Shown: piece by piece, positions 1-64,000 of the stretch | Numbering within the stretch: position 1 is the stretch's first letter | How the letters are laid out: each line of letters opens with the position of its first letter | Source: Escherichia phage vB_EcoP_SU10 | Direction: 5' to 3' (one strand) | Length of the DNA stretch: 64,000 bases | Sequence record: NC_027395.1 | Program-made: the position numbers and the translations under genes | Notes under the pieces: generated by a model | Databases searched by the model: none | The model's input: only the letters and a program-made list of their open reading frames with translations | Told to the model about the DNA's origin: nothing

Positions 1-210
1 AGCCTTTCTCTCACTCTTTAAAGGGGTACTAAATAAACGGGTAGTTAATGAATAGGATGGTATACACGGGGAAATAACTACGGGGAGTAGGCACGGGGAA
101 AGGTGGAACGTTGAAAGGGAAGGTAAAGGCATTGCCAATAACCCTTTTTTAAATGAGGACTCCCCTTTTTTAGGAAACACGCGGGAAGCGGCTAGCCCCA
201 CTCAGTCAAA

Positions 211-238
211 TTGAAATTTTAAACTCTTATATATAAGG
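211..238 (+). promoter_or_regulatory. Candidate sigma70-like promoter (TTGAAA, 16-nt spacer, TATAAG)
   Basis: Hexamers read at 211-216 and 233-238, upstream of the first small ORF; sequence-only guess. Confidence 0.3.
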
Positions 239-252
239 TTGAAAGAGAAATT

Positions 253-417
253 ATGTGGAAAATTAAGTTAATCATTAAGCAATTCAAATGCGATCATGAA
301 TACTATCGGATACGCAAAGCTTACGGGGATGAAAGAGTTCACACCCTTTATAAGTCCACTTGGAGATGTAGTAAATGTGGTAAGCTTAAACACAGCACAT
401 GGATGGATAGGCCTTAA
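253..417 (+). CDS. Small Cys/His-rich protein (54 aa), not in ORF track
   Basis: ATG 253 to TAA 415-417; contains C-x-H and C-x2-C; weak RBS. Confidence 0.3.
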   Translation: MWKIKLIIKQFKCDHEYYRIRKAYGDERVHTLYKSTWRCSKCGKLKHSTWMDRP

Positions 418-548
418 CGTGACATGGCCTTTATGACTAAGCCTTAACATGAAGTCCCCTTTATGACATACCCTTTACTTCAGCGTACACGGGTTGTTGG
501 TATGAGGTGGCCTTTACGGGTAGGTCTTATGATGTACCCTTTATACTC
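411..548. repeat. Degenerate direct-repeat array (27-bp unit x2 plus CCTTTA core x5)
   Basis: GCCTTAACGTGACATGGCCTTTATGAC (411-437) vs GCCTTAACATGAAGTCCCCTTTATGAC (441-467); CCTTTA recurs at 428, 458, 471, 511, 537. Confidence 0.5.
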
Positions 549-568
549 TTATTCAGAGGAGAAGAATT

Positions 569-823
569 ATGAATTTAGTATTAGACTTTTTATCAGAGAT
601 GGTGCCTCGGTTCAGAACAGAGACATACGCTTTCGTAATCAACAGTGACTCTGAAGAAGGGATGGAAGCTATATGCTTAGGTCGTCTTGTTGATTTAGAT
701 GATGAAACAGATTTCGATATTACAATTGATGTAAGTAGTTTTGGTTGGCTCTTCTTCAGAGCATTCCGCACTTACAGAAAAGAAACATACAAAGATTACA
801 GCAAGGGAGATACAAATGAATAA
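569..823 (+). CDS. Hypothetical protein (84 aa)
   Basis: ORF with GAGGAG RBS 7 nt upstream of ATG; overlaps next gene by 8 nt. Confidence 0.45.
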   Translation: MNLVLDFLSEMVPRFRTETYAFVINSDSEEGMEAICLGRLVDLDDETDFDITIDVSSFGWLFFRAFRTYRKETYKDYSKGDTNE

Positions 824-1448
824 TTTAATCCAAGCGATGGACCTTAACGATTACAATTCACAGCTATGTCGCTCTGGTTGTAGTTTACAGCATTTAGAAA
901 CTATGGGAAATGTTTCAGGATTGGCTGTACAAGATTTATATAGTGGAAGTATTCTTAAACCAACTATTACGGAGAAGAAAGATATGATGAGTTTAGTAGA
1001 ACAATACCGTGGACTTCAAGTCGGTACTATTGGTGATAAATATGAGAACTACTACAAAGATCGCTCAAAAGTACTTGAAGAAGTTGCACGGGCTAAGCCT
1101 TCTACTCTAGAAGTAGTTGAATACGAGTCTACTAAACATGACCATCTCCCTGACTATGCTCGTGCAATGATTGAGATGATTGAAGAAGCTGAATATGAAA
1201 TGCTCCATGACTACATTACCTCCAAAGATGAATGGCATCGTGATGTTCGAATCGAAGAAGATGGTACAGAAACAATTACGTGGATTCACAAGAGTGAGTT
1301 AGTAGACGACGCACTGCGAGACTACGAAAAATTTTTGGTCGACGGCTCTATTCTTTTAGAGGAAGAGAAGGGTGCAGAACTTCCGTGGGAAGGTGAGACG
1401 ATTGCTCTAGGTAAGATGTTTAACCTGTCCGTTGGTGATTGTAAGTAA
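816..1448 (+). CDS. Hypothetical protein (210 aa; start moved to ATG 816 with AGGGAGA RBS)
   Basis: Track ORF 741-1448; internal ATG preferred because of RBS and the upstream overlapping gene. Confidence 0.5.
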   Translation: MNNLIQAMDLNDYNSQLCRSGCSLQHLETMGNVSGLAVQDLYSGSILKPTITEKKDMMSLVEQYRGLQVGTIGDKYENYYKDRSKVLEEVARAKPSTLEVVEYESTKHDHLPDYARAMIEMIEEAEYEMLHDYITSKDEWHRDVRIEEDGTETITWIHKSELVDDALRDYEKFLVDGSILLEEEKGAELPWEGETIALGKMFNLSVGDCK

Positions 1449-1453
1449 TATTT

Positions 1454-1480
1454 GCCTCCGTTGGGAGGCTTTTTGTGTTG
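1454..1480 (+). terminator. Rho-independent terminator
   Basis: GCCTCC-gttg-GGAGGC hairpin followed by TTTTTGTGTTG. Confidence 0.6.
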
Positions 1481-1504
1481 TTGATAATGTAGAAGGAGTA
1501 TAAA

Positions 1505-1978
1505 ATGTTTGGAGAAAACGGAGAACTCACGCCTGCACAGGTAGCTGAGATTACAGGAAGATTACCCGGAGTAACGGAAGAACTCGAAAGCCGTGGTATG
1601 AACCCAAGCAATGGGAAGTTTCAAAAGGGAAATAAATTCGGACGACCCAGAGGTAGTAGAGGTAAACTGACACAATTAATGTTGGACCGTGTTGCTGCAA
1701 GTCATTTGTCTCCTGATGAAGTGTTAATTCAAATTTACGAAGATCCTAATATTCCACCTGATCTTAGATTCAAGGCTGCATCAAAAGTTGCAGATCTGGT
1801 ATATCCTAAGGCGGCCTCTGTTGAAGTTAAGATTGAGGAAGAGAATGTAATCAACGAAGAATCATTGAATGCACAAATCAAGGACTTCTTGACTGGAGCA
1901 CTTGGTATCGACGTTATGCCTCCAGAAGAAGACAACTCTGAGGACGCTGAAAAGGGGGAGGAAGCGGACGAGAGTTAA
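1505..1978 (+). CDS. Hypothetical protein with acidic C-terminus; possible small terminase subunit by position
   Basis: GAAGGAG RBS; immediately upstream of terminase large subunit; no motif recognised. Confidence 0.5.
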   Translation: MFGENGELTPAQVAEITGRLPGVTEELESRGMNPSNGKFQKGNKFGRPRGSRGKLTQLMLDRVAASHLSPDEVLIQIYEDPNIPPDLRFKAASKVADLVYPKAASVEVKIEEENVINEESLNAQIKDFLTGALGIDVMPPEEDNSEDAEKGEEADES

Positions 1979-2139
1979 GTAAAGGAAACAGGGAGCTGTC
2001 GAAGATCATCTGATTAACAATCTAAGGATTGTTATAGTTTTATTGCCACGATGTTCTTTTGCAGTGTACCCTTGTAGTGGAGAGGGGAGGTTCTTTGACG
2101 AAGGGACTTTCCCTTTTCTATTTTTAAACTGGAGGAAGT

Positions 2140-3681
2140 ATGTCATTAGATAAACAAATTTATGAAGCTCTAACTGGTAACAACCTTAGTGTAGAGGAAA
2201 AGAAAGCACTATTGAATATGTTGAAAGAGCGTGACCAATGGAGGAAGTATAATAAGATTTTGTCTTTCAAGGCGTATGACTTCCAAAAGAAATTTTATGC
2301 AGCAGGATTGAAGCATCGCTTTAGATTCTTGTGTGCAGCGAACCGTGTTGGTAAATCTTACAGCGAGGCATACGAGTTTGCTTGTCATGTCACAGGTCGC
2401 TACCCAACTTGGTGGACAGGATATAAATTTAAAAGACCTATCTTAGCATGGGCAGTTGGTATTACAGGGGATTCCACAAGGAAAGTATTGCAAAAGGAAT
2501 TGTTTGGTACACCTATCGGAAAGGATACAAATTTATTGGGGACAGGTGTCATTCCTCGTGATGCTATCGTCATTGACACGATAGAACGAGATGGTAACAA
2601 ACTTCAAATCGTACAAATCAAACATCAAAATGAAAGAGGAGAGTTTGACGGTTTAAGTACATTAGAATTCCGTTCAACCCAACAGGGTGAACACACATTG
2701 ATGGGTGCAACAGTTGACTACATTTGGTTAGACGAAGAAGATCCATACGAGTCTATGGCTATATTCGCACAGTGCGTCACACGTACACTCACAACTAAAG
2801 GTCTAGTTACAATTACGGCTACACCAGAGAACGGTTTAACTGAACTGGTAGATAAATTTATGAAAGGTGAAGGGGATGAGAACACAGGTTCTCTATATTT
2901 CCAGAATGCTTCTTGGTGGGATGCTCATGCAGACCTAGGTGGACATATCACTGACCAAGATATAAAAGATATGACTGAAGGTATTCCAGCGTGGCAGTTA
3001 GAGATGCGTTCAAAAGGTATGCCATTGTTAGGAAGTGGTTTGATTTATGATGTATCGGATGACACAATTAAATGTGAACCATTCGAAATTCCTGATACGT
3101 GGAAACGTGTCTGTGCAATTGATATTGGTATTGATCACCCAACTGCTGCTGTTTGGACAGCTTACGATGCAAACACGGATACTATCTATGTTTACGACTC
3201 ATATAAAGAAGGTGGCTTTACTCCAGTGTATCATGCTCCAGCTATTAATGGTCGTGGTCAGTGGATTCCTGTCATCCTACCGCACGATGCGGACAATATT
3301 GAGAAAGGTAGTGGCTCATCTGTTGCTCAATTCTATAAGAATGCAGGAGTTAACGTGCAGAGTGAGACCTTCTACAACAAAATTGGAATGGATGGTAAAA
3401 AGAACTTCTTTGTAGAACCGGGAATCACAGATATCAGAGAAAGAATGATGAGTGGACGCTTTAAAATCTTTAACACAGCCGCTAATGCTAAGCTATTCGA
3501 AGAGAAAGCTAGATATCACCGTAAGGTTGGTAAGATTATTAAAGAACATGATGACTTAATGGATGCAATGCGCTATTCAGCGTGCTCTGTTACACATCGT
3601 GGTCGCTCTAAACATGACGTTAGCTACGGAAGTGCTTCTCTGTATGAGGCAAACGTAAGCAGATGGAATCAGAGTTACTAA
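2140..3681 (+). CDS. terL: Terminase large subunit
   Basis: 513 aa; Walker A-like CAANRVGKS near N-terminus; position ahead of portal. Confidence 0.85.
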   Translation: MSLDKQIYEALTGNNLSVEEKKALLNMLKERDQWRKYNKILSFKAYDFQKKFYAAGLKHRFRFLCAANRVGKSYSEAYEFACHVTGRYPTWWTGYKFKRPILAWAVGITGDSTRKVLQKELFGTPIGKDTNLLGTGVIPRDAIVIDTIERDGNKLQIVQIKHQNERGEFDGLSTLEFRSTQQGEHTLMGATVDYIWLDEEDPYESMAIFAQCVTRTLTTKGLVTITATPENGLTELVDKFMKGEGDENTGSLYFQNASWWDAHADLGGHITDQDIKDMTEGIPAWQLEMRSKGMPLLGSGLIYDVSDDTIKCEPFEIPDTWKRVCAIDIGIDHPTAAVWTAYDANTDTIYVYDSYKEGGFTPVYHAPAINGRGQWIPVILPHDADNIEKGSGSSVAQFYKNAGVNVQSETFYNKIGMDGKKNFFVEPGITDIRERMMSGRFKIFNTAANAKLFEEKARYHRKVGKIIKEHDDLMDAMRYSACSVTHRGRSKHDVSYGSASLYEANVSRWNQSY

Positions 3682-3686
3682 AGTAA

Positions 3687-3716
3687 GGGGGAGGTTTGTC
3701 CTCCCTTCTTTTATTT
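3687..3716 (+). terminator. Hairpin plus T-tract (possible attenuator between terminase and portal)
   Basis: GGGAGG-tttgt-CCTCCC followed by TTCTTTTATTT. Confidence 0.45.
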
Positions 3717-3742
3717 AAGCTATCAACCGAGGGAGAGAATCG

Positions 3743-5986
3743 ATGGCTAAGCAAAAATATAGTGAAGAGGTGTTGGACGAGTTACGTGTTGACCTTCAAC
3801 GTCGTTTTAATTATGCTCAAGGCTACGTGGACATGGCTGTTAAGGGCTATGCTCGTGAAGCTTGGGAATATTTCTATGGTAACTTACCTGCACCAGTAAC
3901 TGCTGGCAGCTCTAGTTGGGTAGATCGTACTGTTTGGGAATCTGTTAACGGTACATTGCAAGATATTATTAACGTATTCTGTTCTGGTGATGAAGCAGTT
4001 ACTTTCGTAGCTGACAACCAACAGGATTCTGATGCTGCTGATGTAGCAACTAAATTAGTTAACCAAATTCTTCTGCGTGACAATCCGGGATACAATATTA
4101 TCTCTTCTGCTGCACAAGAATGTCTGGTTACTCGTAACTCTTTTATCAAGTATTATTGGGATGAACAAACTTCTACTCAAACTGAAGAAGCTGAAGGTGT
4201 ACCACCGGAAGCATTGGCTGCATATGTTCAGGGATTAGAAGCTGGTGGACTCAAGAATCTGGAAGTCTTCACTGAAGAAAATGAAGACGGTACAGTCGAT
4301 GTTAAAGTTACTTACGAACAAACTGTTAAACGTGTGAAAGTTGAATATGTTCCTTCAGAGCAAATCTTTGTTGATGAACATGCTACCTCTTTTGCAGATG
4401 CACAATACTTCTGTCATCGTGTACGTCGTTCTAAAGAAGATCTGGTTGCTATGGGCTTCCCTAAAGATGAGATTGAAGCATTCAACGACTGGACAGACAC
4501 GATGGATACCACTCAATCTACGGTTGCTTGGTCTCGTACTGACTGGCGTCAGGATATTGATGCTGATATTGGTACAGATACCGAAGATATCGCTTCTATG
4601 GTTTGGGTTTATGAGCACTATATTCGTACTGGTGTTCTAGATAAGAATAAAGAGTCTAAACTCTATCAGGTTATTCAAGCTGGTGAGCATATCCTTCACA
4701 CTGAAGAAGTAACTCACATTCCGTTTGTAACCTTCTGTCCGTATCCGATTCCGGGTTCCTTCTATGGTCAATCGGTCTATGACATTACGAAAGATATTCA
4801 AGATTTACGTACCGCGTTAGTTCGTGGTTATATTGATAACGTCAACAATGCTAACTATGGTCGATACAAAGCTCTTGTTGGTGCATACGACCGTCGCTCT
4901 CTGCTTGATAACCGTCCCGGTGGAGTGGTTGAAATGGAACGTCAGGACGCTATTGACCTGTTCCCATACCATAACCTACCTCAAGGTATTGACGGCCTTC
5001 TAGGCATGTCTGAGGAGCTTAAAGAGACACGTACCGGTGTAACCAAACTAGGCATGGGTATCAACCCTGATGTGTTTAAGAATGATAACGCTTATGCAAC
5101 CGTAGGCTTGATGATGAATGCTGCACAGAACCGCCTCCGTATGGTATGTCGTAACATTGCTCACAACGGTATGGTTGAACTGATGCGTGGTATTTACAAT
5201 CTTATCAGAGAAAATGGTGAAGTTCCTATTGAGGTACAAACCCCTCGTGGTATGATTCAGGTAAATCCGAAACAATTACCAGCTCGTCACAATCTTCAAG
5301 TTGTTGTAGCTATCTCTCCTAATGAGAAAGCAGAACGTGCACAGAAACTGATTAGCTTGAAACAGCTGATTGCAGCAGATGCACAGTTAGCACCTCTCTT
5401 TGGTTTGGAGCAAGACCGTTACATGACTGCACAGATCTTTGAGTTGATGGGTATTAAAGATACACATAAATACCTTCTGCCTCTGGAACAGTATCAGCCT
5501 CCAGAACCTTCTCCGATGGAAATCCTCCAGCTCGAGATGACTAAAGCTCAGGTTGAGAACGTACAGGCTTCTTCTCAGAAGATGATTGCTGATGCATTCG
5601 ACCAACGTGAACGTACTACATTCGAACAGCAGAAAGCTGCGGATGAATTAAGTCTGCGTCAGGAAGAGTTGCAGTTCAAGCAAGAAAATGCAGCAGATGC
5701 AATGACTCTGGAAAACCGTAAAGAAGATAACAATGCTACTCTGGAACAAGCTAAGCACAAGTTAGCTCTTATGCAACAGCAGGTCCGTCAGTATGAATCT
5801 GTACTGAAAGAATTGCAGATGGTTATGTCTCATCAGGTAGACCAAGAGAAGATTGTTCAGCAAGCTCGTGTTCAGGACAAAACTTTGGAACTCCAAAAGA
5901 AAGAAGCTAATGTAACTAAGAAAGAGCAACAAGCTTCTCTCAAAGATTCACGGATTCCAGGCAAACGTCTTGGAAGTAAAAAGTAA
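3743..5986 (+). CDS. Portal protein
   Basis: 747 aa; directly downstream of terminase; coiled-coil Q/E-rich C-terminus; synteny-based. Confidence 0.75.
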   Translation: MAKQKYSEEVLDELRVDLQRRFNYAQGYVDMAVKGYAREAWEYFYGNLPAPVTAGSSSWVDRTVWESVNGTLQDIINVFCSGDEAVTFVADNQQDSDAADVATKLVNQILLRDNPGYNIISSAAQECLVTRNSFIKYYWDEQTSTQTEEAEGVPPEALAAYVQGLEAGGLKNLEVFTEENEDGTVDVKVTYEQTVKRVKVEYVPSEQIFVDEHATSFADAQYFCHRVRRSKEDLVAMGFPKDEIEAFNDWTDTMDTTQSTVAWSRTDWRQDIDADIGTDTEDIASMVWVYEHYIRTGVLDKNKESKLYQVIQAGEHILHTEEVTHIPFVTFCPYPIPGSFYGQSVYDITKDIQDLRTALVRGYIDNVNNANYGRYKALVGAYDRRSLLDNRPGGVVEMERQDAIDLFPYHNLPQGIDGLLGMSEELKETRTGVTKLGMGINPDVFKNDNAYATVGLMMNAAQNRLRMVCRNIAHNGMVELMRGIYNLIRENGEVPIEVQTPRGMIQVNPKQLPARHNLQVVVAISPNEKAERAQKLISLKQLIAADAQLAPLFGLEQDRYMTAQIFELMGIKDTHKYLLPLEQYQPPEPSPMEILQLEMTKAQVENVQASSQKMIADAFDQRERTTFEQQKAADELSLRQEELQFKQENAADAMTLENRKEDNNATLEQAKHKLALMQQQVRQYESVLKELQMVMSHQVDQEKIVQQARVQDKTLELQKKEANVTKKEQQASLKDSRIPGKRLGSKK

Positions 5987-5995
5987 GGACGTCGA

Positions 5996-6232
5996 ATGAA
6001 CATTAGGCATCAATTCAATAAAGAGCACGCCGCCGCTTTGGCGGCTCTCAATCTTAACGGCAGTCTTGACGCAGCATTAGAGGCATTGAAAGAAAGACTC
6101 ATGACAGAGATAGTTCAAACCGAACCTCATGAGAATAAGAAACGCGAAGATTGTTATCAAAAGTATAAAATGGTGGGTAGCTTAAAAGAGGTCATAAAAG
6201 CTGCTATCAATAGTGCAGGAGATGTTTCATAA
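5996..6232 (+). CDS. Hypothetical protein (78 aa)
   Basis: AAGGA RBS; stop overlaps scaffold start (TAATG). Confidence 0.45.
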   Translation: MNIRHQFNKEHAAALAALNLNGSLDAALEALKERLMTEIVQTEPHENKKREDCYQKYKMVGSLKEVIKAAINSAGDVS

Positions 6233-7308
6233 TGCCACAAGATAATTATATTGACCCGAACGATTTTAAATCTTTCCTCCAACTGGATGACCTGAAAGGT
6301 TCTTTCAAAGAAGAACTCGGTCGATTAGAATCTGAACAAGAACCAGAAGTGGACATTGACGATGAGTTCCCGGAAAAAGACGGTGACGATTTCGACTTTG
6401 ATACCGACCTTCTCGGTGAAAGCGATGAGCTTAAGTTCGAAGATGAAGATGGTTGGGAAGATCGTGAAGAGGAAGGCGAAGTCGAAGAAGATGAAGATGA
6501 ATCCTCTGAAGCAGAAGAACAAGAGGAAGAAGATTCAAGCGATGCAGAGTATGAAGATGATTCTGCTGACGGTGAAGGTGAAGTCTTTGATGTAGACTAC
6601 GAAACCGTTATCACCCTTCCTGATGGACGTGAGATGACTATTGAAGAACTTTCTAATGGCTATCTTACTGGTGCTGATATGACAGAACGAGAATCAACTC
6701 TTCAGCGTCATATGGAAGCATTCGAGGAACGTGTAGTAGGTTTGAAGGATGTATTAGAACTAGCGTCTTTAGAAGCAGACCGAGTAATTGAAGATTATAA
6801 CGGTTTTGATTGGGACAAGCTTGCAGTAGAAGATCCTCAAGCATATGTTGAAAACAAACGTTTCCTAGAGAAGTACACAGCTCGCCGTCAACAGCTTGAA
6901 CAGGCTCAGGTCCGTATTAAGCAGGAAGCAGCAGCTAAAGAGCAGGAAGCTTTCCAAGCCAAGAGTATTGAATGTGTTAATATTCTGAAACGTGAGATTC
7001 CAAATTGGGATGAAAACTTATATCAAAACTTAATGCAATACGCAATTGACTTAGGTGCTACTGAAGAAGAAGTATTGAAGGAAAACCGTCCGTCTATTTT
7101 CCTAGCTCTCCATAAAGCATACCAATTTGATAAAGGTAAGCAACAGGTGATGGCTAAGATTAAACGTCCCGGTGCTCCACGCAAGGTTGTGAAGTCTGAT
7201 GCTGCAAAGTCTCGCACTTCCAATAAGCCCGACAACGCTAAGGTTGCCAAGGCATTCGCAGAGGGTCGCGTTAGTCACGAAGACGCATTCAAATTCCTCG
7301 TAGATTAA
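6232..7308 (+). CDS. Scaffolding protein (putative)
   Basis: 358 aa, extremely D/E-rich N-terminal half, helical C-terminus; located between portal and capsid. Confidence 0.6.
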   Translation: MPQDNYIDPNDFKSFLQLDDLKGSFKEELGRLESEQEPEVDIDDEFPEKDGDDFDFDTDLLGESDELKFEDEDGWEDREEEGEVEEDEDESSEAEEQEEEDSSDAEYEDDSADGEGEVFDVDYETVITLPDGREMTIEELSNGYLTGADMTERESTLQRHMEAFEERVVGLKDVLELASLEADRVIEDYNGFDWDKLAVEDPQAYVENKRFLEKYTARRQQLEQAQVRIKQEAAAKEQEAFQAKSIECVNILKREIPNWDENLYQNLMQYAIDLGATEEEVLKENRPSIFLALHKAYQFDKGKQQVMAKIKRPGAPRKVVKSDAAKSRTSNKPDNAKVAKAFAEGRVSHEDAFKFLVD

Positions 7309-7349
7309 TCGACAAATTAAATTATTAATAGTATAGGAGCTAACATAAC

Positions 7350-8408
7350 ATGGCTAATCCAACTTTATTTGTATCGTATGACCAGAATGGTAAAAAACTT
7401 TCTTTTGCTAACTGGATTTCTGTTCTGTCCCCTCAGGATACTCCGTTCGTATCTATGACCGGTAAAGAGTCTATCAACCAGACTATCTTTAGCTGGCAGA
7501 CCGATGCACTGGCAAGCGTTGACGGTAATAACGCACACGTCGAAGGCTCTCGTGCTGAAGACGGTGAAATGAAACCGACTGTTATCAAATCTAACGTTAC
7601 TCAGATTCTGCGTAAGGTTGTTCGTGTTTCTGATACTGCTAACACCACCGCTAACTACGGTCGTGGTCGTGAACTGATGTATCAGCTGGAGAAGAAAGGT
7701 AAAGAGATCAAGCGTGACCTCGAGAAAATCCTTCTGTCCGGTCAGGCTCGTACCGATGTTCTGGCTGACCAGTATCTGACTAACTCCGCAGCTGATCCTG
7801 CTGTTGCTGGTCTGAATGACACCCATGCAGCTCGTAAGACTGGTGCATTCCAGTTCCTGTGTGCTCACGGTGGTCTGGCTGGTGGCGTTGTTGACAAGAC
7901 CAAGAATGGTCCTGCTGACCCGGATACTGGTGCAGTAACTGTTAAAGTTGCACAGAATGCTTCTAACCCGACCACTAACATCGGTTTTGATGAAGCTGAT
8001 ATCTTTGATATGACTCTGCAACTGTACACCGCTGGTTCTGAAGCAGATATCATCATGATTAACCCGGCTCATGCTAAGATCTTCGCTGGTCTGCAAGAAA
8101 ATACTCAGGGTTCACGTAAGCGTATCTTTGAGAACACCAAGCAGTTCATCTACGAAGTTAACAGCATCACTGACCCGCTGGGCCAGAGCTACAAAATCAT
8201 CGTTAACCGTTGGATGCCTACCGATGCAGTTTACTTCTTCCGTAGCGCTGACTGGACTCAGATGGTTCTGCGTGCTCCGAAACGTACTGAACTGGCTAAA
8301 GACGGTTCTTACGAGAAGTGGATGATTGAAATGGAAGTTGGTCTGCGTCACCGCAACCCGTATGCTTCTGGCGTACTGTTCACTGCTGCGGGAAAGGCGG
8401 CGGCGTAA
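7350..8408 (+). CDS. Major capsid protein (putative)
   Basis: 352 aa; position after scaffold; followed by a strong terminator; no motif verification possible. Confidence 0.7.
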   Translation: MANPTLFVSYDQNGKKLSFANWISVLSPQDTPFVSMTGKESINQTIFSWQTDALASVDGNNAHVEGSRAEDGEMKPTVIKSNVTQILRKVVRVSDTANTTANYGRGRELMYQLEKKGKEIKRDLEKILLSGQARTDVLADQYLTNSAADPAVAGLNDTHAARKTGAFQFLCAHGGLAGGVVDKTKNGPADPDTGAVTVKVAQNASNPTTNIGFDEADIFDMTLQLYTAGSEADIIMINPAHAKIFAGLQENTQGSRKRIFENTKQFIYEVNSITDPLGQSYKIIVNRWMPTDAVYFFRSADWTQMVLRAPKRTELAKDGSYEKWMIEMEVGLRHRNPYASGVLFTAAGKAAA

Positions 8409-8414
8409 CAGTAG

Positions 8415-8933
8415 ACACTGTCTACTGTTAGCCCTGCGTCTTTAGCAAGCCTAGAGACAGGGGCTACTCGGCAGTTCACTGCAAGCGCGGAGAAAAGTGA
8501 TGGTTCTACCGAAACAACTGGCTTTACTTGGTCAGTGACAGGAGGTGGTTCTATCACTCAGTCGGGTTTGTATACTGCTCCGAGTGCGTCTCAATCCACT
8601 GATGTATCCATTACTGCAACTTTAGAAGGTGTTTCTGGTACAGCAATCATTTCTGAAATTGTTGCTCCTGCTCCTACTATTGTAGCTAAGGGTCCAATTA
8701 CGGGTAAAACTGGTGGTTCTTCCACTAACTTCACTACCATGTTTACTGTAACTAATTCTACTGCTGCGGATTACACGTTTGTTGTAACCCCTACAGAAGC
8801 TGGTACAGTAAGCGCAGCTGGTGCGTTAACCTTAGATGCTGCTGCAAGTGGCGAAGTTACTGTTCAAGCAAGTTTGACAGCTGATCCGTCCATCAATGCA
8901 ACATGCACTTTTACTGGTGTAACACCTGCTTAA
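8415..8933 (+). CDS. Ig-like (Big_2-type) two-domain region lacking a canonical start for its first domain
   Basis: In-frame translation from 8415 gives TVSPASLASLETGATRQFTAS...TGFTWSV...ITATLEGVSGTAII (Big_2-like); first in-frame ATG/GTG/TTG is GTG 8535. Confidence 0.45.
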   Translation, partial: TLSTVSPASLASLETGATRQFTASAEKSDGSTETTGFTWSVTGGGSITQSGLYTAPSASQSTDVSITATLEGVSGTAIISEIVAPAPTIVAKGPITGKTGGSSTNFTTMFTVTNSTAADYTFVVTPTEAGTVSAAGALTLDAAASGEVTVQASLTADPSINATCTFTGVTPA

Positions 8934-8940
8934 AACTAGA

Positions 8941-8970
8941 CCCTGCCTTCGGGCGGGGTTTTTTCGTTTT
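8941..8970 (+). terminator. Rho-independent terminator
   Basis: CCCTGCC-ttcg-GGCGGGG hairpin (UUCG tetraloop) followed by TTTTTTCGTTTT. Confidence 0.7.
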
Positions 8971-8992
8971 AAGACCTATACAAGCAAGTGTG

Positions 8993-9001
8993 TAATGTAT
9001 A
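8993..9001 (+). promoter_or_regulatory. TAATGTATA promoter-like element
   Basis: Exact 9-mer 33 nt upstream of ATG 9035; same 9-mer recurs upstream of other genes. Confidence 0.5.
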
Positions 9002-9034
9002 TTCTTTGTCTACATATAACAAGGAGGACAACCT

Positions 9035-9787
9035 ATGGCAATGCCAGATGTTCAATACCCCATCAATACCTATGGGTGGCTAAAGAAGGCCGTGGCCCTC
9101 TGGGCAGATAGGGACGACGATGAATTTGTTAATCAAATTCCAAACTTTATTAACTTTGCAGAGAAAGAGATTTATCGTAACTTACGTATTCCTCCTCTGG
9201 AAAAAGAAGTGTATTTAGATATTAAAGATGGAGTAGCTTACATTCCTCCTGATTACTTAGAAGCTCAATGGATGATGAGAGCCAAAGATGGCACAATCTT
9301 CCAAGTAACCTCTCCTGAAGAGATTAGCTATCGTAGACAGCATGGAACAATTAACCCATCTCACTGGAATAACCAACCTGTCAACTTTGCTCGTTTCGGT
9401 AGTCGTTTCATTTTCTACCCTAGCATCGAAGCAGATACTCCGTACTACCCTGATGATGGAAGCCCTTTGATTCCAGCAGAAAACTCAGTGATTCTTAGCT
9501 ATTATGCAGACCCACCGGAATTCCATGAAGATACAGATACTAGTACTATTCTTACTATAGCACCAGAACTTCTTCTGTACTTCACCCTACGTCATGCTTG
9601 TCTCTTTGTTCAAGATGATAATGGTGTTCAGAAATGGTCAGCATTAGGAAAAGCTATCCTTGATGAAATGGTAGAACAGAATAAGAAACAAGAGTACTCA
9701 GGTTCACCTATCGCAATTCCGAATAACATGACTCGACTTCAGAGCAGCTTGCCTGATATTTATGGTATTCGTACTTCTCGTGTATAA
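9035..9787 (+). CDS. Hypothetical virion protein (250 aa)
   Basis: First gene after capsid terminator and promoter-like element; GGAGGA RBS. Confidence 0.6.
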   Translation: MAMPDVQYPINTYGWLKKAVALWADRDDDEFVNQIPNFINFAEKEIYRNLRIPPLEKEVYLDIKDGVAYIPPDYLEAQWMMRAKDGTIFQVTSPEEISYRRQHGTINPSHWNNQPVNFARFGSRFIFYPSIEADTPYYPDDGSPLIPAENSVILSYYADPPEFHEDTDTSTILTIAPELLLYFTLRHACLFVQDDNGVQKWSALGKAILDEMVEQNKKQEYSGSPIAIPNNMTRLQSSLPDIYGIRTSRV

Positions 9788-9796
9788 GGAGATAAT

Positions 9797-12157
9797 ATGA
9801 TCGTTTATAATAACCAAGCACCTGATGCAGTGAATAACGTTGGGCAGTTTGGTGCTACTGAAGGCTCTATTGGAGCTTATAAGCAAGCCGCAGAATATGC
9901 AGCTGACTCCAAATATTGGGCACTGTTAGCAGAGTCTAAGTTTGGTACAATTGATGACCTGATCGCTGAAGTAGAACGTTTGTATCAGCAAGGTGTTCTG
10001 ATGAAGCAGGATATCGAAGATCTTAAGCAGGACTTTAAAGATCAAGATGCTCGTCTGATGAGTTTGATTGCTCAAACTAACGCAGCGGTATCAGATGCGA
10101 ATAATGCTGTAGCTCTAATTAATCAGAAACTTATTGAAGTCCAGAACCAGCTTGACGTTCTGTTAGGAATGTCCGTTGATGTAACCACACTTCCTCCGGG
10201 AACTCCGGCTACTGGTTCTTTTAATCCTAACACTGGTGTAATTTCTTTAGGTATCCCAGAAGGCGAACCCGGAAAGGATGGTTCTGTTAAGGATTTAGAC
10301 ACAGCTCCTACTGGTGTTCCAGAGCTAGGTGACTTGGGTTTCTATGTTGATAAAGATGACAATACCGTCCATAAAACTACTCTAGAGAATATTGCTAACT
10401 TAACCCCATCTGTTCGTTCTGTTTCTGTTAATGGGGGACCAGCTCTTGATGGAGAGGTTGCTCTAACAATCAACAAAGAGACAGTAGGTTTAGGAAATGT
10501 TCTGAATGTTGCTCAGTACAGTCGTCAAGAGATTAATGACAAATTTGACAAGACTACCAAGACATACCAATCAAAAGCAGAAGCTTATGCTGATGCTCAG
10601 TATCGTCAAGTAGGTGAGAAAGTTTTAGTTTGGGAAGCTACTAAGTATGAATTCTATACTGTTGCTGCTAACAAAACATTGACTCCAGTTAAAACTGAAG
10701 GTAGAATTCTTACCGTTAACTCCCGTTCTCCAGATTCCAGTGGTAACATTGACATTACCATTCCAACAGGAAACCCTTCTCTGTATCTTGGTGAGATGGT
10801 GATGTTCCCTTACGACCCATCTAAGAATATCTCCTACCCAGGAGTTCTTCCTGCTGATGGTCGTCTGGTATCAAAAGAATCTGCTTCAGATTTAGGCCCA
10901 TCCCTTGTCAGCGGACAGCTCCCTGTTGTTTCAGAAACTGAATGGCAATCGGGGGCTAAACAGTACTTCTCTTGGGGCAAGTTAGCAGACGGTATTACCG
11001 ATGCGGATTCTACTAATTTTATCAACATTCGACTCCCTGATTGGACTGGAGGGGAGGCAATAAGAGCACCAGATTCTGATAAAGACTCTCAGTACAATGG
11101 GTCTGTACAGGCTCAGAAACCTTATGTTGTTACTGTAAATAACCAAGCTCCTGATGAGATTACTGGTAATGTGAACATCTCCAGATCAATTTTAGGTGCT
11201 GCTTCTTCTGGAGCAAACTCTGACATTACATCTTTATCTGGACTCACAACACCGCTATCCATCTCTCAAGGTGGTACTGGAGCTAAAGATGCTGCTAGTG
11301 CCCGATCTAACTTGGGGTTGGGGAGTGTTTCCACTCTAGATAACGTCCCTATCGCTAGTGGTGGGACAGGGGCTGGAGATGCTGCTGGTGCAAGGTTTAA
11401 TCTTGGGTTAGGTAACTCAGCCACAATGAATACCGGAACTAACAGTGATAATGTTCTTAAGGTTGGTGATTTTGGAATTGGAAGACCTGACGGCGCTCTT
11501 GTTTTTGATACTACTTCACAAGACCAACTTCTTGCTGGACTTGACACTTATGGGCTGTGTGTGTTTAGGAATAACCAACAAATAGCAGCACCTTGGGACA
11601 TATGGAACTACTCCTCAAACCTTTTCTTTAGGGCGGGTGACACATACAGTATGATAAGTATTCCGTTTGAGTCTGCTGGTAAGATAAAAGTTTTTGGTGG
11701 TGCATCGGGCAGTGGGTGGAAAACCTCAAGGACGGTATATGATACTGTAAATACAACTGTTGACGTCAATGGCTTTATCAAAGCAGCGTCACCAATAGTT
11801 AAGGTATTCCATGACGGAAGTTTTGAAACAAACGAACAATCTGATGGAGTTAGTGTTAAGAAAATCTCCACCGGGGTTTATTTAATTTCAGGGTGTCTTG
11901 GTCTTAATTCTGATGCAGGATGGGGTGGTGTAGATGGAGGTTTTGAAATCCCAATAGACCGAAACAAACAACCTAGAGTTTGGCTTGACTATGAGGTTAA
12001 AGAGGATGGTTCTCTTTTAATTAAAACTTATCATAGAACCCATTCAACATCCCCAGCTTTTGCTAGAAACGAGTTGGAAGGTTTTTCTGACGGAGACCCT
12101 GTTGACATTCCTAAGGATGCGTTCATTTCGGTTCGTGTTGAAATGCCTTCTAAGTAA
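9797..12157 (+). CDS. Tail fiber protein
   Basis: 786 aa; repeated GGTGA...ARxNLGLG fiber-repeat motifs around residues 480-540. Confidence 0.7.
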   Translation: MIVYNNQAPDAVNNVGQFGATEGSIGAYKQAAEYAADSKYWALLAESKFGTIDDLIAEVERLYQQGVLMKQDIEDLKQDFKDQDARLMSLIAQTNAAVSDANNAVALINQKLIEVQNQLDVLLGMSVDVTTLPPGTPATGSFNPNTGVISLGIPEGEPGKDGSVKDLDTAPTGVPELGDLGFYVDKDDNTVHKTTLENIANLTPSVRSVSVNGGPALDGEVALTINKETVGLGNVLNVAQYSRQEINDKFDKTTKTYQSKAEAYADAQYRQVGEKVLVWEATKYEFYTVAANKTLTPVKTEGRILTVNSRSPDSSGNIDITIPTGNPSLYLGEMVMFPYDPSKNISYPGVLPADGRLVSKESASDLGPSLVSGQLPVVSETEWQSGAKQYFSWGKLADGITDADSTNFINIRLPDWTGGEAIRAPDSDKDSQYNGSVQAQKPYVVTVNNQAPDEITGNVNISRSILGAASSGANSDITSLSGLTTPLSISQGGTGAKDAASARSNLGLGSVSTLDNVPIASGGTGAGDAAGARFNLGLGNSATMNTGTNSDNVLKVGDFGIGRPDGALVFDTTSQDQLLAGLDTYGLCVFRNNQQIAAPWDIWNYSSNLFFRAGDTYSMISIPFESAGKIKVFGGASGSGWKTSRTVYDTVNTTVDVNGFIKAASPIVKVFHDGSFETNEQSDGVSVKKISTGVYLISGCLGLNSDAGWGGVDGGFEIPIDRNKQPRVWLDYEVKEDGSLLIKTYHRTHSTSPAFARNELEGFSDGDPVDIPKDAFISVRVEMPSK

Positions 12158-12185
12158 ATTAACAATGCTCCCTTCGGGGAGCTTT
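12157..12185 (+). terminator. UUCG-tetraloop stem-loop after tail fiber gene (weak terminator or RNA stability element)
   Basis: GCTCCC-ttcg-GGGAGC hairpin at 12167-12182; only a short T-run follows. Confidence 0.3.
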
Positions 12186-12197
12186 AAGGAGATTTAA

Positions 12198-14369
12198 ATG
12201 GCTAGAGAATTAATGCCCAAATCTGGTATAATGATGCCTCATGTGGTTGTAACCAGAGATGCGGCTGTTGTTGGTGTTTCTACCGTAGATGGACAGGCAG
12301 GGGCTATTGACCTCACTGGAAAGTATCTACAGAAAACTGACGCAGCTGCTACCTACCAGACTAAAACAGAAGGCGCATCTAAAGATTTTGTGCTGGATTC
12401 AATTCAACCTATTATGTCTGGTGCTTTGTTCCGAGAAGATCCTTGGGTTGTGAACGACACACCTTTCCGCTCTACTGGAGCTAACGGAGTAGAGTCAGTG
12501 GATATGATGAAGGTCACTCCTGATAACTCAATTAAGATTGGCAGCTATGCTTCCTCGGTTCAAGGCGTAGAAATTCATTCTGCTGGTCGTCTTCAGGTTG
12601 TTGACCAGAATGACAGTGGTGTAGAAACTAAGTATCCAGTTTATTCTAAACGTTATCGTCCCGAGATTGAGGATTTACCTTTCGCTGCGATTGGTTCTTA
12701 TGTTAAAGACTCCAAAGGTCGGACTATCGGTGTTACTCGTACAGGGATTAACTCTGATATCAAACAGCTTACTCAGAAAGTAACTTTTACCCAACCTGTT
12801 ACTGTAGCAGATGCTGTAGGCGATTATGATGCAGTGACACTGAGGCAACTTCGTAACAGTGGTGGCGGTTCTGGTGGTCCTACCATGAGTGGTATCTCAA
12901 ACTTTGGTATCGGTGATTTCCATCTTCGTGACAGTCGTGCTTTCATCCCCGCCTTCGAGGTTGTGTCGGATGGGCAGCTTTTGAATCGTGCTGACTACCC
13001 AGATTTATGGGCTTATGCACAACTGCTATCCCCAATTGAAGACTCTCTTTGGTTGTCTAATATCTATCAGAGGGGTAGGTATTCTACCGGAAACGGTACA
13101 ACAACTTTCCGTGTTCCTGACCGAAATGGCATCCAAGAGGGGTCACTGAGAGCTTTATATGGCCGTGGTGATGGTGGTAATTCTGCTGCAAACGGTCAAG
13201 TGTTTGATTCTGCTGCACCGAACATCACATATGCGTCCCCTCACACAATGGTAACACTAGCCTCCGCTCCTGGGCAGGTGGCGACTAACGGGGCAATTCA
13301 ATCAATCACCTCTACAGACGATGTGGCTCCAGTGGGGGCTGGAGGTAAATACATATCCACAAACTTTGACGCATCGCGTTCCAGTCCTATTTATGGTCGC
13401 TCCACTGATGAGATTCTGACCCGTAACTTTGTTGGTGTTTGGACTATCCGTGCTCATGGTGGTTTTGTAGCAGCTAATACTTCTTGGTCTGTTATCAACA
13501 GGGACAGCGCAGCTCCGGCTTTAAACACTTCTGTAGTTGGTGGTAAGGTGGAATCTAAATACACTAACCCAACCTCCTCTCAATATGCTCGTATGTATAT
13601 TTCCTCTTCTTGGGGGAGTGTTTGTTCTGCCGTGATTGAAGCACAAGGTACAAGTACTCACGCTTATAAGTTTTATGAGGATGGCACTGTTGATTTTAGG
13701 CAGTCTGGTAAGACAAACCCATTCCGCATGTACACACCAACTGGAATTTGGACTGGACTGACGGATGCGGGGCCAAACAATTTAACCACCAATGGAATGG
13801 ATAGGGTGGCGATTTCTAGTGGCTCTGACACAGTGGTGCGTGGGTACTCTATTGGAGGATCTAAACCTAATGGTTATCCAACCAAGGTTGGGCATCATAT
13901 GTATTTGCCGGGAAATGACGCCTTCGGTATCGCCTGTACAACTATTGGAGGAGACAACGGAAGGTTCTGTCGATATTTTTACGACATAGACGGGCAGATG
14001 TATGGCTCAACTGATTATGGAAACTTTAGCTATACAAAGAGTGGTGTCTCGGATGAAAACCTGAAACATAACATTGTTGATATTGATGCAGAAAGAGCTA
14101 TTGAAGTAATAAAAGGACTGAAGTTCAAATCCTTTGTTTACAACGATGATGAGAAGAATCGATCTCGTCGTGGTATCATTGCACAGCAGGCAGAGACGGT
14201 AGAACCTCTGTATGTTAAGACTCGCAAATACCCAGGAATGGAGAAAGGCTCTCCAGAAATTGAGCAGAAAGAGCTAGACACTACTCCAATGCTCCTTGAC
14301 ACTATGCAAGTAGTTCAAGATCTTCTGAAGCGTATTGAAGTTCTGGAATCGAAGTTAGCAGAGAAGTAA
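12198..14369 (+). CDS. Tail fiber/spike with C-terminal intramolecular chaperone (peptidase S74-like) domain
   Basis: 723 aa; C-terminal SDENLKHNIVDID...FVYNDD motif typical of autoproteolytic chaperone domains; collar-like DYPDLWAY segment. Confidence 0.75.
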   Translation: MARELMPKSGIMMPHVVVTRDAAVVGVSTVDGQAGAIDLTGKYLQKTDAAATYQTKTEGASKDFVLDSIQPIMSGALFREDPWVVNDTPFRSTGANGVESVDMMKVTPDNSIKIGSYASSVQGVEIHSAGRLQVVDQNDSGVETKYPVYSKRYRPEIEDLPFAAIGSYVKDSKGRTIGVTRTGINSDIKQLTQKVTFTQPVTVADAVGDYDAVTLRQLRNSGGGSGGPTMSGISNFGIGDFHLRDSRAFIPAFEVVSDGQLLNRADYPDLWAYAQLLSPIEDSLWLSNIYQRGRYSTGNGTTTFRVPDRNGIQEGSLRALYGRGDGGNSAANGQVFDSAAPNITYASPHTMVTLASAPGQVATNGAIQSITSTDDVAPVGAGGKYISTNFDASRSSPIYGRSTDEILTRNFVGVWTIRAHGGFVAANTSWSVINRDSAAPALNTSVVGGKVESKYTNPTSSQYARMYISSSWGSVCSAVIEAQGTSTHAYKFYEDGTVDFRQSGKTNPFRMYTPTGIWTGLTDAGPNNLTTNGMDRVAISSGSDTVVRGYSIGGSKPNGYPTKVGHHMYLPGNDAFGIACTTIGGDNGRFCRYFYDIDGQMYGSTDYGNFSYTKSGVSDENLKHNIVDIDAERAIEVIKGLKFKSFVYNDDEKNRSRRGIIAQQAETVEPLYVKTRKYPGMEKGSPEIEQKELDTTPMLLDTMQVVQDLLKRIEVLESKLAEK

Positions 14370-14373
14370 GATA

Positions 14374-14392
14374 AGCCCCTTCGGGGGCTTTA
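14374..14392 (+). terminator. UUCG-tetraloop stem-loop (weak terminator)
   Basis: AGCCCC-ttcg-GGGGCT hairpin after tail fiber stop; short T-run. Confidence 0.35.
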
Positions 14393-14461
14393 GTAGTAAG
14401 TACCCTTAGTAAGTAATGAAACTAATATATCCCAAGAGGTTAATATATAGGAGACACTCAA

Positions 14462-14680
14462 ATGAAAATGATGAAACAAGCTGCATATGGTTTAATATGT
14501 TTAGGCGCAGGTGTTGTGGTATCCACCGCAGTTCCTGTAGGCGCAGTTCATCCATTAGTAACTGTCCCTGCTCCAGTAGAGAAGCTCAGCTCTCAATGTA
14601 AGCAGAGAACAATTCAAAATAACTTAGTTGTTATTTGCCCTGATGCTGAATCTAACGCTCTGAGAAAGATACTACCTTAA
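14462..14680 (+). CDS. Small single-TM membrane/secreted protein (72 aa); holin candidate
   Basis: AGGAGA RBS; N-terminal hydrophobic segment AAYGLICLGAGVVVSTAVPVGAV; immediately upstream of lysozyme. Confidence 0.45.
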   Translation: MKMMKQAAYGLICLGAGVVVSTAVPVGAVHPLVTVPAPVEKLSSQCKQRTIQNNLVVICPDAESNALRKILP

Positions 14681-14709
14681 TTTAAAGGGACTACAAAAGG
14701 AGGTTAGAA

Positions 14710-15201
14710 ATGGATAACGTCGCATTGCCACCTGTACAACTAAACTTAAGCCCAGCTGGAATGGAATTCATCATGAAGCATGAGGGTATGAGAACAAAGG
14801 CTTATAAAGATTCCGCAGGTATCTGGACGATATGTGTAGGGGCTACGCGCGATATGAATGGTTATCCGGTTAGACAAGGATTAACGTATTCTATAGAGGA
14901 TTGTCTAGCTCTGCTAGATAGAGACACACAAGACTCTGTTCGTGCTACTCAGAAGAACATAAAGGTTCCTTTACTAGTTCATGAGTTTGATGCACTCACT
15001 TCTTTCAACTTCAATGTTGGCAGTGGGGCTTTGAGCACATCTAAGTTAAGGAAGGTTATCAATGGAGAAGTGAAAGGGGATGTTTATTCCGAATTTCTTC
15101 GTTGGGATAAAATAACGGTCAGGGGAGAAAAGCAGAGAAGTCAGGGTCTTCATAACAGAAGGGTTGCAGAAGCTGATCTTTACACTGAAGGTAAATATTA
15201 A
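14710..15201 (+). CDS. Lysozyme (T4-type, GH24 family endolysin)
   Basis: 163 aa; E-x8-D-x5-T catalytic spacing in MKHEGMRTKAYKDSAGIWTICVG; AAGGAGG RBS. Confidence 0.85.
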   Translation: MDNVALPPVQLNLSPAGMEFIMKHEGMRTKAYKDSAGIWTICVGATRDMNGYPVRQGLTYSIEDCLALLDRDTQDSVRATQKNIKVPLLVHEFDALTSFNFNVGSGALSTSKLRKVINGEVKGDVYSEFLRWDKITVRGEKQRSQGLHNRRVAEADLYTEGKY

Positions 15202-15213
15202 TGGAGGTGCCTT

Positions 15214-16017
15214 TTGGCTATCGAAACTAATGCGGTAGTTATTACCGACTTAAACCCGCTCTATCCTAGAGACAGGGATTACATCTACGAAGGGGCGGCT
15301 CAAATCCGCCTCATTAAGCAAACGTTACAGAACACATTCCCCAATGTTACAGAACCGGTTGATATAGATTCTGACACCTTTAAGATTATGTCAGAGAAGC
15401 TCAAGTTTACTGGTGATGCAATGGATGTTGGTGGTCTTATGATCAAGAACGTTACTCCGGGAACTGGTGACAAGGATGTTGTTACTAAAGGCCAGATGGA
15501 AGCGTTCATGAAGAACTGGATGGAGAATAAGCTCTATCGAATTGGTTCTTACTACATCACTGAAGAAGATATTAACCCCGGTGATTCCATCTCCTTAGGG
15601 TTTGGCTCTTGGGCTAAAGTGACTGGTGTTATCATGGGTACTGGTGTAGTAAACCCTGATGGTTCTGTCCCTAATGCTCAGAGAGTTGAGTTCCAAGCAG
15701 GTGGTACTGGTGGTCGTGTCTTCAATACTATTCGAACTGAGAACGTACCTTTGATGACAGTTAATGGCTCCAGCTTCTCTCTATCCAGTAATACTCATAG
15801 TCACAATATGGTGTTTGGTCGTGGAGATGCTAGTGGTCATAACAGCTCACCAAACTGGTATAGTCCGGGTGGTGGTTACAGCCAGAGAACTGATAATGAC
15901 ACACATACTCATACAATCTCTGGTAGTGTAAGTCTTGGTCGTGATGATATTTCTCGTCAACCTATTAACACTTTGCCACCATTCAGAGCAGCTCACATTT
16001 GGAGACGTATTAGCTAA
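15214..16017 (+). CDS. Hypothetical virion/tail protein (267 aa; TTG start)
   Basis: GGAGGTG RBS 4 nt upstream of TTG; Gly/Ser-rich C-terminal half. Confidence 0.55.
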   Translation: MAIETNAVVITDLNPLYPRDRDYIYEGAAQIRLIKQTLQNTFPNVTEPVDIDSDTFKIMSEKLKFTGDAMDVGGLMIKNVTPGTGDKDVVTKGQMEAFMKNWMENKLYRIGSYYITEEDINPGDSISLGFGSWAKVTGVIMGTGVVNPDGSVPNAQRVEFQAGGTGGRVFNTIRTENVPLMTVNGSSFSLSSNTHSHNMVFGRGDASGHNSSPNWYSPGGGYSQRTDNDTHTHTISGSVSLGRDDISRQPINTLPPFRAAHIWRRIS

Positions 16018-16026
16018 GGAGGAATT

Positions 16027-19000
16027 ATGGCGCTGTATCCAATAAAGTCACTAGGTGCTGTAGGCGTTATCGCTGACCAAGCTCCGACAGACTTAGCTCC
16101 TAATGCTTTCACTAATGCTATAAATGCTCGATTTGTTGAGCAGAGAGTATTTAAGACGGGGGGCAATGCCCCTCTTTCTTATGTAGATGAAGATAAGGAT
16201 TTAACCCCTCTGTCTTTCGTTTCTATGCCTTTCGATTATTATAGCGCAGGTAATAGCTTTCTTGTTGTAGGTACTAATAAGAAGTTATATAAACTGACAG
16301 ATGAAAGCTTGACTGATATTAGCCGTAAGGTTGCTACAGTCACTAAGAAGGCTTCTGCCTCAATTAAGATTTATCCAGTTGTTTCTCAGATCGTTCCTAA
16401 AGAATCAACTATCTCAATGAACTTCAATCAGACCAAGAATCTAGAGGTTTCTCTTCTCCCTGCTGATGCTAACAATACCAATCTTATTTGGGAGGTTAGT
16501 AACTCATCCTATGGAAGTATTACGGTAGACCCTAGTGACTCTAAACTTGCTACTCTAACATCTTTTGAGAAAGAGGGTAATCTTGTAGTAACTATCTCTA
16601 CTGCCAATGAATCCGTAGTGGCTCAGATTGCTGTTAATATCATCGATGGTGATTCAGGCATCTTCTTGAGTCAAGATACTGTTACAATTCGTAAAGGAGG
16701 GACTACTACTCTCACGGCTGTTACTGGTAAAACTCCTGTAACTTGGTCCAGCAATAATGCTTCTATTGTATCCGTAACCCCTAACGCCAACTCTTTAACT
16801 GCTGTCATTACAGCGAACGGAGAAGGTAATGTAACAATCACTGCTGATAACGGGACTAAGACTGCTTCTTGTGAGATTGTTTCTATCCCTCAGATTGATA
16901 GTATCTCTTTAAGCCAGTCAGATGTTACTGTGAGTAGAGGTTCTCAGTATATTTTAACTGCCACCCTTTCTCCTGCTAACGCCCCTAATCAAAATATTAC
17001 TTGGACCTCTTCTAACCCAAATATTGCAACAGTATCAGGGACTAGCACACAAGGGACGATCAACGCTCTGCTTGCTGGTTTTACTGAGATTACAGCTACC
17101 ACTGAAGAAGGTAACAGAGTTGCTGTCTGTACTGTACGTGTGGATTTAGCTGGAAGGACAATGAGAACAAGTGCTATGGCATTTGCCGCTCCTGTGTCAG
17201 AGTCAGTAGAAACTCAAGAGGAAGAAGTAGTAACTCCTCCTGAAAGTGAAGAGACGGTTTATTTTGCTGAGCCTACATCCGGTATTGATACGTCAGGGAT
17301 GTATGAAGGTAACAACTTCTATGACTACTCTAACGTGAATGATATTGAAGGTTTTGCAAGAGCTTCTTTACTGGCAACCCCTTTGTCATCTGTAACCTTA
17401 GATATTGTCAGCGCTTCTCTTGATGTTGGTGAAGAGATTGTCATTACAGCCACAGCTTCTCCAGAAGGTGAGTACTCTTATCAGTGGTCTGTTGATAAAA
17501 CTGGTTATGTTTCTACAACTTCAGTTACTGGTAAATCTATCAAACTGGTTGCTCTTCGTAAAGGAGAGATTAACGTAACATGTACTGTCAGTCAGATGAC
17601 TCAGAAAGATTACGATGCTTTTGATGACTATCCTTGGTATCACGCTGTTATCTCTAACTGTGCAGTTGCTACAACTCACTATGAAACTCCTCAGGTAAAA
17701 GAATTCGAATCAGAATACTTTGTAGACCTTCCGGGGTGGGGTGAGCAAACAGTTGTTGATAACGATGGAAACCCTTCAGTCAAGAAGTTTAACTGGAAAT
17801 GTGAAAGAGTAAGATCTTTTAACAACCGTCTTTTTGCTCTGAATATGAGAGAAGCTAATGCTTCTGGTGTTACCACTAACTATCCGCTTCGTCTTCGTTG
17901 GTCTAACTTTGCCAATGAGAACAAGGCTCCTACACTGTGGGATGACTTTGCCTATGATCGAGTTGTGTCTTCGGACTTAGCTTCTAACATCGTAGGGCAG
18001 ACTCAGGCTCTAGAGAATGGGTATGCTGGTTACATTGACTTAGCAGATTCTAATGGTAGCTTGATTGATATCCTACCTCTTAAGGATTACTTGTTCGTTT
18101 ATACAGAGTTTGAAACGTATATTGGTTCTCCGACTAATAACACGTACCAACCTCTAATGTTCAAGAAGCTCTTTAACGACTCTGGTATCCTTGCTCCCGA
18201 GTGTGTGGTTGAAGTAGAAGGTAGTCACTTCGTAGTTACTCAGAACGATGTAATCTTACACAATGGTGCAACCAAGAAATCAATTGCATCTAACCGTGTT
18301 AAGAATATGTTGATTAATGAGGTGTGTCTGGTTAACCCTCTAGCAACTCGAGTACACTTGCATCAGGATAAGAAAGAAGTTTGGGTTCTGTACGTAGGTC
18401 CGGGAGAACCAAAAGAAAGCTTCGCTTGTACTAAAGCTGCTGTATGGAATTATGAGTTTGATACTTGGTCTTTCCGTACTATTCCATATGCTCAGTGTAT
18501 CGGTCTTGTTGATCCTCCTGTTTTAGAAAGAGGTCCAATCTGGTCTGACTTCCAAGAAATCACTTGGGATGACCCATCTATTAAAGAACTCGTTTGGAGA
18601 AAGGATGCAACAAACTTTAGACAGAGGGTTACGATAGTAGGTTCATTCTTGAAGGGATTCTATCAAGTGGATGTAGGTGCTCTTGATTATTTCTATGACA
18701 GGCTAAACGATGTTGTTATAGAGAAGCCTCTGGAAATGAGGTTGGAGAGGACTGGTATAGATTTTGATAATGTGACTAATGAGTGGAATCAGAAGCATAT
18801 TAACAGGTTCCGGCCTCAGACAACCGGTTCAGGTACTTACATATTTGAAGCTGGTGGTAGTCAATTCTCAAATGAATATGGACACCCACACACATCGAAG
18901 ACTTATACAATTGGTGTTGACAGGCATGTCTCGGTGAGACTGAACCATCCATACCTTTTCTATAATGTTATAGATAATGATGTTAACAGTAATGCTGCTA

Positions 19001-19044
19001 TCAATGGTTTAACGATAGAGTTTGCTGTTGGCGGGCGGAGATAA
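16027..19044 (+). CDS. Large structural protein with tandem Ig-like (Big_2-like) domains
   Basis: 1005 aa; at least three Big_2-like segments (e.g. VTWSSNNASIVSVTPNANSLTAVITANGEGNVTITA). Confidence 0.65.
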   Translation: MALYPIKSLGAVGVIADQAPTDLAPNAFTNAINARFVEQRVFKTGGNAPLSYVDEDKDLTPLSFVSMPFDYYSAGNSFLVVGTNKKLYKLTDESLTDISRKVATVTKKASASIKIYPVVSQIVPKESTISMNFNQTKNLEVSLLPADANNTNLIWEVSNSSYGSITVDPSDSKLATLTSFEKEGNLVVTISTANESVVAQIAVNIIDGDSGIFLSQDTVTIRKGGTTTLTAVTGKTPVTWSSNNASIVSVTPNANSLTAVITANGEGNVTITADNGTKTASCEIVSIPQIDSISLSQSDVTVSRGSQYILTATLSPANAPNQNITWTSSNPNIATVSGTSTQGTINALLAGFTEITATTEEGNRVAVCTVRVDLAGRTMRTSAMAFAAPVSESVETQEEEVVTPPESEETVYFAEPTSGIDTSGMYEGNNFYDYSNVNDIEGFARASLLATPLSSVTLDIVSASLDVGEEIVITATASPEGEYSYQWSVDKTGYVSTTSVTGKSIKLVALRKGEINVTCTVSQMTQKDYDAFDDYPWYHAVISNCAVATTHYETPQVKEFESEYFVDLPGWGEQTVVDNDGNPSVKKFNWKCERVRSFNNRLFALNMREANASGVTTNYPLRLRWSNFANENKAPTLWDDFAYDRVVSSDLASNIVGQTQALENGYAGYIDLADSNGSLIDILPLKDYLFVYTEFETYIGSPTNNTYQPLMFKKLFNDSGILAPECVVEVEGSHFVVTQNDVILHNGATKKSIASNRVKNMLINEVCLVNPLATRVHLHQDKKEVWVLYVGPGEPKESFACTKAAVWNYEFDTWSFRTIPYAQCIGLVDPPVLERGPIWSDFQEITWDDPSIKELVWRKDATNFRQRVTIVGSFLKGFYQVDVGALDYFYDRLNDVVIEKPLEMRLERTGIDFDNVTNEWNQKHINRFRPQTTGSGTYIFEAGGSQFSNEYGHPHTSKTYTIGVDRHVSVRLNHPYLFYNVIDNDVNSNAAINGLTIEFAVGGRR

Positions 19045-19050
19045 CAACAA

Positions 19051-19078
19051 GGGGCTTCGTGCCCCTTTTATTGTTTTG
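19051..19078 (+). terminator. Rho-independent terminator
   Basis: GGGGC-ttcgt-GCCCC followed by TTTTATTGTTTT. Confidence 0.6.
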
Positions 19079-19087
19079 GAGGAACTT

Positions 19088-20056
19088 ATGGGTGCAGGTG
19101 GTTTTCGTAAGAATACTGGTCGCAACAACACCACACTCCCGTACAACGTTGGGTTTCTCAATAATGTACAGGACACAGAAACATATAACGTAGCCGTGTA
19201 TGATGAATTACAAAAAGTTAGCACAGCTACTAACCAAATGTTCCAAGCTATAGATGAAATTCACGAAGAGATTGATGTTCGTATTAAAGCTCTTAATGCA
19301 ATGAATCTACAATTTGATGAGCTTGAGAATAGAATTACTACAGAGATAGAAACAGCTATTGCAGATATCCAAACCCAGATGGGGAACCTGTCCACTGAGG
19401 ACATTTGGGATAACTCTGTTCAACCTCCTGTAAAACTAGAAAGCACTGTATCTGGTTTTAAGACTAGCATCGAAGGCAACACAACTAAGATTCAGACAGT
19501 AGAAGGTATTGTTAATGATCAAGGTCAAGAGATTGCTCTTGTTCAGACAGAACTACAAAATATCAACGGAAGCCTCTCTCAGTATATGAAACTCTCTGAG
19601 TATGAAGCTACGTGGGGTGTTAACTCTACAGTCAACGGAAGGTATGCTGGGGTCAAGTTAACTAACAATGGAACAAACAGTCAATTCCAAGTAACAGCTA
19701 ACAAGTTTATTGTTGGTGATGGCAGCTCTGGTAACACACCTTTTGTGTTTGAGGGTGGTAGGGCTAGGATGGAATTCGCTGACATAAAGAACGTCAATAT
19801 CACAACAGCTCAGATTGCTAACGCTAGAATCCAATGGGCACAGATCGATAACGTATCCATCTCCAATGCTCAGATTCAGAACTTGTCAGCGGATAAGATT
19901 ACTGCTGGCTCTATGTGGGGTTCTAACTGGAGACTTACTGTTGGTGGGGACTTTGTTATGGGTGGCACAGGTGGGGCACAATTGTGGATGAATGGTAACA
20001 GAATAGACTTCTACGATGGAAGCGGTGCTCTGAGAATCAGGATAGGGAGTTGGTAA
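19088..20056 (+). CDS. Structural protein (322 aa; start moved to ATG 19088)
   Basis: GGAGGA RBS after terminator; repeated ...AQIxNxxIxxAQI... fiber-like pattern. Confidence 0.55.
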   Translation: MGAGGFRKNTGRNNTTLPYNVGFLNNVQDTETYNVAVYDELQKVSTATNQMFQAIDEIHEEIDVRIKALNAMNLQFDELENRITTEIETAIADIQTQMGNLSTEDIWDNSVQPPVKLESTVSGFKTSIEGNTTKIQTVEGIVNDQGQEIALVQTELQNINGSLSQYMKLSEYEATWGVNSTVNGRYAGVKLTNNGTNSQFQVTANKFIVGDGSSGNTPFVFEGGRARMEFADIKNVNITTAQIANARIQWAQIDNVSISNAQIQNLSADKITAGSMWGSNWRLTVGGDFVMGGTGGAQLWMNGNRIDFYDGSGALRIRIGSW

Positions 20057-20057
20057 T

Positions 20058-21089
20058 ATGGCATACGGAATATGGACACAACCAGTAGGGCCGGGGCCAG
20101 CAATCCCCGCTCCCTTATTTATTGATAGCGGAAGCACTTTCCCTCAGTTCAAGAATAGTATAAGAGGGAGTTTTAACTTTAATGGGGCTGGGAGATCTTT
20201 CCCTATTAGTGGATGGGATGGCAGTGGTCAGATAGTTATTGTTCCTACCGGTTCTTTATGCTGGCAATGGGAAGTCCCTCCTAACCTAGTTCCTGATGTT
20301 TATTGTGTGAATAATATCTACGTAGAAAACAGTTCCTCTTTTAGAGTTACTCTGAATCAGAACCCCGGCAGGAACCCCTTATTTGACTGTGGGTTCAACG
20401 TATATCAAATATGGCCTAGAGCGGATAGGAATTACGGAATTACCTTTTCTAATACAGCAGACTACTTCTCGATATCTGATAGTGGGGTCGTCGGTCAATG
20501 TATTTGGGCTTGGCAGGGGACCATAAACAATGCCCTTCAGATACCAAATATCGGTGGGTTCAATATGACCAATGCTGTTGTGTTTGCTAATTGGTCTGAT
20601 GGAGGGATAGGACTATCTTATACCTCTGATGACAGGGTTATTCGTGTTTATCAGAACAGACCTTACATAAACGGCAACACTAACGAGGGTGGTTCTGTGT
20701 TTGCTAGAGTTGCAGTATTCTGCAATGGAGCAGGAGTTCCGGAACATAATGGAGGTTTGAATATTTATTCTCCGGGTACCACGCAATGTGTCTTCTCTAC
20801 TAACAGAACACCTTTCACTGTGGATACTTTTATAGGCTCAGGAGGTGGTAACACTGGAATGACATACCCTATGATACCTCTTACCTCTGGAATAGGTGCG
20901 ATAAAAGGCCGAGGCAGTGGATGGAGATATCAGCAAATGAGATCTCACACCATGAGTGGTTCTACGATAGGAACGGGCTATGGAAGGTATTTATTTCAGT
21001 GGAATCAGAATTACGACCTAGGAGCTGATACTGTAGTTAATTTATCAGTTCCTGTAATAAATGCAGCTAAGGTTTTTGCTGGACTATAA
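20058..21089 (+). CDS. Structural protein (343 aa, Gly-rich)
   Basis: Tightly coupled to upstream gene; no motif recognised. Confidence 0.55.
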   Translation: MAYGIWTQPVGPGPAIPAPLFIDSGSTFPQFKNSIRGSFNFNGAGRSFPISGWDGSGQIVIVPTGSLCWQWEVPPNLVPDVYCVNNIYVENSSSFRVTLNQNPGRNPLFDCGFNVYQIWPRADRNYGITFSNTADYFSISDSGVVGQCIWAWQGTINNALQIPNIGGFNMTNAVVFANWSDGGIGLSYTSDDRVIRVYQNRPYINGNTNEGGSVFARVAVFCNGAGVPEHNGGLNIYSPGTTQCVFSTNRTPFTVDTFIGSGGGNTGMTYPMIPLTSGIGAIKGRGSGWRYQQMRSHTMSGSTIGTGYGRYLFQWNQNYDLGADTVVNLSVPVINAAKVFAGL

Positions 21090-21101
21090 CAAGGAGATAT
21101 T

Positions 21102-21884
21102 ATGGCAATTAATATGGGTATTGAAGAACTAGACCCAATGGTTCAACAGGCTTCAAAGAAGTATGGGATTCCTGCTGCTTTGATTCATGCTGTAATCCAA
21201 AGAGAGTCTAGTGGTCGTCCTACAGTAGCCTCTGGAACTGGTCCTGTAGGTTTAATGCAGATCAGTAAAGGGTTGGCTAAAGACTACGGTTACAAACTAG
21301 AAGACAGACTTGACCCAGCAAAGAATATTGATATGGGTGCTCGTTATATTCGAGATAACTTAAAGGCTTTTAATGGTGATGTTAAGAAAGCAATGGTTGG
21401 TTATTCAGAAGGTATTGGTGGAGCTAAGCAAATGTTCGCTGGTAAAAAGGGATTTACACCTCAAGCCCTTGACTCAATGAACAACAAACACTTTCTTCCT
21501 TTCTATGGTGATGCAGCTTCTCAGATTGCTAACCCTGTTGGAGCTTTGCAAGCTGTTCAACCAGTCAACCAGTTTAGTTCTGACTTACTAGACAGAGAGA
21601 AAGCCGCACAAGCTCCAACTCAGGCAGAGATTGCTGCTTCTAAGACAGGTGCTTTAGGCGGAAATCCAGTAGAGTTTTACTCTGATGAAGTGCAGGAAGG
21701 CGAAAACCAGAAACCTCAACAGAACTTTGGTAATGCAGTATTAGGGGTAGCTGCTATGCTTGCTGGTAAACCTCCCACTTCTCAAACAGTTCAGAGGGCA
21801 AGTGCACCACATGCAGCAGGTTCTCAGTACAGTCCACAAACACAAGCAGTGCTCAGACGTTTGGCTAGCATTGGTGTAAAGTAA
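21102..21884 (+). CDS. Lytic transglycosylase (SLT domain) virion protein
   Basis: 260 aa; ALIHAVIQRESSGRP...GLMQI resembles SLT catalytic region. Confidence 0.8.
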   Translation: MAINMGIEELDPMVQQASKKYGIPAALIHAVIQRESSGRPTVASGTGPVGLMQISKGLAKDYGYKLEDRLDPAKNIDMGARYIRDNLKAFNGDVKKAMVGYSEGIGGAKQMFAGKKGFTPQALDSMNNKHFLPFYGDAASQIANPVGALQAVQPVNQFSSDLLDREKAAQAPTQAEIAASKTGALGGNPVEFYSDEVQEGENQKPQQNFGNAVLGVAAMLAGKPPTSQTVQRASAPHAAGSQYSPQTQAVLRRLASIGVK

Positions 21885-21903
21885 TAATCTTTAAGGAGGA
21901 CTT

Positions 21904-22956
21904 ATGTCTTTATTTGGAAAATCAGCTTCTAGCAAAACCACAGTGGCCCCTTCCTCTCAGGTTGATGCCCTGCTGAAGCAGATTGTTGCTAATGCTCAGA
22001 ATATGCAGAACAACGATCCGGGATTCATCTCCCAACAGCTGGCTGGGTTTAATGGCAACCAACAAGGTGCTCTGAACAACTTAGCAGCTTCTACTACTCA
22101 GAAGAAACTAGATGATATGTATACACCACGTACACAGCAAGGGTTGGACCAATTAAACGCTCTTGCCCAGCAGTATCAGAATATTGTTAATGGTGGTGGA
22201 GTAACAGCTGAAGGGGTTAATAACTTTAGTAAAGGTTTGAATAACTCAGCCCTTGCACAAGCTACTATCAAAGCAGCTTCTAACATCTCTCTTGGCAATG
22301 GTTCTGACTCTGGCTCTCTCCGTAGGGCTGCGGCTCAAGGGGCTGCTTTGAATGGCGCTAACACTAACCTGTCTCGTACTATCAGTGGTAAGAATATGGG
22401 TGTAAGTGCTCTGCAACAAGATCAGAACTTCCAGAGAGGGTTGCTTGGTGCTCAGTCTGGTTTAGCTGGACAGAACCTCAATCTTGGTGCTCAAGGCGTT
22501 CAGGCAACTCAACAAGCTATTCAGAATCAGCTGATGGCTGGTAATCTGCAACAGCAACAAGCTCAAGCTCAAGCTGATATTAATTGGCAGAACGCTATTG
22601 GCTCTCAGCAGTATGGGTGGAATCAGCTTAACAACCAACTTAATGTATTAAATAGTGTAAGCCCAATGGCTGGGTATACAATTAAGAATGCTGCTCCGGG
22701 GGTTAATACTGGACAACAGCTCCTAGGTGCTGGTATCACTGGTTTAGGTATTGCAGGTCGTATGGGTGCTTTCTCTCCTAACCAACAGACTCAGAATGCT
22801 TGGAGTTCCTATAACAACTCAGGTGGGCAATCTGGAATGGCTGGTCCTATGATTGGAGGTTCTAATCTTTCTCAACAGAGAGGTCAGTCTAACTGGTTAT
22901 CCACAGCAGGTAGTAATATCTTAGGTGGTGTCTTAGGGGCATTTGGAGCAAACTAA
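21904..22956 (+). CDS. Q/N/G-rich putative internal virion protein (350 aa)
   Basis: AGGAGGA RBS; low-complexity Q/N-rich; paralogous to next gene. Confidence 0.55.
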   Translation: MSLFGKSASSKTTVAPSSQVDALLKQIVANAQNMQNNDPGFISQQLAGFNGNQQGALNNLAASTTQKKLDDMYTPRTQQGLDQLNALAQQYQNIVNGGGVTAEGVNNFSKGLNNSALAQATIKAASNISLGNGSDSGSLRRAAAQGAALNGANTNLSRTISGKNMGVSALQQDQNFQRGLLGAQSGLAGQNLNLGAQGVQATQQAIQNQLMAGNLQQQQAQAQADINWQNAIGSQQYGWNQLNNQLNVLNSVSPMAGYTIKNAAPGVNTGQQLLGAGITGLGIAGRMGAFSPNQQTQNAWSSYNNSGGQSGMAGPMIGGSNLSQQRGQSNWLSTAGSNILGGVLGAFGAN

Positions 22957-22968
22957 AGGAGATTTGAT

Positions 22969-23937
22969 ATGGGACTTTTCGGAGGCGGGGGTAGTAAAAC
23001 TACTTCCCAAATGATTCGCCCTGAATACATTCAACAGTATATTGACCAGCTTAACCAACAGATTGGTAATACTAGTTCAGGAGATTATGTCTATCGTGAC
23101 AATGTAGGGTTTAATAATAATCAGACAGAGGCACTTAATAACCTAGCACAATCTGGCGCTTTGGGCACTCTCTCACAGCAATACATGGATGCAGCAGGTC
23201 AAGGGTTAGGGTATCTGGATAATGCCTATAAAGGCTATCAGAGCCTTTCTGGACAAGGTGGGATTACTGGAGAACAGATTGGTGCTCTCGCTGGTCAACT
23301 GTATGATGATGACGCTGTGCAAGCAGCCATTACAGCTAATAATGAACAGGTTCAACAGAACTTGGCACGTAATGCTCTTCCTCAGTTAGCTCAACAGTTT
23401 GCTGGTCAACAAGGTTCAGGTGCTCGTATGGCTAAGTCTTTTGCCCAAGGCGATGCTCTGAATCAGATGCAGGGCCAAGCAACAGATATCACCAATAGTG
23501 CCTATAACTCGGCTATTAGCCAAGCTGAAAGCATCCTCTCTGGTAATAGACAGAATCAGGCAGCTGCTCTCTCTGGTCTTTCTAATATTGGTTCTAACCT
23601 TTCTAACCTAGGTCAGCAGGGTGCTAATTTGTCTCAACAGCAAATAATGAATCAATGGAATGCAGGGTTGCAGCAACAACAGCAACAACAGAATGAATAT
23701 GATAATGCCTACCAGAATGCTCAGAACGCAGCTAATTGGGGATGGCAAGATATCAATAACCAACTCGGTGCAGCAGGTGTACTTAACGGTGCTCTCGGAC
23801 AAACTACAACTACTAAAACATCTGGTGGCAAAGGTGGTTTCCTTGGTGGAGCTATGAGTGGTGCAGCAGCTGGCTCTTCCTTTGGACCTTGGGGTGCATT
23901 AGCTGGGGGTGTAATCGGTGGGTTGGCTAGTACTTAA
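22969..23937 (+). CDS. Q/N/G-rich putative internal virion protein (322 aa), paralog of preceding gene
   Basis: Shares FNxNQ..ALNNLA.S segment with 21904-22956. Confidence 0.55.
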   Translation: MGLFGGGGSKTTSQMIRPEYIQQYIDQLNQQIGNTSSGDYVYRDNVGFNNNQTEALNNLAQSGALGTLSQQYMDAAGQGLGYLDNAYKGYQSLSGQGGITGEQIGALAGQLYDDDAVQAAITANNEQVQQNLARNALPQLAQQFAGQQGSGARMAKSFAQGDALNQMQGQATDITNSAYNSAISQAESILSGNRQNQAAALSGLSNIGSNLSNLGQQGANLSQQQIMNQWNAGLQQQQQQQNEYDNAYQNAQNAANWGWQDINNQLGAAGVLNGALGQTTTTKTSGGKGGFLGGAMSGAAAGSSFGPWGALAGGVIGGLAST

Positions 23938-23950
23938 TTAGGAGATAAAT

Positions 23951-25606
23951 ATGCAACAGACAACTTACGCTCAGGTCAGAAGTCGTGACCCGAGAAATAC
24001 TTTCTATGGTGTTAATCCGGGAGCGGCTTCGGCCTCTCCTTATATGGCTAGACCAACTCAGACAGCAGATATTTCTATGTATCAACGTCCTGCTGTACCT
24101 TCATCTCTTGCGGGTCTTGTCTCTCAGGCAGAAGAAGATCAGAATGCTATGATTAATCCGGGATTCCAGCAACGTCTTATGGAACAGCAGAATCAAGGAA
24201 CTCCTACCAGTCTTCAGGGTATTGATATTGGAGCACCGGCCCCTGTATCAGCTAATCCTAACCTATCCACTGATCAAGGTTTACAGGATGCTGGGCTTAT
24301 GCCTAGTGACCCTCTTCCGGTAACACCTCCTCCTAAACCACTAGAAGCTGGTCCTATGGAGTTTACTCCTTCTCAGGTGGAACAGGCACAAGGTGTGATT
24401 AATACTCTTGCTCAAGGACAAGACGCTGGTGATGGAATGACTGCTGCTACTCGTGCTAAAGATCAGGAACGCGTCAACAACGATATCTTGCAAGTTGCGA
24501 AAGCTAAAGACCCTTCGGAAGCTTGGAACAAACTACAGAAAGAACCATTCTATCAGAACTCTAGTTTCTACACAGGTTTGATGGGTGTAGGTCTTTCCAT
24601 TATGTCAGGTAAGTCTCCTATTGAAGCTTTCCAGATTGGTCAGGGAATGGCTAATCAAGATGAGACTAAGAAGCAACTGGAAGCTAACCGTGATGCTCTG
24701 ATTGAACAAGGCTTCTCTCAAGACTCGATCGCAGCTGCTATTGCTAACGGAGACCCATCTCTTCTGAAGATGAAAGCTGTAGACCCTGCTCAGAAAGAAG
24801 CTCTGTATGCTGCTCGTGAAGAACGTCAGAATGCTGAATGGGATAGACGTCAACAGATTCAAGAGCAGGCTATGCGTGAACGTGCCGAGGAAACTCGTCG
24901 TGCTGCTGAAAAAAGAACTGATATGAACTTTGAACGTCAGAAAGAGTTGATTGGCTATCGTGATAAAATTAAGGCTGAACGTGCTGAACAAGTTGCTCAA
25001 AGTTTCAACTTCCCCACGAAAGAAATTCGTAACGCTCAGAATACAGCTGAAGGTACTATCGCTAAGCAGTGGGCAGAGAAAGGTGGCCTGTTTAATCAGT
25101 CTAATAAAGACTTGGACTTGGCTGATAAAGCTGTTAAGGACAAAGACTATCAGACGGCCCGTTCTGCTTACATGCAGGCTATCATGAACTCCGCAAGGGC
25201 TGAAATTGGTTCTACTCGTTCTCTCACTGAAGAAGATTTGGGGCATTTTGCAGAAGACCCATCAATCATTATCCGTGTAGGTAACAAGTTTGCTCTGAAG
25301 TCTGGATGGCGTCCTACTGATGCTGCTCTTGCTTATGCTCGTAAACAGGCTAACGTCGGTCACACCTCTGCTATGAAAGGTGTTGCTGATGCTAAGAGAG
25401 ATACTATCAACGCTTATATTGGTTCTGGTATGGATAAGAAGAGAGCTACTGCATTGGTTAACCGTGCAATTCCTTCTGGTGGTTTCTATGACCCTCTTGG
25501 TGCTTTCTCTGAAGAAGCAGAGGAGGCAGTTGGTGGTGCAGCAACTAATCCTAAACTGAACGGTGCTTTATCGGCTGTCGAAGACACTAGCTGGTTCACG
25601 CAATAA
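23951..25606 (+). CDS. Hypothetical virion protein (551 aa)
   Basis: Within structural module; charged helical C-terminal half. Confidence 0.55.
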   Translation: MQQTTYAQVRSRDPRNTFYGVNPGAASASPYMARPTQTADISMYQRPAVPSSLAGLVSQAEEDQNAMINPGFQQRLMEQQNQGTPTSLQGIDIGAPAPVSANPNLSTDQGLQDAGLMPSDPLPVTPPPKPLEAGPMEFTPSQVEQAQGVINTLAQGQDAGDGMTAATRAKDQERVNNDILQVAKAKDPSEAWNKLQKEPFYQNSSFYTGLMGVGLSIMSGKSPIEAFQIGQGMANQDETKKQLEANRDALIEQGFSQDSIAAAIANGDPSLLKMKAVDPAQKEALYAAREERQNAEWDRRQQIQEQAMRERAEETRRAAEKRTDMNFERQKELIGYRDKIKAERAEQVAQSFNFPTKEIRNAQNTAEGTIAKQWAEKGGLFNQSNKDLDLADKAVKDKDYQTARSAYMQAIMNSARAEIGSTRSLTEEDLGHFAEDPSIIIRVGNKFALKSGWRPTDAALAYARKQANVGHTSAMKGVADAKRDTINAYIGSGMDKKRATALVNRAIPSGGFYDPLGAFSEEAEEAVGGAATNPKLNGALSAVEDTSWFTQ

Positions 25607-25626
25607 GACCTAAGTCCTGCCTTCTA

Positions 25627-25635
25627 TAATGTATA
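25627..25635 (+). promoter_or_regulatory. TAATGTATA promoter-like element
   Basis: Exact 9-mer 38 nt upstream of ATG 25674. Confidence 0.5.
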
Positions 25636-25673
25636 TAGGGGGTAGGACATTTTTATTTATAAAAGGAGACGTT

Positions 25674-28600
25674 ATGGCTAACATTAAACCGTGGGAAGAA
25701 GCTTCCAAAGCTCCTGCGTATCTGAATGCCTCTCCGGAGCAACAAGCTCAAATGAGAGAACAATATAAGGCAGCAGGTGGCTCTATTCCTGAGGAACAAC
25801 CAGTAGCACAACCACAACAAGAAGAACGTGGTGCTATAGGCGAGTTTGCTCAAGGTGTGTCAAATGCTCTTCAATCTGGTGGTGCAAATATTGCAGCTAG
25901 TGCTGCTAAAGGTATTGGTGGTTTAGTTGAGATTGGTGAGAATCTAGCTGGAGCACAGACTAGTTATGGTAAGCGTATCCAAGAGAACTCTCAGAACCTT
26001 CTGAAAGAACGTATGGATAAGATTGAGGATGGGATTGGCAAAACTGTTGGTCAGTATGCTGGCGTTGCTGGTGATATTGGTATGACTGTTGCTAACCCAT
26101 TGGCTGCTGCTGCTATCATCGCAGGTCGTGAGACGGGTCGTGCATATGCAGACCAAACCCCTGAAGAGGGAGAAGATAAGTCTATTCTAGATGCAGCCTT
26201 AGTTGGTGGTGCTAACTATGCGGCCCAGAGAATCCTTCCGGGTGCTGTCGGCACAGCTGAGTCCACACTTGGACGTATTGGTCAGAACGTTGCCAGTAAC
26301 GCAGTGGCTGGTGCTAAAGGTGGTGCTCTTGTTGGTGCTGCTGAAGTTCAGAACAAGTATGGGGATGACAATGATCTAGCTAAGACATTGGAAGGTGTTA
26401 TCGAAGAGGGGGCTATGGGTGCTGCATTTGGTGGTGCAGTTGGTGGGGTTCATGGTTTGATTAGCCGTCCGGATTCTGTTGTTTTCAAGAATACTCCAGA
26501 GTATGCGAAGACTGATATTGCTGCTGATGACGAACTGATTCGTAGTGCTAAGAATGTTGATGAACTGAAAGAGGCTTACTCTAAAGCTGAAACTGCTAAC
26601 GCTGCTTCTGCTCTGAACCTCCTCGATGAGAATGGGTTCCGTATTACAGATGCTGTTGCTGTAGATTCTCCTGCTGCTCAGCGTATTCTTAACACTGACC
26701 AAGCTCGTGCTGAGAAAGCTGCTTCTGTTCAGAAAGAACACTCCAACATTCCGGGCCTTAATCCTTTAGCTTCTCCTGCTAAGACTCGTGGTAAAGCTTT
26801 CGCTGATAACGAGCACAACCAGAAACAGGCTGTTGCTATGAAGGATGCGATGGCTGACTATACCAAGGATAACACTAAAGCTCTTACAGATGTTTTAGAT
26901 AACCTAGACCGTGAATTAACCTCTCTCCGAGCTTCTGGTGATTTTACTGGTAGTCCGATTGATATTAAGAATCGCACACAAGCTGACCGTGACTTCATTG
27001 ATGCTTACAAGACTTTCTACAATGAAGCAAATCGATTCAAAGCTCGTGAAGGTGAAGACTTCAATAACTTTGTAGAGAAAGCTGCTGAACTACAGAAGAT
27101 GGCTGATAATGTTTCTCCAGAGATGAAGAAAGCTATTGGCGGGTTGAAGAAACTGAAGGGTATGCCTGAAGGTTTTAATCCTATCCAAGATGCTTACACT
27201 CTGAACAATACAGCTAAATTTATGAGTAACCAAGATCGCGGTTGGACTTCCCTGACTGATGATGGTTTCCGTGAAGCTTCTTCTCCTAGCCTGGTAATGA
27301 ACACTCTCGGTGCTGCTAAGTATGCTCTGAATCGCTTCTCTTCTCAGCGTGCTCGTTCTCAACGTGTTAAGCAACAAGAGTCTAACAGTGAAGCTATCCG
27401 CTCTCTGGCTCGTGGTGATTTGGAAGTTGCTCGTGCTAAATCTACTGCTAATGAAGCTCGTGCTAAGATGGAAGAAGAACCAGCTGTTGATGACATTAAA
27501 TTTAAGACGCAAAATGATGTAGAAACCGAACCGGTTCGGGAGCCTTCTTCTAGTACTGTGACGGAAGAAAATCTTCCTTCTTCTGCTCCTCAAGAAACCC
27601 CTCTTACAGCTCGTGATTTAGTTGCGCAAAGACGTGCTATCCGTCAGGCTGAACAGCGTCGCGCTGAAGAAGAGGCAGCTGCTGCTCAAGAAGTTCCGGT
27701 TGAACAAGCTCCACAGGCTGAACCTCTCCCTGCTCGTAATCCTTTAGAGGAACGTCGTGCAATGGAACAGCAACGTGCTCAAGAAGAGGCCTCACAAGCT
27801 CCAGAACCAACCGTAGAGGAACCAACGGTCAAAGCTGAGCCATTACCTGCCCGTGCTCCTAAAGCTCCTAAGGAAGCTGTACAGGACGTTAAACCGGCAA
27901 GTGGTGTAGAACGTTTAGCTGCTATGTCTAGTGCTGCTCGTCAGGCTACTAAAGATCGTGCAGAACGCTTTGCTCGTTCTCTGTATTCTAAGGCTGCTAA
28001 GGCTAAAGCTACTGCTGAAAACTTCTTGGCTTATAAGGGCGATCCTAAGGAATTGATGCGTCGTATTCGTCAGGAAGATAATGCTATCAACACTGAACGT
28101 CATGAAGAAATGGCTCGTAACCAGCTGGCTTCTCAGCAAGGTATTGCTACTGCTAAGAACAACACTGTACGAACTAGTTTTGCTGAATGGGTTAAGGAAC
28201 GTGGTCTGCCAGAAGACATTGCTACTAAGGCATTACGTGCTGAAGAGAAAGGTTTAGGTGGGAACGTAACTAACTTGGATAGTCTGAAACGTCGTGCTGA
28301 AAGGTTGTATCAGAAGCAGCGTGAGGATGAGTTTGATAGATTATATCAACAAGCTCTAGAAGAGAACAAAGCTTTCGATAAGAAGGATGCTCCTAAACTG
28401 GTTGACCAGAAGAAAGAGCTTCAGTCTGAGATTGATGCTTTGATTGATTCAGAACCTTTACGTCCTGCTCAGAAAGATGCTATGCGTAAGCTGATGAATG
28501 ATTTTGTAGATGGGAAGTTTAAATCTTCAGAGAAGGCTGGTAGGGAAGAGGCTTTGGAAGTTGGTCAGATGAAGGATATTTGGGATGGGTTTATTAACAC

Positions 28601-30095
28601 CTATAACAGAGAAGTAAATGCCTTCAACAAAGCTAACAAGAACTCTCAGTACGAAGCTGCTGCTAAGCATTTACAGGCTCGTGAAGAACGTCTTGCTACC
28701 CTCAGGAAAAAGGCTCAGGCTCGTTCGGATGCTAAGGCTGCTGTTGAGAATGAACGTAAAACTCTAGAGGCTATTGCAGCTCAGAAGAGTGAGATTGAGA
28801 AGATGATGGAAGGTTTACCTAAACCTGTTCGTGAGGCTCAGGAATCTCGTACTCTGAAACAGTTGGCTGCTCACCACGATAAGAACTCTCCAGTTCCTCC
28901 AGAGAAGTTCCGTAGTTATATTGAACGTATCCACAATGCCGAGTCAGATTACCTTGATCGTCAGCGTCGTTTAACTGATGCAGAGGAAGATGCTCGTCAG
29001 GCTAAGTGGAACAAGATGTATGAGCAAGCGGAAGAGATGAACCGTAAGTTTGATGTGGACAAGAGAGTTAAGCGCAGTGAAGAGCTTAAAGCGGCCCAAG
29101 AGCGTGAGAATGATCTTATGGCAGTACAACGTCAACGTGATGACATTCATCGCCGCCTGATGCGTACTATGGAAGATAAGGGCATATCTAGAGAGGATGC
29201 TGAAGCGTTTGCCGGCTCCTATATGGATAACCGTTATGCACTTCTTGAGAAACCTATGACTCCGACTGAACATCAGAATGCTCGTTCTCGTATCGAAGCT
29301 GATGTTGAGAAATTCGCTAAGAAGTATGAATCAATGACTCCTATTGAGAAAGAGATTGTTAAGGTTACTGGAGATACTGAAGGTAAGCTTGATAACTTGG
29401 ATGCGGATACTAGGAAGGCTATTGAGGAGGCTCAGAAGGTTGACTCTGATATTAAGAAACTGCAAGAGGAAGAATTGGAGATGGAGAAGATTCGTTCTGC
29501 TCTGCCTGATGATGAAAAATCTCAAGCAAATTCTGATATCTTGGAAAGCATTAAACAACAGGAAGAGGTCTTTGCTGATAAAGTAGAGAAAGCTTTCTTG
29601 AGTGGGAAAAGCTTGGATGAGTTGGCTAGTGTGGCTGAAGTTTTAGACAGGGTTCATGGTGCAGATAAGGCTGGTAACAACCGTCGCTTTGTACGTGCAT
29701 TGCAGACTGCTGCTGAAAACAAGAAGAAGTATGGTGATAATCCAGTAGCTTGGTTTAGTGCTGATGATTACTCTGCCATTGCTAAACTTGGTGCTTCTTC
29801 CGCAGGTGGTAACAAATCCAGAGCACTGGAGAAGATCTTTGGTTCTACAGCTGAACAGGCTAAGAGTAAGTTGCTTGGTAGGGATGATGTAGCGAAGATG
29901 AGACGTGTGATTGAAGAGAACCCTGATATTAAGATTCCTTCTTACAAGACAACGAATCGTACTGAGTACTTGCAATTCTTGGAGAAGTTTAATGACGAAG
30001 GGAAGCCGAAGATTAAACGTGGCTCATTGTCAGAGAAGCTTGAACGAAGTAAGCGTCAATCGAGACTCCGTGTAAGAGTTCGACCTAAGGAGTGA
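25674..30095 (+). CDS. Very large virion protein (1473 aa), candidate internal/ejection protein
   Basis: AAGGAG RBS before ATG 25674; A/E/K/R-rich with long helical segments; last gene of + module. Confidence 0.6.
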   Translation: MANIKPWEEASKAPAYLNASPEQQAQMREQYKAAGGSIPEEQPVAQPQQEERGAIGEFAQGVSNALQSGGANIAASAAKGIGGLVEIGENLAGAQTSYGKRIQENSQNLLKERMDKIEDGIGKTVGQYAGVAGDIGMTVANPLAAAAIIAGRETGRAYADQTPEEGEDKSILDAALVGGANYAAQRILPGAVGTAESTLGRIGQNVASNAVAGAKGGALVGAAEVQNKYGDDNDLAKTLEGVIEEGAMGAAFGGAVGGVHGLISRPDSVVFKNTPEYAKTDIAADDELIRSAKNVDELKEAYSKAETANAASALNLLDENGFRITDAVAVDSPAAQRILNTDQARAEKAASVQKEHSNIPGLNPLASPAKTRGKAFADNEHNQKQAVAMKDAMADYTKDNTKALTDVLDNLDRELTSLRASGDFTGSPIDIKNRTQADRDFIDAYKTFYNEANRFKAREGEDFNNFVEKAAELQKMADNVSPEMKKAIGGLKKLKGMPEGFNPIQDAYTLNNTAKFMSNQDRGWTSLTDDGFREASSPSLVMNTLGAAKYALNRFSSQRARSQRVKQQESNSEAIRSLARGDLEVARAKSTANEARAKMEEEPAVDDIKFKTQNDVETEPVREPSSSTVTEENLPSSAPQETPLTARDLVAQRRAIRQAEQRRAEEEAAAAQEVPVEQAPQAEPLPARNPLEERRAMEQQRAQEEASQAPEPTVEEPTVKAEPLPARAPKAPKEAVQDVKPASGVERLAAMSSAARQATKDRAERFARSLYSKAAKAKATAENFLAYKGDPKELMRRIRQEDNAINTERHEEMARNQLASQQGIATAKNNTVRTSFAEWVKERGLPEDIATKALRAEEKGLGGNVTNLDSLKRRAERLYQKQREDEFDRLYQQALEENKAFDKKDAPKLVDQKKELQSEIDALIDSEPLRPAQKDAMRKLMNDFVDGKFKSSEKAGREEALEVGQMKDIWDGFINTYNREVNAFNKANKNSQYEAAAKHLQAREERLATLRKKAQARSDAKAAVENERKTLEAIAAQKSEIEKMMEGLPKPVREAQESRTLKQLAAHHDKNSPVPPEKFRSYIERIHNAESDYLDRQRRLTDAEEDARQAKWNKMYEQAEEMNRKFDVDKRVKRSEELKAAQERENDLMAVQRQRDDIHRRLMRTMEDKGISREDAEAFAGSYMDNRYALLEKPMTPTEHQNARSRIEADVEKFAKKYESMTPIEKEIVKVTGDTEGKLDNLDADTRKAIEEAQKVDSDIKKLQEEELEMEKIRSALPDDEKSQANSDILESIKQQEEVFADKVEKAFLSGKSLDELASVAEVLDRVHGADKAGNNRRFVRALQTAAENKKKYGDNPVAWFSADDYSAIAKLGASSAGGNKSRALEKIFGSTAEQAKSKLLGRDDVAKMRRVIEENPDIKIPSYKTTNRTEYLQFLEKFNDEGKPKIKRGSLSEKLERSKRQSRLRVRVRPKE

Positions 30096-30103
30096 TAAAA
30101 GAA

Positions 30104-30142
30104 AAGCCCTCGAGGAGAAATCCAAGAGGGCTTTATTTGTTT
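30104..30142. terminator. Bidirectional Rho-independent terminator between convergent modules
   Basis: AAGCCCTC...GAGGGCTT hairpin flanked by T-runs on both strands. Confidence 0.65.
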
Positions 30143-30187
30143 CTAAGTTTTAAAAACCATCAAATTCGTCATACATCCCAATTTTCT

Positions 30188-30280
30188 TCAGAAGTCTGGA
30201 TGTTCATCTTCAAAACATCCTGAGATGCCTCCGTAGAACCAATCTGATTTACTGCCAAGAATAACAACTTCTTCATTCAT
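30188..30280 (-). CDS. Small ORF (30 aa)
   Basis: AGGAG RBS 5 nt upstream of ATG; below track threshold. Confidence 0.3.
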   Translation of the reverse strand: MNEEVVILGSKSDWFYGGISGCFEDEHPDF

Positions 30281-30288
30281 ATAATCTC

Positions 30289-30450
30289 CTAGATTGTGTT
30301 TATAAAATTAATAAGTTTCTCTTCACTTTCATCAAAAGCTTTTCCAGCTGCTTCCATCTCCCAAGTATTGGCATTGTCAATAAAGCTCTGAGCTTCTAAT
30401 AGATCGTGGATTAAGTCGAAGAGTTTATTTTTATCTGTTTGTGTGATCAT
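30289..30450 (-). CDS. Small ORF (53 aa)
   Basis: AGGAA RBS; acidic helical peptide. Confidence 0.3.
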   Translation of the reverse strand: MITQTDKNKLFDLIHDLLEAQSFIDNANTWEMEAAGKAFDESEEKLINFINTI

Positions 30451-30458
30451 ATCAGTTC

Positions 30459-30716
30459 CTAGATTAAATCGTAATACTGAATAATGTCAGAGAGTTTGAA
30501 CTCTCGAATCTCATCTTTCTCTATATCTATCGCTGTCATAATCCAACAAGGTTTGCCACCGTTATGAAAACGGGAGCTAGCAACGGAGGTTCGGAGTGGA
30601 ATAACGGACCGGTCAGCAATCTCGCCTCTCCAATTGCGATAGCGAAAGCGAAGCACTTGTTGCGTAGATTTTTGATCATCACTCATTTCCTTTTTTGAAT
30701 TGTTTTCTTGCATCAT
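30459..30716 (-). CDS. Small WYL-like domain protein (start uncertain)
   Basis: LRFRYRNWRGEIADRSVIP...CWIMTAIDIEKDEIREFKLSDI resembles WYL-domain pattern; longer track ORF overlaps HNH gene. Confidence 0.4.
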   Translation of the reverse strand: MMQENNSKKEMSDDQKSTQQVLRFRYRNWRGEIADRSVIPLRTSVASSRFHNGGKPCWIMTAIDIEKDEIREFKLSDIIQYYDLI

Positions 30717-31080
30717 TCTCTTCTTTTGTTTTAATCTTATGACAAGGGTCTTTACACAGAACCTGAAACCCTTCTTTCTCACACAGGGCACGAGAGATGA
30801 TTTCATCCCAAGTTGCTTCATGGTCAAGAGGAACTATAGGCTCTATGTGGTCAATAGCCATATCCTTTATAGGGTGGTCAGAACCACACATGGCACACTT
30901 AAAGTGCATTGCCAGTCTACCTGTCTTTGGATTAATCTTCTGCTCTGTCTTGGCGTCTGCTAGTGCATCGAACATGGGCTTCCACTTTCTAGTCAGAGAA
31001 CGAATCCCTGACTTGATGAAAGAGTTGTAACGAGCTTCAGTCCACATTCCACTACAGCGAGTCTTCTCAGACTTCGCCAT
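30679..31080 (-). CDS. HNH endonuclease
   Basis: CAMCGSDHPIKDMAIDHIEPI and CKDPCH motifs. Confidence 0.75.
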   Translation of the reverse strand: MAKSEKTRCSGMWTEARYNSFIKSGIRSLTRKWKPMFDALADAKTEQKINPKTGRLAMHFKCAMCGSDHPIKDMAIDHIEPIVPLDHEATWDEIISRALCEKEGFQVLCKDPCHKIKTKEENDARKQFKKGNE

Positions 31081-31246
31081 AATCAGCTTCTTCCCAAACT
31101 CGTTTGTTTACACGATGACTCACTTTACCCTCACGAGGAATACGACCAGTTCGCTGATCAAACAGTTGATGTTTAATCTTTTGGTCTTTACGAGATTCAC
31201 GATTGGAGGAGTTTTCATCATATGAACGATAATCAAATTTACCCAT
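31067..31246 (-). CDS. Small basic protein (59 aa)
   Basis: AAGGA RBS; stop overlaps HNH start; below track threshold. Confidence 0.35.
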   Translation of the reverse strand: MGKFDYRSYDENSSNRESRKDQKIKHQLFDQRTGRIPREGKVSHRVNKRVWEEADYGEV

Positions 31247-31259
31247 TATAATATCCTTA

Positions 31260-32102
31260 TTACCAAGATTTATCTAACCATGTCCAGTCGAACAGGTCTT
31301 CCGGAGTCTGACCAACAAAGAGAAGCCGAGCATTCTCAAGCATCTTCTCTTCATCTTCAGTATCGAACTTCTTATAATATTCCATTCGTACTATATGATA
31401 CATGGTCCACTTGTCTGTAACACCAGCCAACAACTTAGCTGCTGCTTTCTTCCCTATTCCTTGACGTCGAAGCTGAAGCTTACCTCCCCACATAACTTCT
31501 TTACGTTCTCCACATCCGGGGATATTATCTGTACCATCTCCAACCAACATCTGATAGAAGAAGTTTTGCCATGAAACTAAATCAGATACGTAGTGAGGAG
31601 GAACCTCTTTTTGTCTTTCTCCACAAGCCCAACGGTAATGCCATCCGGGAGTTATCAACAAATCCTTGTCTCTCGTACAGATGATAGTGTTCTTATCTCT
31701 ACGTTGCCTTTCAGCTAATGCATCATCAGCCTCTCTCCCAAATACATCTATGTATTCATATTTACCTTTAATATAATCACCAACATTTTGCCAGTGAAAA
31801 GGTCTTTCTCCGGGAGGTCTATTTGCTTTGTAGTCTTGCTGTTTAGCAACATCAAAACGGAAGTTACCACCTTCGCTGAAGTAGAACACAACCTTGCTAC
31901 AACCCGAGCGAGCTATGATTGTATCGATCTTGTACTGAAGTCGTTCAATCATGAAATTGTAATCAACTGGAACACGTCCTGTGTCAAGGAAGGGATGCTC
32001 CTGAGTAAGAGCACCTACTTCATACCGAAGAACGTCAGCGTCCACTATAGCAACTTCAGGGAGCTTAACCTCTTCCATAAATATCATCCTGAGCTTGAGC
32101 AA
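31260..32102 (-). CDS. 5'-3' exonuclease / flap endonuclease
   Basis: VAIVDADVL, ICTRDKDLL and GIGKKAAAKLL (H3TH-like) motifs. Confidence 0.75.
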   Translation of the reverse strand: MLKLRMIFMEEVKLPEVAIVDADVLRYEVGALTQEHPFLDTGRVPVDYNFMIERLQYKIDTIIARSGCSKVVFYFSEGGNFRFDVAKQQDYKANRPPGERPFHWQNVGDYIKGKYEYIDVFGREADDALAERQRRDKNTIICTRDKDLLITPGWHYRWACGERQKEVPPHYVSDLVSWQNFFYQMLVGDGTDNIPGCGERKEVMWGGKLQLRRQGIGKKAAAKLLAGVTDKWTMYHIVRMEYYKKFDTEDEEKMLENARLLFVGQTPEDLFDWTWLDKSW

Positions 32103-32954
32103 TAATCCAATCTAGATCTGATACTGCTGATTCAATAGTTGAGTCATTAAATAGTAGATATGTTTTTCTCTGCTCTCCTTCAATATATGAGCGAGAGTCT
32201 CCATCAAAAGAGCAACCATCTCTAAGAACTTGGACAACTTGGACATGGAAATTCTTTTCTAGTTCTCGTACCTCTGCATCAAAACCTCCGTCAGTAAACA
32301 TGACAATATCATCCTGACCTAACCCTTCTTGTTTGATGCTTTTTACAGCAAGATTCCCCATATGGTTGTTGCCAAACATAGGTTTTAAGAAGTCTTCACT
32401 TGTAGAAATCATCAAATCTCTTACAGACTTCCCTCCCCATTCTGGTCTAGGTTTTTCTTTCCATTCACGGTCTTCATAGCGTGCTAGAAAGTTTTCTAGA
32501 GGTATGCCTAGTGCAGCAGCAGCTACCTTGTACATTGGCTCCTTGAAGGATTTGGTTGAATAATTGTGATGGTATGAATGGGCATTGACCCAAGCATTGG
32601 CTATCGTATCTTTACCACAACCCGGAGGCCCATTAAGAATTACTACTAAAGGCTTATAATGGGAATCTACCACCATGTTGGTCAGTGCTGGATTGCCTTG
32701 AGATTCCATTTCTAATTGCTCCGTGTGGTCATGTGAGTAGTCTACTGGAGAAGTTTTGTTACCAGTAACTTTAGGTAAAATCGCTCTAGTTGTTTCTACG
32801 TATTTACCGCCATCAATATTGATTTGAAACTCTACAAGCTCATTCTGTAACTCATATCCTGATAAGTTGGATAGCTCCTCCAACTCATCTCTGATGAAAT
32901 TTAAATGTTTGATTTTAATTGCAAGAGCTTTCTTTAAAGCTTTTACCTCTTCAC

Positions 32955-32964
<10 letters not shown>
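32065..32964 (-). CDS. P-loop kinase-like protein
   Basis: Walker A VVILNGPPGCGKDT; substrate unknown. Confidence 0.55.
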
Positions 32965-34450
<1,486 letters not shown>

Positions 34451-34451
<1 letters not shown>

Positions 34452-34711
34452 TATTCTATTCCACGTTCTTTCAGAGCTTCTAACAATCCGTTGTGATTGG
34501 CAGCACATTCTGTGTACTGGTCCTGATACCACTCCAACGTAGTGGCTAGTGCTTTTCCTTGAGCACTCTCTAAAAGAGGTAGGTCAACCCTACATTCAGC
34601 TTTTAGGTTTGTTGGTAAGGGCATTGATTGCCTGCTGTTGTCGCTCGTTGAACAAGCTGACATACTCATCACTAGCGCAGACATTATAAAAAACTGGTTT
34701 AGTTTTCTCAT
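34451..34711 (-). CDS. o-spanin (Rz1-like outer-membrane lipoprotein)
   Basis: Signal peptide with lipobox-like MSAC, Pro-containing mature part with 3 Cys; starts inside Rz-like ORF in another frame. Confidence 0.5.
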
Positions 34712-34970
34712 AATGCATCTCTTTATAAACGGTTTCCGTGTTCTTCTTCCAGTTAGATAAACCGGTAAGAACTCTCTGAGCAACTTCATCAGCTGCTCTA
34801 TTTCTTTCAATCTCTAACTCTTGCTGGTGCTTCTCTTTGTCCAGATTACTGCTGTCTGTTTGATATTCGTTAAACTTCATACCACCAAAGAATACAAGAG
34901 CTGAGAAAACGATAAACCCTAAGTTATCACTTAACGTGTTTTGCATGTTGTCTCCAACGAAAAAAGCCAC
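34596..34970 (-). CDS. i-spanin (Rz-like)
   Basis: N-terminal TM (LGFIVFSALVFFGG) then charged coiled-coil; contains Rz1-like start. Confidence 0.5.
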   Translation of the reverse strand: MAFFVGDNMQNTLSDNLGFIVFSALVFFGGMKFNEYQTDSSNLDKEKHQQELEIERNRAADEVAQRVLTGLSNWKKNTETVYKEMHYEKTKPVFYNVCASDEYVSLFNERQQQAINALTNKPKS

Positions 34971-35004
34971 CCGGAGGTGGCTAAGCTATAACAAGGAGAG
35001 TTAT

Positions 35005-35418
35005 TTATATGAATTTCTGCATACCTTTGATACGAGGGTTATCATCACCAACTCTCGATTTACAGTAAGCGATAAAAGATTCAGTATTGAGGTTATCTTT
35101 TTGGGAACCCCACTGAAGGTTGTCTGCTCTATTGTTGCTCGGATTATCATCCAGATGCATAACAACAGCGTTAGGAAAAGGTTTCTCACCGTGAAAAGTC
35201 TCACACACTAAGATATGAATCCTTTTCTTAAACTTTCTTTTCTTGTTTACAAACACCATTCTTCCATCTTTCTCTCTATATCCGCTATATGGTTTTCCTA
35301 CGAAAAGCCTAACTCCACCATTATTCATTATGGCTGTGAAAGGCTTAATCTTAACTCTACCAAAAGATGATACGGAAAGGAAATCATAATAGGGGTGATC
35401 TTTCCAGACTTCTTCCAC
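35005..35418 (-). CDS. HNH homing endonuclease
   Basis: SSFGRV...HILVCETFHG...VVMHLDDNPSNNRADNLQWG motifs. Confidence 0.75.
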   Translation of the reverse strand: MEEVWKDHPYYDFLSVSSFGRVKIKPFTAIMNNGGVRLFVGKPYSGYREKDGRMVFVNKKRKFKKRIHILVCETFHGEKPFPNAVVMHLDDNPSNNRADNLQWGSQKDNLNTESFIAYCKSRVGDDNPRIKGMQKFI

Positions 35419-35427
35419 TATTTATCC

Positions 35428-36174
35428 TCAAAATGGGCTATCGTTGTCGTCTTCGTAAGTAGAAGCAGGCTCTTTATCAATCGTAGGGATTGAAGGGGTA
35501 GCTTCTTTCTGTTCTGTTTCAGAAGCACGAGTAATTTCACGACCAGCCAGAGGCATGTTCTTAGCGTCATTAGCTTGAGTAAGCAGGTTGCGCTGGAACG
35601 GGAACATCAGTTGATAGGATGCTACGTTCTCATCGGTTTCAGCATATGGTTCGAAGAATACCATAGGACTACGAGCTTCACCAACTGCTGCACGATATTT
35701 GGTTGGGATTGGAGAAATGGTCTTGATGGAGTTTTTAACTTCACCAGCTTTGTTAGTGTAAGAGTTAACCAGAATGTTAACAGGCTGACCTAACAGCACA
35801 TCCTTGAACCAAGACAGATCACCTTTCAGTGCTTGAATACTTGGGTCAATCATCTTGCAAAGATCAAGAATACCAGAGTTCTTAGCTCGTGGGTTTACAT
35901 CATAACTCTTGAACTGGCAAGCCGGACGTGGTTCTAATGCCTTACCATCGGAATCTTTACCAGTAGCATCAACACCAATCAGCTCGAAAGCTAAATCCAT
36001 ACGGAAAGTCGGATTCTTAGGAGTTACTGCTTTGGTCTTCGGGTCAATCCAAGGGTCACGATTGTGAACACCCAAACCTACTACACGAACGATACGTGCT
36101 TCGTACTCACCATCAGGGATTACATCGTAGTTGGATTTACGGGAAGCAGTTGCGATAGTTGGAATCATAGACAT
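35428..36174 (-). CDS. Single-stranded DNA-binding protein (putative)
   Basis: 248 aa with acidic C-terminal tail ending DDNDSPF, like SSB tails; in replication module. Confidence 0.55.
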   Translation of the reverse strand: MSMIPTIATASRKSNYDVIPDGEYEARIVRVVGLGVHNRDPWIDPKTKAVTPKNPTFRMDLAFELIGVDATGKDSDGKALEPRPACQFKSYDVNPRAKNSGILDLCKMIDPSIQALKGDLSWFKDVLLGQPVNILVNSYTNKAGEVKNSIKTISPIPTKYRAAVGEARSPMVFFEPYAETDENVASYQLMFPFQRNLLTQANDAKNMPLAGREITRASETEQKEATPSIPTIDKEPASTYEDDNDSPF

Positions 36175-36233
36175 ATTTTAATTTCCTTATTTAATTTGAA
36201 AGATTGTTGCTCTCTTTGAGCGGTTATGTATAG

Positions 36234-36242
36234 TATACATTA
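36234..36242 (-). promoter_or_regulatory. TAATGTATA promoter-like element (minus strand) upstream of SSB gene
   Basis: Exact 9-mer on minus strand about 59 nt upstream of ATG 36174. Confidence 0.5.
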
Positions 36243-36305
36243 CGCTTATACCGATAAGAGTACTATATAATATAAGTATCTTTGGTAGTAGATATAACAC
36301 ACTAG

Positions 36306-36314
36306 TAATGTATA
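36306..36314 (+). promoter_or_regulatory. TAATGTATA element on + strand inside minus-strand intergenic region
   Basis: Exact 9-mer; no + strand ORF downstream. Confidence 0.4.
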
Positions 36315-36411
36315 TATTGTATAGCTGATAAAGTTATTGCAGGCTTGTATATTGGGCAATTCACAGAATCCCTTGCAAGTACCGAAGGGCAGGAGACACC
36401 TGCGAGATAAA

Positions 36412-36475
36412 AATAGAGAATTAAGGAATCCTTGATTTAGGTTGTAGGGACTCCTAGGGACTTTGATTCTCTATT
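36412..36475. repeat. Inverted repeat enclosing tandem TAGGGACT direct repeats
   Basis: AATAGAGAAT (36412-36421) pairs with ATTCTCTATT (36466-36475); TAGGGACT at 36445 and 36455. Confidence 0.5.
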
Positions 36476-36720
36476 TAAAAGAATATTAATTACTTATTAC
36501 CTAAATAATTAACTAACTTACTTAAACCAAATTCAATAAGAATAGATAAAAAGATTATTCCTAAGAAAGCTAAGAAGTAAACAATATAAGTTACCATTCA
36601 AGTAAACCTTTAAAGTTAGATTGTTCTACTATCCTCTGATAACGAAGATTAGAATCAGCTTGTTTCTTTAACATCTCATTATATTGATCTCTGATAGAGT
36701 CTTTATGTACTACAGGTTCT

Positions 36721-37224
36721 TTAAATAACGAGATCTTGTTCTTTTCTTCTTTCATCAAAGACCTTCCTAATCTCTTGCAGAGAAACAGCTTTATAGTTAA
36801 TTTGCTCCATTGATGTACAGAAATATCTCCAATCATCAATTACATGGTTGTGTGTATGAGCATAAATGTTAAACTTTCCTCTCATCTCATCAGTGTGAAT
36901 AGGGATATGAGTTACCCAAAACTCTTTATATTTATAATCACCAGAGATTCTACGGAAGACTTTCATCATATCAGGGAGAAGTTCTAACCTGTCATGGTTC
37001 CCTAAGACTAGATGCTTCTCTCCTTTTACTTCAGCGATGATATCAAGGGCATACTTTTCAAACACCCAATCACCGGTAAAGAAGATTTTGTCTCGCTTAG
37101 TTACATGATCAAATGCAGCTAGAATTGCTTTGTCATGTTCTTCGATGGTTTTAAATTGCTTACGAAAACTACAGATGTTGCGATGACCTAAGTGACCATC
37201 TCCTGCAAAATAAACTTCAGCCAT
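36721..37224 (-). CDS. Calcineurin-like metallophosphoesterase
   Basis: GDGHLG, FFTGDWV and GNHD motifs. Confidence 0.75.
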   Translation of the reverse strand: MAEVYFAGDGHLGHRNICSFRKQFKTIEEHDKAILAAFDHVTKRDKIFFTGDWVFEKYALDIIAEVKGEKHLVLGNHDRLELLPDMMKVFRRISGDYKYKEFWVTHIPIHTDEMRGKFNIYAHTHNHVIDDWRYFCTSMEQINYKAVSLQEIRKVFDERRKEQDLVI

Positions 37225-37233
37225 AAAGACCTC

Positions 37234-37449
37234 TTAGATAGTACACCCATCACAAGTTAAGTCACCTAGCAGGGACAGGGAAAGTAATCTGGATTGCTCA
37301 TCGCTGTATAGTTGATCAATCTCTTCTTTAAGTTTTGCCAACTCCATAAAGTTAATGAGCTGACCATGTTCGAGGCAGTCTGTTTTTAGTACGAACAAAA
37401 CTTCAGCGTCTGTTGAATCTTCACTTGAATATTTATCAATGTATTCCAT
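37234..37449 (-). CDS. Hypothetical protein (71 aa)
   Basis: ORF only. Confidence 0.4.
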   Translation of the reverse strand: MEYIDKYSSEDSTDAEVLFVLKTDCLEHGQLINFMELAKLKEEIDQLYSDEQSRLLSLSLLGDLTCDGCTI

Positions 37450-37604
37450 TTTTACTCCTATTAATTATGACCAAGATTTAACTTTTACTTCGACGTATGT
37501 TTTAACTTCACCTTTCAAGACTTCCTGAGAAGCATTTGCACTTTCCTCAGAGTGGTGTACAACGGTGATCTCTTTCTTTCCAATCTTATAAGTGTGAATC
37601 CAAA

Positions 37605-37805
37605 TCATACTTCTTCCTCATATTCCCAATTTCTTTCATAATATCCAGAGTTATAGTTTAGGGCGCACTTCTCGGCCTCTTCTATGTCGTCAGTGTTTAG
37701 GATATTTACCCATCCTCCAACTTCATCAAAACCTTCTTCTACTTCGTTAAACCATACACTATACTTTTTCATCGAGAGGTTCTTCCCCAATCTTTTACAT
37801 AGCAT
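37605..37805 (-). CDS. Hypothetical protein (66 aa)
   Basis: ORF only. Confidence 0.4.
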   Translation of the reverse strand: MLCKRLGKNLSMKKYSVWFNEVEEGFDEVGGWVNILNTDDIEEAEKCALNYNSGYYERNWEYEEEV

Positions 37806-37941
37806 CGACCGTTAACCCACTTCGTCTCTGATTTAAACTCTTGAGACAATCTCATTTCACAGTCTTCTCTACTGGCATCTCCTCCGATATCAATCAGATA
37901 TAGGAATAGAGCTATACCTAAAGCCCAAAGAATTATCTTCT

Positions 37942-38334
37942 TCATCGAATCACCAAAGGCTCTTCAGAGTACACAGGAGCGGCTATTTCTACAGGAGGTG
38001 CTGCCCTAAGGTCATTAAGTCTTACACCCTTCAGCATCCCATCTAGGTGGTCTTTCTTAGGGATTCCAACAGGGAAGTCGTCAATCCAGATATCTACAAA
38101 GAAACCTAACTGGCGACATACGTCATCTTTCTGAACACCATTACAAAAGATGACAGGGATTTGCAGAGTCTCTGCATCATAGAGGATATCCACGTTATCA
38201 TAACCATTAGGCTCTGAGAAACGGAAAGTCACGAATCTTACATCATGTCCATACCCTTTCATCAAACCTATCACATCTCTCCACAGTCGTCTGTCTGCTG
38301 TGTAAGTGTCATCATAATCTAAACCAATATTCAT
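37942..38334 (-). CDS. HAD-like phosphatase/nucleotidase (start moved to ATG 38334)
   Basis: IGLDYDDT (DxDxT) and WIDD motifs; AAGGA RBS; track TTG start lies in terminator T-tract. Confidence 0.5.
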   Translation of the reverse strand: MNIGLDYDDTYTADRRLWRDVIGLMKGYGHDVRFVTFRFSEPNGYDNVDILYDAETLQIPVIFCNGVQKDDVCRQLGFFVDIWIDDFPVGIPKKDHLDGMLKGVRLNDLRAAPPVEIAAPVYSEEPLVIR

Positions 38335-38349
38335 GTCAAATCCTTTAGA

Positions 38350-38373
38350 CAAGAAAAGCCGCCCGAAGGCAGC
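38350..38373 (-). terminator. Rho-independent terminator (minus strand)
   Basis: Minus-strand GCUGCC-uucg-GGCGGC hairpin followed by UUUUCUUG. Confidence 0.55.
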
Positions 38374-38380
38374 TTCTTAT

Positions 38381-38557
38381 TTAACTATTTACTTTAGCTT
38401 CAAGTGTTTCGTTTTCAATACTCAAGTCAATCACTACACCAGTAAGCCCAACGACTGCTTGGCGAAGGGCGTCTTTACCCATAGAGTGTACTTGAGATAA
38501 GAAGAAAGCTTTACCTTCTTCAGTGGATAGGGTTTCTTTTAATTCAGAAGCAGTCAT
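38381..38557 (-). CDS. Small hypothetical protein (58 aa), not in ORF track
   Basis: AAGGAA RBS 5 nt upstream of ATG; ends just before terminator. Confidence 0.4.
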   Translation of the reverse strand: MTASELKETLSTEEGKAFFLSQVHSMGKDALRQAVVGLTGVVIDLSIENETLEAKVNS

Positions 38558-38566
38558 TGATATTCC

Positions 38567-38761
38567 TTATGTTATGTTATAAATTCGCATGATTGTACCA
38601 CCATTGGCTTCAATAGCAGCAACCATTTGGTTTCGTTCTTCATCCGTGTAAACTAACACACTTCTAAACTCGCCTGTTGCATCAGTATAAAGGATGTTAT
38701 ATTTTGGAGGCGGTTTACGGTAAATACCTTCCATCACTCTTTCTCCTCTCGTTCTTTCCAC
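38567..38761 (-). CDS. Hypothetical protein (64 aa)
   Basis: ORF only. Confidence 0.4.
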   Translation of the reverse strand: MERTRGERVMEGIYRKPPPKYNILYTDATGEFRSVLVYTDEERNQMVAAIEANGGTIMRIYNIT

Positions 38762-38917
38762 AGTTCGGCTAGCTCTAGATAGAACTCAGCCTCATCAGGA
38801 CGACCTTGTTCATTACAGATGGCGCTCTGACGATAACACCAATCCGATGGCATCTCTTCCACTTCAATCTCCTTGTTACGAACCAATCAATAAGAATAGT
38901 TCATTCGTCTTATTTAT

Positions 38918-39112
38918 TCACTCTACCAATGCAGGTACTTCTATCCGTTTAACTGTGAATGTCTTGTTTGGAAACTTTCGAACTAGCTCTGCTGCTTTGG
39001 TTATTGCTAAGTTCTCTGTCTCAAAGATACACAGTTGACCATTTAATGCTACGAGAGTGGAGCCACCACTGAAGACGGCCCAAGATTCATAATAACCACG
39101 AACACTCATCAC
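38918..39112 (-). CDS. Hypothetical protein (64 aa)
   Basis: ORF only. Confidence 0.4.
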   Translation of the reverse strand: MMSVRGYYESWAVFSGGSTLVALNGQLCIFETENLAITKAAELVRKFPNKTFTVKRIEVPALVE

Positions 39113-39477
39113 TCAACCTCAATACTATATAGAGTTTTCAGTGTATCTTTAATCCAAGCCCGTCGTTTTGGATTCTTATGATGTGCCCCGTTTTCCCTAT
39201 CTCTAAAATATTGATCACATCCGAATGGGTATGTTGGGTCCAAAAACTTTTCTTGATTAAACATATTCTTCATGTCGTCAATATCTAAATGCTTTGTGAA
39301 ATAGTAATACCTCTTATAACAGCGAAAGTTGAAGCATAATCCGTGATCTTCACTAAACCATTTTGGATAAATTCCAGTCTTAGTTATTTCATAATATTGG
39401 AGGAGGAAATCCTCCATCCCCCTCTCTTTAGCTAAACATCTCAATGTTCTGTAGATGATATTGGTTTCTTTCATCAC
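39109..39477 (-). CDS. Hypothetical protein (122 aa)
   Basis: ORF coupled to polymerase gene. Confidence 0.5.
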   Translation of the reverse strand: MMKETNIIYRTLRCLAKERGMEDFLLQYYEITKTGIYPKWFSEDHGLCFNFRCYKRYYYFTKHLDIDDMKNMFNQEKFLDPTYPFGCDQYFRDRENGAHHKNPKRRAWIKDTLKTLYSIEVE

Positions 39478-39482
39478 TCACC

Positions 39483-41327
39483 TTAGTGTGTATGCATCCA
39501 GTTAAGTCCAATCTGACAATCAGATGCCAGAGGACATTCCATGTTCAGATACTCGCCAGCTTTCTTAACACAAAGCTCAGTGTGCTCTTTGAGTTTCTGT
39601 ACATCATTACGGTTTACTGAGAATTGACCTTCATCGTGCATATCAATTACCTTAGCACAACGAACCTTATCTTTCTCAATCCACTTGTTAAGGAACATCA
39701 TAGCATATTTCATAACAACAGCACCAGCACATTGCAGGAGTGTGTTAAGGGCTTTATGAACCATAACCTTACCAGTGGCATCCCGTCTCATTGTAATCTT
39801 ACGACCATCAACTCCAATCAAGTATCCTTGAGCAGCTTTCTCTGTCATACGATCAATGAGGATTGCAATACATGGGTTCTCTGCTAAGAAACGTGCTCGC
39901 ATCACTGAACCTTCGTCAGCCCCACCACCTACAATTGAACCAAGCTTAGCATCGCCAGCACCGTAGTTGAATGCATAGATAAACGTTTTAGCGTTGTCAC
40001 GAGTAGGAAGACCAGCAAGTTTCTGGTTATGGGAGTGGATATCACCTTCAAGGAGAATATCACGATACATAATAGCAGAAGCTAAACCACGTTCTGCCAG
40101 AGCTTTCTTAGCTGGGTTGTTCTCTTCTATTGCCTCAGCAAGCATATCCCTACACTCTTTAATGAGGTAGTGAGCTAGCATACGAAGTTCAAGTCCAGAA
40201 CCATCATACCCTAAGAACACTTCTTTACCAGCGGGTATGTAATATTTGTAAGCACCTATAGGTTTGTCTTTCTTCCCCGGCTTACCTTTCTCGTAAATTA
40301 CGTTAGTACCTTTTCGTATATAACAACCATCAGGAACAACGTTAGTAATAACGAAAGGACGAGAGTGATCACTGTCTGAGTTATAGTCAGACTCAAACAA
40401 ACTGCGACACTCGTGACCAAACAGACCACGGGAGGGAATATTAACCACGATACGATGTTTGAATCGAAAAGTCGGCGTAGCGCAGCTGTTAGCTTCTGCC
40501 GAAAGTTTACCATCTTCGCGTTCCTTTGCTATAAGTCCACTGATAAGACCTAGCCTGTGAGCCGCTACAACGCGTCTCTTAAGCAAACTTCCGACACTCC
40601 CTAGCTCACCCCCTAACCCTTCTTCAAGAGTCTCCTCGAGGTTTGTAGGAGCTGTAGGCCACTTGTTTGATGTGGCTAGTGCTTTCTTAATCTCATCAAA
40701 CGTTACAGGATTACGGCGATTAGGGTTCAACCCCAAACCAAATACGTAAGCCTTCATGTAATTCTTAGTCTTAAACCTGAAATGCTTTTCTAAGAACTTC
40801 TTAATATCAGCGTCAACCATCTCGGCTGTCTGCTTCTGCTTAGCATTGCCTCGCATCCAAGCAGTATACCATGCTTGGTATGTTCCATACTTTCTCATAT
40901 CTTTCTTAATTTCGAAAGTATTCCAAGGCTTCTTAGACACGTTAAACTCTGGAGGAAGAAAGCCCTCATCCATAAGAGCTTCTTTAACTCGTGCATCTTT
41001 CGATGGGTCAAAGTCTACGTATTCAACACAGGTGAAAGCTCCACCAATATCTTCTCTCTTCAGCCCAACCCTATCACAATAGGCTTGAGGCCACTTCTGT
41101 AAAGCTCCAGACTTCTTAAACGGCTTCATGTAAGTAGAGCCGTCTAATCTCATCTTAGGTAAGAGAGGAATCAACTCTCTGTCAATATTAACAATAATCT
41201 CTTTAAGGAGGTGAACATACCACCGAGCATTTCTTCGGTTGAAACTCACTCCGTGCTTTGCTTGCTTAGAGATTATATCAGCGACAGTCATCTCTGTCAA
41301 AAATGGAAGAGCGTCCGGGTTGCTCAC
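39483..41327 (-). CDS. DNA polymerase, family A (polymerase domain only)
   Basis: Motif A LGYDGSGLELR, motif B RDNAKTFIYAFNYGAG, motif C MHDEGQ. Confidence 0.85.
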   Translation of the reverse strand: MSNPDALPFLTEMTVADIISKQAKHGVSFNRRNARWYVHLLKEIIVNIDRELIPLLPKMRLDGSTYMKPFKKSGALQKWPQAYCDRVGLKREDIGGAFTCVEYVDFDPSKDARVKEALMDEGFLPPEFNVSKKPWNTFEIKKDMRKYGTYQAWYTAWMRGNAKQKQTAEMVDADIKKFLEKHFRFKTKNYMKAYVFGLGLNPNRRNPVTFDEIKKALATSNKWPTAPTNLEETLEEGLGGELGSVGSLLKRRVVAAHRLGLISGLIAKEREDGKLSAEANSCATPTFRFKHRIVVNIPSRGLFGHECRSLFESDYNSDSDHSRPFVITNVVPDGCYIRKGTNVIYEKGKPGKKDKPIGAYKYYIPAGKEVFLGYDGSGLELRMLAHYLIKECRDMLAEAIEENNPAKKALAERGLASAIMYRDILLEGDIHSHNQKLAGLPTRDNAKTFIYAFNYGAGDAKLGSIVGGGADEGSVMRARFLAENPCIAILIDRMTEKAAQGYLIGVDGRKITMRRDATGKVMVHKALNTLLQCAGAVVMKYAMMFLNKWIEKDKVRCAKVIDMHDEGQFSVNRNDVQKLKEHTELCVKKAGEYLNMECPLASDCQIGLNWMHTH

Positions 41328-41343
41328 TTTATACTCCTTTAAA

Positions 41344-41757
41344 TTATTGGTAAAGTAAATCTGTAAATGCTTGGTTATCTTCTACTACATCCAATGATGT
41401 GGAATCAACAGCATATGACCTCATTGCTGCATTTGTTTGTGCCCAAGTAGATGGAGAATAAGAAGACCTAATCTCACGAGGCTGCTCTCGTACCAGATGG
41501 GCCACAACCCTCTGATTAGCAACTTCTTCTCTTTCTCTGATAGCTCTCTGAATGTAGGCCAGCTTCATGCCCCAAGCTTCTTCAAACTCTTGAGGGTGTT
41601 TATCACTGATAACCACATATTGACGTTCAGGAATACCAGAGCGAATTTCTGACAATAATTCATGGAACAAATCCAGTTCGTGCTCAGTGAGATTCATTTC
41701 GATATCATCCCACTTGAGAACTAAGAAACGGTTTTGGTGTCTAGCTGGTAATGGCAT
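41344..41757 (-). CDS. Hypothetical protein (137 aa)
   Basis: ORF only. Confidence 0.5.
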   Translation of the reverse strand: MPLPARHQNRFLVLKWDDIEMNLTEHELDLFHELLSEIRSGIPERQYVVISDKHPQEFEEAWGMKLAYIQRAIREREEVANQRVVAHLVREQPREIRSSYSPSTWAQTNAAMRSYAVDSTSLDVVEDNQAFTDLLYQ

Positions 41758-41760
41758 AAC

Positions 41761-42045
41761 TCAACCTCTTGGGAATGGCATCAAAAATTCCACAGCAGAT
41801 TTAATTTCATTATTGATTCTTGAATCACGATAAGAGATAAACTTACCTTTGCTATCACGTAACATCACATTAGTTCTGGCTGTTTTGTGAGGGAGTAATG
41901 TGACACTAGTTGGAATAGCATCAACCCCTACAGCGTATTTGTCAATAGTCTTACTTTCAGCCAACAGATAAGACCAAGTACGCGGTTTCTGCTCCGGGCG
42001 GTTAGGGTATGTGTCCCGAATCTGAACCATAGCTAACTTATTCAT
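41761..42045 (-). CDS. Small protein, tandem paralog A (94 aa)
   Basis: Shares TARTNV.LR..GKFISY...AVE.L.PFP.G with the adjacent gene. Confidence 0.5.
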   Translation of the reverse strand: MNKLAMVQIRDTYPNRPEQKPRTWSYLLAESKTIDKYAVGVDAIPTSVTLLPHKTARTNVMLRDSKGKFISYRDSRINNEIKSAVEFLMPFPRG

Positions 42046-42046
42046 A

Positions 42047-42301
42047 TTAAACTCCTTTAGGGAATGGGATGAGATTTTCTACTGCAACACGGAAAGATTT
42101 TTCTACGTTCTTATTCTTATAAGAGATAAATTTTCCATCAGCTCCTCGAAGGAGTACGTTAGTGCGAGCTGTATTTGGGGTTTGTTGAATCATAGAACGA
42201 ATGATGTTCTCTGAACCTCTATGCTTATTGGTGAATTTCCAACTGATAGTTTTACCGGTACGAGATACATCAATAATATTTACAATTTTTACAATAGACA
42301 T
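42047..42301 (-). CDS. Small protein, tandem paralog B (84 aa)
   Basis: See paralog A. Confidence 0.5.
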   Translation of the reverse strand: MSIVKIVNIIDVSRTGKTISWKFTNKHRGSENIIRSMIQQTPNTARTNVLLRGADGKFISYKNKNVEKSFRVAVENLIPFPKGV

Positions 42302-42342
42302 ATTTATTACCTAAGAAATTTAATTTGGTTTATATAAAAGAA

Positions 42343-42366
42343 AAGGCCACCTGATTAGGCAGCCTT
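42343..42366 (-). terminator. Candidate terminator (minus strand)
   Basis: Imperfect hairpin AAGGC..CCT/AGG..GCCTT followed on minus strand by TTCTTTTAT. Confidence 0.4.
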
Positions 42367-42370
42367 TGTT

Positions 42371-42664
42371 CTAGAGACGAAGCCAAGTTTGATAGTCAGC
42401 TTCAGTGTAATGGTTGTTTCGAGAGTTGTTTTTCATTTCCTTGAGAGTAGCTCTCAGGTCAATGTTATGCTCTCTCCTTGTTCTATTCGGGTCTGTATCT
42501 TCTAATAGATGTGAGTGATCACTACAAGAGTAGTGCTTATAGTGGTCCCTGTATCCTCTACTTGGAGAATACTTGGTCATTAAAGTTGCAACTCTTTTTA
42601 CACCCTCTGCTTTACAGAATTTACAATAAGTGTGAATTGTACATCTTTTTGTTTCTGCTGACAC
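42371..42664 (-). CDS. Cys/His-rich small protein (97 aa), possible zinc-binding
   Basis: CTIHTYCKFC and HYKHYSCSDHSH clusters. Confidence 0.5.
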   Translation of the reverse strand: MSAETKRCTIHTYCKFCKAEGVKRVATLMTKYSPSRGYRDHYKHYSCSDHSHLLEDTDPNRTRREHNIDLRATLKEMKNNSRNNHYTEADYQTWLRL

Positions 42665-42674
42665 TATAACCTCT

Positions 42675-42989
42675 TTATGAGCTTAAAGCTCCTTTGCGTG
42701 CTCCAGCTGCTTTTCCAGCTCGATCACCACTTTTGCCGCCGTTTGAACGGTTTGAGCTGACTGATTCAACACGTAAGTTGCTTGACGCATTAGAGCCTCC
42801 AGACTTGACAGCTCGTTTGTGTCCAACGTCTTTACCTCTGACAGCAGCTTTTCCATCGCGCTTTTCAACGATGCGACGTGCACGGTGGCGCTGAGCATCT
42901 CCGCTCTTGCTCCCAACGCCTGTCTCACCACGGGCAATTGCGGTACGTCTTTCTTGTGCATAATCTCTCTTTCCTACATGATCTGCCAT
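42675..42989 (-). CDS. Basic G/S/K/R-rich low-complexity protein (104 aa); alternative overlapping frame exists
   Basis: AGGAG RBS 6 nt upstream of ATG and TAATGTATA element 37 nt upstream; overlaps a 92-aa coiled-coil ORF (42683-42961) in another frame. Confidence 0.45.
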   Translation of the reverse strand: MADHVGKRDYAQERRTAIARGETGVGSKSGDAQRHRARRIVEKRDGKAAVRGKDVGHKRAVKSGGSNASSNLRVESVSSNRSNGGKSGDRAGKAAGARKGALSS

Positions 42990-43025
42990 TTAAAACTCCT
43001 TAATATATCAGTGTACACTAAGGAG

Positions 43026-43034
43026 TATACATTA
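43026..43034 (-). promoter_or_regulatory. TAATGTATA promoter-like element (minus strand)
   Basis: Exact 9-mer 37 nt upstream of ATG 42989; inverted repeat TCCTTA...TAAGGA in the leader. Confidence 0.5.
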
Positions 43035-43045
43035 TAAGTTACTGT

Positions 43046-43783
43046 TTAAGCTTTCTTTTCCATTGCTTTAACAATCGCCTTACAGAAACCAGAACGAACA
43101 ATGTCATCCGATTCTCCGTCTACAATCTCAGCGAACTCATACAGATCATGTTCATCAATAAAGTTAGTAGCCCAAGTAAGACCACTCTCACGACCACGCA
43201 TATCATGCTGGTTTGTATCACCCATACAGAACAATTGAGAGGTTTCTCCCAATCGAGTCATGATGGAGAAGGCTTCATCCTTAGTTGTGTTCTGGAACTC
43301 ATCTACGATAACAATGGCATCATTGAAAGAGCGACCACGGAGATATTCCAGAGGTACAAATTCAATGTTACCATTTCCGATTTGGCATTCATAGAATCCC
43401 TTACCATATCGCTGAGTAATAACATCAATGATAGGCATCAGGTAAGGTTCAAACTTCTCACGCATTCCTCCCGGAAGTAACCCAAGAGAGTTTCCCATGC
43501 CAACCGAAGGGCGACTCAGAATGATCTTCTGAATCTTACCACTTTTCAGTGCATCGATAACCGTGGAAGTGATTACAAAGGTCTTACCACAGCCCGCAGG
43601 AGCGTCTGTGAACACAACTTGTTTAGTCTTAATAGCATTGAGTAGCTCAGACTGAAACTGGTTCTGAGGGACTACAGGCTTTGCTAAAACCACCTCTTCA
43701 TACTCTCGCTTACCCTTACGAGTAACAAGTGCTTCCCGACGAAGGTCTTTCCGTGATTCTTTCCGTGATTGACGACGACTCAT
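43046..43783 (-). CDS. phoH: PhoH-like ATPase
   Basis: Walker A VFTDAPAGCGKT; typical PhoH length and layout. Confidence 0.85.
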   Translation of the reverse strand: MSRRQSRKESRKDLRREALVTRKGKREYEEVVLAKPVVPQNQFQSELLNAIKTKQVVFTDAPAGCGKTFVITSTVIDALKSGKIQKIILSRPSVGMGNSLGLLPGGMREKFEPYLMPIIDVITQRYGKGFYECQIGNGNIEFVPLEYLRGRSFNDAIVIVDEFQNTTKDEAFSIMTRLGETSQLFCMGDTNQHDMRGRESGLTWATNFIDEHDLYEFAEIVDGESDDIVRSGFCKAIVKAMEKKA

Positions 43784-43965
43784 TTACGCTCTCCAATTTC
43801 TTCGTAATGACACTCAGTAGTTAAACAGTCTTTACAGATTGCTGTATAAACCCTGACGTTAGTAAATCGTTTGTTCTTCCCTTTGGTTGGAGAGCCTTTG
43901 GCAAGCTCTCTGATAATCTTGTTACTTAAATGAAGGTTTGTTCCTTCGCATTTAGAGCACTTCAT
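43780..43965 (-). CDS. Zinc-ribbon small protein (61 aa)
   Basis: CSKCEG ... CKDCLTTEC. Confidence 0.5.
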   Translation of the reverse strand: MKCSKCEGTNLHLSNKIIRELAKGSPTKGKNKRFTNVRVYTAICKDCLTTECHYEEIGERK

Positions 43966-44281
43966 GGTTCATATCTTTATGAATCCTGTAAACAGCTGTC
44001 GCCATACAAGCAACAGCCTCATTGTGTGGGAGATGCATTCCTGTAGAACCATCCCAATCTTTGAACTCATTGTCAAAGACTCCGGTAGGCTCTGGATACA
44101 GAGCTTGCAGCTCCACTAGATCATTAGCAACTTGTTGCCATTTATCATCAGACCAGATAGGGTCATCCAACCAGTAATACAAATAGGAATGGATGATCAA
44201 TTGCCTTCTATGCCGATTGATTACTTCAGCGGGACTTATTTCACTTCCATTTGAAGTCCTAAATGTATTACTGTCAATCAT
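43952..44281 (-). CDS. Hypothetical protein with NAD-ligase domain Ia-like motif (109 aa)
   Basis: HSYLYYWLDDPIWSDDKW...LVELQALYPEP resembles LigA N-terminal pattern (weak, motif-level). Confidence 0.45.
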   Translation of the reverse strand: MIDSNTFRTSNGSEISPAEVINRHRRQLIIHSYLYYWLDDPIWSDDKWQQVANDLVELQALYPEPTGVFDNEFKDWDGSTGMHLPHNEAVACMATAVYRIHKDMNHEVL

Positions 44282-44526
44282 TTCACAACCTTAAATTTGA
44301 ATGTTGTTGGGTGATAATAATGCAATCTATTGATAGTGTGTTTTGTTTCAAGATATATCCTGCAAGAGTGGCACATGACATGGGTCAGACCAGTTACAGG
44401 ATTAGGTTTAAAGTTGGCGACAGTCTTCTCTTTATTACAGAAGCTACAGACTTTCTTTTCCATCTTTTCTCCAGTGGTCAACGAATTGCTGAAACACTTT
44501 ACGATCAAATGTGAAATTACGAGCAA
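44278..44526 (-). CDS. Zinc-ribbon small protein (82 aa; TTG start in track, ATG start possible at MEKK)
   Basis: CSFCNKE ... CHSCRIY. Confidence 0.45.
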   Translation of the reverse strand: MLVISHLIVKCFSNSLTTGEKMEKKVCSFCNKEKTVANFKPNPVTGLTHVMCHSCRIYLETKHTINRLHYYHPTTFKFKVVK

Positions 44527-44677
44527 TTCCGCATTCTCTAAAAGTGGCAGGCATATAATCTACATCACCTTCAGATGTATGACCATAGACTTGAATAAGC
44601 TTCTTAATCTTATCTTTCTCTCTTCGAGGAAGCATTCTAAATGCCTCCTGAATATCTGTAATATGTTTTATCTTCAT
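44444..44677 (-). CDS. Hypothetical protein (77 aa)
   Basis: ORF only. Confidence 0.4.
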   Translation of the reverse strand: MKIKHITDIQEAFRMLPRREKDKIKKLIQVYGHTSEGDVDYMPATFRECGIARNFTFDRKVFQQFVDHWRKDGKESL

Positions 44678-44689
44678 AAGGAATTCCTG

Positions 44690-44824
44690 CTAATCCTCTG
44701 AGTTGTGGGAACAGCAATATTCACATACTCCGCAACATGGACAAATTTCTACACTTGGGTCATATGCATCATCAACTGTCATCCCACACTTGGTGCAGAA
44801 CACATCGTCATCTTCTTCCAACAT
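44690..44824 (-). CDS. Cys-rich small protein (44 aa), not in ORF track
   Basis: 9 Cys in 44 aa (CTKCG, CPCCGVCEYCC); ATG overlaps upstream stop (TAATG). Confidence 0.4.
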   Translation of the reverse strand: MLEEDDDVFCTKCGMTVDDAYDPSVEICPCCGVCEYCCSHNSED

Positions 44825-45072
44825 TAATTCTCCAAACAAGAATCATTCATCAGTAGCTCCAAACTATCAAGTGTGTAGTAATAACCAAAGAATGGGGCTG
44901 TTGACTTGGAAACCTTTTTATCAAAAAGAGATTGAGAAAGATTTATTTCTACTCCAGCATCTTCAAGCTGTTGTTTTGTGGGGTATGTAATGAAAGAGCA
45001 AAGCACTTCTGTGTACTCCCCTCTGTCTGTCTCTTCAACACGACTCAGAATCCAAATACTTTTACTAGCCAT
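44824..45072 (-). CDS. Hypothetical protein (82 aa)
   Basis: ORF coupled to ThyX gene (1-nt spacer). Confidence 0.45.
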   Translation of the reverse strand: MASKSIWILSRVEETDRGEYTEVLCSFITYPTKQQLEDAGVEINLSQSLFDKKVSKSTAPFFGYYYTLDSLELLMNDSCLEN

Positions 45073-45073
45073 T

Positions 45074-45730
45074 TTAACTCTCCAAAGTTTTCTTCAGAGC
45101 TGCCCACGAGATTGGGTAGAGTTTAGCCATCTCTTCATCTAGAGATTTAGCAAACACTCGAACTTCATATTGAGCGTGAGAGGAGAGTCGCTGACGGCAC
45201 AACTCAAACCAGCCATACAAAGAACCAGTCCACACCCACTCAGTGATCATCCCCTGAGGAAGAACAAATCGAGCTTGCTCTGGTGCAATAAATTCAATCA
45301 ACTTGTCATATGCTGCTAGAGAAGCTTCATATGCATCGTTAATCAGCATTAATGCTTCAGCTCGCTCTCCGTCGATGAGTTGAATCCCTGAACCTGCATG
45401 GAGGTCCGAAGGTCTCGCAAAAATCTCTTTAGGGATGAAGACTTCAACTGCTCCATCTTTATACCGCCGGGACATTTCGTTCCACGAGAATCCAACCTGA
45501 TGCTTGCCCAGCTGTCTCGCAATTGCGATAGGTGCTTTGCATCGGAAACTGACTTGCGGGTGTCGGAATGGGGTAACATGCCTCTCTCTTGCGAGGAAGT
45601 TGATGAGACGTTCATCACGTTCATTTAAATCACCTTCACGGGTTACGCCAAAGGAAACTCGAGCTGCGTTTACTACGCTACGATCACTTCCCATAGCTTC
45701 GATTAATGTTGCTTGTAGTTGTTCATTCAT
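45074..45730 (-). CDS. thyX: Flavin-dependent thymidylate synthase (ThyX family)
   Basis: RQLGKHQVGFSWNEMSRRY matches the ThyX RHR...S..E.S.RY signature region (as KHQ variant). Confidence 0.75.
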   Translation of the reverse strand: MNEQLQATLIEAMGSDRSVVNAARVSFGVTREGDLNERDERLINFLARERHVTPFRHPQVSFRCKAPIAIARQLGKHQVGFSWNEMSRRYKDGAVEVFIPKEIFARPSDLHAGSGIQLIDGERAEALMLINDAYEASLAAYDKLIEFIAPEQARFVLPQGMITEWVWTGSLYGWFELCRQRLSSHAQYEVRVFAKSLDEEMAKLYPISWAALKKTLES

Positions 45731-45745
45731 CCGTGAATATCCTTA

Positions 45746-46021
45746 TTACTTATTTCTCAGGGCTGTGTCCAAAAATGCTTTCAGGTTTGCTTCAGTCTGC
45801 ATACCGGAGAGGCTGTAGTGTGCACCACTGTTACGGTCAGGCACAACAAAAGCAGGGATGCTTCGTACACCATACTTAACAGCTTGTTCACGACCATCAC
45901 CTACAAGGATGTTAATCTCTTCCACTTCTACATCAAACTCCTTAACAACCTTCTCAAAGGTAGGAGCCATTGCTTTACATGGAGCACACTGATCACTATA
46001 AAACTTAATTACTTTAGACAT
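45746..46021 (-). CDS. Thioredoxin-like protein
   Basis: CAPC active-site motif in a 91-aa thioredoxin-sized protein. Confidence 0.8.
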   Translation of the reverse strand: MSKVIKFYSDQCAPCKAMAPTFEKVVKEFDVEVEEINILVGDGREQAVKYGVRSIPAFVVPDRNSGAHYSLSGMQTEANLKAFLDTALRNK

Positions 46022-46029
46022 GTAAATCC

Positions 46030-46209
46030 TTATGCAGTCAGGAGGTGAAGCAGGAATGGGATAACAACAGCTACGATAACCATGATAGTTGATGCTGTTT
46101 GAATCTCACCTTTCTTATCAGGAGTTTCTTCAATAAGCTTACCAGAAGCCCAATAAATACCACCACCAATAAAGATAGCCCAAATACCCCATACGATTGC
46201 TGATAACAT
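46030..46209 (-). CDS. Small two-TM membrane protein (59 aa), not in ORF track
   Basis: AAGGA RBS; two hydrophobic helices (LSAIVWGIWAIFIGGGIYWA and MVIVAVVIPFLLHLL). Confidence 0.4.
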   Translation of the reverse strand: MLSAIVWGIWAIFIGGGIYWASGKLIEETPDKKGEIQTASTIMVIVAVVIPFLLHLLTA

Positions 46210-46269
46210 ATATCTATATCCTTATAAATAAGTTCGCCCCACCTCGGGTTAGGAGACAGGGCGGAGGTT

Positions 46270-46881
46270 TTAGTAAGACACATCACCACTTGAATGGGAC
46301 ATGTTGCTCTTGACGAAGTAGCAATACTTGCCAAGACCTTCATTAATTTCTTGAAGCATACTCTGATCGACAGGGTAAGTGGCTAAATCGCCATCAAACT
46401 CATCCATCTTCTCAATAATACACATCAAGGTCATGCACATATCAGAGAGCATACCGTCCATGTCTAGATCAGCATTACCCTCTGAGAACCAAGCATGAGA
46501 GAGGTAGTTAGCTGCTGTAGCATCCACTTTAACACAGTGATAACGCATACGTTCAGCAATACGATCTCCTACTTGTCGTGCGTAATTTTCCAACTCATCA
46601 AACATACCATGAACACCCTGAAATCCTGCACCAGAGACATTCCAGTGGTAGTTTTTAGCTTTGATATGCAAGAGTTCCATATTAGCTTGTAAGCAGCTCA
46701 GGATGTGTTCTAGGCTGTTTCCGCTAATCATACCCTGCATCGTTTCAAGGCGAGAGATTGAAAGCTCTGACCGATCTAACATATTATAGTCGGCACGACC
46801 AATATCAGGTAAATCAAAGACATTCTTATGCATTTGGGTTTTCTCCATCAAGTTCAACTGAGTTAGCAACGTTACGTGCAA
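46270..46881 (-). CDS. Dps/ferritin-like protein (start probably internal)
   Basis: KNYHWNVSGAGFQGVHGMFDEL...DRIAER matches the Dps HWNV.G..F..VH...D...AER signature. Confidence 0.65.
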   Translation of the reverse strand: MHVTLLTQLNLMEKTQMHKNVFDLPDIGRADYNMLDRSELSISRLETMQGMISGNSLEHILSCLQANMELLHIKAKNYHWNVSGAGFQGVHGMFDELENYARQVGDRIAERMRYHCVKVDATAANYLSHAWFSEGNADLDMDGMLSDMCMTLMCIIEKMDEFDGDLATYPVDQSMLQEINEGLGKYCYFVKSNMSHSSGDVSY

Positions 46882-47155
46882 TATTATCCATTACCTGCTG
46901 GGTAATTACGATGCAGTTCTGTGGGTCTACTGACTTAGAACGCCCCATTTCAGGGTCATACACCTTAACTCGCTTAGCAGTTGAACCTGTAACCTGAAGA
47001 ACCTTCAACAGATATCCCTGATTACCAATAGACCAAGCAACAACATCACGATTCTTGATAAAGCGACCAAGCATATCACGATGATAAAACTGTTGCATCA
47101 CCTTGGATTTTGTAATCTCTTCAGTGGGCGGGGCCACTTTACTCAAATCTAACAT
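46826..47155 (-). CDS. Hypothetical protein (109 aa)
   Basis: Near-consensus AAATGTATA element about 40 nt upstream. Confidence 0.45.
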   Translation of the reverse strand: MLDLSKVAPPTEEITKSKVMQQFYHRDMLGRFIKNRDVVAWSIGNQGYLLKVLQVTGSTAKRVKVYDPEMGRSKSVDPQNCIVITQQVMDNIARNVANSVELDGENPNA

Positions 47156-47227
47156 AACTCTCTCCTGTAAAATACAAATTCTTATTGTACTCTATATACA
47201 TTTGAGAGTTATCATATCTACTACCAA

Positions 47228-47437
47228 TCAGTAGTAAATTACTTTAGACATAAAAGAACCAGTGTTAGGGTCTTCATACCAGCGATGTATGTCAGCGCTT
47301 TTTACTATTGTGCCCAGAGTCTTCAACTGTTTCTTAGCAATACGAGCCTCTTTGCGAGTGTCAAACAATTTGATGTTATCTTTTCTCATGTGTTGCTCAA
47401 GATCCCAAACAACATGAATAGTCCACATCTTTTTCAT
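47228..47437 (-). CDS. Small protein, tandem paralog 3 of 3 (69 aa)
   Basis: Shares the W.V.V.D...TR..AR..KK...G...SKV.YY pattern; start overlaps upstream stop. Confidence 0.5.
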   Translation of the reverse strand: MKKMWTIHVVWDLEQHMRKDNIKLFDTRKEARIAKKQLKTLGTIVKSADIHRWYEDPNTGSFMSKVIYY

Positions 47438-47646
47438 TAGTAATGTACCTTTCCGCTAATATAAACACGACCAGAGGAATACTCTCTGGCCTTATGAATA
47501 CTGATGCTCTTGATCATATCCATATTAAACATAGATTTTTTAAAATCTCGAGCCTGTTGACGAGTGGGTAGTGCAGTCATAGTCATACCACCTGATGCCC
47601 ACTTAATCTTCGCTAACCAGAACTGTCTCATGGTGATTGGTCTCAT
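47437..47646 (-). CDS. Small protein, tandem paralog 2 of 3 (69 aa)
   Basis: See paralog 3. Confidence 0.5.
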   Translation of the reverse strand: MRPITMRQFWLAKIKWASGGMTMTALPTRQQARDFKKSMFNMDMIKSISIHKAREYSSGRVYISGKVHY

Positions 47647-47843
47647 TAGTAATAAACCTTACTGTTGGCAAGAAAAGCACCTTCGCTATTCACAATAGCT
47701 TTTCCAATAGTGATCTTACCTGACAGACCTATCCCCTTAAAAGTTTTCTTAATTCGACGAGCGTGCTCTCGAGTATTAACAAAATCTACAGAGTTTATGT
47801 CACCTGTCTTGTTGTCATGTACACGAACAATCCACTTTTTCAT
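47646..47843 (-). CDS. Small protein, tandem paralog 1 of 3 (65 aa)
   Basis: See paralog 3. Confidence 0.5.
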   Translation of the reverse strand: MKKWIVRVHDNKTGDINSVDFVNTREHARRIKKTFKGIGLSGKITIGKAIVNSEGAFLANSKVYY

Positions 47844-48046
47844 TTTACTAAACCCTTCATGTAATCATAAAGATCATTAGAAGCTTTACCCCATTCAAGG
47901 TGCTTCTTATCCATATAACGCTTACAGACTTCTTTATCACCTTCATCACAAGTATCAAATCGATGACACGCCCGACCAAATACCATTGCTTTTAACTGAG
48001 CATCGGTAGTTAAATATTTAAGTTCTTGAAACTCTTCTTTATTCAT
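47840..48046 (-). CDS. Hypothetical protein (68 aa)
   Basis: ORF coupled to neighbours. Confidence 0.45.
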   Translation of the reverse strand: MNKEEFQELKYLTTDAQLKAMVFGRACHRFDTCDEGDKEVCKRYMDKKHLEWGKASNDLYDYMKGLVK

Positions 48047-48580
48047 TTACACACCCTTAGATGCAACTACACCTTCAGAGTTATTATAACGACCTTTCAC
48101 TGCATAGGAGTGTTCCCCTGCATGAGAGTGCTCAAACATGACCATCTGACCAACACGCATACCAGCACGAACTCGTAAGCTGTGGTGCTTGGTTACGTTA
48201 TGGAATTCAAATGTCAGCTTACTGCTATTAAATCCTGCATCTGCCCAACCTGCGTGAAGGTGGTTCAAACCACAACGAGCCATAGATGAACGCAGAACAA
48301 ACAGACTTGATATGTTGTCTGGAAGATTAAACTCCTCCATAGAGTGAGCCAAGAAGAACTGACCCGGAGTGATAACCAAACCCTCTTCAGGAATCTTTAC
48401 TTCCTTCCACTGAAGATTCTCTTTCGCATCAATATCAACGATGCCATCAGCCTGTTCTTCAACAAGGATAGTATCACCAATACGGATATCCACACTAGCA
48501 GCGTTAACATACTTATGCTCCGCATCCAGATAGCCATTGTCAATTACATCATGCAGTTCAATACTTCCTAGTAAACTCAT
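48047..48580 (-). CDS. dcd: dCTP deaminase / dUTPase-family protein
   Basis: RSSMARCGL...AGWADAGF...TFEFHN pattern typical of dCTP deaminase family. Confidence 0.8.
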   Translation of the reverse strand: MSLLGSIELHDVIDNGYLDAEHKYVNAASVDIRIGDTILVEEQADGIVDIDAKENLQWKEVKIPEEGLVITPGQFFLAHSMEEFNLPDNISSLFVLRSSMARCGLNHLHAGWADAGFNSSKLTFEFHNVTKHHSLRVRAGMRVGQMVMFEHSHAGEHSYAVKGRYNNSEGVVASKGV

Positions 48581-48589
48581 TCTTATTCC

Positions 48590-49960
48590 TTAGTTATTTG
48601 TTTCTACGTCAAAAGAGATTCCACGACCCGCTTCATCAGCAAACCGAACTGTACGGGTTTGAGGTTCTAATACTTCAGGGTTGTTAGTAATAAAGCGATC
48701 AGCGAGACTGCGGCTGACAGCCTCAGCGAGTTCCTCATGAGAAGGAGTATCAAGATCGGAGAGACTGCCTACCACATCTTGGGCCACACCTTCATCAGTC
48801 CACACAGCCCTAACAGGTGCGTTGATATCACCAACAGCGAAACCCTGACCAGAGAACTGACGTGCACTAACGTTGAAGCCGTTTGGTCTACCACGAGAAG
48901 GACTAGCCATCCATCTCTCCATAGAATCACTTGTAATACCAAGAGCTTCTTCAAAAGATGTTCTACGAGTAGGGCTTACTCTTCGTGACTCTTGTGCTCG
49001 ACGCATTGCAGGGGCTACAAACACCCCTTCAATTGCATTGTGTCGGTTAGGTTCCTCTTCTCGACCAAGCAGATCACCACCCGTGTTAGTCGTTAAATTT
49101 GTCAACCCCTCAGACCAATACGCATGAATCTGACCAGAACCGTGAAGACTAGACATAATCTGAATCTCTTCATAAGGGATTCCAAAGAATCGACTCATGT
49201 CTCGGTTGACACAATATAGAGCACTTGTTGTATCTTCAATAAGAGAAACCTGACCTAATCCATTGACTAGATGACTAACTGGCTGAGGTGTGGGAAGATA
49301 TCGAGTTTGGGCCATGTATTGATGTGCAACTGCTGGAGAGGAAAATCTCAACACTTGTGAGTTAGGCCACTTCTTGTGAACATACCTGATTTCACGACTA
49401 GAGACAACCACTGGACAAGGGGAAGTCATAGCCAAATATCCGTGAGAAGTCATGAATAAGTTGTCAAGAGTCATCGCACCACGGCACATCATAGGAAAAT
49501 TATCCAATACCTCTTCAATAGAAGTAGGATAATTAAACATGAATTGGATACGAACCCCATTCCACTGAAACTCAATAATATCAGTGAATGTTAATTGAGA
49601 ACCCCCAGCATAGGATTCGTTTGTAGCTTCAGCAAGAAGTGATGCATATTCAATATCTTGTGACTCTAGCCATTCCTTCACATTACTTTCAATCTCCCGT
49701 CCAAGCTCTTGCCAACGATCAGTTGGGATGAAAGTGTTTTGAGTTCTTGGTGTTTGTCCTCTGACAATAAAGATATCAATGTCATGTGGAGCTATGTTAT
49801 TAAGGACAGCATCACGAACAGCCCCACCAGTAATGATGGGACAGATACCATCTGGAATCAAGTTGTTGTTAATCAACTGTTCAATGAAGTGACGACCAAC
49901 AGTGATATCAGGTTGTTGAGCAACCTTATCTTCAATTTGGTTAATCGGGATAACAATCAT
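48590..49960 (-). CDS. Nucleotidyltransferase of CCA-adding/poly(A) polymerase type (start at MIVIPINQ)
   Basis: N-terminal ITGGAVRDAVLNNIAPHDIDIFIV (GGxVRD...DxD head-domain signature). Confidence 0.65.
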   Translation of the reverse strand: MIVIPINQIEDKVAQQPDITVGRHFIEQLINNNLIPDGICPIITGGAVRDAVLNNIAPHDIDIFIVRGQTPRTQNTFIPTDRWQELGREIESNVKEWLESQDIEYASLLAEATNESYAGGSQLTFTDIIEFQWNGVRIQFMFNYPTSIEEVLDNFPMMCRGAMTLDNLFMTSHGYLAMTSPCPVVVSSREIRYVHKKWPNSQVLRFSSPAVAHQYMAQTRYLPTPQPVSHLVNGLGQVSLIEDTTSALYCVNRDMSRFFGIPYEEIQIMSSLHGSGQIHAYWSEGLTNLTTNTGGDLLGREEEPNRHNAIEGVFVAPAMRRAQESRRVSPTRRTSFEEALGITSDSMERWMASPSRGRPNGFNVSARQFSGQGFAVGDINAPVRAVWTDEGVAQDVVGSLSDLDTPSHEELAEAVSRSLADRFITNNPEVLEPQTRTVRFADEAGRGISFDVETNN

Positions 49961-49961
49961 T

Positions 49962-59933: not shown

Positions 59934-60897
59934 TGTAATACTCCACTAGTTCAGAAAAGAGAGATGAGATTGTGTTACCAACTTCTTCAAGAGTAAGACC
60001 GGAATCTGCTCCAGTTCTTTGAATCAGTCGGGCTGTAAAGTTTTGTACTGTAATGTTTCCCAACTTGTCGTCTATTGCTTCACGTTTGTGACCATAACAG
60101 TTGGACCAGAGTCTTAACCACTCTGACATTGTTTCATACTCGTCCGGGTCTTGATCTTTAGCACGAGCAAATCTTCGTAAGGCACCTTGGTTATGGTTAC
60201 GAACATAACCATTCTCGTTGTCGCCAACACCGAAGGGGTTTTGAACCCATACTTGCTTCGTGTATTCATCAGAGTCTACAACCAAAGGAAGGAATGCTGC
60301 TGCTGACATATTGTTGTTAATAACAATAGAGGTGCTCTCACTACTCCCATTGGCTCTTCCTCGTTGAGACCATCCACCGAAGAAGTCACGACCCAACCCA
60401 GCTAACACTAGAGCGATTCCGATGCGTTTACGCTTCAGCCACTCTTCCCTGTCTTCAATTCCTTCTGCTAGGAAATCCATTCCACGATATTGCCCTTCCA
60501 GAATACTACGAAAGAGCATAAGTCCTGTGAAGATCTGATCTGCTGGATGCTCACGAAGGTTGACAGCAACACTATTCGCTGAAGTGATCGTAAATACGTC
60601 ACGATAGCAAGACATGGAGTTCATAATGTCTGCTGTTTCAACCAAGTTCTTTTCAATATCAGATGCAACATGACCATGAAAAGAGTGAGTCCAGTAATTC
60701 AACATCTCCAGTTGCAAGTTGATATCACGGTTGAAGCGACGATAGCGCCCCTCTTCCGTGATAACTTCACCATTAATGTCATTTACACACTGGCCTTGCA
60801 TGTAGTTGTGGATACCGAAGCACCCACGACCTAAGAACTTCTGTTCCCCTAAATCCTGTTGAAGATTAAGAGGTACGATCGTTGTGGAGATTGACAT
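59926..60897 (-). CDS. Hypothetical protein (323 aa) in ligase cluster
   Basis: Overlaps neighbours; no motif recognised. Confidence 0.5.
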   Translation of the reverse strand: MSISTTIVPLNLQQDLGEQKFLGRGCFGIHNYMQGQCVNDINGEVITEEGRYRRFNRDINLQLEMLNYWTHSFHGHVASDIEKNLVETADIMNSMSCYRDVFTITSANSVAVNLREHPADQIFTGLMLFRSILEGQYRGMDFLAEGIEDREEWLKRKRIGIALVLAGLGRDFFGGWSQRGRANGSSESTSIVINNNMSAAAFLPLVVDSDEYTKQVWVQNPFGVGDNENGYVRNHNQGALRRFARAKDQDPDEYETMSEWLRLWSNCYGHKREAIDDKLGNITVQNFTARLIQRTGADSGLTLEEVGNTISSLFSELVEYYND

Positions 60898-60907
60898 AAC
60901 TAACCTT

Positions 60908-62107
60908 TTATTTTCCTAAAAACAATCCGCTCATAATACCATCCCACTCAGAGGATGGAATCACTGAATACTCCGAACTTTGGTCCAGAGTCCCACTACT
61001 GAATCGCTGAACAATATTATAAATATTGAAAAAATCCTTAGTCTCAGCGCGATAAGCGTAGACTAATTTGTCAGCCGTTCTTTCATCTTTAGAAACTCGA
61101 CGAGCAAAGGTAACCAGAAGATTGTCACCTTTGAGCATTTCTGACCCATCTTTTACTAAATCAGGGTGCATCACTGGCAAGAACATTGAGTTGTTCACTC
61201 GTAATTCTGCTGTTTCATCATTCTCATAATGAATCCACTTAAAATCTTCATCACGAAAGTGACCGCACCCATCTCTGTATGACTGTTGACGCCAAGGCAC
61301 TTGAAATGCTTCAGCGTATTTATCAGCCATGCCGACTGTAAATAGCGACGCTGGAAAGATACAAGCATCCCAATCATTACCAACCAGAGTTGCTTTCGTT
61401 TCGCCCAAGAGGTTAGTGTAAGTGCTAACCATTCGTGAGTAAACATAAGCCTGAAGGATTGTCCAGCCTTCAACCAACCATTTATGGAGGAAGGTTTCAA
61501 CTTGACTCTCTTCATCTTCATAATAGAAGGTTCGGTCTAACATCAAATAGAACAGACAACGATCAGCAGGGATATTCTCAGTTGCTACCCCCATAAAACC
61601 TTTATCGTGCCAGCGTAAACAGGAGGGACGATCTTTGTCCACAAATGCTTCCATAGCTTCCAGTACAGCACGAGGTGTGGTTCGATGTTCAGGGTTTTTG
61701 TCGTTCCAACGTTCGATGTTATTCTTGGGAGGTGTGTCTTCATCTTCATACGAACACCAACTTAAAGCTTCAGCTACATGCTTTTCATCACGCCAACGTC
61801 TAAAACCTAACATCTTCATATGAGTTCCGGAGTTCCAGATATGCTTGATTTTACACATATCCATCTCTCGGCTTAACAAGAATTCTTCCCCGTCAGCACT
61901 ACGAACGTTGGCTTCTTCATGCCACACTCGAACGTGCATATTCCATCCATGAGTTGCCTCATACATGTTAGGGTCGAAGTAGTCATCATCTTCATCGTCG
62001 TTTTCATCAACGCCGCCATTATAGTTGCGAAGTTGAAGGAACCCATAACAAGGGGGGTTGACCGTTAAAACATTACCTTCAGTATCTTCTAATGTTACTG
62101 GAAACAT
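60908..62107 (-). CDS. Hypothetical protein (399 aa) in ligase cluster
   Basis: Acidic N-terminal stretch; no motif recognised. Confidence 0.5.
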   Translation of the reverse strand: MFPVTLEDTEGNVLTVNPPCYGFLQLRNYNGGVDENDDEDDDYFDPNMYEATHGWNMHVRVWHEEANVRSADGEEFLLSREMDMCKIKHIWNSGTHMKMLGFRRWRDEKHVAEALSWCSYEDEDTPPKNNIERWNDKNPEHRTTPRAVLEAMEAFVDKDRPSCLRWHDKGFMGVATENIPADRCLFYLMLDRTFYYEDEESQVETFLHKWLVEGWTILQAYVYSRMVSTYTNLLGETKATLVGNDWDACIFPASLFTVGMADKYAEAFQVPWRQQSYRDGCGHFRDEDFKWIHYENDETAELRVNNSMFLPVMHPDLVKDGSEMLKGDNLLVTFARRVSKDERTADKLVYAYRAETKDFFNIYNIVQRFSSGTLDQSSEYSVIPSSEWDGIMSGLFLGK

Positions 62108-62118
62108 TATACCAACCT

Positions 62119-62481
62119 CTATTGGTTTTTAATCAACTCAATCGATTTACGAATATAAAGAATATCTCGGAAGTTTCGATAGTTGTTCATAAATTGATGC
62201 TTCTGGAAAGTAGCTTCTTCCAGAGCTTTCTTTGCGTCTGCGTAGCTTTTACGGGCAAGATGTACAACCCGTTCTGGTAACATGTTTGCATGACGGATGA
62301 CATACTTGTGAGCTTTCATGTTGCTTTGCTCACGAGCAATCTTACCTTTAGCAACTTTGATACCATTTGCAATCCAAGCAAGTTCTTGCTCAAGCTCATC
62401 GTTGGACATTCCACCGAGGTTTGATGCAACCTTGTTCAGAGTTTCAATATTAACGTTGCCCTTGATGGGACGTGTATTCAT
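62119..62481 (-). CDS. Hypothetical protein (120 aa)
   Basis: ORF only. Confidence 0.5.
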   Translation of the reverse strand: MNTRPIKGNVNIETLNKVASNLGGMSNDELEQELAWIANGIKVAKGKIAREQSNMKAHKYVIRHANMLPERVVHLARKSYADAKKALEEATFQKHQFMNNYRNFRDILYIRKSIELIKNQ

Positions 62482-62483
62482 AC

Positions 62484-62636
62484 TTACTCCTGTTGTTTAC
62501 ACTCGTCAATAACCCACTGATAAGTGGATTGCCCAGAAAAGAAACACTGAATAAATCCAGATGTTCTCTGCGTTACTAGTGCTAGTGAACAAATCACTAC
62601 CGCTGCTGCTAGCAGTTTTAAATCTAATTTAGACAT
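62484..62636 (-). CDS. Small protein with N-terminal signal/TM segment (50 aa), not in ORF track
   Basis: GAGG RBS; LLAAAVVICSLALV hydrophobic segment; 2-nt spacer to next ATG. Confidence 0.35.
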   Translation of the reverse strand: MSKLDLKLLAAAVVICSLALVTQRTSGFIQCFFSGQSTYQWVIDECKQQE

Positions 62637-62654
62637 ATTTCCTCTCTTTGAATT

Positions 62655-62680
62655 TAAAAAAGGACTCTCCGAAAAGAGTC
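62655..62680 (-). terminator. Rho-independent terminator (minus strand)
   Basis: Minus-strand GACUCU-uuucgg-AGAGUC hairpin followed by CUUUUUU. Confidence 0.5.
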
Positions 62681-62862
62681 AAGCTTTAAATACAAAAAGA
62701 TATTACCCAATATCTGTGGATAACCTGCTCTTAAAATATCTATCCGACGGATGTTCGAGGAATATTCCTCTCCCTAGCATCGGCCCCATACGGGAAATAT
62801 ATTAAGATTAGGTTAGTTGAGTCAGAATAACTCACATAGCCCTCCGAAGAAGGCTATAGATG

Positions 62863-63330
62863 TTACTCTATCTTAACTGAAGGACAATACTTCTCTTTCT
62901 TGCTGCGATACATAACAACAATCCAGTTTGAATCACGACGCTCTTTCTTACGTCGTTTCTTTTCAGCACGAGTTTCATATGTGCTAGTTCGGTGGTCACG
63001 ATATATTCCACGAAGTTCATAAAATGCCCAACCACCACCAAACACTACACCAGCCAAAGCAGCCAAAGATGAGGCACCAAGAGCAGGGGCAGCGAACCAT
63101 GTCCACCAGTAAAAGGTTGACACGTCGTTGTGCCCGAGAAGTGTCCCACCTACTCCAGTAAGTGCCGCACATATAACAGATAAGAATCCAGACAGTATAA
63201 CAAAACGCAAAACTGTTCGCCAGAAGTATTCACAAAAGTTAGTCATGTTGTCCCAATAGGAATCAGAGAGACTTGACGTAGCTTTGTTGAATCTGTGCAA
63301 CCATCCGTTCTTATTAACCTTAATCATCAT
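62863..63330 (-). CDS. Membrane protein with two TM helices and a highly basic C-terminal tail (155 aa)
   Basis: Hydrophobic segments VLRFVILSGFLSVICAALTGVGG and WTWFAAPALGASSLAALAGVVFGGGWAF; tail KKRRKKERRD. Confidence 0.55.
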   Translation of the reverse strand: MMIKVNKNGWLHRFNKATSSLSDSYWDNMTNFCEYFWRTVLRFVILSGFLSVICAALTGVGGTLLGHNDVSTFYWWTWFAAPALGASSLAALAGVVFGGGWAFYELRGIYRDHRTSTYETRAEKKRRKKERRDSNWIVVMYRSKKEKYCPSVKIE

Positions 63331-63560
63331 TCGCCTTTCTTAGCACGATCTTTGGCAGTTTTACCGGTGCGAATGCGATGGGAAACGTTAACCAGAGTGC
63401 CACCATCAACTACGGTAACGCTCTTGTTTTTAGCCAGATCGAACACAGTTTTCTCCGTGCCACCCAAGCGAATTTGCTTAGGCTCACTGAAGGTTTGGGT
63501 TGATTTGGATTGGAACTGGAACGGTTGACGGATTGCATCAATTGCACTTACTTTAGACAT
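63327..63560 (-). CDS. Hypothetical protein (77 aa)
   Basis: Imperfect palindrome GCGTAGAGGGAATTCCCTACGC in its upstream region. Confidence 0.45.
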   Translation of the reverse strand: MSKVSAIDAIRQPFQFQSKSTQTFSEPKQIRLGGTEKTVFDLAKNKSVTVVDGGTLVNVSHRIRTGKTAKDRAKKGE

Positions 63561-63779
63561 AGGGGAAATTCCTTAAAAAGTCATGGCTGCGTAGAGGGAA
63601 TTCCCTACGCAAATTGGGCCGCCCACAGAGAGGCGTCATAGTACTAAAAGGAGGAGAGAAGAGGGCTTATTTAGCTACCTTTTTCTGTCCGTTTACGAAC
63701 CAGATAATTGAACCGTCAGGCTGTCGTTGACCGAAGCCTTTCTGGTTAATCATATCGTCATAAGAATATGCTTTACGTC

Positions 63780-63974
63780 TCATTTGTTTTCCTGTGGAGT
63801 TAAGATAATTTCAGCTTTACTAAACTTCTCACCAACAACCATATCACCAGAGATGACACGCAGTTCTCCAGTGCCTAAGTTAACAGCTCCAGCAGGTTGA
63901 CAGCCCCTGCTCTTAGCTGTAAGCATATAAATCTTTTGATCCTTACATTCTTGGAGTGTGAATACGTCAGCCAT
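63780..63974 (-). CDS. Hypothetical protein (64 aa; start near window edge)
   Basis: ORF only. Confidence 0.35.
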   Translation of the reverse strand: MADVFTLQECKDQKIYMLTAKSRGCQPAGAVNLGTGELRVISGDMVVGEKFSKAEIILTPQENK

Positions 63975-64000
63975 GCTTAGGTCTTTAACATGGAGGATTA

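Follow-up and report, generated by a model that had tools for sequence, protein, structure and literature searches.

The left end of Escherichia phage vB_EcoP_SU10 (NC_027395.1) carries two sets of short repeats, one inside its 193-bp direct terminal repeat (DTR) and the other in an array of 14-bp units further right, and all 19 relatives examined (out of ~95) retain the array despite indels and insertions of small ORFs. We propose that these repeats are cis-acting signals for recognition and processing by the terminase at the concatemer junction, and put the probability of this reading at roughly one half; the link of the repeats to the small terminase (TerS) is suggested by their position and conservation. 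A sequence-only reading of the window (the whole stretch of 64,000 nucleotides analysed here) had offered packaging recognition as one possible role of protein-binding sites at the repeats. At the same rough odds this appears the best reading of them, because the motif columns are conserved while the spacers vary, no structure signal was found, and related arrays lie upstream of terS in distant phages.

The features of the DTR and its right boundary are (window positions):

1-193, no strand: left copy of the DTR of a phiEco32/SU10-type genome (alignment to relatives and annotations).
37-99, + strand: AYGGGKW set, with ACGGGTA at 37-43 and ACGGGGA at 66-72, 80-86 and 93-99 (motif scan).
124-137, - strand: inverted array unit TGGCAATGCCTTTA, single copy (motif scan).
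142-172, + strand: two copies of CCCTTTTTTA separated by 11 nt, the most conserved core of the DTR (repeat listing and alignment of relatives).
192-197, no strand: right DTR boundary CT|AGCC (right-end flanks of phiEco32 and YF01).

By alignment, window base 1 is the physical left end of a phiEco32/SU10-type podophage genome (subfamily Gordonclarkvirinae, not Autographiviridae), and bases 1-193 are the already known 193-bp DTR of the Kuravirus type (phiEco32, SU10, Paul and YF01). Base 1 of phiEco32 corresponds to base 1 of the window, and window positions 1-193 align without gaps to both the phiEco32 and the YF01 ends, the match breaking off exactly at 193. A comparison with the far end of the genome, as the sequence-only reading had suggested, points to terminal redundancy: in phiEco32 and YF01 the last 193 bases are the same as the first 193, these close relatives (~94-97% identity) standing in for the window's own right end, which lies beyond its 64 kb. 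The DTR is annotated at 1-193 in Paul (by PhageTerm) and YF01 (by nanopore reads), the SU10 reads drop off sharply at the repeat ends in a published termini analysis (PMC4281155), and experimental termini for this type of DTR are given in two papers (PMC4281155, PMC9965538). Positions 177, 1480, 1980 and 3679 in the window agree with Table S2 of the SU10 paper (PMC4281155).

The right ends of phiEco32 and YF01 stop exactly at ...GCGGCT, and the left boundary, in its concatemer context, is likewise CT|AGCC (...GTGCT|AGCCTTTC); GGCT|AG is invariant at the right boundary in an alignment of eight diverse relatives. The repeat in the window does not differ from the Kuravirus DTR: start and end (...GCGGCT|AGCC) coincide, and both have the CCCTTTTTTA pair at 21 nt from the end. 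In the literature covered on phiEco32-like phages we found no mention of the triplet of ACGGGGA, of the inverted unit (124-137) or of CT|AGCC as a boundary common to both sides. The C/T tract pair, on the other hand, has already been described for SU10 (PMC4281155), and in the YF01 paper conservation across 30 phages is highest at ~130-170 (PMC9965538). These two tracts, CCCTTTTTT at 142-150 and CCCCTTTTTT at 162-171, lie where the sequence-only reading had placed them, and the 10-mer CCCTTTTTTA occurs exactly twice in the 64-kb window (142-151 and 163-172). That reading also had the three ACGGGGA copies, with the second and third placed one base too high.

A fourth copy of ACGGGGA is found outside the DTR (323-329). 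Seven of the 15 ACGGGKW sites in the window lie within its first 522 nt, all on the + strand, where 11.8 sites are expected over the whole 64 kb. By itself the ACGGGGA triplet is only mildly unusual: of 200 dinucleotide-shuffled versions of the 64 kb, 16 contained some 7-mer three times within 40 nt. The three copies are kept in all 13 window-type relatives but XT32 (which has two exact copies), and in SU7, NC-B, PAS59 and ECBP2 all DTR copies have switched jointly from ACGGGGA to ATGGGTA. The array copies have switched likewise in SU7, NC-B and PAS59 (ACGGGTT to ATGGGTT/ATGGGTG), while the ECBP2 array retains one ACGGGTT beside an ATGGGTT. This joint switch, across the DTR copies and in part the array copies, suggests one reader for many sites. 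The inverted unit at 124-137, the sole minus-strand match to the full unit in the window, is present in the 15 relatives with ACGGG-type repeat motifs, except 4E8; a second minus-strand core, CCCCTTTA, lies at 19-26. Folded as DNA, the DTR (1-193) is no better than shuffles (z = 0.20). A hairpin between GGGGAGT (82-88) and ACTCCCC (159-165) was considered and rejected: there is no co-variation, and SU7-type repeats keep ACTCCCCC but lose GGGGAGT.

To the right of the DTR lies the array:

404-543, + strand: seven head-to-tail units TGR-N5-CCTTWA, at 404-417, 420-433, 434-447, 450-463, 464-477, 503-516 and 530-543 (motif scan, repeat listing and Tandem Repeats Finder).

CCTTTA cores start at 428, 458, 472, 511 and 538, the five that the sequence-only reading had listed; the 27-nt direct repeat pair that it reported is also present, in the right half of the array (489-515 and 516-542, 74% identity), and carries ACGGGTT (489-495) and ACGGGTA (516-522). 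At 411-467, Tandem Repeats Finder gives a period of 30 nt. Nine matches to the full unit, TGRNNNNNCCTTWA, occur in the 64 kb (2.83 expected), a number reached in none of 100 shuffles, and eight out of the nine lie within 1-543; no 6-mer occurred five times within 140 nt in any of 200 dinucleotide shuffles. The unit matches and the ACGGGKW sites are thus specific to the genome end. The sequence-only reading had allowed that the repeats might be part of a terminal repeat: this holds for the first cluster, which lies inside 1-193, but not for the second (411-548), which is at least 211 nt to the right, beyond a gene (orfA); the array itself begins 211 nt right of the DTR.

That reading had also named lack of conservation among relatives as grounds for dropping a function, and the retention of the array in 19 out of 19 genomes favours one. 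A profile of 117 units from these genomes shows the TG and CCTT.A columns 96-100% conserved and the spacer columns 30-60%; the units are 14 or 16 nt apart, four to seven per genome, and the array has been kept although its spacer ranges from 107 to 431 nt and three different ORFs have been inserted. Between these 19 genomes, synonymous sites in the adjacent gene have reached saturation. Since the motif columns are kept while the spacers vary and the neighbouring synonymous sites are saturated, we infer that the motifs are selected. (A pattern scan of IMG/VR for further relatives returned known isolates only.) The same variability could be taken as the mark of a functionless by-product, that is, decaying tandem duplications and recombination scars in a hot spot of small-ORF insertion: the spacer length and unit number vary as just described, three different small ORFs lie between units, and the 27- and 30-nt repeats are imperfect. 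We consider this improbable, as it sits poorly with motif columns that stay 96-100% conserved amid scrambled spacer columns and neighbouring synonymous sites, with the uniform orientation of the units, and with a comparable array retained in six distant phages outside the Gordonclarkvirinae (see below).

The genes and control elements around the array are:

194-252, + strand: conserved block upstream of the first gene, with TTGAAA at 211-216 and TATATA/TAAGGT at 228-239 (near-invariant columns in relatives).
253-417, + strand: orfA, a conserved 54-aa Cys/His protein (conservation, codon pattern and phrog_7696).
556-823, + strand: ribosome-binding site GAGGAG (556-561) and gp4 (569-823, 84 aa, phrog_12698), the first gene downstream of the array.
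816-1448, + strand: gp5 (210 aa), labelled 'ABC transporter' in some records, without Pfam support.
1454-1493, + strand: intrinsic terminator (1454-1469) and T run, then a gp36-type late promoter, TAATGTAGA (1485-1493).
1505-1978, + strand: gp6, the candidate TerS and proposed reader of the repeats, directly upstream of the large terminase TerL (2140-3681).

Only part of the left end is non-coding, where the sequence-only reading had described a non-coding leader: 1-193 is the DTR and 253-417 a conserved protein-coding gene. This is the true first gene, rather than the frames annotated in phiEco32 or Paul. orfA is present in all 19 genomes and in 95 phage records, matches phrog_7696 in a profile search (E = 6e-17) and is under purifying selection (dN/dS ~0.2; 23/17/39 variable columns by codon position). 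Its invariant residues C13, H15, C39 and C42 form a zinc-ribbon-like pattern; against Pfam and PDB sequences only sub-threshold zinc-knuckle matches were found, and no significant DNA-binding family. Outside the group, the search for orfA returned two Synechococcus phage records, one Salmonella phage record (identity unchecked) and, weakly, an unrelated coliphage record of 35.8 kb.

A sigma-70 promoter was predicted in the 194-252 block by the SU10 authors and is listed in their Table S2 (PMC4281155), and the 4E8 record has a promoter annotated at the equivalent position. Our sigma-70 consensus scan of both strands of 1-570 gave nothing at 9/12 or better; the best that the block offers is TTGAAA and TAAGGT with 17-nt spacing (205-239, 8/12), a possible sigma-70 promoter. 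The phage-sigma consensus is tAATGTAtA (PMC8948821), and the corresponding element is listed at 1480 in Table S2 of SU10 (PMC4281155); in our scan the gp36-type element TAATGTAKA occurs at 1485 and at five other sites, with none in 1-570. The array probably belongs to an orfA-gp4-gp5 early transcript, and an RNA- or operator-level role is therefore possible.

At the operator level, the array would be a set of sites for the left-end early operon, at which the orfA protein or a host factor controls gp4/gp5 or blocks read-through. The layout invites this idea: orfA and gp4 flank the array, the end of its last unit is 13 nt 5' of the gp4 ribosome-binding site, the last codon and stop of orfA (CCT TAA) are the first array core, orfA is conserved and zinc-ribbon-like, and the SU10 authors counted the left-end genes among the early ones and predicted a sigma-70 promoter 5' of them (PMC4281155). 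We nevertheless regard it as unlikely. No sigma-70-like site was found in the array on either strand; the orfA types (MWKI/MWKL/MNLI) do not track the motif variants or the DTR type; orfA matches no DNA-binding family or PDB entry significantly; the DTR also contains an inverted unit and related cores; and the arrays of the distant phages stand upstream of terS where orfA, gp4 and gp5 are lacking.

At the RNA level, the array would be a processing or translational control site between orfA and gp4, with which it is probably co-transcribed because no terminator separates them. Folded as RNA, however, the array (400-575) is no better than shuffles (z = -0.19), an Rfam search of 1-1600 gave no match at E <= 1, and both the inverted copy in the DTR and the position of the distant arrays, 5' of the terS promoter, speak for units that act as DNA. 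The repeats are not a folded element, and a role as RNA is very improbable.

Same-orientation tandem short repeats at a genome end also look like iterons, and the repeats could be origin or end-replication priming elements at the concatemer junction; the literature on these phages, as far as covered, describes no origin, and the cumulative GC skew has its minimum at the genome end and its peak at ~32 kb. But the skew reverses at the very point where the genes change orientation; it is thus uninformative on its own and was rejected as an origin indicator. The units are 14-16 nt and abutting, where iterons would be 17-22 nt and in helical phase; the array has no initiator gene beside it and no flanking AT-rich unwinding stretch (GC 0.45-0.46 over 401-550), and the conserved neighbour in all distant relatives is terS, not a replication gene. 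We judge an iteron function to be about as unlikely as the operator function.

The evidence that bears most directly on the packaging reading comes from six distant phages: 7-11, GAP52, Privateer, LAh_8, TacPo2 and SJSY21. Four are assigned to Grimontviridae, one to the genus Lahexavirus and one is unclassified, all outside the Gordonclarkvirinae, and their TerS proteins are 49-62% identical to gp6 over the matched part. In each, a single CCCC(C)TTTT element lies 5' of terS at a distance of 270-590 nt, and the element (CCCCCTTTT) precedes an array of TGA-N3-5-SSCAT units: three to six units per locus on the + strand (shuffle mean 0.3-0.5), two to five of which lie between the element and terS. 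The order of C/T element, array and terS is the same in all six, and the arrays sit 5' of the terS promoter. No counterparts of orfA, gp4 or gp5 were found in the stretch upstream of terS in these phages, which links the array to terS and not to the small neighbour genes. Two 9-11-mers, TGACATGGC and TATGAGGTGGC, are common to the distant and the window units; the right half-site differs (CCATC/GGCAT in the distant phages, CCTTTA here), as does the spacer length. Homology of the distant arrays to the window array is plausible. Privateer ends were called a 'novel type' by PhageTerm (PMC7881722).

TerS is 91-100% identical in the 19 relatives (53-100% for gp4/gp5 and 60-100% for orfA). The two best PDB matches of the gp6 family profile are PaP3 TerS (6W7T, E = 0.0056) and 7JOQ (E = 0.022), whose chain was deposited as a small terminase subunit; an HHpred assignment of TerS is given in PMC9965538. 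PaP3 TerS binds a 20-bp cos oligonucleotide, GCCGGCCCCTTTCCGCGTTA, in vitro (PMC7672466). This site contains CCCCTTT, and the theme of a C run and a T run is also seen here in the DTR core and the array cores. PaP3, however, is a cos phage with a single site, and the match to its TerS (E = 0.006) covers the oligomerisation core only, not the DNA-binding N-terminus; the 7-nt likeness to the PaP3 cos may be due to chance. In the ATGGGTA group and 4E8, TerS differs at residues 29-40 (MNPSNG versus MEPSTG), a difference that was rejected as co-variation with the motif, being confounded by phylogeny.

Recognition, cutting and duplication of short DTRs are understood only in outline, mostly for T7, which has its own RNA polymerase. 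T7 (NC_001604) carries three copies of ACCTAAAG in its repeat and an adjacent CCTAAAG array with a 13-nt period. T7 and the window both have a short DTR (160 bp in T7 and 193 bp here) with three copies of a 7-8-nt motif (three ACGGGGA here, and one ACGGGTA), and both have a same-orientation tandem array on the unique side, with 13-16-nt units, a 6-7-nt core and variable spacers. But the T7 array begins 12 nt beyond the repeat and is built of the motif found in it, whereas here a promoter-like block and a gene intervene (211 nt) and the unit of the array is not the main DTR motif, the two sets being mixed only by one inverted unit in the DTR and two AYGGGK copies in the array. The elements share no sequence homology (CCTAAAG versus CCTTWA and ACGGGGA). 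Our literature search on the T7 pac site and concatemer junction gave nothing usable on its short-repeat arrays. T7 packaging uses the phage RNA polymerase, an enzyme that phiEco32-like phages do not have (PMC4281155).

Other phages resemble the window in arrangement. In the window, seven units (404-543) lie between the cut site (the 193|194 boundary) and terS at 1505. In lambda cosB (three R sites bound by gpNu1), the P1 pac hexamer repeats and SPP1 pacL/pacR, repeats are read by an oligomeric small terminase. Those short repeats lie beside the cut site on the terminase-gene side, as we propose here; they belong to cos or headful systems with demonstrated binding, whereas the window has a DTR with putative binding, and the sequence, number and spacing of the units differ (cos and pac recognition is summarised in PMC7672466). 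Against the packaging reading, 211 nt and one gene lie between the array and the cut site, and in Kuravirus two genes, a terminator and a promoter lie between the array and terS.

Under the packaging reading, the motif sets would be double-stranded DNA recognition sites that jointly make up the cis-acting packaging signal of the concatemer junction. Oligomeric gp6 would dock on the same-orientation array, and probably on the C/T-run core too, on the terminase-gene side of the junction, and so bring the large terminase into place for nicks at both CT|AGCC boundaries, which lie 193 bp from each other; T7-style duplication of the repeat would follow, and packaging would start from the left end. 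The AYGGGKW copies, all oriented alike in the right-end unique region, the repeat and the array, would be the lineage-specific part of the signal. More tentatively, and with clearly less confidence, we suggest that the C/T element and the TGA-N-CC array may be an ancient bipartite signal common to Gordonclarkvirinae and the six distant phages, read by a PaP3-type TerS ring, with ACGGGGA-like repeats setting specificity.

[quoted passage not shown] Should the packaging reading be wrong, a known terminal repeat and an unexplained conserved array remain. The candidate signal (DTR core, CT|AGCC boundaries and 140-bp array) provides concrete DNA substrates for terminase binding and packaging assays. 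If the bipartite signal is real, the right repeat boundary of 7-11, GAP52 and Privateer should fall some 20-27 nt beyond CCCCCTTTT, at a site resembling GCT|AG, and the signal would be the first defined terminase recognition site for short-DTR phages without a phage RNA polymerase.

The clustering of repeats at the left end of the genome is extreme, and its core is a characterised terminal repeat. Base 1 of the window aligns to base 1 of the phiEco32, Paul, YF01 and CHD5UKE1 records (which begin at the physical end), and 98 phage records match bases 1-3000 at 94-98% identity (megablast), nearly all of them phiEco32-group Escherichia phages (Kuravirus, Gordonclarkvirinae). In an alignment of window 1-260 with both termini of phiEco32 and of YF01, the copies from the right end matched window 1-193 and ended exactly after ...GCGGCT. 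The direct terminal repeat (DTR) is annotated as follows:

1-193, DTR of Paul (PhageTerm)
1-193, DTR of YF01 (nanopore reads)

The 193-bp DTR was first shown in phiEco32 and has equal size in SU10; DTRs are 192-193 bp in 30 phages of the group, and ∼130-170 is their most conserved part (PMC4281155, PMC9965538). Because the right-end alignment, the DTR annotations and the literature agree, the suggestion made in the sequence-only reading that the repeats are part of a terminal repeat is correct for 64-193, a part that was already known; window 1-193 is a Kuravirus DTR.

The ACGGGGA triplet of the DTR lies at 66-72, 80-86 and 93-99 (the second and third copies had been placed one base too high), with a fourth copy at 323-329. 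Of dinucleotide-shuffled versions of the 64 kb, 8% contain some 7-mer tripled within 40 nt. A window scan gave 15 ACGGGKW sites; seven of them, all plus-strand, fall within bases 1-522. Both C-run/T-run tracts proposed earlier were found in place; they fit the pair of CCCTTTTTTA copies described for SU10 at a distance of 21 nt from the end of the repeat (PMC4281155), here at window 142-151 and 163-172. The two DTR boundaries have CT/AGCC in common (left, ...GTGCT/AGCCTTTC; right, ...GCGGCT/AGCCCCAC; the slash marks the boundary), and the AYGGGKW motif recurs outside the DTR in unchanged orientation, with window copies at 323, 489 and 516 and, in phiEco32 and others, three copies spaced exactly 29 nt apart that precede the right-end repeat by ∼290-350 nt. 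Neither the shared boundaries nor AYGGGKW beyond the repeat is described in PMC4281155 or PMC9965538. The right-end regions of the AYGGGKW/GGGTA type are:

1460-1524, phiEco32 right end (L004)
1740-1808, phiEco32 right end (L004)
also present in the relatives' loci L009, L010, L012 and L013

A run of ATGGGGGA/GGGTA-type motifs is also seen ≤70 nt from the right repeat boundary, oriented as the copies within the DTR. As single-stranded DNA, the DTR folds no better than shuffles (z = 0.20), and it matches no Rfam family.

The region had been described as a non-coding leader, which does not hold for 253-417. This interval is a real gene, orfA (54 aa), found in 19 out of 19 relatives compared and in 95 phage records (phrog_7696, E = 6e-17). 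Its variable columns fall 23/17/39 by codon position, a third-position excess, and its dN/dS is ∼0.2; comparing the window with SU7-type genomes, synonymous sites have reached saturation. The invariant residues C13, H15, C39 and C42 form a zinc-ribbon-like pattern; no significant family or PDB match was found for orfA. The left-end annotations of phiEco32 and Paul look wrong: the phiEco32 record (L001, 253-744) leaves orfA unannotated and gives other frames (phi32_1, 296-496; phi32_2, 489-629; phi32_3, 565-744), and the first CDS of Paul (L002, 104-415) is over-long, running into the DTR.

Between orfA and gp4 lies the second cluster, in which the 27-nt pair (489-515 and 516-542, 74% identity) and the five CCTTTA cores (428, 458, 472, 511 and 538) were both recovered. 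Eight of the 44 CCTTTA sites in the window are in its first 543 nt, and none of 200 dinucleotide shuffles of the 64 kb had a 6-mer five times within 140 nt. The k-mer cluster scan that gave the left-end repeats also gave short tandem repeats in coding DNA (GAAGATG-type at ∼6440; GGTGCT at least five times at ∼26208-26330). The cores are part of a longer unit, with the profile (t/c)(A/G)TG(A/G)-N4-(G/C)-CCTT(T/A)A (built on 117 units from 19 genomes), and the units abut at a spacing of 14 or 16 nt:

404-417, plus strand, array unit
420-433, plus strand, array unit
434-447, plus strand, array unit
450-463, plus strand, array unit
464-477, plus strand, array unit
503-516, plus strand, array unit
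530-543, plus strand, array unit

The pattern TGRNNNNNCCTTWA has nine matches in the 64 kb (2.83 expected; none of 100 shuffles reaches nine), eight of them within 1-543; the sole minus-strand match (124-137) is inside the DTR. The right half of the array is the 27-nt pair, which also bears ACGGGTT and ACGGGTA. It is quite improbable that the array consists of functionless duplication scars, as this is contradicted by the conservation of motif versus spacer: TG and CCTT.A are conserved at 96-100%, the positions between at 30-60%. An action at the RNA level is more improbable still; the array as RNA folds no better than shuffles (z = -0.19) and has no Rfam family match.

Among relatives the orfA-gp4 spacer is 107-431 nt long and keeps four to seven units per genome; its length varies because three different small ORFs have been inserted between units, making it a gene-insertion hot spot:

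hydrophobic 26-aa ORF, MEIIFWLVIVFCLFICFSIARCIKYD, in L010, L012, L014, L017, L018 and L006 (4E8)
acidic 46-aa ORF, MTEDELMNLIKVF..., in L001 (phiEco32) and L019
36-aa ORF, MRFLKELHSLIYKD..., in L012, L013, L015 (NJ01), L018 and L019

Copies of a duplicated ribosome-binding-site block, CTTATTCAGAGGAGAAGAAT, border the 36-aa ORF. The motifs of the DTR and the array have changed together: the DTR copies read ATGGGTA, not ACGGGGA, in SU7, NC-B, PAS59 and ECBP2, and the array copies ATGGGTT/ATGGGTG, not ACGGGTT, in SU7, NC-B and PAS59 (ECBP2 retains one ACGGGTT next to ATGGGTT). Such concerted change would be expected of multiple sites with one co-evolving reader.

The window's identity and its transcription layout are both confirmed by the phage-sigma promoter element TAATGTAKA (six sites versus 1.6 expected). 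Entries 177, 1480, 1980, 3679, 8988 and 25622 of SU10 Table S2 sit at identical window coordinates; these entries and the CCCTTTTTTA pair identify the window as SU10 or an almost identical isolate. Five of the six sites from the motif scan are late/middle promoter entries of that table, the exception being 36306:

1485, TAATGTAKA
8993, TAATGTAKA
25627, TAATGTAKA
36234, minus strand, TAATGTAKA
36306, plus strand, TAATGTAKA
43026, minus strand, TAATGTAKA

Within 1-570 we found neither a sigma-70-like site (at least nine of 12 positions) nor a gp36-type promoter element. The SU10 authors' predicted promoter region corresponds to the conserved block 194-252, where a sigma-70 promoter is possible. 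Some relatives (KM01, L011 205-290; NJ01; 4E8) carry a ∼43-nt insertion, AGATATATACATCTTTATTTTTTATAAATCTGT, a duplicate of the AATTTTAAAC block in the promoter-like region between DTR and orfA. That the array is a replication origin or priming element is unlikely; GC skew is uninformative here, since its switch at ∼32 kb coincides with the switch in gene orientation.

The candidate small terminase TerS (gp6, 1505-1978) is 91-100% identical over 19 relatives, far above orfA, gp4 and gp5. The two best PDB matches of its family profile are PaP3 TerS (6W7T, E = 0.0056) and 7JOQ (E = 0.022; deposited as a small terminase subunit), in agreement with a published HHpred assignment (PMC9965538). Homologues with 49-62% identity over the matched part are found in Salmonella 7-11, Cronobacter GAP52, Proteus Privateer, Aeromonas LAh_8, Pantoea TacPo2 and Vibrio SJSY21. 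In each of these six phages a single CCCC(C)TTTT element precedes terS by 270-590 nt, with two to five TGA-N3-5-SSCAT units between (three to six on the plus strand per whole locus; shuffle mean 0.3-0.5, maximum 3), spaced 27, 27 and 26 nt in 7-11. These units and those of the window have 9-11-mers in common (TGACATGGC, TATGAGGTGGC), and GCT/AG lies 20-27 nt past the C/T run in GAP52 and Privateer (compare the Kuravirus repeat boundary). The short repeats that precede the C/T element (CCCCCTTTT) are particular to each distant lineage, which parallels the ACGGGGA/ATGGGTA divergence; the following clusters may correspond, lineage by lineage, to the ACGGGGA triplet:

7-11 (L028), 900-990, TGTATGGATA three times
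Privateer (L030), 1700-1900, CTATGGGATG and CTATGGAA
LAh_8 (L031), 670-860, ATGGGGT twice, ACGGGTA and ACGGGGG

No counterparts of orfA, gp4 or gp5 are visible upstream of terS in the six records; therefore, the array goes together with terS and the genome end rather than with orfA. This weakens the reading of the array as an operator set of the early left operon, which we consider unlikely. We also observed that the N-terminal ∼30 residues of Kuravirus TerS (LTPAQVAEITGRLPGV, helix-turn-helix-like; window 1505-1625, residues 1-40, compared with L028-L030) are missing in the 7-11, GAP52 and Privateer homologues, which retain the basic GKFxKGN..GRPKGSR segment and the core. This difference might be related to lineage-specific versus shared DNA motifs.

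T7, whose sequence we read directly, is the closest architectural match: a 160-bp repeat with three ACCTAAAG copies is followed by a CCTAAAG array of 13-nt period. The region is not a T7-homologous element. It differs from T7 as follows: the motifs are unrelated, the window has a gene between repeat and array and uses different motifs in the two, and the phiEco32 group has no phage RNA polymerase. Functionally, the nearest paradigms are the lambda cosB R sites and the P1/SPP1 pac repeats, and by its position the region qualifies as a putative terminase recognition site. What is new is modest: a defined 14-bp unit array, concerted motif changes and a shared boundary sequence, together with a C/T element and array that six distant phages, classified outside Gordonclarkvirinae, also keep ahead of terS.

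The sequence-only reading had picked out a real feature, and its hedged interpretation was largely right. We give about an even chance (roughly 0.5) that the whole motif set (one-orientation AYGGGKW copies, C/T-run core, CT/AGCC boundaries and TGR-N5-CCTTWA array) is a cis-acting packaging signal at the concatemer junction. Established here are DTR identity, motif anatomy, conservation and synteny; protein binding and a function of the set are inferred. The early genes at the right end (PMC4281155) and the binding of PaP3 TerS to a CCCCTTT-containing cos oligonucleotide (PMC7672466) both fit a packaging signal. Oligomeric TerS would dock at the repeats that face the terminase genes, TerL would nick at both DTR boundaries, the 193 bp would be duplicated in the fashion of T7, and packaging would begin from the left end.

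Follow-up and report, generated by a model that had tools for sequence, protein, structure and literature searches.

A capsid protein extension by programmed -1 frameshifting that is probably disabled in Escherichia phage vB_EcoP_SU10

The region directly downstream of the major capsid protein (MCP) gene of Escherichia phage vB_EcoP_SU10 very probably derives from a programmed -1 frameshift cassette that extends this protein in related phages and is disabled in SU10. The stretch of DNA that was analysed (64,000 nt of sequence record NC_027395.1, hereafter the window) stems from the coliphage SU10, a Kuravirus, and the coordinates published for its GGGAAAG motif (8,390–8,396; Mirzaei 2014) coincide with those of the window. 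The anatomy of the region, the comparison of reading frames, the uniqueness of the junction, its reverse-complement relation to the ancestral sequence, and the lack of decay were established in the present analysis; that the relatives shift frame and that SU10 virions contain no extended capsid protein is taken from the literature.

The MCP gene (gp9 of SU10, 352 amino acids) occupies positions 7350–8408 on the plus strand, on which all features described below are located, and its product matches the Pfam family SU10_MCP (E = 1e-76) and PHROG 1328 (major head protein). The gene is 98–99% identical to the MCP genes of the phiEco32 group, and the nearest records are Kuraviruses, again with 98–99% identity. 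The capsid ORF ends with TAA (8406–8408), followed by CAG (8409–8411) and TAG (8412–8414), and the same frame is open again from position 8415 for 172 codons until it closes at TAA 8931–8933, all of which had been read correctly in an earlier note on this DNA made from the sequence alone. This second open region (8415–8933, “gp10” of SU10) encodes two Ig-like domains of the Big_2 type according to Pfam and PHROG matches; its reading frame is intact, but it has no start codon and is not connected to the capsid gene by a frameshift. An intrinsic terminator with a 10-bp stem, a UUCG loop, and a T-run (8938–8969), which is annotated at the equivalent place in 4E8 and Paul, ends the transcription unit of capsid and Ig sequence, and no promoter-like site was found between the MCP gene and the Ig segment of SU10.

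The Ig assignment is based on Pfam, PHROGs, and the literature. Region 8415–8930 of SU10 scored 21.0 bits against Big_2 (PF02368) and its two Ig halves 14.9 and 17.3 bits, all under the Pfam gathering threshold of 22.8 bits, whereas the near-identical phiEco32 extension, which has six extra N-terminal residues, reached 25.0 bits in two stretches. PHROG 13745 (“Ig domain containing protein”) matched the Ig segment with E = 8.5e-81. The Big_2 call of the earlier note thus stays under the cutoff for the SU10 pieces taken for themselves and passes it for the phiEco32 extension. A single-sequence AlphaFold2 model of the 172-residue segment had a mean pLDDT of 54 and a pTM of 0.37 and is a poor basis for judging the fold. 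Peptides encoded in the segment include TLSTVSPASLASLETGATR and QFTASAEK. Big_2-type domains on virion structural proteins are known as phage decoration domains (survey of Fraser et al. 2006), T4 Hoc being an example, and they are often added by frameshifting (cited in PMC9965538). SU10 differs from Ig-decorated phages in that its virions apparently have no Ig domain at all. In the paper on phage ES17, glycan binding was assigned to the tail fibre and not to the capsid Ig domain.

Close to the end of the capsid gene, direct reading revealed a slippery heptamer of the X XXY YYZ pattern for a -1 shift, G GGA AAG (8390–8396, codons GCG GGA AAG). Its codons GGA and AAG belong to the capsid frame, and each of the 22 relatives examined carries it in phase. 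GGGAAAG is the annotated frameshift site in the record of phage Paul, and the heptamer has been described in the papers on YF01, Privateer, and SU10 (Mirzaei 2014; PMC9965538). It lies in the loop of a small hairpin (8383–8403, CTGCTGC/GCGGCGG) that was recovered by folding and had been described for SU10 before (Mirzaei 2014); across 12 relatives about 90% of the cells pair, and the changes are one-sided only. Nine nucleotides 3' of the heptamer begins a perfect 25-nt palindrome, TAACAGTAGACA-C-TGTCTACTGTTA (8406–8430), which holds the 0-frame stops TAA 8406 and TAG 8412 and overlaps the TAG of the -1 frame. The corresponding hairpin folds at -13.7 kcal/mol (z = -4.0) in SU10 and at -5.3 in its ancestral form, the palindrome of the relatives being imperfect and one base shorter. 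Its core stem AACAGT/ACTGTT shows no variation across 12 diverse relatives and thus gives no covariation support for a role as stimulator, and RNAalifold prefers a downstream pairing of the right arm. A second conserved hairpin (8429–8466, fold z = -4.3) has the outer stem UAGCCCU/GGGGCUA and the inner stem GUCUUUAG/CUAGAGAC; in the 12 relatives, 94% of the cells pair, and two pairs of the inner stem have changed in a compensatory manner (UA/GC/AU and UG/GC). This hairpin is likely to be part of a frameshift-stimulating structure, and we infer that the imperfect palindrome and the second hairpin probably stimulate the slip in the relatives. Both the slippery heptamer and the palindrome around the two stops had been overlooked by the earlier note.

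The palindrome at 8406–8430 is also the longest short-spacer inverted repeat of the 64-kb window. Two other identities considered for it were discarded: it is not followed by a T-run and thus is no terminator, the true one being located at 8938–8969, and an inserted mobile element does not apply since the relatives differ only by the replacement of 5 nt by 6 nt.

The 22 relatives with the heptamer comprised 15 GenBank or IMG/VR loci, five metagenome contigs, and two duplicates. In every one of them the -1 frame runs for 178–545 codons from the heptamer before it meets a stop, compared with 11 codons in SU10, where the residual extension GGGVTVDTVYC (8396–8431, translated by script) runs into TAG 8429–8431. 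The predicted frameshift product of SU10 has 360 amino acids versus 352 for the unshifted protein. SU10 thus retains the slippery heptamer and the 3' RNA structure but lacks the long open -1 frame; that a TAG lies 39 nt past the heptamer start in this phage was already noted in 2023 (PMC9965538). The comparison with related genomes, which the earlier note had proposed as a check, showed a junction one base shorter and an uninterrupted -1 Ig frame in all 22 relatives read. That the Ig region lies in frame with the capsid gene is therefore true of SU10, but is a by-product of the gain of one nucleotide, as this region is in the -1 frame in every relative.

A -1 frameshift extension of the capsid protein with Ig domains is annotated or described for Paul, YF01, Privateer, and phiEco32, and an extended capsid protein is reported for phiEco32 and Privateer. 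In the relatives, a minority of ribosomes would slip by -1 on G GGA AAG, 9–12 nt ahead of the capsid stop, and would continue through Gly-Gly-Gly-Val-Thr-Val-Asp-Ser-Val-Thr-Val-Ser-Pro... into at least one Ig-like domain, and the Ig appendage would be carried by a fraction of the capsid subunits. SU10 has in common with these phages (phiEco32 with gp11/gp12, Paul, YF01, and Privateer) the gene, the in-phase GGGAAAG, the sequence downstream of it, the Ig domains, a nucleotide identity of 98–99%, and a transcription unit with the same terminator, but its -1 frame is shut after 11 codons and its Ig sequence stands in frame 0 behind two stops, and the extension cannot be made. As read from its sequence, SU10 is a defective copy of the frameshift cassette and not a working member. 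The suggestion of a “decayed or recoded capsid-decoration fusion” in the earlier note was essentially right, the fusion being the C-terminal Ig extension that the relatives make by frameshifting at GGGAAAG, freshly disabled in SU10. A rescue by a double shift (-1 at the heptamer and +1 before TAG 8429) was considered and rejected, as GAC ACT GTC TAC TGT TAG appears to offer no plausible +1 re-pairing.

Minor, C-terminally extended structural proteins made by a -1 slip near the end of an ORF are also known as the T7/T3 gene 10A/10B capsid proteins and the lambda G/GT tail chaperones. The lambda G/GT frameshift uses a G GGA AAG heptamer too. In contrast to these systems, the SU10 copy is non-productive, and their sequences are unrelated to it and their 3' elements different. 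The comparison with T7/T3 and lambda has been made in the YF01 and Privateer papers (PMC9965538 among them), while neither the NAR 2023 paper that traced the SU10 genome nor the BASEL paper mentions the frameshift.

In the alignments, the SU10-specific change at the junction consists of a single cluster (8418–8423) with CTGTCT in place of the ancestral GTGTG, a net gain of 1 nt by which a GTG is lost, the Ig frame moves from -1 to 0, and the palindrome becomes perfect. In 4E8, phiEco32, and others, the ancestral sequence at this place forms an inverted repeat that is imperfect, TAACAGTAGACA-G-TGTGACTGTTA. The reverse complement of the ancestral 16-mer TAACAGTAGACAGTGT matches SU10 positions 8415–8430 exactly, with the 1-nt spacer inverted as well, and 12-bp arms would arise from only 4 of the 4,096 possible 6-mers. 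Over the 80-nt junction SU10 and 4E8 agree at 77 of 80 positions, and the cluster is the only difference; it is also what separates SU10 from its nearest relative. The SU10-type junction was absent from 98 and 95 GenBank records (in two comparisons), from IMG/VR, which yielded only 11 MCP relatives, and from the JGI metagenomes; a genome-contig collection searched with the junction pattern gave no match, and the seven contigs retrieved with a pattern that lies upstream of it were all of the ancestral type. The Ig segment from 8424 to 8933 differs at three positions from the nearest contig, and comparison of these 510 nt with 12 relatives revealed no SU10-private substitutions, which indicates that the extension was lost very recently.

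Template switching between imperfect inverted repeats leaves a signature of arm homogenization and spacer inversion, according to PMC8604942 and PMC7202029. SU10 carries what this signature predicts, an imperfect ancestral repeat and a one-cluster reverse-complement change with spacer inversion. Since the derived segment is the reverse complement of the neighboring arm, the change is attributed to one template-switch event that would have turned the imperfect palindrome into a perfect one, for which one derived sequence can be no proof. A replication error of this kind would have copied one palindrome arm onto the other (GTGTG to CTGTCT), adding one base, destroying the GTG, and placing TAG 8429–8431 into the -1 frame. 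Quasipalindrome template switches (the Ripley model, with hotspots in E. coli and yeast) likewise perfect an imperfect repeat in one multi-nucleotide step, but in contrast to the events in quasipalindrome reporters, that in SU10 is deduced from a single phage lineage of natural or laboratory origin and was not observed. The in-frame TAA-CAG-TAG arrangement, which the earlier note had treated as what needed an explanation, is an accident of the 1-nt insertion. Ribosomes of SU10 that still shifted frame would add GGGVTVDTVYC only, and the Ig sequence in frame 0 behind TAA-CAG-TAG would be transcribed without being translated to a meaningful extent.

The published protein data on SU10 are contradictory. 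Mass spectrometry was said to support a gp9–gp10 fusion in the form of a 55.4-kDa “9+10” protein (Mirzaei 2014). By contrast, a cryo-EM study of the SU10 head from 2022 showed no minor-capsid density and did not find gp10 in purified virions, the gels and cryo-EM of that year revealed no extended capsid protein, and the lack of an extended band was reported together with the -1 TAG in 2023 (PMC9965538). In the 2014 table, the “9+10” form is listed with 22 peptides covering about 263–264 residues and gp9 alone with 23 peptides covering 275 residues. Because the coverage of “9+10” is below that of gp9 alone, there is no net Ig-specific coverage, and the table does not show Ig peptides, a conclusion reached by arithmetic on the summary table and not on a peptide list.

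These data also bear on the proposal, raised in the earlier note, that the interruption is a sequencing artefact, in which case SU10 would in truth have the ancestral junction and make the capsid-Ig fusion, and the palindrome would result from in vitro fold-back, template switching, or mis-assembly. The SU10 genome was determined from 454 reads only, the junction variant occurs in no other genome in GenBank, IMG/VR, or the JGI metagenomes, polymerases can switch templates in vitro, a hairpin site could mislead 454 sequencing systematically, and the 55.4-kDa form was reported from proteomics. Yet the coverage was about 978x, the cluster combines a substitution with an insertion and does not resemble a homopolymer error, and the 2014 table contains no net Ig coverage. 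In addition, SU10 purified in an independent laboratory displayed, by gel, mass spectrometry, and cryo-EM, neither an extended band nor gp10 nor additional density, which is what the deposited sequence predicts. An artefact is therefore improbable.

Independent expression of the Ig segment, which would yield a free and possibly truncated decoration protein, is rated lower still and is quite unlikely. Initiation could be at CTG 8418, at GTG 8535 by reinitiation after the ATG 8500 mini-ORF, or at ATC 8553; the first two had been put forward in the earlier note and are not supported. An out-of-frame mini-ORF of 12 codons, MVLPKQLALLGQ* (8500–8538), has a good ribosome-binding site (GGAG at 8489–8492, one position downstream of where the earlier note had put it) ahead of ATG 8500, and its TGA (8536–8538) overlaps GTG 8535–8537, the first canonical in-frame start of the Ig frame, as the same note had recognized. 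Furthermore, AGGAGG is located 8 nt ahead of the in-frame ATC 8553, and an “Ig domain containing protein” is annotated separately in many GenBank records. However, CTG 8418 and GTG 8535 lack a Shine-Dalgarno sequence, no in-frame start in the Ig region has one except for the non-canonical ATC 8553, and CTG 8418 is buried in the palindrome hairpin. The candidate starts also are not conserved: the phiEco32-type GTG at the position of CTG 8418 is GTA or ATA in NJ01, ECBP2, Paul, Bas88, EP335, and EK010, NJ01, Paul, EP335, and Bas93 no longer have ATG 8500, and six of the eight relatives compared have GTA or GTT in place of GTG 8535. With ATG 8500, GTG 8535, and the phiEco32-type GTG all lost in diverged relatives, there is no conserved signal, and an independent “gp10” CDS has no conserved start codon with a ribosome-binding site. 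Half of Ig domain 1 would be missing from a product that starts at 8535 or at 8553, as the earlier note had predicted for GTG 8535 (the Big_2 alignment of domain 1 covers residues 4–72 of the frame that opens at 8415, and GTG 8535 is residue 41), and gp10 was not seen in virions. The mini-ORF is judged to be a chance by-product of codon choice.

The intact Ig frame could also be reached by recoding, with ribosomes either hopping from GCG 8403–8405 to GCG 8436–8438 or reading through TAA and TAG, which is very unlikely. Read-through of tandem stops is negligible. The region superficially resembles the T4 gene 60 bypass, as two matched GCG codons flank a gap, TAA 8406 directly follows the take-off codon, and this stop marks the start of a strong hairpin (8406–8430). 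In gene 60, however, the gap is 50 nt as opposed to 30 nt in SU10, which has nothing that resembles the nascent-peptide signal of gene 60, has no GAG element ahead of the landing site, and has neither conservation nor a product, as an extended capsid band or density was not found. The arrangement is a by-product of a one-off mutation. That this mutation accidentally built a working bypass, in which ribosomes stalled at TAA 8406 with peptidyl-tRNA-Ala on GCG 8403–8405 would pass over the newly perfected hairpin and land on GCG 8436–8438, has the slimmest chance of all; if true, a little capsid-Ig fusion (...AAGKAAA-SLASLETG...) would be made by a mechanism akin to that of gene 60, acquired through one mutation.

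The loss of the extension in SU10 has thus been published before (PMC9965538), and the phenomenon is ordinary and known. What the present analysis adds, namely the proposed template-switch mechanism, the recency of the loss, and the re-reading of the 2014 proteomics, is modest. The loss of the extension resolves a small contradiction in the SU10 literature between the capsid-Ig fusion claimed in 2014 and the bare capsid seen by cryo-EM in 2022. The separate “Ig domain containing protein” CDS of most Kuravirus records should be replaced by a joined frameshift CDS, as in the record of Paul. The junction sequence of SU10 accounts for its bare capsid, a point already made in the 2023 paper, and since SU10 is the structural reference for the Kuraviruses, the available capsid model lacks the Ig decoration that essentially all other members are built to make. 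SU10 is also a natural knockout, which shows that neither assembly nor growth in the laboratory requires the Ig extension.

The capsid region of the window is 98–99% identical to that of the phiEco32-group coliphages (genus Kuravirus; best match 98.8%). As the earlier note had described, the capsid ORF (7350–8408; Pfam SU10_MCP, E = 1e-76) ends in TAA and is followed in the same frame by CAG and TAG (8412–8414), after which 8415–8933 is open in the capsid frame, codes for two Ig-like domains, and has GTG 8535 as its first canonical in-frame start. The Ig assignment was reasonable but weaker than implied, as Big_2 reached only 21.0, 14.9, and 17.3 bits on the SU10 pieces, below the Pfam cutoff of 22.8. 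The near-identical extension of phiEco32 exceeds this cutoff (25 bits), PHROG 13745 ("Ig domain containing protein") matches the SU10 segment with E = 8.5e-81, and an Ig-like fold was likewise predicted for its product, gp10, in the SU10 cryo-EM paper (2022). Since a strong intrinsic terminator (8938–8969, plus strand) lies 3′ of the Ig segment and no promoter-like site was found between this segment and the capsid gene, the two form one expression unit.

A slippery heptamer, G GGA AAG at 8390–8396 in phase with the capsid ORF, was overlooked in the earlier note; the SU10 genome paper (Mirzaei 2014) reports a GGGAAAG slippage site in the major head gene at nt 8,390–8,396, the same coordinates as in the window. 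The junction of phiEco32 (...GGGAAAGGTGGCGGCGTAACAGTAGACAGTGT-GACTGTTAGCC...) is one base shorter than that of SU10, which places its Ig segment in −1 relative to the capsid ORF, in a frame that stays open right back through the heptamer. The junction was read in 22 relatives, among them phiEco32, ShigP1, 4E8, Bas91, SU7, Bas93, Paul, Bas88, EP335, and EK010 from GenBank, NJ01, ECBP2, KBNP1711, and one uncultivated genome from IMG/VR, and five metagenome contigs. All 22 carry GGGAAAG in phase, with a −1 frame open for 178–545 codons into Ig-like domains; that of SU10 comprises 11 codons (GGGVTVDTVYC) and then meets TAG 8429–8431. Frameshifting is established in the phiEco32-like group: the Paul RefSeq record joins both frames into one CDS, with the annotation "Frameshift at GGGAAAG" and a reference to the phiEco32 paper, two isoforms are described in the YF01 paper (PMC9965538), and the Privateer paper, citing phiEco32, reports the longer form in virions. 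The junction of SU10, a well-studied phage, is a defective copy of this known recoding device. In most Kuravirus GenBank records the Ig extension stands as a CDS of its own that begins at a GTG 12 nt past the stop codon of the capsid gene, the annotated start lying still further 3′ in Bas88, EP335, and EK010; the ShigP1 record labels it "major head protein", and only Paul has a joined frameshift CDS among the GenBank records matched.

Both SU10 stop codons are enclosed by a perfect 25-nt palindrome, TAACAGTAGACA-C-TGTCTACTGTTA (8406–8430), which the earlier note also missed and which is the longest short-spacer inverted repeat within the 64-kb window (fold of −13.7 kcal/mol, z = −4.0). Over the 80-nt junction SU10 agrees with 4E8, its nearest GenBank relative, at 77/80 positions, the sole difference being the change of GTGTG to CTGTCT (8418–8423). 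This cluster turns the phiEco32-type GTG into CTG, lengthens the junction by one base, and alters the right arm of a previously imperfect palindrome so that it fully complements the left one; 12-bp arms result from only 4 of the 4096 possible 6-mers at this position. Reverse-complementing the ancestral 16-mer TAACAGTAGACAGTGT gives exactly the derived segment 8415–8430 (ACACTGTCTACTGTTA), including a central G to C change that arm complementarity alone does not require and that copying through the spacer predicts. Because homogenized arms with an inverted spacer match the signature that PMC8604942 and PMC7202029 describe for polymerases switching templates at imperfect inverted repeats, a single template-switch event appears to have made the SU10 junction. 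For translation of the Ig frame, a gene 60-like hop from GCG 8403–8405 to GCG 8436–8438 might be suggested by the matching codons, by the stop that follows the first of them, and by the hairpin at this take-off point, but these features are coincidences created by the mutation and no product supports such a hop, which has a low probability.

The SU10 variant is unique among the sequences searched. None of the 98 GenBank records matched by an 80-nt junction query reached 100% (best 96.3%), and all 60 matches listed span 79 nt versus 80 in SU10. A palindrome-centred 40-nt query matched 95 GenBank records, none above 37/40, the exact palindrome was not found in IMG/VR or JGI metagenomes, and the contigs found with a pattern upstream of the cluster were all ancestral-type (7/7). 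Since SU10 shares its base with one or more of 12 relatives at every position of 8424–8933, the mutation is recent; the nearest contig differs from SU10 at 3 positions over this stretch. A sequencing artefact at the junction is possible but unlikely, considering the coverage of about 978x, an error type other than homopolymer, and independent protein data that fit the deposited sequence.

Translation of the Ig segment by independent initiation is not credible, as start signals and conservation are both lacking. No Shine-Dalgarno sequence was found upstream of CTG 8418 or GTG 8535, and CTG 8418 is buried inside hairpin 1, formed by the palindrome. As reported earlier, ATG 8500 does open an out-of-frame ORF, which has 12 codons and a TGA overlapping GTG 8535, but the GGAG preceding it lies at 8489–8492, one base off the position then given. 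In diverged relatives non-start codons replace this ATG, GTG 8535, and the phiEco32-type GTG, by which most records annotate a separate "gp12"; all three are by-products of codon choice. Products begun at 8535 or 8553 would miss half of domain 1. A perfect AGGAGG (8539–8544), 8 nt before in-frame ATC 8553 within Ig domain 1, probably just reflects Gly-Gly-Gly codons (ACA GGA GGT GGT), and the AGGAGG-ATC sequence is kept in close relatives only.

The palindrome and hairpin 2 (8429–8466) are candidate slippage stimulators. Across 12 diverse relatives 94% of hairpin 2 cells pair, and two pairs of the inner stem have changed in a compensatory manner (UA/GC/AU and UG/GC); one of these changes links non-synonymous substitutions in the Ig linker, Leu/Val codons with Glu/Pro/Gln/Leu codons. 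The palindrome core stem AACAGT/ACTGTT is invariant in 12 diverse relatives and thus provides no evidence for or against pairing. In the ancestral-type minimum-energy fold the right arm pairs downstream (equivalent to SU10 8471–8479) and not with the left arm, and ancestral hairpin 1 alone (−5.3 kcal/mol, z = −0.65) does not exceed shuffled sequence in stability. The alternative long-range pairing of 8419–8428 with 8471–8479 contains one exchange of G-C for A-U, perhaps a single phylogenetic event. According to the predicted folds, the SU10 mutation must strongly shift the balance to hairpin 1. SU10 probably still frameshifts, with a product that exceeds the normal capsid protein by only 8 residues.

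The 2022 cryo-EM study of SU10 observed no minor-capsid density and did not find gp10 by gels and mass spectrometry of purified virions, and the 2023 YF01 paper (PMC9965538) notes the lack of an extended band for SU10. Two capsid forms were claimed in 2014 (PMC4281155) from a table (its Table 2) listing 23 peptides and 78.1% coverage for the major capsid protein gp9, and 22 peptides and 50.29% coverage for a constructed "9+10 alternative major head protein". These values correspond to 275 of 352 residues for gp9 and about 263–264 of 523–525 for the fusion. Because the fusion entry covers fewer residues than gp9 alone, this summary table contains no positive evidence of Ig-region peptides, and on the simplest reading the entry would consist of shared gp9 peptides, none of them Ig-specific. 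Later papers cite the table as demonstrating a capsid-Ig fusion.

Among more distant loci (own coordinates), L008–L010 (about 3900–4430), L011, and L022 (4147–4473; Aeromonas phage LAh_6, NC_048774) have capsid proteins at 57–66% identity, lack GGGAAAG, and end the capsid gene with ...CTG AAG GTA AAG GCG/CCC TAA. Their −1 frame is open for 20 codons upstream and 89–170 codons downstream of the capsid stop and encodes clear Ig domains (two Big_2 in L008, E = 8e-35; Ig_3/I-set in LAh_6, whose Ig part carries its own "tail protein" annotation); judged by sequence, they are candidates for an unannotated −1 frameshift on the non-canonical heptamer G GUA AAG. Salmonella phage 7-11 and Cronobacter phage GAP52 have no frameshift extension and carry a second capsid paralogue directly after the first, which in 7-11 (gp009; L023 3803–5560) is a 585-aa in-frame SU10_MCP + Big_2 fusion and in GAP52 (GAP52_011; L024 3777–4877) a 366-aa capsid protein copy with no Ig match. 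A capsid with an Ig appendage here seems to have been reached via gene duplication rather than recoding. The distant relative IMGVR_UViG_3300033688_000038 (L013 3920–4052) has an in-phase A AAA AAG 3 nt before the stop, with a −1 extension of only 42 proline- and lysine-rich codons in which no Ig domain was found. MZ417522.1 ("Mycolicibacterium phage J1", 24,953 bp; matches H74 and H108), 95–96% identical to the SU10 capsid region despite its mycobacteriophage label, and PP350014.1 ("phage PH444", 114,913 bp; match H12), which exceeds every Kuravirus genome by about 38 kb, appear to be mislabelled, contaminated, or chimeric.

The SU10 defect has already been published (PMC9965538), with a −1-frame TAG 39 nt downstream and the loss called unique to SU10. 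The present analysis makes modest additions to that account, namely the mutational mechanism, its recency, a broader survey, and a re-reading of the 2014 proteomics.

Follow-up and report, generated by a model that had tools for sequence, protein, structure and literature searches.

Genes at the locus

Two small genes, ORF72 and the gene for a T4-type lysozyme, lie between the long tail fiber gene (on the 5' side) and the short tail fiber gene (on the 3' side) of the phage genome that we analyzed (Table 1). The window, that is, the whole stretch of 64,000 nucleotides, is from a Kuravirus (phiEco32/SU10-like), and its nearest match is SkaterBoy_Bas90, with 98.5% nucleotide identity. A 2-kb query around the locus matched 97 phage records, all of them from Escherichia or Shigella podophages of the phiEco32/SU10 type; these belong to the Gordonclarkvirinae (Kuravirus, Suseptimavirus, and Nieuwekanaalvirus). 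The plus-strand block at 741-30095 contains the packaging, head, tail, and ejection genes, with the adaptor, proximal fiber, and nozzle genes in the wider surroundings of the ORF72-lysozyme pair. From about 30.3 kb onward, the minus strand carries the middle genes and then the early genes.

An earlier note on this DNA, made from the sequence alone, had placed ORF72 and the lysozyme at the same coordinates and had proposed that the lysis genes are dispersed. Both points hold: ORF72 and the lysozyme lie among the tail genes, whereas the minus strand carries the spanin genes, at a distance of 19.25 kb from the stop codon of the lysozyme. This arrangement has been published before for SU10, YF01, Paul, and vAPECPW12 (PMC7881722, PMC4281155, PMC9965538, PMC12733307); in vAPECPW12, the holin and endolysin genes are about 19 kb from an o-spanin gene on the complementary strand (PMC12733307). 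The layout is thus already known, and it is ordinary, indeed textbook, for Kuraviruses.

TABLE 1 Features of the window that are discussed in the text
Feature	Positions	Strand	Remarks
Distal long tail fiber	12198-14369	+	Peptidase_S74 chaperone domain; upstream of ORF72
Hairpin AAGCCCC-TTCG-GGGGCTT	14373-14390	+	GC-rich, conserved, just past the long tail fiber stop codon
Conserved 19-nt block GTAATGAAACTAATATATC (also written GTAATGAAACTAnTATATC)	14413-14431	+	Between the hairpin and the ribosome-binding site
TAATATATA, element from the earlier note	14441-14449	+	Probably not functional
ORF72, putative class III-type holin	14462-14680	+	72 aa; GGAG 8 nt before ATG
GH24 (T4/P22-type) muramidase endolysin	14710-15201	+	163 aa; AAGGAGG upstream
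Short tail fiber	15214-16017	+	Gp10_C; downstream of the lysozyme
SLT lytic transglycosylase, SU10 gp20 ejection protein	21102-21884	+	PF01464, 83 bits
o-spanin (Rz1-like) lipoprotein	34451-34711	-	86 aa; lipobox MRKLNQFFIMSALVMSMSAC before S; signal ...VMSMSAC
i-spanin (Rz-like)	34596-34946 (or to 34970)	-	phrog_1152, E = 1.9e-37; N-terminal TMD and periplasmic domain
Exact TAATGTATA phage sigma factor motif	36234-36242	-	Upstream of the unit with the spanins and the sigma factor gene
Small membrane ORF	36490-36597	-	Not listed in the earlier note
Small membrane ORF	37769-37945	-	Not listed in the earlier note
ORF59, 2 TMDs	46030-46209	-	Middle-gene cluster; phrog_9296, unknown function; weaker rival holin candidate
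Small membrane ORF	62484-62636	-	Not listed in the earlier note
ORF155, 2 TMDs and basic C-terminal tail	62863-63330	-	phrog_944; accessory early-region cassette

The spanins are an overlapped two-component pair

The two spanin genes have the features of an overlapped two-component system: the i-spanin has a transmembrane domain (TMD; LGFIVFSALVFFGG), the o-spanin has a lipobox, and the o-spanin gene starts inside the i-spanin gene and extends beyond it. The last 116 nucleotides of the i-spanin gene (34596-34711) are shared with the o-spanin gene. In the survey of Kongari et al. (PMC6139136), the spanins of PhiEco32 are listed in the JH2 i-spanin family (section "Overlapped") and in a four-phage o-spanin group. 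The earlier note had seen no holin beside the spanins, and we agree: no membrane ORF adjoins the spanin genes, whose neighbors encode a macro-domain protein, an HNH endonuclease, and a 248-aa protein without a TMD.

The lysozyme is a soluble endolysin

The lysozyme matches PF00959 with 111.1 bits (the cutoff is 22.3 bits) and consists of a single catalytic domain. Among proteins of known structure, it resembles the endolysins 8app (E = 2e-27) and 7m5i (E = 3e-25). Its translation contains the catalytic triad of GH24 enzymes, which is E25, D34 after 8 residues, and T40 after another 5 residues. The N terminus (MDNVALPPVQLNLSPAGMEF) is hydrophilic: KD19 reaches at most 0.95 in the protein, and all 17-residue windows stay at or below 1.4. 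We found no weakly hydrophobic N-terminal domain of the kind that marks SAR endolysins, and R of phage 21 (PDB 3hde) aligns only from its own residue 35, to residue 25 onward of the lysozyme. Because its N terminus is hydrophilic and carries no signal, the lysozyme is expected to be cytoplasmic and to require a holin that forms holes.

ORF72 is a conserved membrane protein

ORF72 begins with MKMMKQ, followed by one TMD (about residues 7-29), a variable linker, and a nearly invariant C-terminal domain (residues 40-72) that contains Cys46 and Cys59. Residues 7-39 are uncharged and reach a KD19 of 2.15, so that ORF72 is a small protein with a TMD, as holins are. Only ORF72 has a transmembrane-grade segment among the 22 proteins encoded on the late strand (KD19 of 2.15 versus at most 1.49 for the rest).

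ORF72 is identical (100%) to gp16 of phiEco32, which is annotated as a "putative holin," and the record for phage Paul labels the ortholog "holin class III." It also matches phrog_11161 ("holin"; E = 2.8e-50), whose profile has 72 positions and aligns with ORF72 from end to end. This was the only match in PHROGs, and ORF72 had no match in Pfam or NCBIfam, so it does not fall into a characterized holin family. In searches of 5.8 billion protein clusters and of a set of 1.8 billion cluster representatives, homologs were restricted to phages of the Gordonclarkvirinae type. An HMM built from the ORF72 alignment added two true homologs among the 1.8 billion representatives (P0024 and P0025), both in the same genomic context. 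Three other hits were set aside: P0026 and P0027 are repeat proteins that the HMM search returned as false positives, and P0028 (76 aa) has just its N-terminal 34 residues in common with ORF72 and is probably a frameshift or a chimera.

The ORF72 gene ends 29 nucleotides before the lysozyme gene, and the order of the two is kept in all 97 of the related phage records. Every distant homolog that we found (P0023, which is 58% identical to ORF72 and lies on an 87-kb contig, P0024, and P0025) also precedes a lysozyme gene, despite different fiber genes upstream. ORF72 thus adjoins an endolysin gene, as is expected of a holin gene, and it lies on the late structural strand and is probably expressed late.

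Both ORF72 and the lysozyme gene are genuine and evolve under purifying selection. Across nine diverged genomes, pN/pS was 0.22 for ORF72 and 0.12 for the lysozyme. Within ORF72, the linker had a ratio of 0.44 and the TMD one of 0.32, whereas residues 40-72 had 0.12, which equals the value for the lysozyme. Since pS was similar in all three regions (approximately 0.55-0.6), the constraint acts on the protein rather than the RNA. The invariant residues of the C-terminal part are K41-L-S, C46-K-Q-R, and I51-Q-N-N-L-V-V-I-C59-P-D.

The C-terminal 33 residues are hydrophilic and mildly charged (5 K/R and 3 D/E) and are predicted to be periplasmic. Given K2 and K5 before the TMD, the neutral flank after it, and the invariant Cys pair in the C-terminal domain, the protein likely has its N terminus inside and its C terminus outside, which is the class III arrangement. 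An AlphaFold2 model from 16 sequences, which is of low confidence (pLDDT of 53.5), has a helix at residues 4-21 and a beta-hairpin (47-51/54-58) that is bracketed by the two Cys. A conserved, Cys-bracketed periplasmic hairpin together with a variable TMD is an unusual pattern among small holins. We also considered whether MKMM might be a dual-start motif like that of lambda S, and rejected this, as many orthologs have L, I, or T at positions 3 and 4.

Transcription signals

The earlier note had also reported a near-consensus element, TAATATATA, upstream of ORF72, at 14434-14442. It actually lies at 14441-14449, and we rejected it as a promoter. First, such matches are no more frequent than expected: the window contains 18 one-mismatch matches to TAATGTATA, versus 18.3 expected by chance from shuffled sequences. 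Second, the element is not conserved and was not present in Paul, Bas86, EK010, TH42, or EP335. Third, it is too near the ATG: transcription starting approximately 11.5 nucleotides past its center would begin after the GGAG, so the ribosome-binding site would be lost.

The phage sigma factor gp36 of Kuraviruses acts at middle and late promoters whose core, AATGTA, is centered at -11.5 (PMC12276001). Exact TAATGTATA motifs are found in the window at 8993 (before the adaptor gene), at 25627 (before the gene for a 163-kDa protein), and in the middle region at 36234 (minus strand), 36306 (plus strand), and 43026 (minus strand). According to the SU10 paper, SU10 has just three late promoters, none of which was mapped before the holin gene. 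A sigma-70 scan of 14200-15400 identified nothing upstream of ORF72.

Two other features between the long tail fiber gene and ORF72 are conserved. The hairpin is present in 10 of the 12 relatives that we inspected; of the other two, one (L003) forms a hairpin from another sequence, and the other (L015) has no intergenic region. It is a candidate for a weak terminator or for a structure at an RNA 3' end. Within the 19-nt block, GTAATGAAA does not vary across the three genera (Kuravirus, Suseptimavirus, and Nieuwekanaalvirus) and TAnTATATC hardly varies, and the divergent relative L016 has an exact AATGTA core in the corresponding block. The block is probably the promoter or a regulatory site for the unit that starts with ORF72. 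Either read-through of the hairpin or initiation at the block would thus drive the expression of ORF72 and the lysozyme, along with that of the tail and ejection genes that follow them as far as 25.6 kb. On the other strand, the spanins and the sigma factor gene appear to share a unit behind the motif at 36234-36242.

Which protein is the holin?

The earlier note expected the holin to be one of three membrane proteins: ORF72, ORF59, or ORF155. Of these, ORF72 fits best, ORF59 is a weak rival, and ORF155 is excluded because it is an accessory cassette. ORF72 is the best candidate because it is the sole late-strand protein with a transmembrane-grade segment, because its gene comes before that of the lysozyme in all 97 records and in every distant homolog found, and because it is under purifying selection. 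From these properties of the sequence, we consider ORF72 to be probably, though putatively, the holin of this phage.

Functionally, the phage has a canonical set of a putative holin, a soluble endolysin, and a two-component spanin, with the genes dispersed. As the first two genes past the conserved hairpin and the 19-nt block, ORF72 and the lysozyme would be cotranscribed late with the downstream tail and ejection genes. ORF72 would insert into the inner membrane with its N terminus inside and its C terminus outside, so as to have one TMD and a small periplasmic domain, which is probably a beta-hairpin with a Cys46-Cys59 disulfide. As ORF72 accumulates, it would form holes in the membrane, and the cytoplasmic GH24 lysozyme, which has no signal sequence, would exit through them and cleave the peptidoglycan. 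The overlapped spanin pair, expressed from a separate unit on the opposite strand, would then disrupt the outer membrane.

Since phrog_11161 matches ORF72 from end to end and its homologs are confined to one group of phages, the "holin" label may be self-referential, and it may trace back to a positional guess in the phiEco32 record. The label on the orthologs of phiEco32 gp16 reflects position and one TMD only, has been passed through about 100 genomes, and is putative. By the general definition (Young), a holin opens lethal holes in the membrane at a programmed time and thereby releases the endolysin, and energy poisons can trigger it; our literature search did not identify a functional test of any Kuravirus holin.

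A broader proposal is that ORF72 founds an uncharacterized family, specific to phages of the Gordonclarkvirinae type, whose members are either minimal class III holins ("mini-T") or SAR-anchored or secreted periplasmic regulators of lysis that are not holins. We put this forward as a less likely reading. If the mini-T version is true, then hole formation or its timing would rest on the disulfide-stapled periplasmic beta-hairpin (CKQRTIQNNLVVIC) more than on the TMD. If the regulator version is true, then the real holin of Kuraviruses has yet to be found.

More specifically, ORF72 might be a regulator or accessory protein that faces the periplasm, like RI of T4, with the true holin encoded elsewhere, for instance by ORF59. 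We consider this unlikely. The TMD of ORF72 is 48% Gly, Ala, Ser, or Thr, as in SAR domains, and the conserved S21-T22-A23 that follows the first 14 hydrophobic residues fits the -3/-1 pattern of signal peptidase and might be a cleavage site. However, the hydrophobic stretch runs on past these residues, with at least 25 uncharged residues in all homologs of ORF72, and the invariant residues of the segment (Y9, G10, C13, G17, P25, V26, and A28) suit a functional transmembrane helix better than a disposable signal. Also, the homolog P0025 lacks a basic N-terminal region. The strong purifying selection on residues 40-72, the strongest within ORF72, and the two invariant Cys in this region suggest a specific interaction in the periplasm, and ORF72 has no highly charged cytoplasmic tail like those of class I and class II holins; both would suit a regulator. 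However, an RI-like antiholin requires a holin with a periplasmic domain, and the loop of ORF59 has just 17 residues.

ORF59 itself is strongly conserved across Kuraviruses: we found it in at least 72 phage records, all of them Kuravirus-like. The spanins show that the middle cluster of this phage can house lysis genes. However, ORF59 lies between the genes for thioredoxin and a Dps-like protein, among genes of nucleotide metabolism and without lysis genes as neighbors, and the protein ends inside its second TMD, with no charged tail. As a holin it is a weak rival to ORF72. The earlier note had called it unannotated; relatives do annotate it, as a hypothetical protein (Bas90_0063; phrog_9296). 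Both ORF59 and ORF155 are encoded on the minus strand, which the earlier note did not mention.

The lysozyme and the virion

The earlier note suggested that the lysozyme might double as a virion-associated enzyme. An enzyme of this kind, piercing the cell wall, would account for the location of the gene among those for the tail. We find this very improbable. The position between the long and short tail fiber genes is the sole point in its favor, and the placement of the lysozyme among the tail genes can be attributed to shared late transcription. In contrast, the protein is missing from two virion proteomes of SU10, a close relative. In Supplementary Table 1 of a study that examined CsCl-purified SU10 virions by mass spectrometry and cryo-electron microscopy, the entries for ORF14 (Holin) and ORF15 (Lysin, 163 aa) read "In virion: no / Detected by MS: no" (PMC9509320). 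Similarly, a cruder, PEG-precipitated preparation of SU10 contained gene products 11-13, 16-18, and 20-24 as well as many nonstructural proteins, but gene products 14 and 15 were not detected (PMC4281155). Furthermore, the lysozyme has no structural or anchoring domain beside its catalytic domain, and the virion already contains a peptidoglycan hydrolase, the SLT ejection protein gp20. Gp20 was detected in SU10 virions (PMC4281155) and is released upon ejection. The virion-borne peptidoglycan hydrolase is gp20, not the lysozyme.

Other membrane proteins in the window

ORF155 is almost certainly not the holin. Its architecture is holin-like, in that it has two TMDs and its C-terminal tail is very basic. 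However, it lies in the early region, it is found in 28 phage records versus 97 for ORF72 and the lysozyme, and it has homologs in 7-11-like Salmonella phages that lack this lysozyme. It is also missing from viable close relatives, including SkaterBoy, the closest, where an unrelated 71-aa gene sits precisely in its place while the two genomes share 98.9% identity in the lysis region; ORF155 therefore cannot serve as the essential holin.

Besides the three small membrane ORFs that Table 1 adds, we considered a DUF6453 "membrane protein" (20058-21089) and rejected it, as none of its segments is of transmembrane grade (maximum KD19 of 1.42). The plus-strand ORFs at 44330-44990, 47665-47880, and 53067-53282 have no match in PHROGs and are therefore probably shadow ORFs.

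Comparison with other lysis systems

The closest counterparts are in phages of the phiEco32 type. The pairs gp16 ("putative holin") and gp17 ("lysis protein") of phiEco32, gp14 and gp15 of SU10, gp12 and gp13 of YF01, and CPT_Paul_014 and CPT_Paul_015 of Paul are orthologous to ORF72 and the lysozyme and occupy the same position, with the long tail fiber gene on one side and the short one on the other. The spanins of these systems are at the same distant position on the minus strand. Beyond this layout, the window has a 426-nt insertion of an HNH endonuclease beside the spanins and the ORF155 cassette; otherwise, it is essentially the same.

Scattered lysis genes are also common in other virulent phages, such as T4 and T7. 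In T4, the genes e and t and the spanin genes are scattered, with t not adjacent to e. The T4 holin, T, belongs to class III: it has one TMD, its N terminus is inside and its C terminus outside, and its periplasmic domain contains a disulfide. T is a protein of 218 aa, with a cytoplasmic N terminus of 34 residues and a periplasmic domain of 163 residues. Like T, ORF72 has a single TMD, a constrained periplasmic domain with a Cys pair (given the predicted topology), and a soluble T4-type lysozyme as its partner. Unlike T, ORF72 would have about 6 cytoplasmic and about 33-40 periplasmic residues, and its gene adjoins the endolysin gene; we detected no sequence similarity between the two proteins.

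The antiholin of T4, RI, has a SAR N terminus and a small periplasmic binding domain, and its partner is the periplasmic domain of T. Like RI, ORF72 is a small protein whose N-terminal segment is weakly hydrophobic and whose periplasmic domain is conserved. However, RI is not encoded beside the endolysin and needs T as its partner; in the window, no such partner is evident, and RI has no sequence similarity to ORF72.

In T7, the holin gene 17.5 directly follows the tail fiber gene 17 in the late structural operon, the amidase gp3.5 is encoded far away, and the spanins are gp18.5 and gp18.7. As in T7, the window is from a virulent podophage with dispersed lysis genes, in which a small gene for a putative holin with a single TMD directly follows a tail fiber gene. 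But in T7 the wall hydrolase is remote and the spanins are near the holin, whereas in the window the endolysin gene is next to that of the putative holin and the spanin genes are far off; the proteins of the two phages are unrelated.

Implications for annotation

What is of interest beyond the layout is the holin assignment of a lineage-confined family of proteins of about 70 aa, which is still putative. Kuraviruses are frequent candidates for phage therapy and now infect engineered K-12 strains (BASEL collection).

Some current annotations of these lysis genes should be corrected. The "SAR-endolysin" label in the record for phage MN03 is wrong: it is unfounded, as there is no SAR-type N terminus. 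In addition, the o-spanin is miscalled or shortened in pharokka-type annotations. The annotation of SkaterBoy, for example, has a shortened "hypothetical" gene at the position of the o-spanin.

Promoter motifs and the start of the 163-kDa ejection-protein gene

The two exact late copies of TAATGTATA, the motif for the phage sigma factor, lie upstream of the adaptor gene and of the gene for the 163-kDa protein. Both are preceded by a common upstream element, TAAGACCTA, at a spacing of exactly 17 nt, which may serve the C-terminal domain of the phage sigma factor as a -35-like element. For the 163-kDa ejection-protein gene (25629-30095), mechanical ORF calling puts the start at 25629, within the promoter motif. 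An ATG about 45 nt downstream of 25629 is preceded by AAGGAG, and this ATG is the true start.

In addition, TAATGTATA-type motifs are clustered on both strands within 100 nt (36224-36323), in the intergenic stretch that lies upstream of the unit with the spanin genes. This cluster may represent divergent promoters or a regulatory hub.

Sigma-factor motifs and the homing-endonuclease gene (window coordinates)
Feature	Position	Strand	Remark
TAAGACCTA with exact late TAATGTATA	8953-9001	+
TAAGACCTA with exact late TAATGTATA	25587-25635	+
TAATGTATA-type motif	36234	-	36224-36323 cluster
TAATGTATA-type motif	36306	+	36224-36323 cluster
One-mismatch TAATGTATA	36224	+	36224-36323 cluster
One-mismatch TAATGTATA	36315	+	36224-36323 cluster
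HNH/NUMOD4 homing-endonuclease gene	35005-35418	-	carried by the 426-nt insertion

Lysis genes

Directly upstream of the i-spanin gene is a 426-nt insertion (35006-35431) that carries the homing-endonuclease gene. The insertion is missing from the closest relative, Escherichia phage SkaterBoy (98.5% identical), in which the flanking sequences are contiguous. The o-spanin of SkaterBoy is mis-annotated: Bas90_0031 is a 57-aa "hypothetical protein" whose start was placed past the lipobox. The full o-spanin ORF in the window (34451-34711, minus strand) includes the lipoprotein signal, MRKLNQFFIMSALVMSMSAC, and overlaps the i-spanin gene.

The N-terminus of ORF72, the putative holin encoded before the lysozyme, reads MKMM (14462-14473), which resembles the dual-start (holin/antiholin) motif of lambda S. 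This is not a conserved feature, since many orthologues have L, I, or T at residues 3 and 4. P0028, a 76-aa protein from the representative library, has residues 1-24 in common with Kuravirus ORF72; beyond these, its sequence diverges and forms a second hydrophobic stretch. This protein is probably a chimeric or frameshifted call. The holin in the SU10 supplementary table is also 76 aa long (PMC9509320).

Other membrane-protein candidates

The DUF6453 protein (20058-21089) was labeled "membrane protein / moron" by pharokka. We found no TM-grade segment in it (maximum hydrophobicity, as KD19, of 1.42). Of the proteins encoded in the tail and ejection block, it alone went undetected in the proteome of PEG-precipitated SU10 (PMC4281155).

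The early region shows a cassette swap (62868-63322 versus 319-535 of the comparison sequence, L014). SkaterBoy has an unrelated 71-aa gene in place of the 155-aa two-TMD protein (phrog_944), homologues of which are also found in 7-11-like Salmonella phages and in one Aeromonas phage.

Follow-up and report, generated by a model that had tools for sequence, protein, structure and literature searches.

The genes of the ejection cassette

The window, by which we mean the whole analysed stretch of 64,000 nucleotides, represents a Kuravirus with a nucleotide identity to phiEco32 of about 95-97%. It carries a five-gene ejection cassette, the first gene of which encodes a 260-aa SLT lytic transglycosylase and is the counterpart of phiEco32 gp22 and SU10 gp20; this gene lies upstream of the pair considered here and was omitted from an earlier sequence-only reading of the locus. 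It is followed by two adjoining ORFs, called A and B in this study, which share a reading frame and are separated by a spacer of TAA plus 12 nt, and then by ORFs of 551 and 1473 aa (Table 1). The sequence-only reading had described two adjacent Q/N/G-rich ORFs that precede a 551-aa and a 1473-aa protein, and this description proved exact in position and order, with the last length counted from the annotated start.

Table 1. Position of the cassette genes, their signals and the C-terminal segments of A and B.
Feature	Position	Strand	Support and counterparts
SLT lytic transglycosylase, 260 aa	21102..21884	+	Pfam SLT E 1.1e-23; phrog_12507; 27.5 kDa
Shine-Dalgarno-like AAGGAGG, before A	21893-21899	+	Direct sequence reading
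Paralog A, 350 aa	21904..22956	+	ORF; phrog_4287 E 9.5e-118; 35.9 kDa; phiEco32 gp23 / SU10 gp21
A residues 271-292, QQLLGAGITGLGIAGRMGAFSP	22714..22779	+	Single glycine-zipper hydrophobic helix; A-type alignment of 22 sequences; hydropathy
Shine-Dalgarno-like AAGGAG, before B, overlapping the A stop codon	22956-22961	+	Direct sequence reading
Paralog B, 322 aa	22969..23937	+	ORF; phrog_4287 E 3.5e-109; 33.3 kDa; phiEco32 gp24 / SU10 gp22 'DNA injection protein'
B residues 288-322, KGGFLGGAMSGAAAGSSFGPWGALAGGVIGGLAST	23830..23934	+	Glycine-zipper / GPWGA turn / glycine-zipper hairpin
551-aa ejection protein	23951..25606	+	phrog_12130; 59.9 kDa; phiEco32 gp25 / SU10 gp23; SU10 virion and ejection data
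Hairpin, 15-bp stem then T-run	25614..25658	+	Between the 551-aa and 1473-aa genes; terminator-like
1473-aa charged helical ejection protein	25674..30095	+	phrog_14629; 162.9 kDa; phiEco32 gp26 / SU10 gp24; SU10 data

The large ORF has 1488 aa when counted from its first ATG and 1473 aa from 25674, the start as annotated in phiEco32, and the latter is favoured because the hairpin that precedes the gene, a possible attenuator, covers the upstream ATG at 25629. Residues 1-227 of B are 100% identical to phiEco32 gp24. When the five ORFs were set against SU10 gp20-24, the lengths of 260, 350, 322 and 1473 aa agreed, as did the recomputed masses (table in PMC4281155; SU10 Supplementary Table 1), while the 551-aa ORF corresponds to SU10 gp23, which is tabulated as 515 aa. 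The placement in the late operon, with A and B after the tail genes and the SLT gene and before proteins of about 500 and more than 1000 aa, was found in the window, in phiEco32 and in three loci (L005-L007) of distant relatives with an SU10-type capsid and portal; the related-locus search of viral contigs gave 8 close relatives.

As to the role of these products, a set of internal or ejection proteins had been proposed from the letters of the DNA. Mass spectrometry of virions found SU10 gp20-24 (PMC4281155), so absence from virions is not the case for these orthologs, and mass spectrometry and cryo-EM place them in the virion and show them to be absent once the genome is released (PMC4281155; PMC9509320 and its Supplementary Table 1). 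The ejection-protein role of A and B is supported and was already known from SU10 gp21 and gp22. The five proteins are packed in the head, expelled via the tail at infection and form the channel by which DNA crosses the E. coli envelope, as shown for the SU10 orthologs. The 551-aa protein is, from its position and size, a candidate component of the periplasmic tunnel; in sequence searches of the PDB, neither it nor the 1473-aa protein had a relative. In the SU10 cryo-EM study no density was resolved for the ejection proteins and no copy numbers were published (PMC9509320 and its Supplementary Table 1).

Paralogy, family and composition of A and B

A and B are 32% identical across 275 residues (BLASTP, E 1e-13). 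In Smith-Waterman comparisons against 1000 composition-preserving shuffles, z-scores of 14 for the full proteins, 13 for residues 1-130 and 10 for the middle were obtained and none of the 1000 shuffles reached the real score; therefore, A and B are homologous beyond their shared composition. The shared N-terminal segments that had been pointed out earlier are FNGNQQGALNNLAAS (A residues 49-63) and FNNNQTEALNNLAQS (B residues 48-62), and the similarity extends past the N-terminus. The C-termini differ, A and B each having its own conserved end. A is basic (pI 9.9, net charge +7) and B is acidic (pI 4.3, net charge -8).

Adjacency and order of the two genes are kept in every SU10-type locus sampled, down to about 40% identity. 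Inside one genome A and B share 29-39% identity, while orthologs share 37-55% (37-44% for A, 44-55% for B), so that A appears to evolve somewhat faster. Among SU10-type loci the net charge is +5 to +10 for A (-1 to +1 in the most distant) and -2 to -10 for B; the gap narrows to about 0 for A versus -2 to -5 for B in the most distant loci (L012, L014 and L015), and A is more positive than B in all genomes examined. Judged by these sequence comparisons, A and B are an old duplicate pair and true paralogs.

Both belong to phrog_4287, with matches over residues 1-350 of A and 1-310 of B, a family for which there is no Pfam entry. A profile built on the A/B family (A1) recovers 433 representatives (50% identity level) at E<=1e-3, and the family keeps an N-terminal MGLFGG motif, Q/N-rich helices and a Gly-rich C-terminal end. 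Its members by HMM include gp53 of the Pseudomonas phage LUZ24 (E 7e-27), whose annotation reads phage particle protein, and, in Grimontviridae, a 410-aa 'DNA injection protein' (E 1e-94 in Cronobacter A24, 3e-83 in Proteus P59); both lie in an equivalent late-operon position, and both phage groups have one copy each, whereas Kuraviruses have two. Tape-measure-like, tail-fibre and lysis-protein readings of the family were dropped, their sole hints being weak phrog_167 matches of the Gly-rich ends of distant members.

The composition of the pair is extreme within this genome: Q+N amounts to 26.3% in A and 25.2% in B, which rank as the top two of 42 window ORFs of at least 150 aa (mean 10.3%, sd 4.2), with 13.7% and 15.5% G and 4.6% and 3.1% K+R, respectively. 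The prion census of Michelitsch and Weissman (2000) reportedly used a criterion of at least 30 Q/N in 80 residues, and the maximum reaches 35 in A (from residue 171) and 34 in B (from residue 195). Across the family Q+N ranges from 8 to 27%, and it is 18% in P22 gp7, which makes Q/N richness a family-wide trait in this class of ejection proteins. Disorder with conservation of composition alone was not what we found: the predicted helices of B run continuously over residues 150-209 and 215-275, and the Q/N region itself contains conserved motifs (Y-x-N-A...W-Q-D-I-x-N-x-L and LNNKLNVLN). The composition had been called prion-like and unusual; the richness is real, but it is not peculiar to these two proteins, and 'prion-like' holds as a description of composition only, the Q/N stretches being predicted helices with conserved positions.

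These helices come from an AlphaFold2 model of B with 97 sequences (pLDDT 69.6), which also places a helix at residues 114-143; a 21-sequence alignment gave a pLDDT of 41.7 and was unusable. In the monomer, pLDDT was 83-94 over residues 101-190 and 40-50 at the C-terminus. A Foldseek search of the PDB with the model retrieved generic long helical hairpins (chemoreceptor, colicin and SMC coiled coils; best E 0.18), and one of BFVD gave low-TM matches to uncharacterised phage proteins. A, B, the A1 and A3 profiles and P22 gp7 were also used as sequence queries against a PDB copy that was without P22 gp7, and no significant match resulted.

The two C-termini and P22 gp7

B ends in a glycine-zipper hairpin (GGFLGGAMSGAAAGSSFGPWGALAGGVIGG), and the B-type hairpin has seven invariant columns, P-W-G among them, in members of just 19-33% identity. 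The profile of this end matched the P22 gp7 family over 34 columns (hhalign probability 95.8%, E 7.9e-9; reversed-sequence controls E 0.024-0.035), the profile having been built from members selected for a P-[WYF]-[GA]-[AST] motif; the first profile-profile comparison, with the unselected family alignment, gave a probability of 22% and E 9e-4. Additionally, gp7 was the sole P22 ORF matched by the B-type profile (E 2.4e-5 among 218 ORFs), and Smith-Waterman shuffles against gp7 gave z=5.3 for B and z=0 for A.

Other comparisons set the extent of this resemblance. No PF25688 match was found for A or B in the Pfam search, even at E<=10; the A1 profile matched nothing in P22 after bias correction, the gp7 score being negative; and in PHROG gp7 matches phrog_598 only, while A and B match phrog_4287 only. 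HMMER did match gp7 to the family at E about 1e-12 to 1e-15 when run without bias correction, but these scores are artefacts of composition and were discarded. The likeness of B to gp7 is thus confined to its C-terminal approximately 34 residues, and no homology to gp7 could be demonstrated beyond them or for any part of A. Since the glycine-zipper segments are short and of low complexity, convergence of the hairpin is possible. The last 49 residues of B scored 8.5-14.7 bits against the Pfam glycine zippers PF05433, PF13441 and PF13488 and Bacteriocin_IIc PF10439 (cut-offs 24-29), which suggests a likeness at the level of the motif only.

The two-helix hairpin with a PWGA turn is present in B; in A it is degenerate, with 7 extra residues inserted at the turn. 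The single glycine-zipper helix of A-type proteins is preceded by a conserved LNxLNVLNSVSPMAGYT motif. In the single-copy relatives, LUZ24 gp53 has a C-terminal glycine-zipper hairpin with FGGPAGA where the B-type has FGPWGA, whereas in the Grimontviridae protein a basic tail of Lys and Arg takes the place of the glycine zipper.

In P22 in situ, gp7* forms a dodecamer, its two-helix hairpins sitting on the hexameric hub with a Q/N hydrogen-bond network; at the C-terminus each subunit has two helices (residues about 191-229) embedded in the outer membrane, and the subunits pair in two conformations, gp7-o and gp7-i, with C6 symmetry on the hub (bioRxiv 10.64898/2026.09.03.749273).

Proposed assembly and comparison with known systems

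We consider it probable that A and B are proximal conduit proteins which refold as a Q/N-bonded hairpin ring, with the B hairpin entering the outer membrane and A co-assembling. They would dock on the hexameric nozzle and enter the outer membrane, the role of the P22 gp7 and T7 gp14 class. Each chain would thread the portal and tail unfolded and then refold into a long antiparallel helical hairpin, and these hairpins would bundle as a ring. The Q/N richness and the few charged residues would follow because, as we propose, the ring is held largely by hydrogen bonds between Gln and Asn side chains. The invariant C-terminal V hairpin of B would insert into the outer membrane as in P22 gp7*, and A would be the more derived paralog, in which a single glycine-zipper helix is conserved and the aromatic tail varies. 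Most likely A co-assembles with B and does not duplicate its function, a judgement based on conservation and charge asymmetry only.

A possible, although doubtful, alternative is that the pair hard-wires the symmetry adaptation, six A and six B alternating in one dodecameric ring or forming two concentric layers, so that A and B take the roles of gp7-o and gp7-i and match a 12-mer to a hexameric hub. Besides the paired conformations of P22, it would suit the SU10 tail, where a 12-mer portal/adaptor likewise sits on a 6-fold nozzle (PMC9509320), and the facts that both genes are retained and always adjacent, that A is the more positive and that the conserved C-termini differ; on the other hand, the charge asymmetry is small in the three most distant loci, and LUZ24 gp53 and the Grimontviridae protein manage without a second paralog. 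Somewhat more speculative is the general statement that the outer-membrane-proximal ejectosome ring of Kuraviruses and SU10-type relatives is a hetero-oligomer of ancient paralogs which fixes the two conformations of P22 genetically and is assembled by a Q/N polar-zipper code; if true, such a code would let unfolded ejected chains find the right partner and register outside the cell.

It seems unlikely that A and B are redundant duplicates, or that they act independently at different envelope layers (e.g., the outer membrane for B and another site for A) with no joint assembly. Their identity of about 32%, their differing ends and the somewhat faster evolution of A would agree with this, but simple redundancy fits poorly with the fact that no SU10-type genome sampled has lost either copy or changed their order. 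Least credible, to the point of being very improbable, is that the Q/N regions are prion-like or amyloid domains whose self-templating aggregation drives assembly after ejection or condenses DNA and protein in the head: the Q/N counts per 80 residues and the very low charge content of both proteins would fit, but the Q/N-rich stretches are long predicted helices with positions conserved across the family, unlike classic prion domains, in which composition alone is conserved, and the bundle of P22 gp7* is ordered, with defined hydrogen bonds from helix to helix made by the Q/N side chains.

Although correct, the finding mostly repeats published biology, and both genes already carry the RefSeq name "DNA ejection protein". 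What is added here is the broad family, the match of the B hairpin to gp7 and the conservation of the pair with its charge asymmetry. To our knowledge, no structure has yet resolved the ejection proteins of a prolate podovirus, and what our results still offer is a starting point for structural studies: the conserved gp7-like hairpin predicts concretely which protein enters the outer membrane, and the charge-asymmetric conserved pair provides a testable idea for fitting a 12-fold channel on a 6-fold nozzle. In the part of the literature covered, PMC4281155 and PMC9509320 included, neither the paralogy nor the composition nor the gp7-like C-terminus is mentioned.

Among known systems, T7 gp14 and DEV gp73, ejection proteins of the outer-membrane pore class, are proposed to share the function of A and B as the small, membrane-inserting component that comes first in a podovirus ejectosome (PMC8954989, PMC11445570), but they have no detectable sequence similarity to A and B and their predicted membrane segments are of another type. 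For the T7 gp14-like phrog_805, hhalign gave a probability of 0.1% and shuffles z=0.4, with no HMM match, and direct profile comparisons of the A/B family with P22 gp20 and gp16 and T7 gp14, gp15 and gp16 gave no signal. P22 gp7 differs in being shorter (229 aa), in its 20-residue N-terminal propeptide cut by host OpdA (record note) and in being encoded by one gene where Kuraviruses have two; A is without its PWGA turn, and the protein bodies could not be connected by any match in Pfam, PHROG or HMMER. Nevertheless, gp7, A and B are all small, Q/N/G/A-rich, low-charge helical ejection proteins whose genes lie just upstream of larger channel proteins, and gp7 and B have in common a C-terminal hairpin of the form glycine-zipper / S-x-x-PWGA / glycine-zipper, the one that in P22 makes up the V hairpin of the outer membrane. 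SU10 gp21 and gp22 (phiEco32 gp23 and gp24) have the same lengths, computed masses and gene order (SLT-A-B-551-1473) as found here, with nothing material different.

Virion proteins and their gene block

Read from sequence alone, the adjacent ORFs A and B (SU10 gp21 and gp22) had been taken for internal or ejection proteins, and the SU10 orthologs of both are indeed virion proteins. Mass spectrometry detected ORF 21 (350 residues) and ORF 22 (322 residues) in the virion, without copy number (SU10 Supplementary Table 1, PMC9509320), and no density attributable to SU10 ejection proteins could be assigned (PMC9509320). Once the genome had been released, gp20-24 were gone from the SU10 particle (PMC9509320). 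Proteins found in SU10 preparations were gp20 (27.5 kDa), gp21 (35.9), gp22 (33.3), gp23 (60) and gp24 (163), with gp22 listed as "DNA injection protein" (PMC4281155), while the five ORFs of the window have computed masses of 27.5, 35.9, 33.3, 59.9 and 162.9 kDa. Since the SU10 orthologs are present in virions, the ejection reading is supported and is not new.

The public annotation already reflects this published role. Megablast of 21000-26000 returned 93 phage records, nearly all Escherichia or Shigella phages of the genus Kuravirus, with identity up to 97.4% (PGN6866) and 96.3% to phiEco32, where A and B correspond to gp23 and gp24. The original 2008 phiEco32 record labelled gp24 "putative DNA injection protein", and RefSeq now labels both gp23 and gp24 "DNA ejection protein". 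Both are end-to-end matches to phrog_4287 "DNA ejection protein" (A E 9.5e-118, B E 3.5e-109), and the pair is present in 97 phage records.

Features of the ejection gene block and its surroundings (window positions)
Feature	Position	Strand	Remarks
343-aa ORF	20058-21089		Immediately upstream of SLT gene; Pfam DUF6453; PHROG 'membrane protein'; 6 Cys, 10 Trp
SLT transglycosylase, 260 aa	21102-21884	+	Pfam SLT E 1.1e-23
A, 350 aa	21904-22956	+	ORF with own ribosome-binding site
A-B gap	22954-22971		TAA + 12 nt
B, 322 aa	22969-23937	+	ORF with own ribosome-binding site
551-aa protein	23951-25606	same direction as A and B	ORF
Terminator-like hairpin	25614-25658		Strong; 15-pair stem, 5-nt loop, then ATTTTTATTT; between 551-aa and 1473-aa genes
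Upstream in-frame ATG	25629		Covered by the hairpin
Large charged protein	from 25674		1473 aa from 25674 (start per phiEco32 annotation); 1488 aa from first ATG
GC skew sign flip	near 30 kb		Junction of + strand late operon with - strand genes

The SLT gene, A, B, the 551-aa gene and the gene of the large charged protein are tightly packed and co-directional in this order, so the position of A and B upstream of the 551-aa and 1473-aa proteins is as had been stated, the latter being counted from 25674. Because the terminator-like hairpin covers the upstream ATG, 25674 is favoured as the true start; the hairpin could also attenuate transcription, giving fewer copies of the giant protein than of the upstream channel proteins. 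A and B are in frame with each other and the stop codon of A is overlapped by the Shine-Dalgarno site of B; read-through there would give a hypothetical A-B fusion. The 343-aa ORF is the ortholog of SU10 ORF 19, which despite its location in the structural operon is not in the virion and was not detected by MS (SU10 Supplementary Table 1, PMC9509320). The - strand genes past ~30 kb include, per the phiEco32 annotation, HNH endonucleases, an exonuclease, a dNMP kinase and a sigma factor, and ARAGORN found no tRNA or tmRNA genes in window 1-64000.

An old and asymmetric pair

The N-terminal motifs quoted for A and for B are indeed there, and BLASTP aligns the two proteins at 32% identity across 275 residues (E 1e-13). 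Due to the compositional bias of both, Smith-Waterman comparison with composition-preserving shuffles was added, with z=14 over the full lengths, z=13 when restricted to residues 1-130 and z=10 in the middle parts, the real score being equalled by 0 of 1000-2000 shuffles. Judged by these comparisons, the similarity exceeds chance and A and B are true paralogs, as first read.

Neither A nor B matched any Pfam family, and A, B and the family profile had no significant sequence match in the PDB. Searched against 1.84 billion proteins, the profile from aligned A-type and B-type sequences retrieved 433 cluster representatives (clustering at 50% identity; E<=1e-3); the family is broad. Recurrent features are an N-terminal Met-Gly-(Leu-Phe)-Gly-Gly, low charge and Q/N richness (Q+N mostly 12-27%), and in many members a Gly-rich C-terminus with G-P-W-G-A. 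Among members 19-33% mutually identical, seven residues are invariant, all in the C-terminal segment …GALGGAxSGAxxGSxFGPWGAxIGGxxGxLGG.

An adjacent A-B pair occurs in every SU10-type locus examined (the window, phiEco32, five IMG/VR contigs and three metagenome or genome contigs where B is only 44-55% identical). Within genomes A and B are 29-39% identical, compared with 37-44% between A orthologs and 44-55% between B orthologs, hence the duplication is older than the split between these lineages. Net charge separates the copies throughout: B is acidic (-2 to -10), and A is always the more positive of the two (+5 to +10 among the coliphages, close to 0 in the farthest loci). The hairpin of B hardly varies; A has a conserved LNNKLNVLNxxSPMAGYT motif and a single glycine-zipper helix (QQLLGAGITGLGIAGRLGAF), while its aromatic/Gly tail is variable. 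Among related podoviruses, LUZ24 has one family copy (gp53, annotated as particle protein, E 7e-27), as do Cronobacter A24 and Proteus P59 (410 aa; E 1e-94 and 3e-83). The keeping of both copies, with distinct conserved C-termini and a steady charge difference, argues against redundancy and suggests that A and B may co-assemble.

The module as a whole has a distant relative (L005 1-20969; GCA_023211535.1 contig DAHCAP010000002.1, 204317-225285) mid-way in a 389-kb E. coli contig, with SU10-type capsid, terminase, portal, SLT, A, B (44% identical), 498-aa and 1113-aa proteins, and Enterobacter carries a similar module. Either a prophage-like relative of the Kuraviruses, which are strictly lytic, or a chimeric assembly could account for it.

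Q/N-rich composition

Q+N makes up 26.3% of A and 25.2% of B, the top two among the 42 window ORFs of at least 150 aa (mean 10.3%, sd 4.2); Gly reaches 13.7% and 15.5%, and Lys+Arg just 3-5% in both. The classical census calls a composition prion-like at 30 or more Q/N in 80 residues. The best 80-residue counts are 35 in A and 34 in B, and 24 in P22 gp7, so the prion-like label holds for A and B as a matter of composition; against it, their Q/N-rich stretches are predicted to be helices with motifs conserved in distant members. The equivalent P22 residues form defined hydrogen bonds (bioRxiv 10.64898/2026.09.03.749273). That these regions act as amyloid is thus very improbable, and the composition is better explained by solubility and foldability without a hydrophobic core, unfolded passage through a narrow channel, and zipping into a polar helical bundle.

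Likeness to P22 gp7 and a proposed channel

P22 gp7 (229 aa, Q/N/G/A-rich, ending …SGAIAGAGLAKLIGSSTPWGAAIGGGIGLLGSLF) looks similar by eye. Its Pfam family PF25688 is matched by neither A nor B, its PHROG differs (phrog_598 versus phrog_4287), and the family profile scored it below zero after HMMER bias correction; high scores with the correction off were discarded as compositional. A against gp7 was the same as shuffles (z=0), while B gave z=5.3 (1/1000 shuffles) and the C-termini alone z=3.95. In profile-profile comparison, the unselected family alignment matched the gp7 family in the C-terminal 33 columns only (prob 22%, E 9e-4), whereas a profile of 78 members chosen for P-[WYF]-[GA]-[AST] matched the same 34 columns (prob 95.8%, E 7.9e-9; forward-versus-reversed controls E 0.024-0.035). 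With the latter profile, HMMER found gp7 (E 1.1e-5) as the sole P22 ORF among 218 searched. The C-terminal hairpin of B is therefore probably homologous to that of gp7, and the remainder of B is related very remotely, if at all. Less probably, the likeness arose by convergence, the glycine zipper being short. In Pfam, the last 49 residues of B have sub-threshold matches only, which all fall in glycine-zipper or small membrane peptide families (Bacteriocin_IIc, Glycine zipper 2TM, YMGG zipper). After removal of the 20-residue propeptide, gp7 (gp7*) starts KGGKGGADKSAKY…, and MAFFT, with gp7 residues 21-45 compared, aligns this start with MG(G)GGGxK/TTS…, as found at the beginning of the Kuravirus-type family, a hint of a possible correspondence between the mature N-termini.

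In situ structures of infecting P22 (September 2026 preprint) reveal a gp7* dodecamer whose subunits fold back to give two helices each of a 24-helix bundle, docked on the hexameric gp10 hub and joined by an extensive Gln/Asn/Tyr hydrogen-bond network (bioRxiv 10.64898/2026.09.03.749273). Two conformations in adjacent subunits (gp7-o/gp7-i) reconcile 12-fold with 6-fold symmetry; each subunit sends two helices into the outer membrane through its V-shaped C-terminus (hydrophobic residues 191-229), and gp20 next lines and extends the channel (bioRxiv 10.64898/2026.09.03.749273). An AF2 model of B from 97 family sequences (mean pLDDT 69.6; 83-94 at residues 101-190) predicts helices 114-143, 150-209 and 215-275, forming an antiparallel hairpin some 9 nm long; its Gly-rich end is poorly modelled, and Foldseek returned generic helical hairpins only. 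That A-B co-assembly would fix in two genes what the two gp7 conformers do is a tentative and rather unlikely extension. The 551-aa protein, for which a PDB search gave no sequence relative, carries at residues about 205-226 a single moderately hydrophobic Gly-rich segment (FYTGLMGVGLSIMSGKSPIEAF), recalling the single outer-membrane helix that gp20 gives to the gp7-gp20 pore.

By analogy, A and B would exit the head via the opened nozzle, refold into helical hairpins bundled by polar (Q/N) contacts and dock on the nozzle; their glycine-zipper ends would enter the outer membrane. The channel would be carried on by the 551-aa and 1473-aa proteins, with peptidoglycan cut by the SLT enzyme. This channel is the most likely mechanism as a whole; virion presence and release are the parts demonstrated, and docking, bundling and insertion we infer from P22.

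The observation on A and B is thus confirmed and its ejection interpretation supported, with the main result already known from orthologs and annotation. The formal proof that A and B are paralogs, the hairpin in B that resembles the outer-membrane one of gp7 and the conserved asymmetry of the pair are added here, and no comment on them was found in the searchable literature; they are refinements and not a new kind of system. B would work like P22 gp7, yet without demonstrable membership of its Pfam family.

Follow-up and report, generated by a model that had tools for sequence, protein, structure and literature searches.

Current work treats WYL domains as sensors of ssDNA through which CBASS, BREX and non-SOS damage responses are switched on, and ssDNA is the best documented of their ligands. 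In the Thermotoga elfii PIF1 helicase the accessory WYL domain is an ssDNA-binding add-on and not a transcription sensor, while the ligand of WYL1, from type VI-D CRISPR-Cas13d systems, is ssRNA. The first-pass annotation of the DNA studied here had described WYL domains as typically the sensor modules of defence-system regulators; this stands in part, but they also belong to DNA-damage regulators (PafBC, DriD), to the PIF1 helicase and to the Cas13d accessory protein. In every characterised example the domain is coupled to an HTH or an enzyme, whereas the phage family that we describe consists of the sensor module alone.

The window, i.e. the whole stretch of DNA that was analysed, covers 64,000 nucleotides of Escherichia phage vB_EcoP_SU10 (NC_027395.1). 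The gene of interest, referred to as solo-WYL, ends with a TAG stop codon at 30461-30459 (Table 1). The longest ORF of its frame, 30459-30827 on the minus strand (122 aa), opens with TTG 30827 and overlaps the HNH gene by 149 nt; from ATG 30716 or 30713 the overlap falls to 38 or 35 nt, and from ATG 30686 to 8 nt. The ORF list and the sequence bear out the first-pass annotation on these coordinates, on those of the HNH gene and on the overlaps of 149, 38 and 8 nt, and the peptide that it quoted is found there.

Table 1. Features of the solo-WYL locus, in positions of the window.
Feature	Coordinates	Strand	Remarks
Solo-WYL gene, homologue of phiEco32 phi32_29	30459..30716	(-)	85/84 aa from ATG 30716/30713
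Alternative 75-aa form, ATGAGTGA	30459..30686	(-)	ATG 30686; 8-nt overlap with HNH stop codon
Upstream extension of longest ORF	30717..30827	(-)	Outside the gene; TTG 30827
Variable hydrophilic N-terminal tail	30663..30716	(-)	Predicted disordered; includes the 38-nt HNH-overlap stretch 30679-30716
Predicted WYL / Sm-like beta-barrel domain	30477..30662	(-)	Residues 9-70 of the 75-aa form, about 62 residues
HNH endonuclease gene, directly upstream	30679..31080	(-)	phrog_3106, E 5.3e-40; weak Pfam HNH match, E 0.027
59-aa gene (phrog_10643)	31067..31246	(-)	Between exonuclease and HNH genes; syntenic in all Gordonclarkvirinae loci
5'-3' (flap) exonuclease gene	31260..32102	(-)	Same operon; annotated in Bas91, Ptacy1479, phiEco32
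53-aa gene, DUF7438 / phrog_653	30289..30450	(-)	Downstream; PF24219, E 3.3e-14; phrog_653, E 5.2e-15
35-aa ORF, last of the operon	30169..30276	(-)	Positional equivalent of phi32_27 (also 108 nt)
Terminator-like hairpin and T run	30107..30128	(-)	Consensus scan only; end of the middle-gene operon

Two internal starts, 30716 and 30686, had also been put forward. The shorter forms are indeed the relevant ones, but the two starts do not fare alike. The ATG pair 30716/30713 is kept in six of the six Gordonclarkvirinae loci compared and is, as judged by this comparison of sequences, the conserved start of the gene. The 122-aa form was rejected: in Ptacy1479 and Bas87 stop codons interrupt the frame upstream of 30716, and the sole long-form annotation among the relatives is a 120-aa call in FS2B. 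ATG 30686, which has an AAGGA motif just 1 nt upstream, is missing in EP335 (ACA there) and was likewise rejected as a general start, despite the annotation of phiEco32. In GenBank the CDS has 84 aa in Bas91, Ptacy1479 and EP335, and phi32_29 is given in the 75-aa form (228 nt). The choice of start matters little for the fold of the protein, because the residues ahead of the domain are unconserved, the tail varying in length and sequence among homologues, and are predicted to be disordered (pLDDT 40-57 over residues 1-20 of the 85-aa model).

Taken alone, the solo-WYL sequence is a borderline member of the WYL family. It matches PF13280 with E 3.1e-4 and 21.1 bits, narrowly below the gathering score of 21.8 (the 122-aa form gives 19.1 bits), the PADLOC WYL model with E 8e-5, and phrog_3715 with E 3.3e-22 and 80.2 bits over residues 3-73. 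Its relatives are clear members: all 18 close homologues tested match PF13280 at E <= 0.01 (best 5.3e-8), as do 84 of 150 distant representatives at E <= 1e-3 (best 2.2e-11), and a precomputed PF13280 match is present in 7 of 17 homologues. Searched against the PDB sequences, a broad profile of the family finds PafBC, BrxR and CapW weakly but consistently (best E 0.002), and a narrow profile returns noise only. The AlphaFold2 model is an all-beta, five-stranded barrel (pLDDT 86.5), for which ranks 1 to 25 of a Foldseek search against the PDB are all WYL proteins; the top solved structures in two structure comparisons are the WYL domains of CapW, BrxR, PafBC and DriD, and the ssDNA-bound CapW structure is among the closest folds. 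The WYL resemblance noticed on first reading, for which an HMM search had been proposed, is thus confirmed by three profile libraries, through the relatives in the case of PF13280, and by predicted fold. The WYL motif positions Y16, G21, R26, V28, P30, W48, R61, F63 and I68 are present. Two deviate: I49 stands in place of the motif Tyr/His, and the last Arg is replaced by D67, an Asp that is invariant in the phage family. Poor conservation of the eponymous residues is a known trait of WYL domains (PMC4012209).

Nothing else appears to be attached to this domain. A search of NCBIfam with the solo-WYL protein gave no match, and Pfam and PADLOC yielded no other family beyond one chance-level, sub-threshold match each (Nse4_C and JetA respectively). 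No HTH family was matched in a protein of 75-85 aa with an all-beta model and a disordered N-terminal tail; the C-terminal WCX domain is absent, the chain ending 5-7 residues past the last barrel strand; and no enzymatic domain was found. The model thus describes one folded WYL (Sm-fold) domain behind a short disordered tail, of about 9-10 kDa, in line with the stand-alone protein first proposed. With neither HTH nor WCX domain, it is unable to work as a WYL transcription factor or to repress transcription itself. It falls outside the wHTH-WYL-WCX regulator family, three defining features of which are absent, and the annotations "transcription factor" and "YobV regulator" are therefore over-statements.

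Over region 30200-31300 the window shares 98% identity with Escherichia phage vB_EcoP_EcoN5 and about 97-98% with many other phiEco32-like podophages (Kuravirus, Gordonclarkvirinae). In distant phage contigs (59-69% identity) the gene order exonuclease, small gene, HNH, WYL is maintained. Among the Gordonclarkvirinae copies pairwise dN/dS values over 64 core codons are 0.10-0.30, at dS of 0.6-1.0. From these comparisons, whose outcome is well beyond chance expectation, the ORF is a real gene under purifying selection, homologous to phi32_29. The published SU10 study was checked, supplements included, for proteomic evidence of translation, and none turned up.

The family profile was searched against 1.84 billion representatives (E <= 1e-3) and recovered at least 2,633 clusters at 50% identity. 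Among the best 150 clusters, 53 are of 90 aa or less and 89 of 130 aa or less, and six have tandem WYL-WYL copies. Fusions are otherwise rare and heterogeneous: one to HD_4 (E 4.6e-10), some to weak Lar-like and DnaJ-type zinc fingers, and a 504-aa protein annotated as CYTH-like in Aeromonas jumbo phages. Fusion partners were rejected as a clue to function, as they are sporadic and mostly sub-threshold, HD_4 alone being significant, once. Across 168 aligned domains thirteen positions are at least 90% conserved (Y16, N18, G21, R26, P30, H41, W48, A52, D54, K57, R61, F63 and D67), with Y16, N18, R26, H41, D54, K57, R61 and D67 as the family's own invariant polar signature.

The family is present in about 360-400 of 50,697 phage records (~0.8% of sequenced phages). 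Among the carriers are Gordonclarkvirinae, Vequintavirinae and their Klebsiella, Cronobacter, Salmonella, Erwinia and Pectobacterium relatives, Grimontviridae, a Bacillus spounavirus, Rhizobium, Rhodobacter and Caulobacter phages, and Aeromonas jumbo phages. Every carrier is a large virulent phage that encodes its own replication genes; a DNA-level search of 5,426 E. coli genomes gave no copy. Homologues recovered by tblastn and Foldseek include JLBYU08_13, gp041 of Cronobacter phage A24, RcZahn gp130 and a protein of Vibrio phage Vp_R1. Auto-annotated relatives are thus already known: phrog_3715 and the phage entries named "WYL domain-containing protein" belong to the same family, the names being automatic and the PHROG labelled "unknown function". 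Our literature search turned up no functional study or experimental characterisation of any solo-WYL protein from a phage. Its lone-domain architecture and separate signature set the family apart from all WYL proteins characterised so far.

In the SU10 window the gene lies near the distal end of an operon that also carries a sigma factor, a dNMP kinase, the 5'-3' exonuclease and the HNH gene. It is assigned to the middle-gene cluster by its position: phiEco32 genes 27-68 form an experimentally defined middle class that is co-transcribed with the replication genes (PMC8948821, PMC4281155). The terminator-like hairpin that closes the operon faces a convergent plus-strand gene of 1488 aa, and a terminator after the last middle gene has been proposed for phage SU10 (PMC4281155). 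The exonuclease CDS of the relatives has 819 nt, which corresponds to 31260-32078 in the window. The position of the HNH gene is conserved in Gordonclarkvirinae; elsewhere this gene is misannotated as "terminase small subunit". PADLOC gave no matches on the genes neighbouring solo-WYL.

We compared the neighbourhoods of the WYL gene in twelve hand-picked lineages. In Kuravirus, including the SU10 window, the order is exonuclease, small gene, HNH, WYL. In Vequintavirinae it is 5'-exonuclease, RNase H-like protein, EndoVII (overlapping WYL by 62 nt), WYL and DnaQ-like exonuclease. Bacillus phage JL has exonuclease, WYL, primase and dUTPase; Rhizobium phage TM30 has exodeoxyribonuclease, ThyX, WYL, dUTPase and RNR; Vibrio phage SJSY21 has ThyA, WYL and DNA ligase; and in Caulobacter phage Sansa WYL is near the beta clamp. 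WYL genes thus usually sit among nuclease, replication or nucleotide-metabolism genes. Exceptions are Grimontviridae (phages 7-11, A24), where WYL is beside ATP-grasp, NUDIX and RNA ligase 2 genes, and RcZahn, where it is among genes of no known function. A conserved HNH-WYL two-gene module was rejected: among 184 records of Zobellviridae HNH homologues, no WYL was detected within 2.5 kb (HMM on six-frame translations). Kuravirus HNH and Vequintavirus EndoVII share no detectable sequence similarity. The HNH adjacency is therefore specific to the Gordonclarkvirinae lineage, and no fixed partner can be named.

Genetic data exist for a probable orthologue. In the HIDEN-SEQ transposon study of the Vequintavirus Bas54, bas54_0193 is classed as "Non-essential", with 15 of its 16 TA sites hit on K-12, and it is not depleted on the clinical isolate CFE311 (log2FC +0.10, p 0.86); the EndoVII and DnaQ-like exonuclease genes beside it are likewise dispensable. 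This gene (222 nt) shares 62 nt with EndoVII and is followed by the DnaQ-like exonuclease, with lengths and order identical to those of the WYL locus of Bas50 and JLBYU08, and the Vequintavirus WYL gene keeps at least 95% nucleotide identity across 121 of 121 records. On gene lengths, shared overlap, synteny and this identity, bas54_0193 is probably the Vequintavirus WYL orthologue. As the Vequintavirus protein is only about 40% identical to that of the SU10 window, we infer rather than observe that the Bas54 result carries over to Kuravirus.

To compare the ligand face with published ssDNA contacts, i.e. those of CapW (PMC11662680) and DriD (PMC10853764), the 168-domain alignment was mapped onto BrxR, PafBC and CapW through profile alignments. 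DriD Y168, R178, R204 and W206 correspond to Y16, R26, R61 and F63 of the solo-WYL protein, and CapW S144 and R184 to N18 and R61; the equivalents of the latter pair in E. coli CapW, S158 and R200, are essential for signalling (PMC11662680). Other contacts are lost. The stretch aligned with the RWHVR of CapW and BrxR is C47-W48-I49-M50-T51 (family consensus Q-W-L-[LM]-x), its two arginines being C47 and T51, so that two of the four CapW residues that contact ssDNA are replaced. The motif Tyr of DriD, Y192, also an ssDNA contact, is I49; the canonical Arg of the "dRI" motif is the invariant D67; and nothing corresponds to the WCX residues by which DriD and CapW complete their ssDNA pocket. The alignments thus suggest a retained phosphate-binding core in a remodelled pocket, for which a nucleic-acid or nucleotide ligand is likely. 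With these residues lost, the ligand may nevertheless differ from that of the characterised proteins.

The explanation that we tentatively prefer is that the solo-WYL protein binds single-stranded nucleic acid in the service of phage DNA metabolism and that the phage can do without it. It would be made together with the middle genes for replication and nucleotide metabolism. Its ligand would be a single-stranded nucleic acid carrying phosphate, with ends, flaps or short fragments of ssDNA as the likeliest candidates. The binding face would comprise Y16, R26 and R61, aligned with the DriD phosphate contacts, and N18, to which the family-specific H41, D54, K57 and D67 would be added. The working form is probably a dimer or a higher oligomer, as the tandem WYL-WYL members suggest a dimeric unit. 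The protein would be no transcription regulator but an accessory in DNA replication, recombination or repair, and any replication role would be dispensable on K-12, given the insertions at nearly all TA sites of the Bas54 gene. Single-stranded intermediates could be marked or protected by it, or passed on to nucleases encoded nearby: the flap exonuclease and HNH in SU10; the RNase H-like protein, EndoVII and the DnaQ-like exonuclease in Vequintavirinae.

Several lines of evidence point this way: the WYL identity, the constraint on the gene, its single domain, the retained ligand-face residues and the DNA-metabolism context in independent lineages, together with the expression class, the PIF1 precedent and known fusions, the oligomer hint and the distribution in virulent phages only. 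The replaced RWHVR arginines, Y192 and "dRI" Arg and the absent WCX residues argue against it, as do the Grimontviridae copies located elsewhere and the lineage-specific HNH link. Guilt by association is weak in phage genomes dense with small genes.

An unlikely alternative is that the lone WYL domain acts as a sponge, soaking up infection-generated ssDNA fragments, or another nucleotide-type signal, used by host WYL sensors. In its equally unlikely detailed form, derepression of CapW-CBASS and BrxR-BREX and induction of DriD/PafBC-like damage responses would be blocked and the cell left blind to infection. The protein has its domain family and closest fold in common with CapW and BrxR, including ssDNA-bound CapW; it retains N18 and R61, whose CapW equivalents are the signalling residues named above; and it lacks an output domain, as a pure binder would. 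WYL repressors do respond to phage infection and to ssDNA (PMC13622015, PMC11662680), and non-essentiality of the probable Bas54 orthologue on K-12 is compatible with a conditional counter-defence role. However, the probable orthologue is not conditionally required on CFE311 either, the gene is in the middle cluster with the replication module and not in the early host-takeover cluster of phiEco32-type phages, and the protein lacks both the RWHVR arginines and the WCX half of the pocket. In V. cholerae, moreover, the first infection is blocked without any need for WYL-mediated derepression, which takes effect against later attacks (PMC13622015); a lytic phage would thus seem to be under little selection to prevent it within a single cycle. 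No report of such an activity was found in the literature. The first-pass annotation had proposed that the protein senses or sequesters a host signalling ligand; location in the middle replication cluster, DNA-metabolism neighbours, replaced arginines and the Bas54 data leave this proposal unsupported.

It is also improbable that the protein is a ligand-sensing regulatory subunit, which would bind a nucleotide or nucleic-acid cue and switch a partner enzyme by contact (HNH here, EndoVII or others elsewhere); that it would be a split version of bacterial WYL-nuclease fusions is just as improbable. Overlap and probable translational coupling with a small upstream nuclease occur in two unrelated lineages (38/35 nt with HNH, 62 nt with EndoVII), but HNH and EndoVII are not detectably similar, no WYL gene adjoins the Zobellviridae HNH, and this HNH is missing from most lineages that carry WYL. 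Fusions of WYL domains with HNH, helicase and exonuclease modules are described (PMC4012209), and the family itself has the sporadic fusions to HD_4 and to the CYTH-like protein; these partners are diverse and rare, and none recurs.

An Sm/Hfq-like RNA binder, assembling as a ring on phage or host RNA and acting as chaperone or regulator, is more doubtful still. Lastly, a non-functional remnant, be it the captured fragment of a host WYL regulator that the first-pass annotation had offered or a chance ORF over the HNH gene, has next to no probability: the single sequence scores slightly under the Pfam gathering score and the overlap reaches 149 nt in the longest form, but the conservation data refute it, with low dN/dS at dS near saturation, 13 conserved positions in 168 domains, at least 2,633 clusters mostly of short proteins, synteny maintained throughout a phage subfamily and a confident fold prediction.

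As a minimal WYL domain of about 62 residues, the solo-WYL gene is suited to structural and binding work. The identity of the ligand would show how virulent phages handle single-stranded intermediates or whether they interfere with host ssDNA sensing, in a family that includes Kuravirus and rV5-like therapeutic candidates. If the sponge were true, a phage copy of the host's own sensor module would be used against the host, a new kind of counter-defence. The analysis also corrects the annotations "transcription factor" and "YobV regulator" for the WYL gene and "terminase small subunit" for the HNH gene.

Set beside the known systems, the solo-WYL protein is distinct from each. CapW (CBASS) and BrxR (BREX) are wHTH-WYL-WCX repressors, while solo-WYL is without wHTH, linker helices and WCX dimerisation domain and has C47 and T51 for their ssDNA-contacting RWHVR arginines. 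Regulators of this type are expected beside the defence or damage-response operon that they control; solo-WYL has no defence system next to it and lies in a middle operon of a virulent phage, between the HNH and DUF7438 genes. DriD and PafBC combine an HTH with recruitment of RNA polymerase, and the solo-WYL protein has neither; besides the replacement of DriD Y192 by I49, the DriD WCX contacts Y240 and R288 have no counterpart. WYL1 of type VI-D CRISPR-Cas13d systems has about 390 aa, with extra N-terminal and dimerisation domains, and is a far weaker match than CapW or BrxR. With Hfq and Sm-like proteins the solo-WYL protein has in common the five-stranded, bent beta-barrel superfold and, as a stand-alone protein, a similar size (60-80 aa). 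By its description, the WYL domain of the Thermotoga elfii PIF1 helicase is the closest functional analogy to our preferred explanation, a binder of single-stranded nucleic acid in phage DNA metabolism; that domain is covalently fused to its helicase, whereas solo-WYL is a separate polypeptide without a fixed partner.

In phiEco32 a second HNH gene, phi32_31 (453 nt, positions 7451–7903 of locus L011), is inserted between the resident HNH gene, which lies directly upstream of the solo-WYL gene, and the 59-aa gene. Because the window has no second HNH gene at the corresponding site (31067–31090), phi32_31 looks like a mobile, homing-type HNH gene beside the resident one. In many Kuravirus records the resident HNH gene itself (window 30679–31080, minus strand) is labelled “terminase small subunit”, and the same HNH gene is likewise so labelled in Pseudomonas phages O4 and TC6. 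Since PHROG assigns the gene firmly to the HNH endonucleases, this label is probably a propagated mis-annotation.

Downstream of the solo-WYL gene, the minus-strand operon continues with a DUF7438 gene, which matches a PHROG named “helicase loader” faintly (E 0.015) and is followed by a 35-aa ORF. Both are missing in the more distant phage contigs L012 and L013, where the operon ends with WYL as its last gene. The operon faces a long convergent gene whose 3’ end is about 70 nt from the operon end, with a terminator-like hairpin between the two. The repeat-containing product of this gene has a very high content of E, K, A and Q; in other records the homologue of phi32_26 carries the label “putative liver stage antigen”.

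Genes near the downstream end of the minus-strand operon
Feature	Window position	Strand	Remarks
DUF7438 / phrog_653 gene	30289–30450	−	53 aa; 3’ of solo-WYL
Homologue of phi32_26	25629–30095	+	1488 aa; convergent with the minus-strand operon

For bas54_0193, the probable WYL orthologue of the Vequintavirus Bas54, mean transposon read counts are 716–767, i.e. 7–10 times higher than those of the adjacent non-essential genes (60–100; bioRxiv 10.1101/2025.11.20.689424, Extended Data Table 8). This gene seems to tolerate insertions unusually well, and they may even be favoured there; another explanation for the high counts would be a local insertion or expression bias.

About 20 MG0656xx records (“Campylobacter phage A116, C11, A147 ...”) hold a WYL gene 99–100% identical to the version of E. 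coli Vequintavirus (rV5-like) phages. These Campylobacter phage records are probably mislabelled or contaminated.

A domain of the solo-WYL type also occurs at the C-terminus (residues 441–500) of the 504-aa gp098 of Aeromonas phage D6 (L009, 1669–3183). This protein is annotated “CYTH-like phosphatase”, but a CYTH domain is not recognised by Pfam, which leaves its N-terminal 440 residues without an assignment.

Outside phages, a BFVD comparison queried with the model of the 75-aa product (window 30459–30686, minus strand) matched V9SDX8 (83 aa; 40% identity, TM 0.75, E 7.9e-6), a protein from beyond the window, encoded by Tunisvirus fontaine2, a giant virus of amoebae of the Marseilleviridae. 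By this match the solo-WYL family extends to a eukaryotic giant virus.
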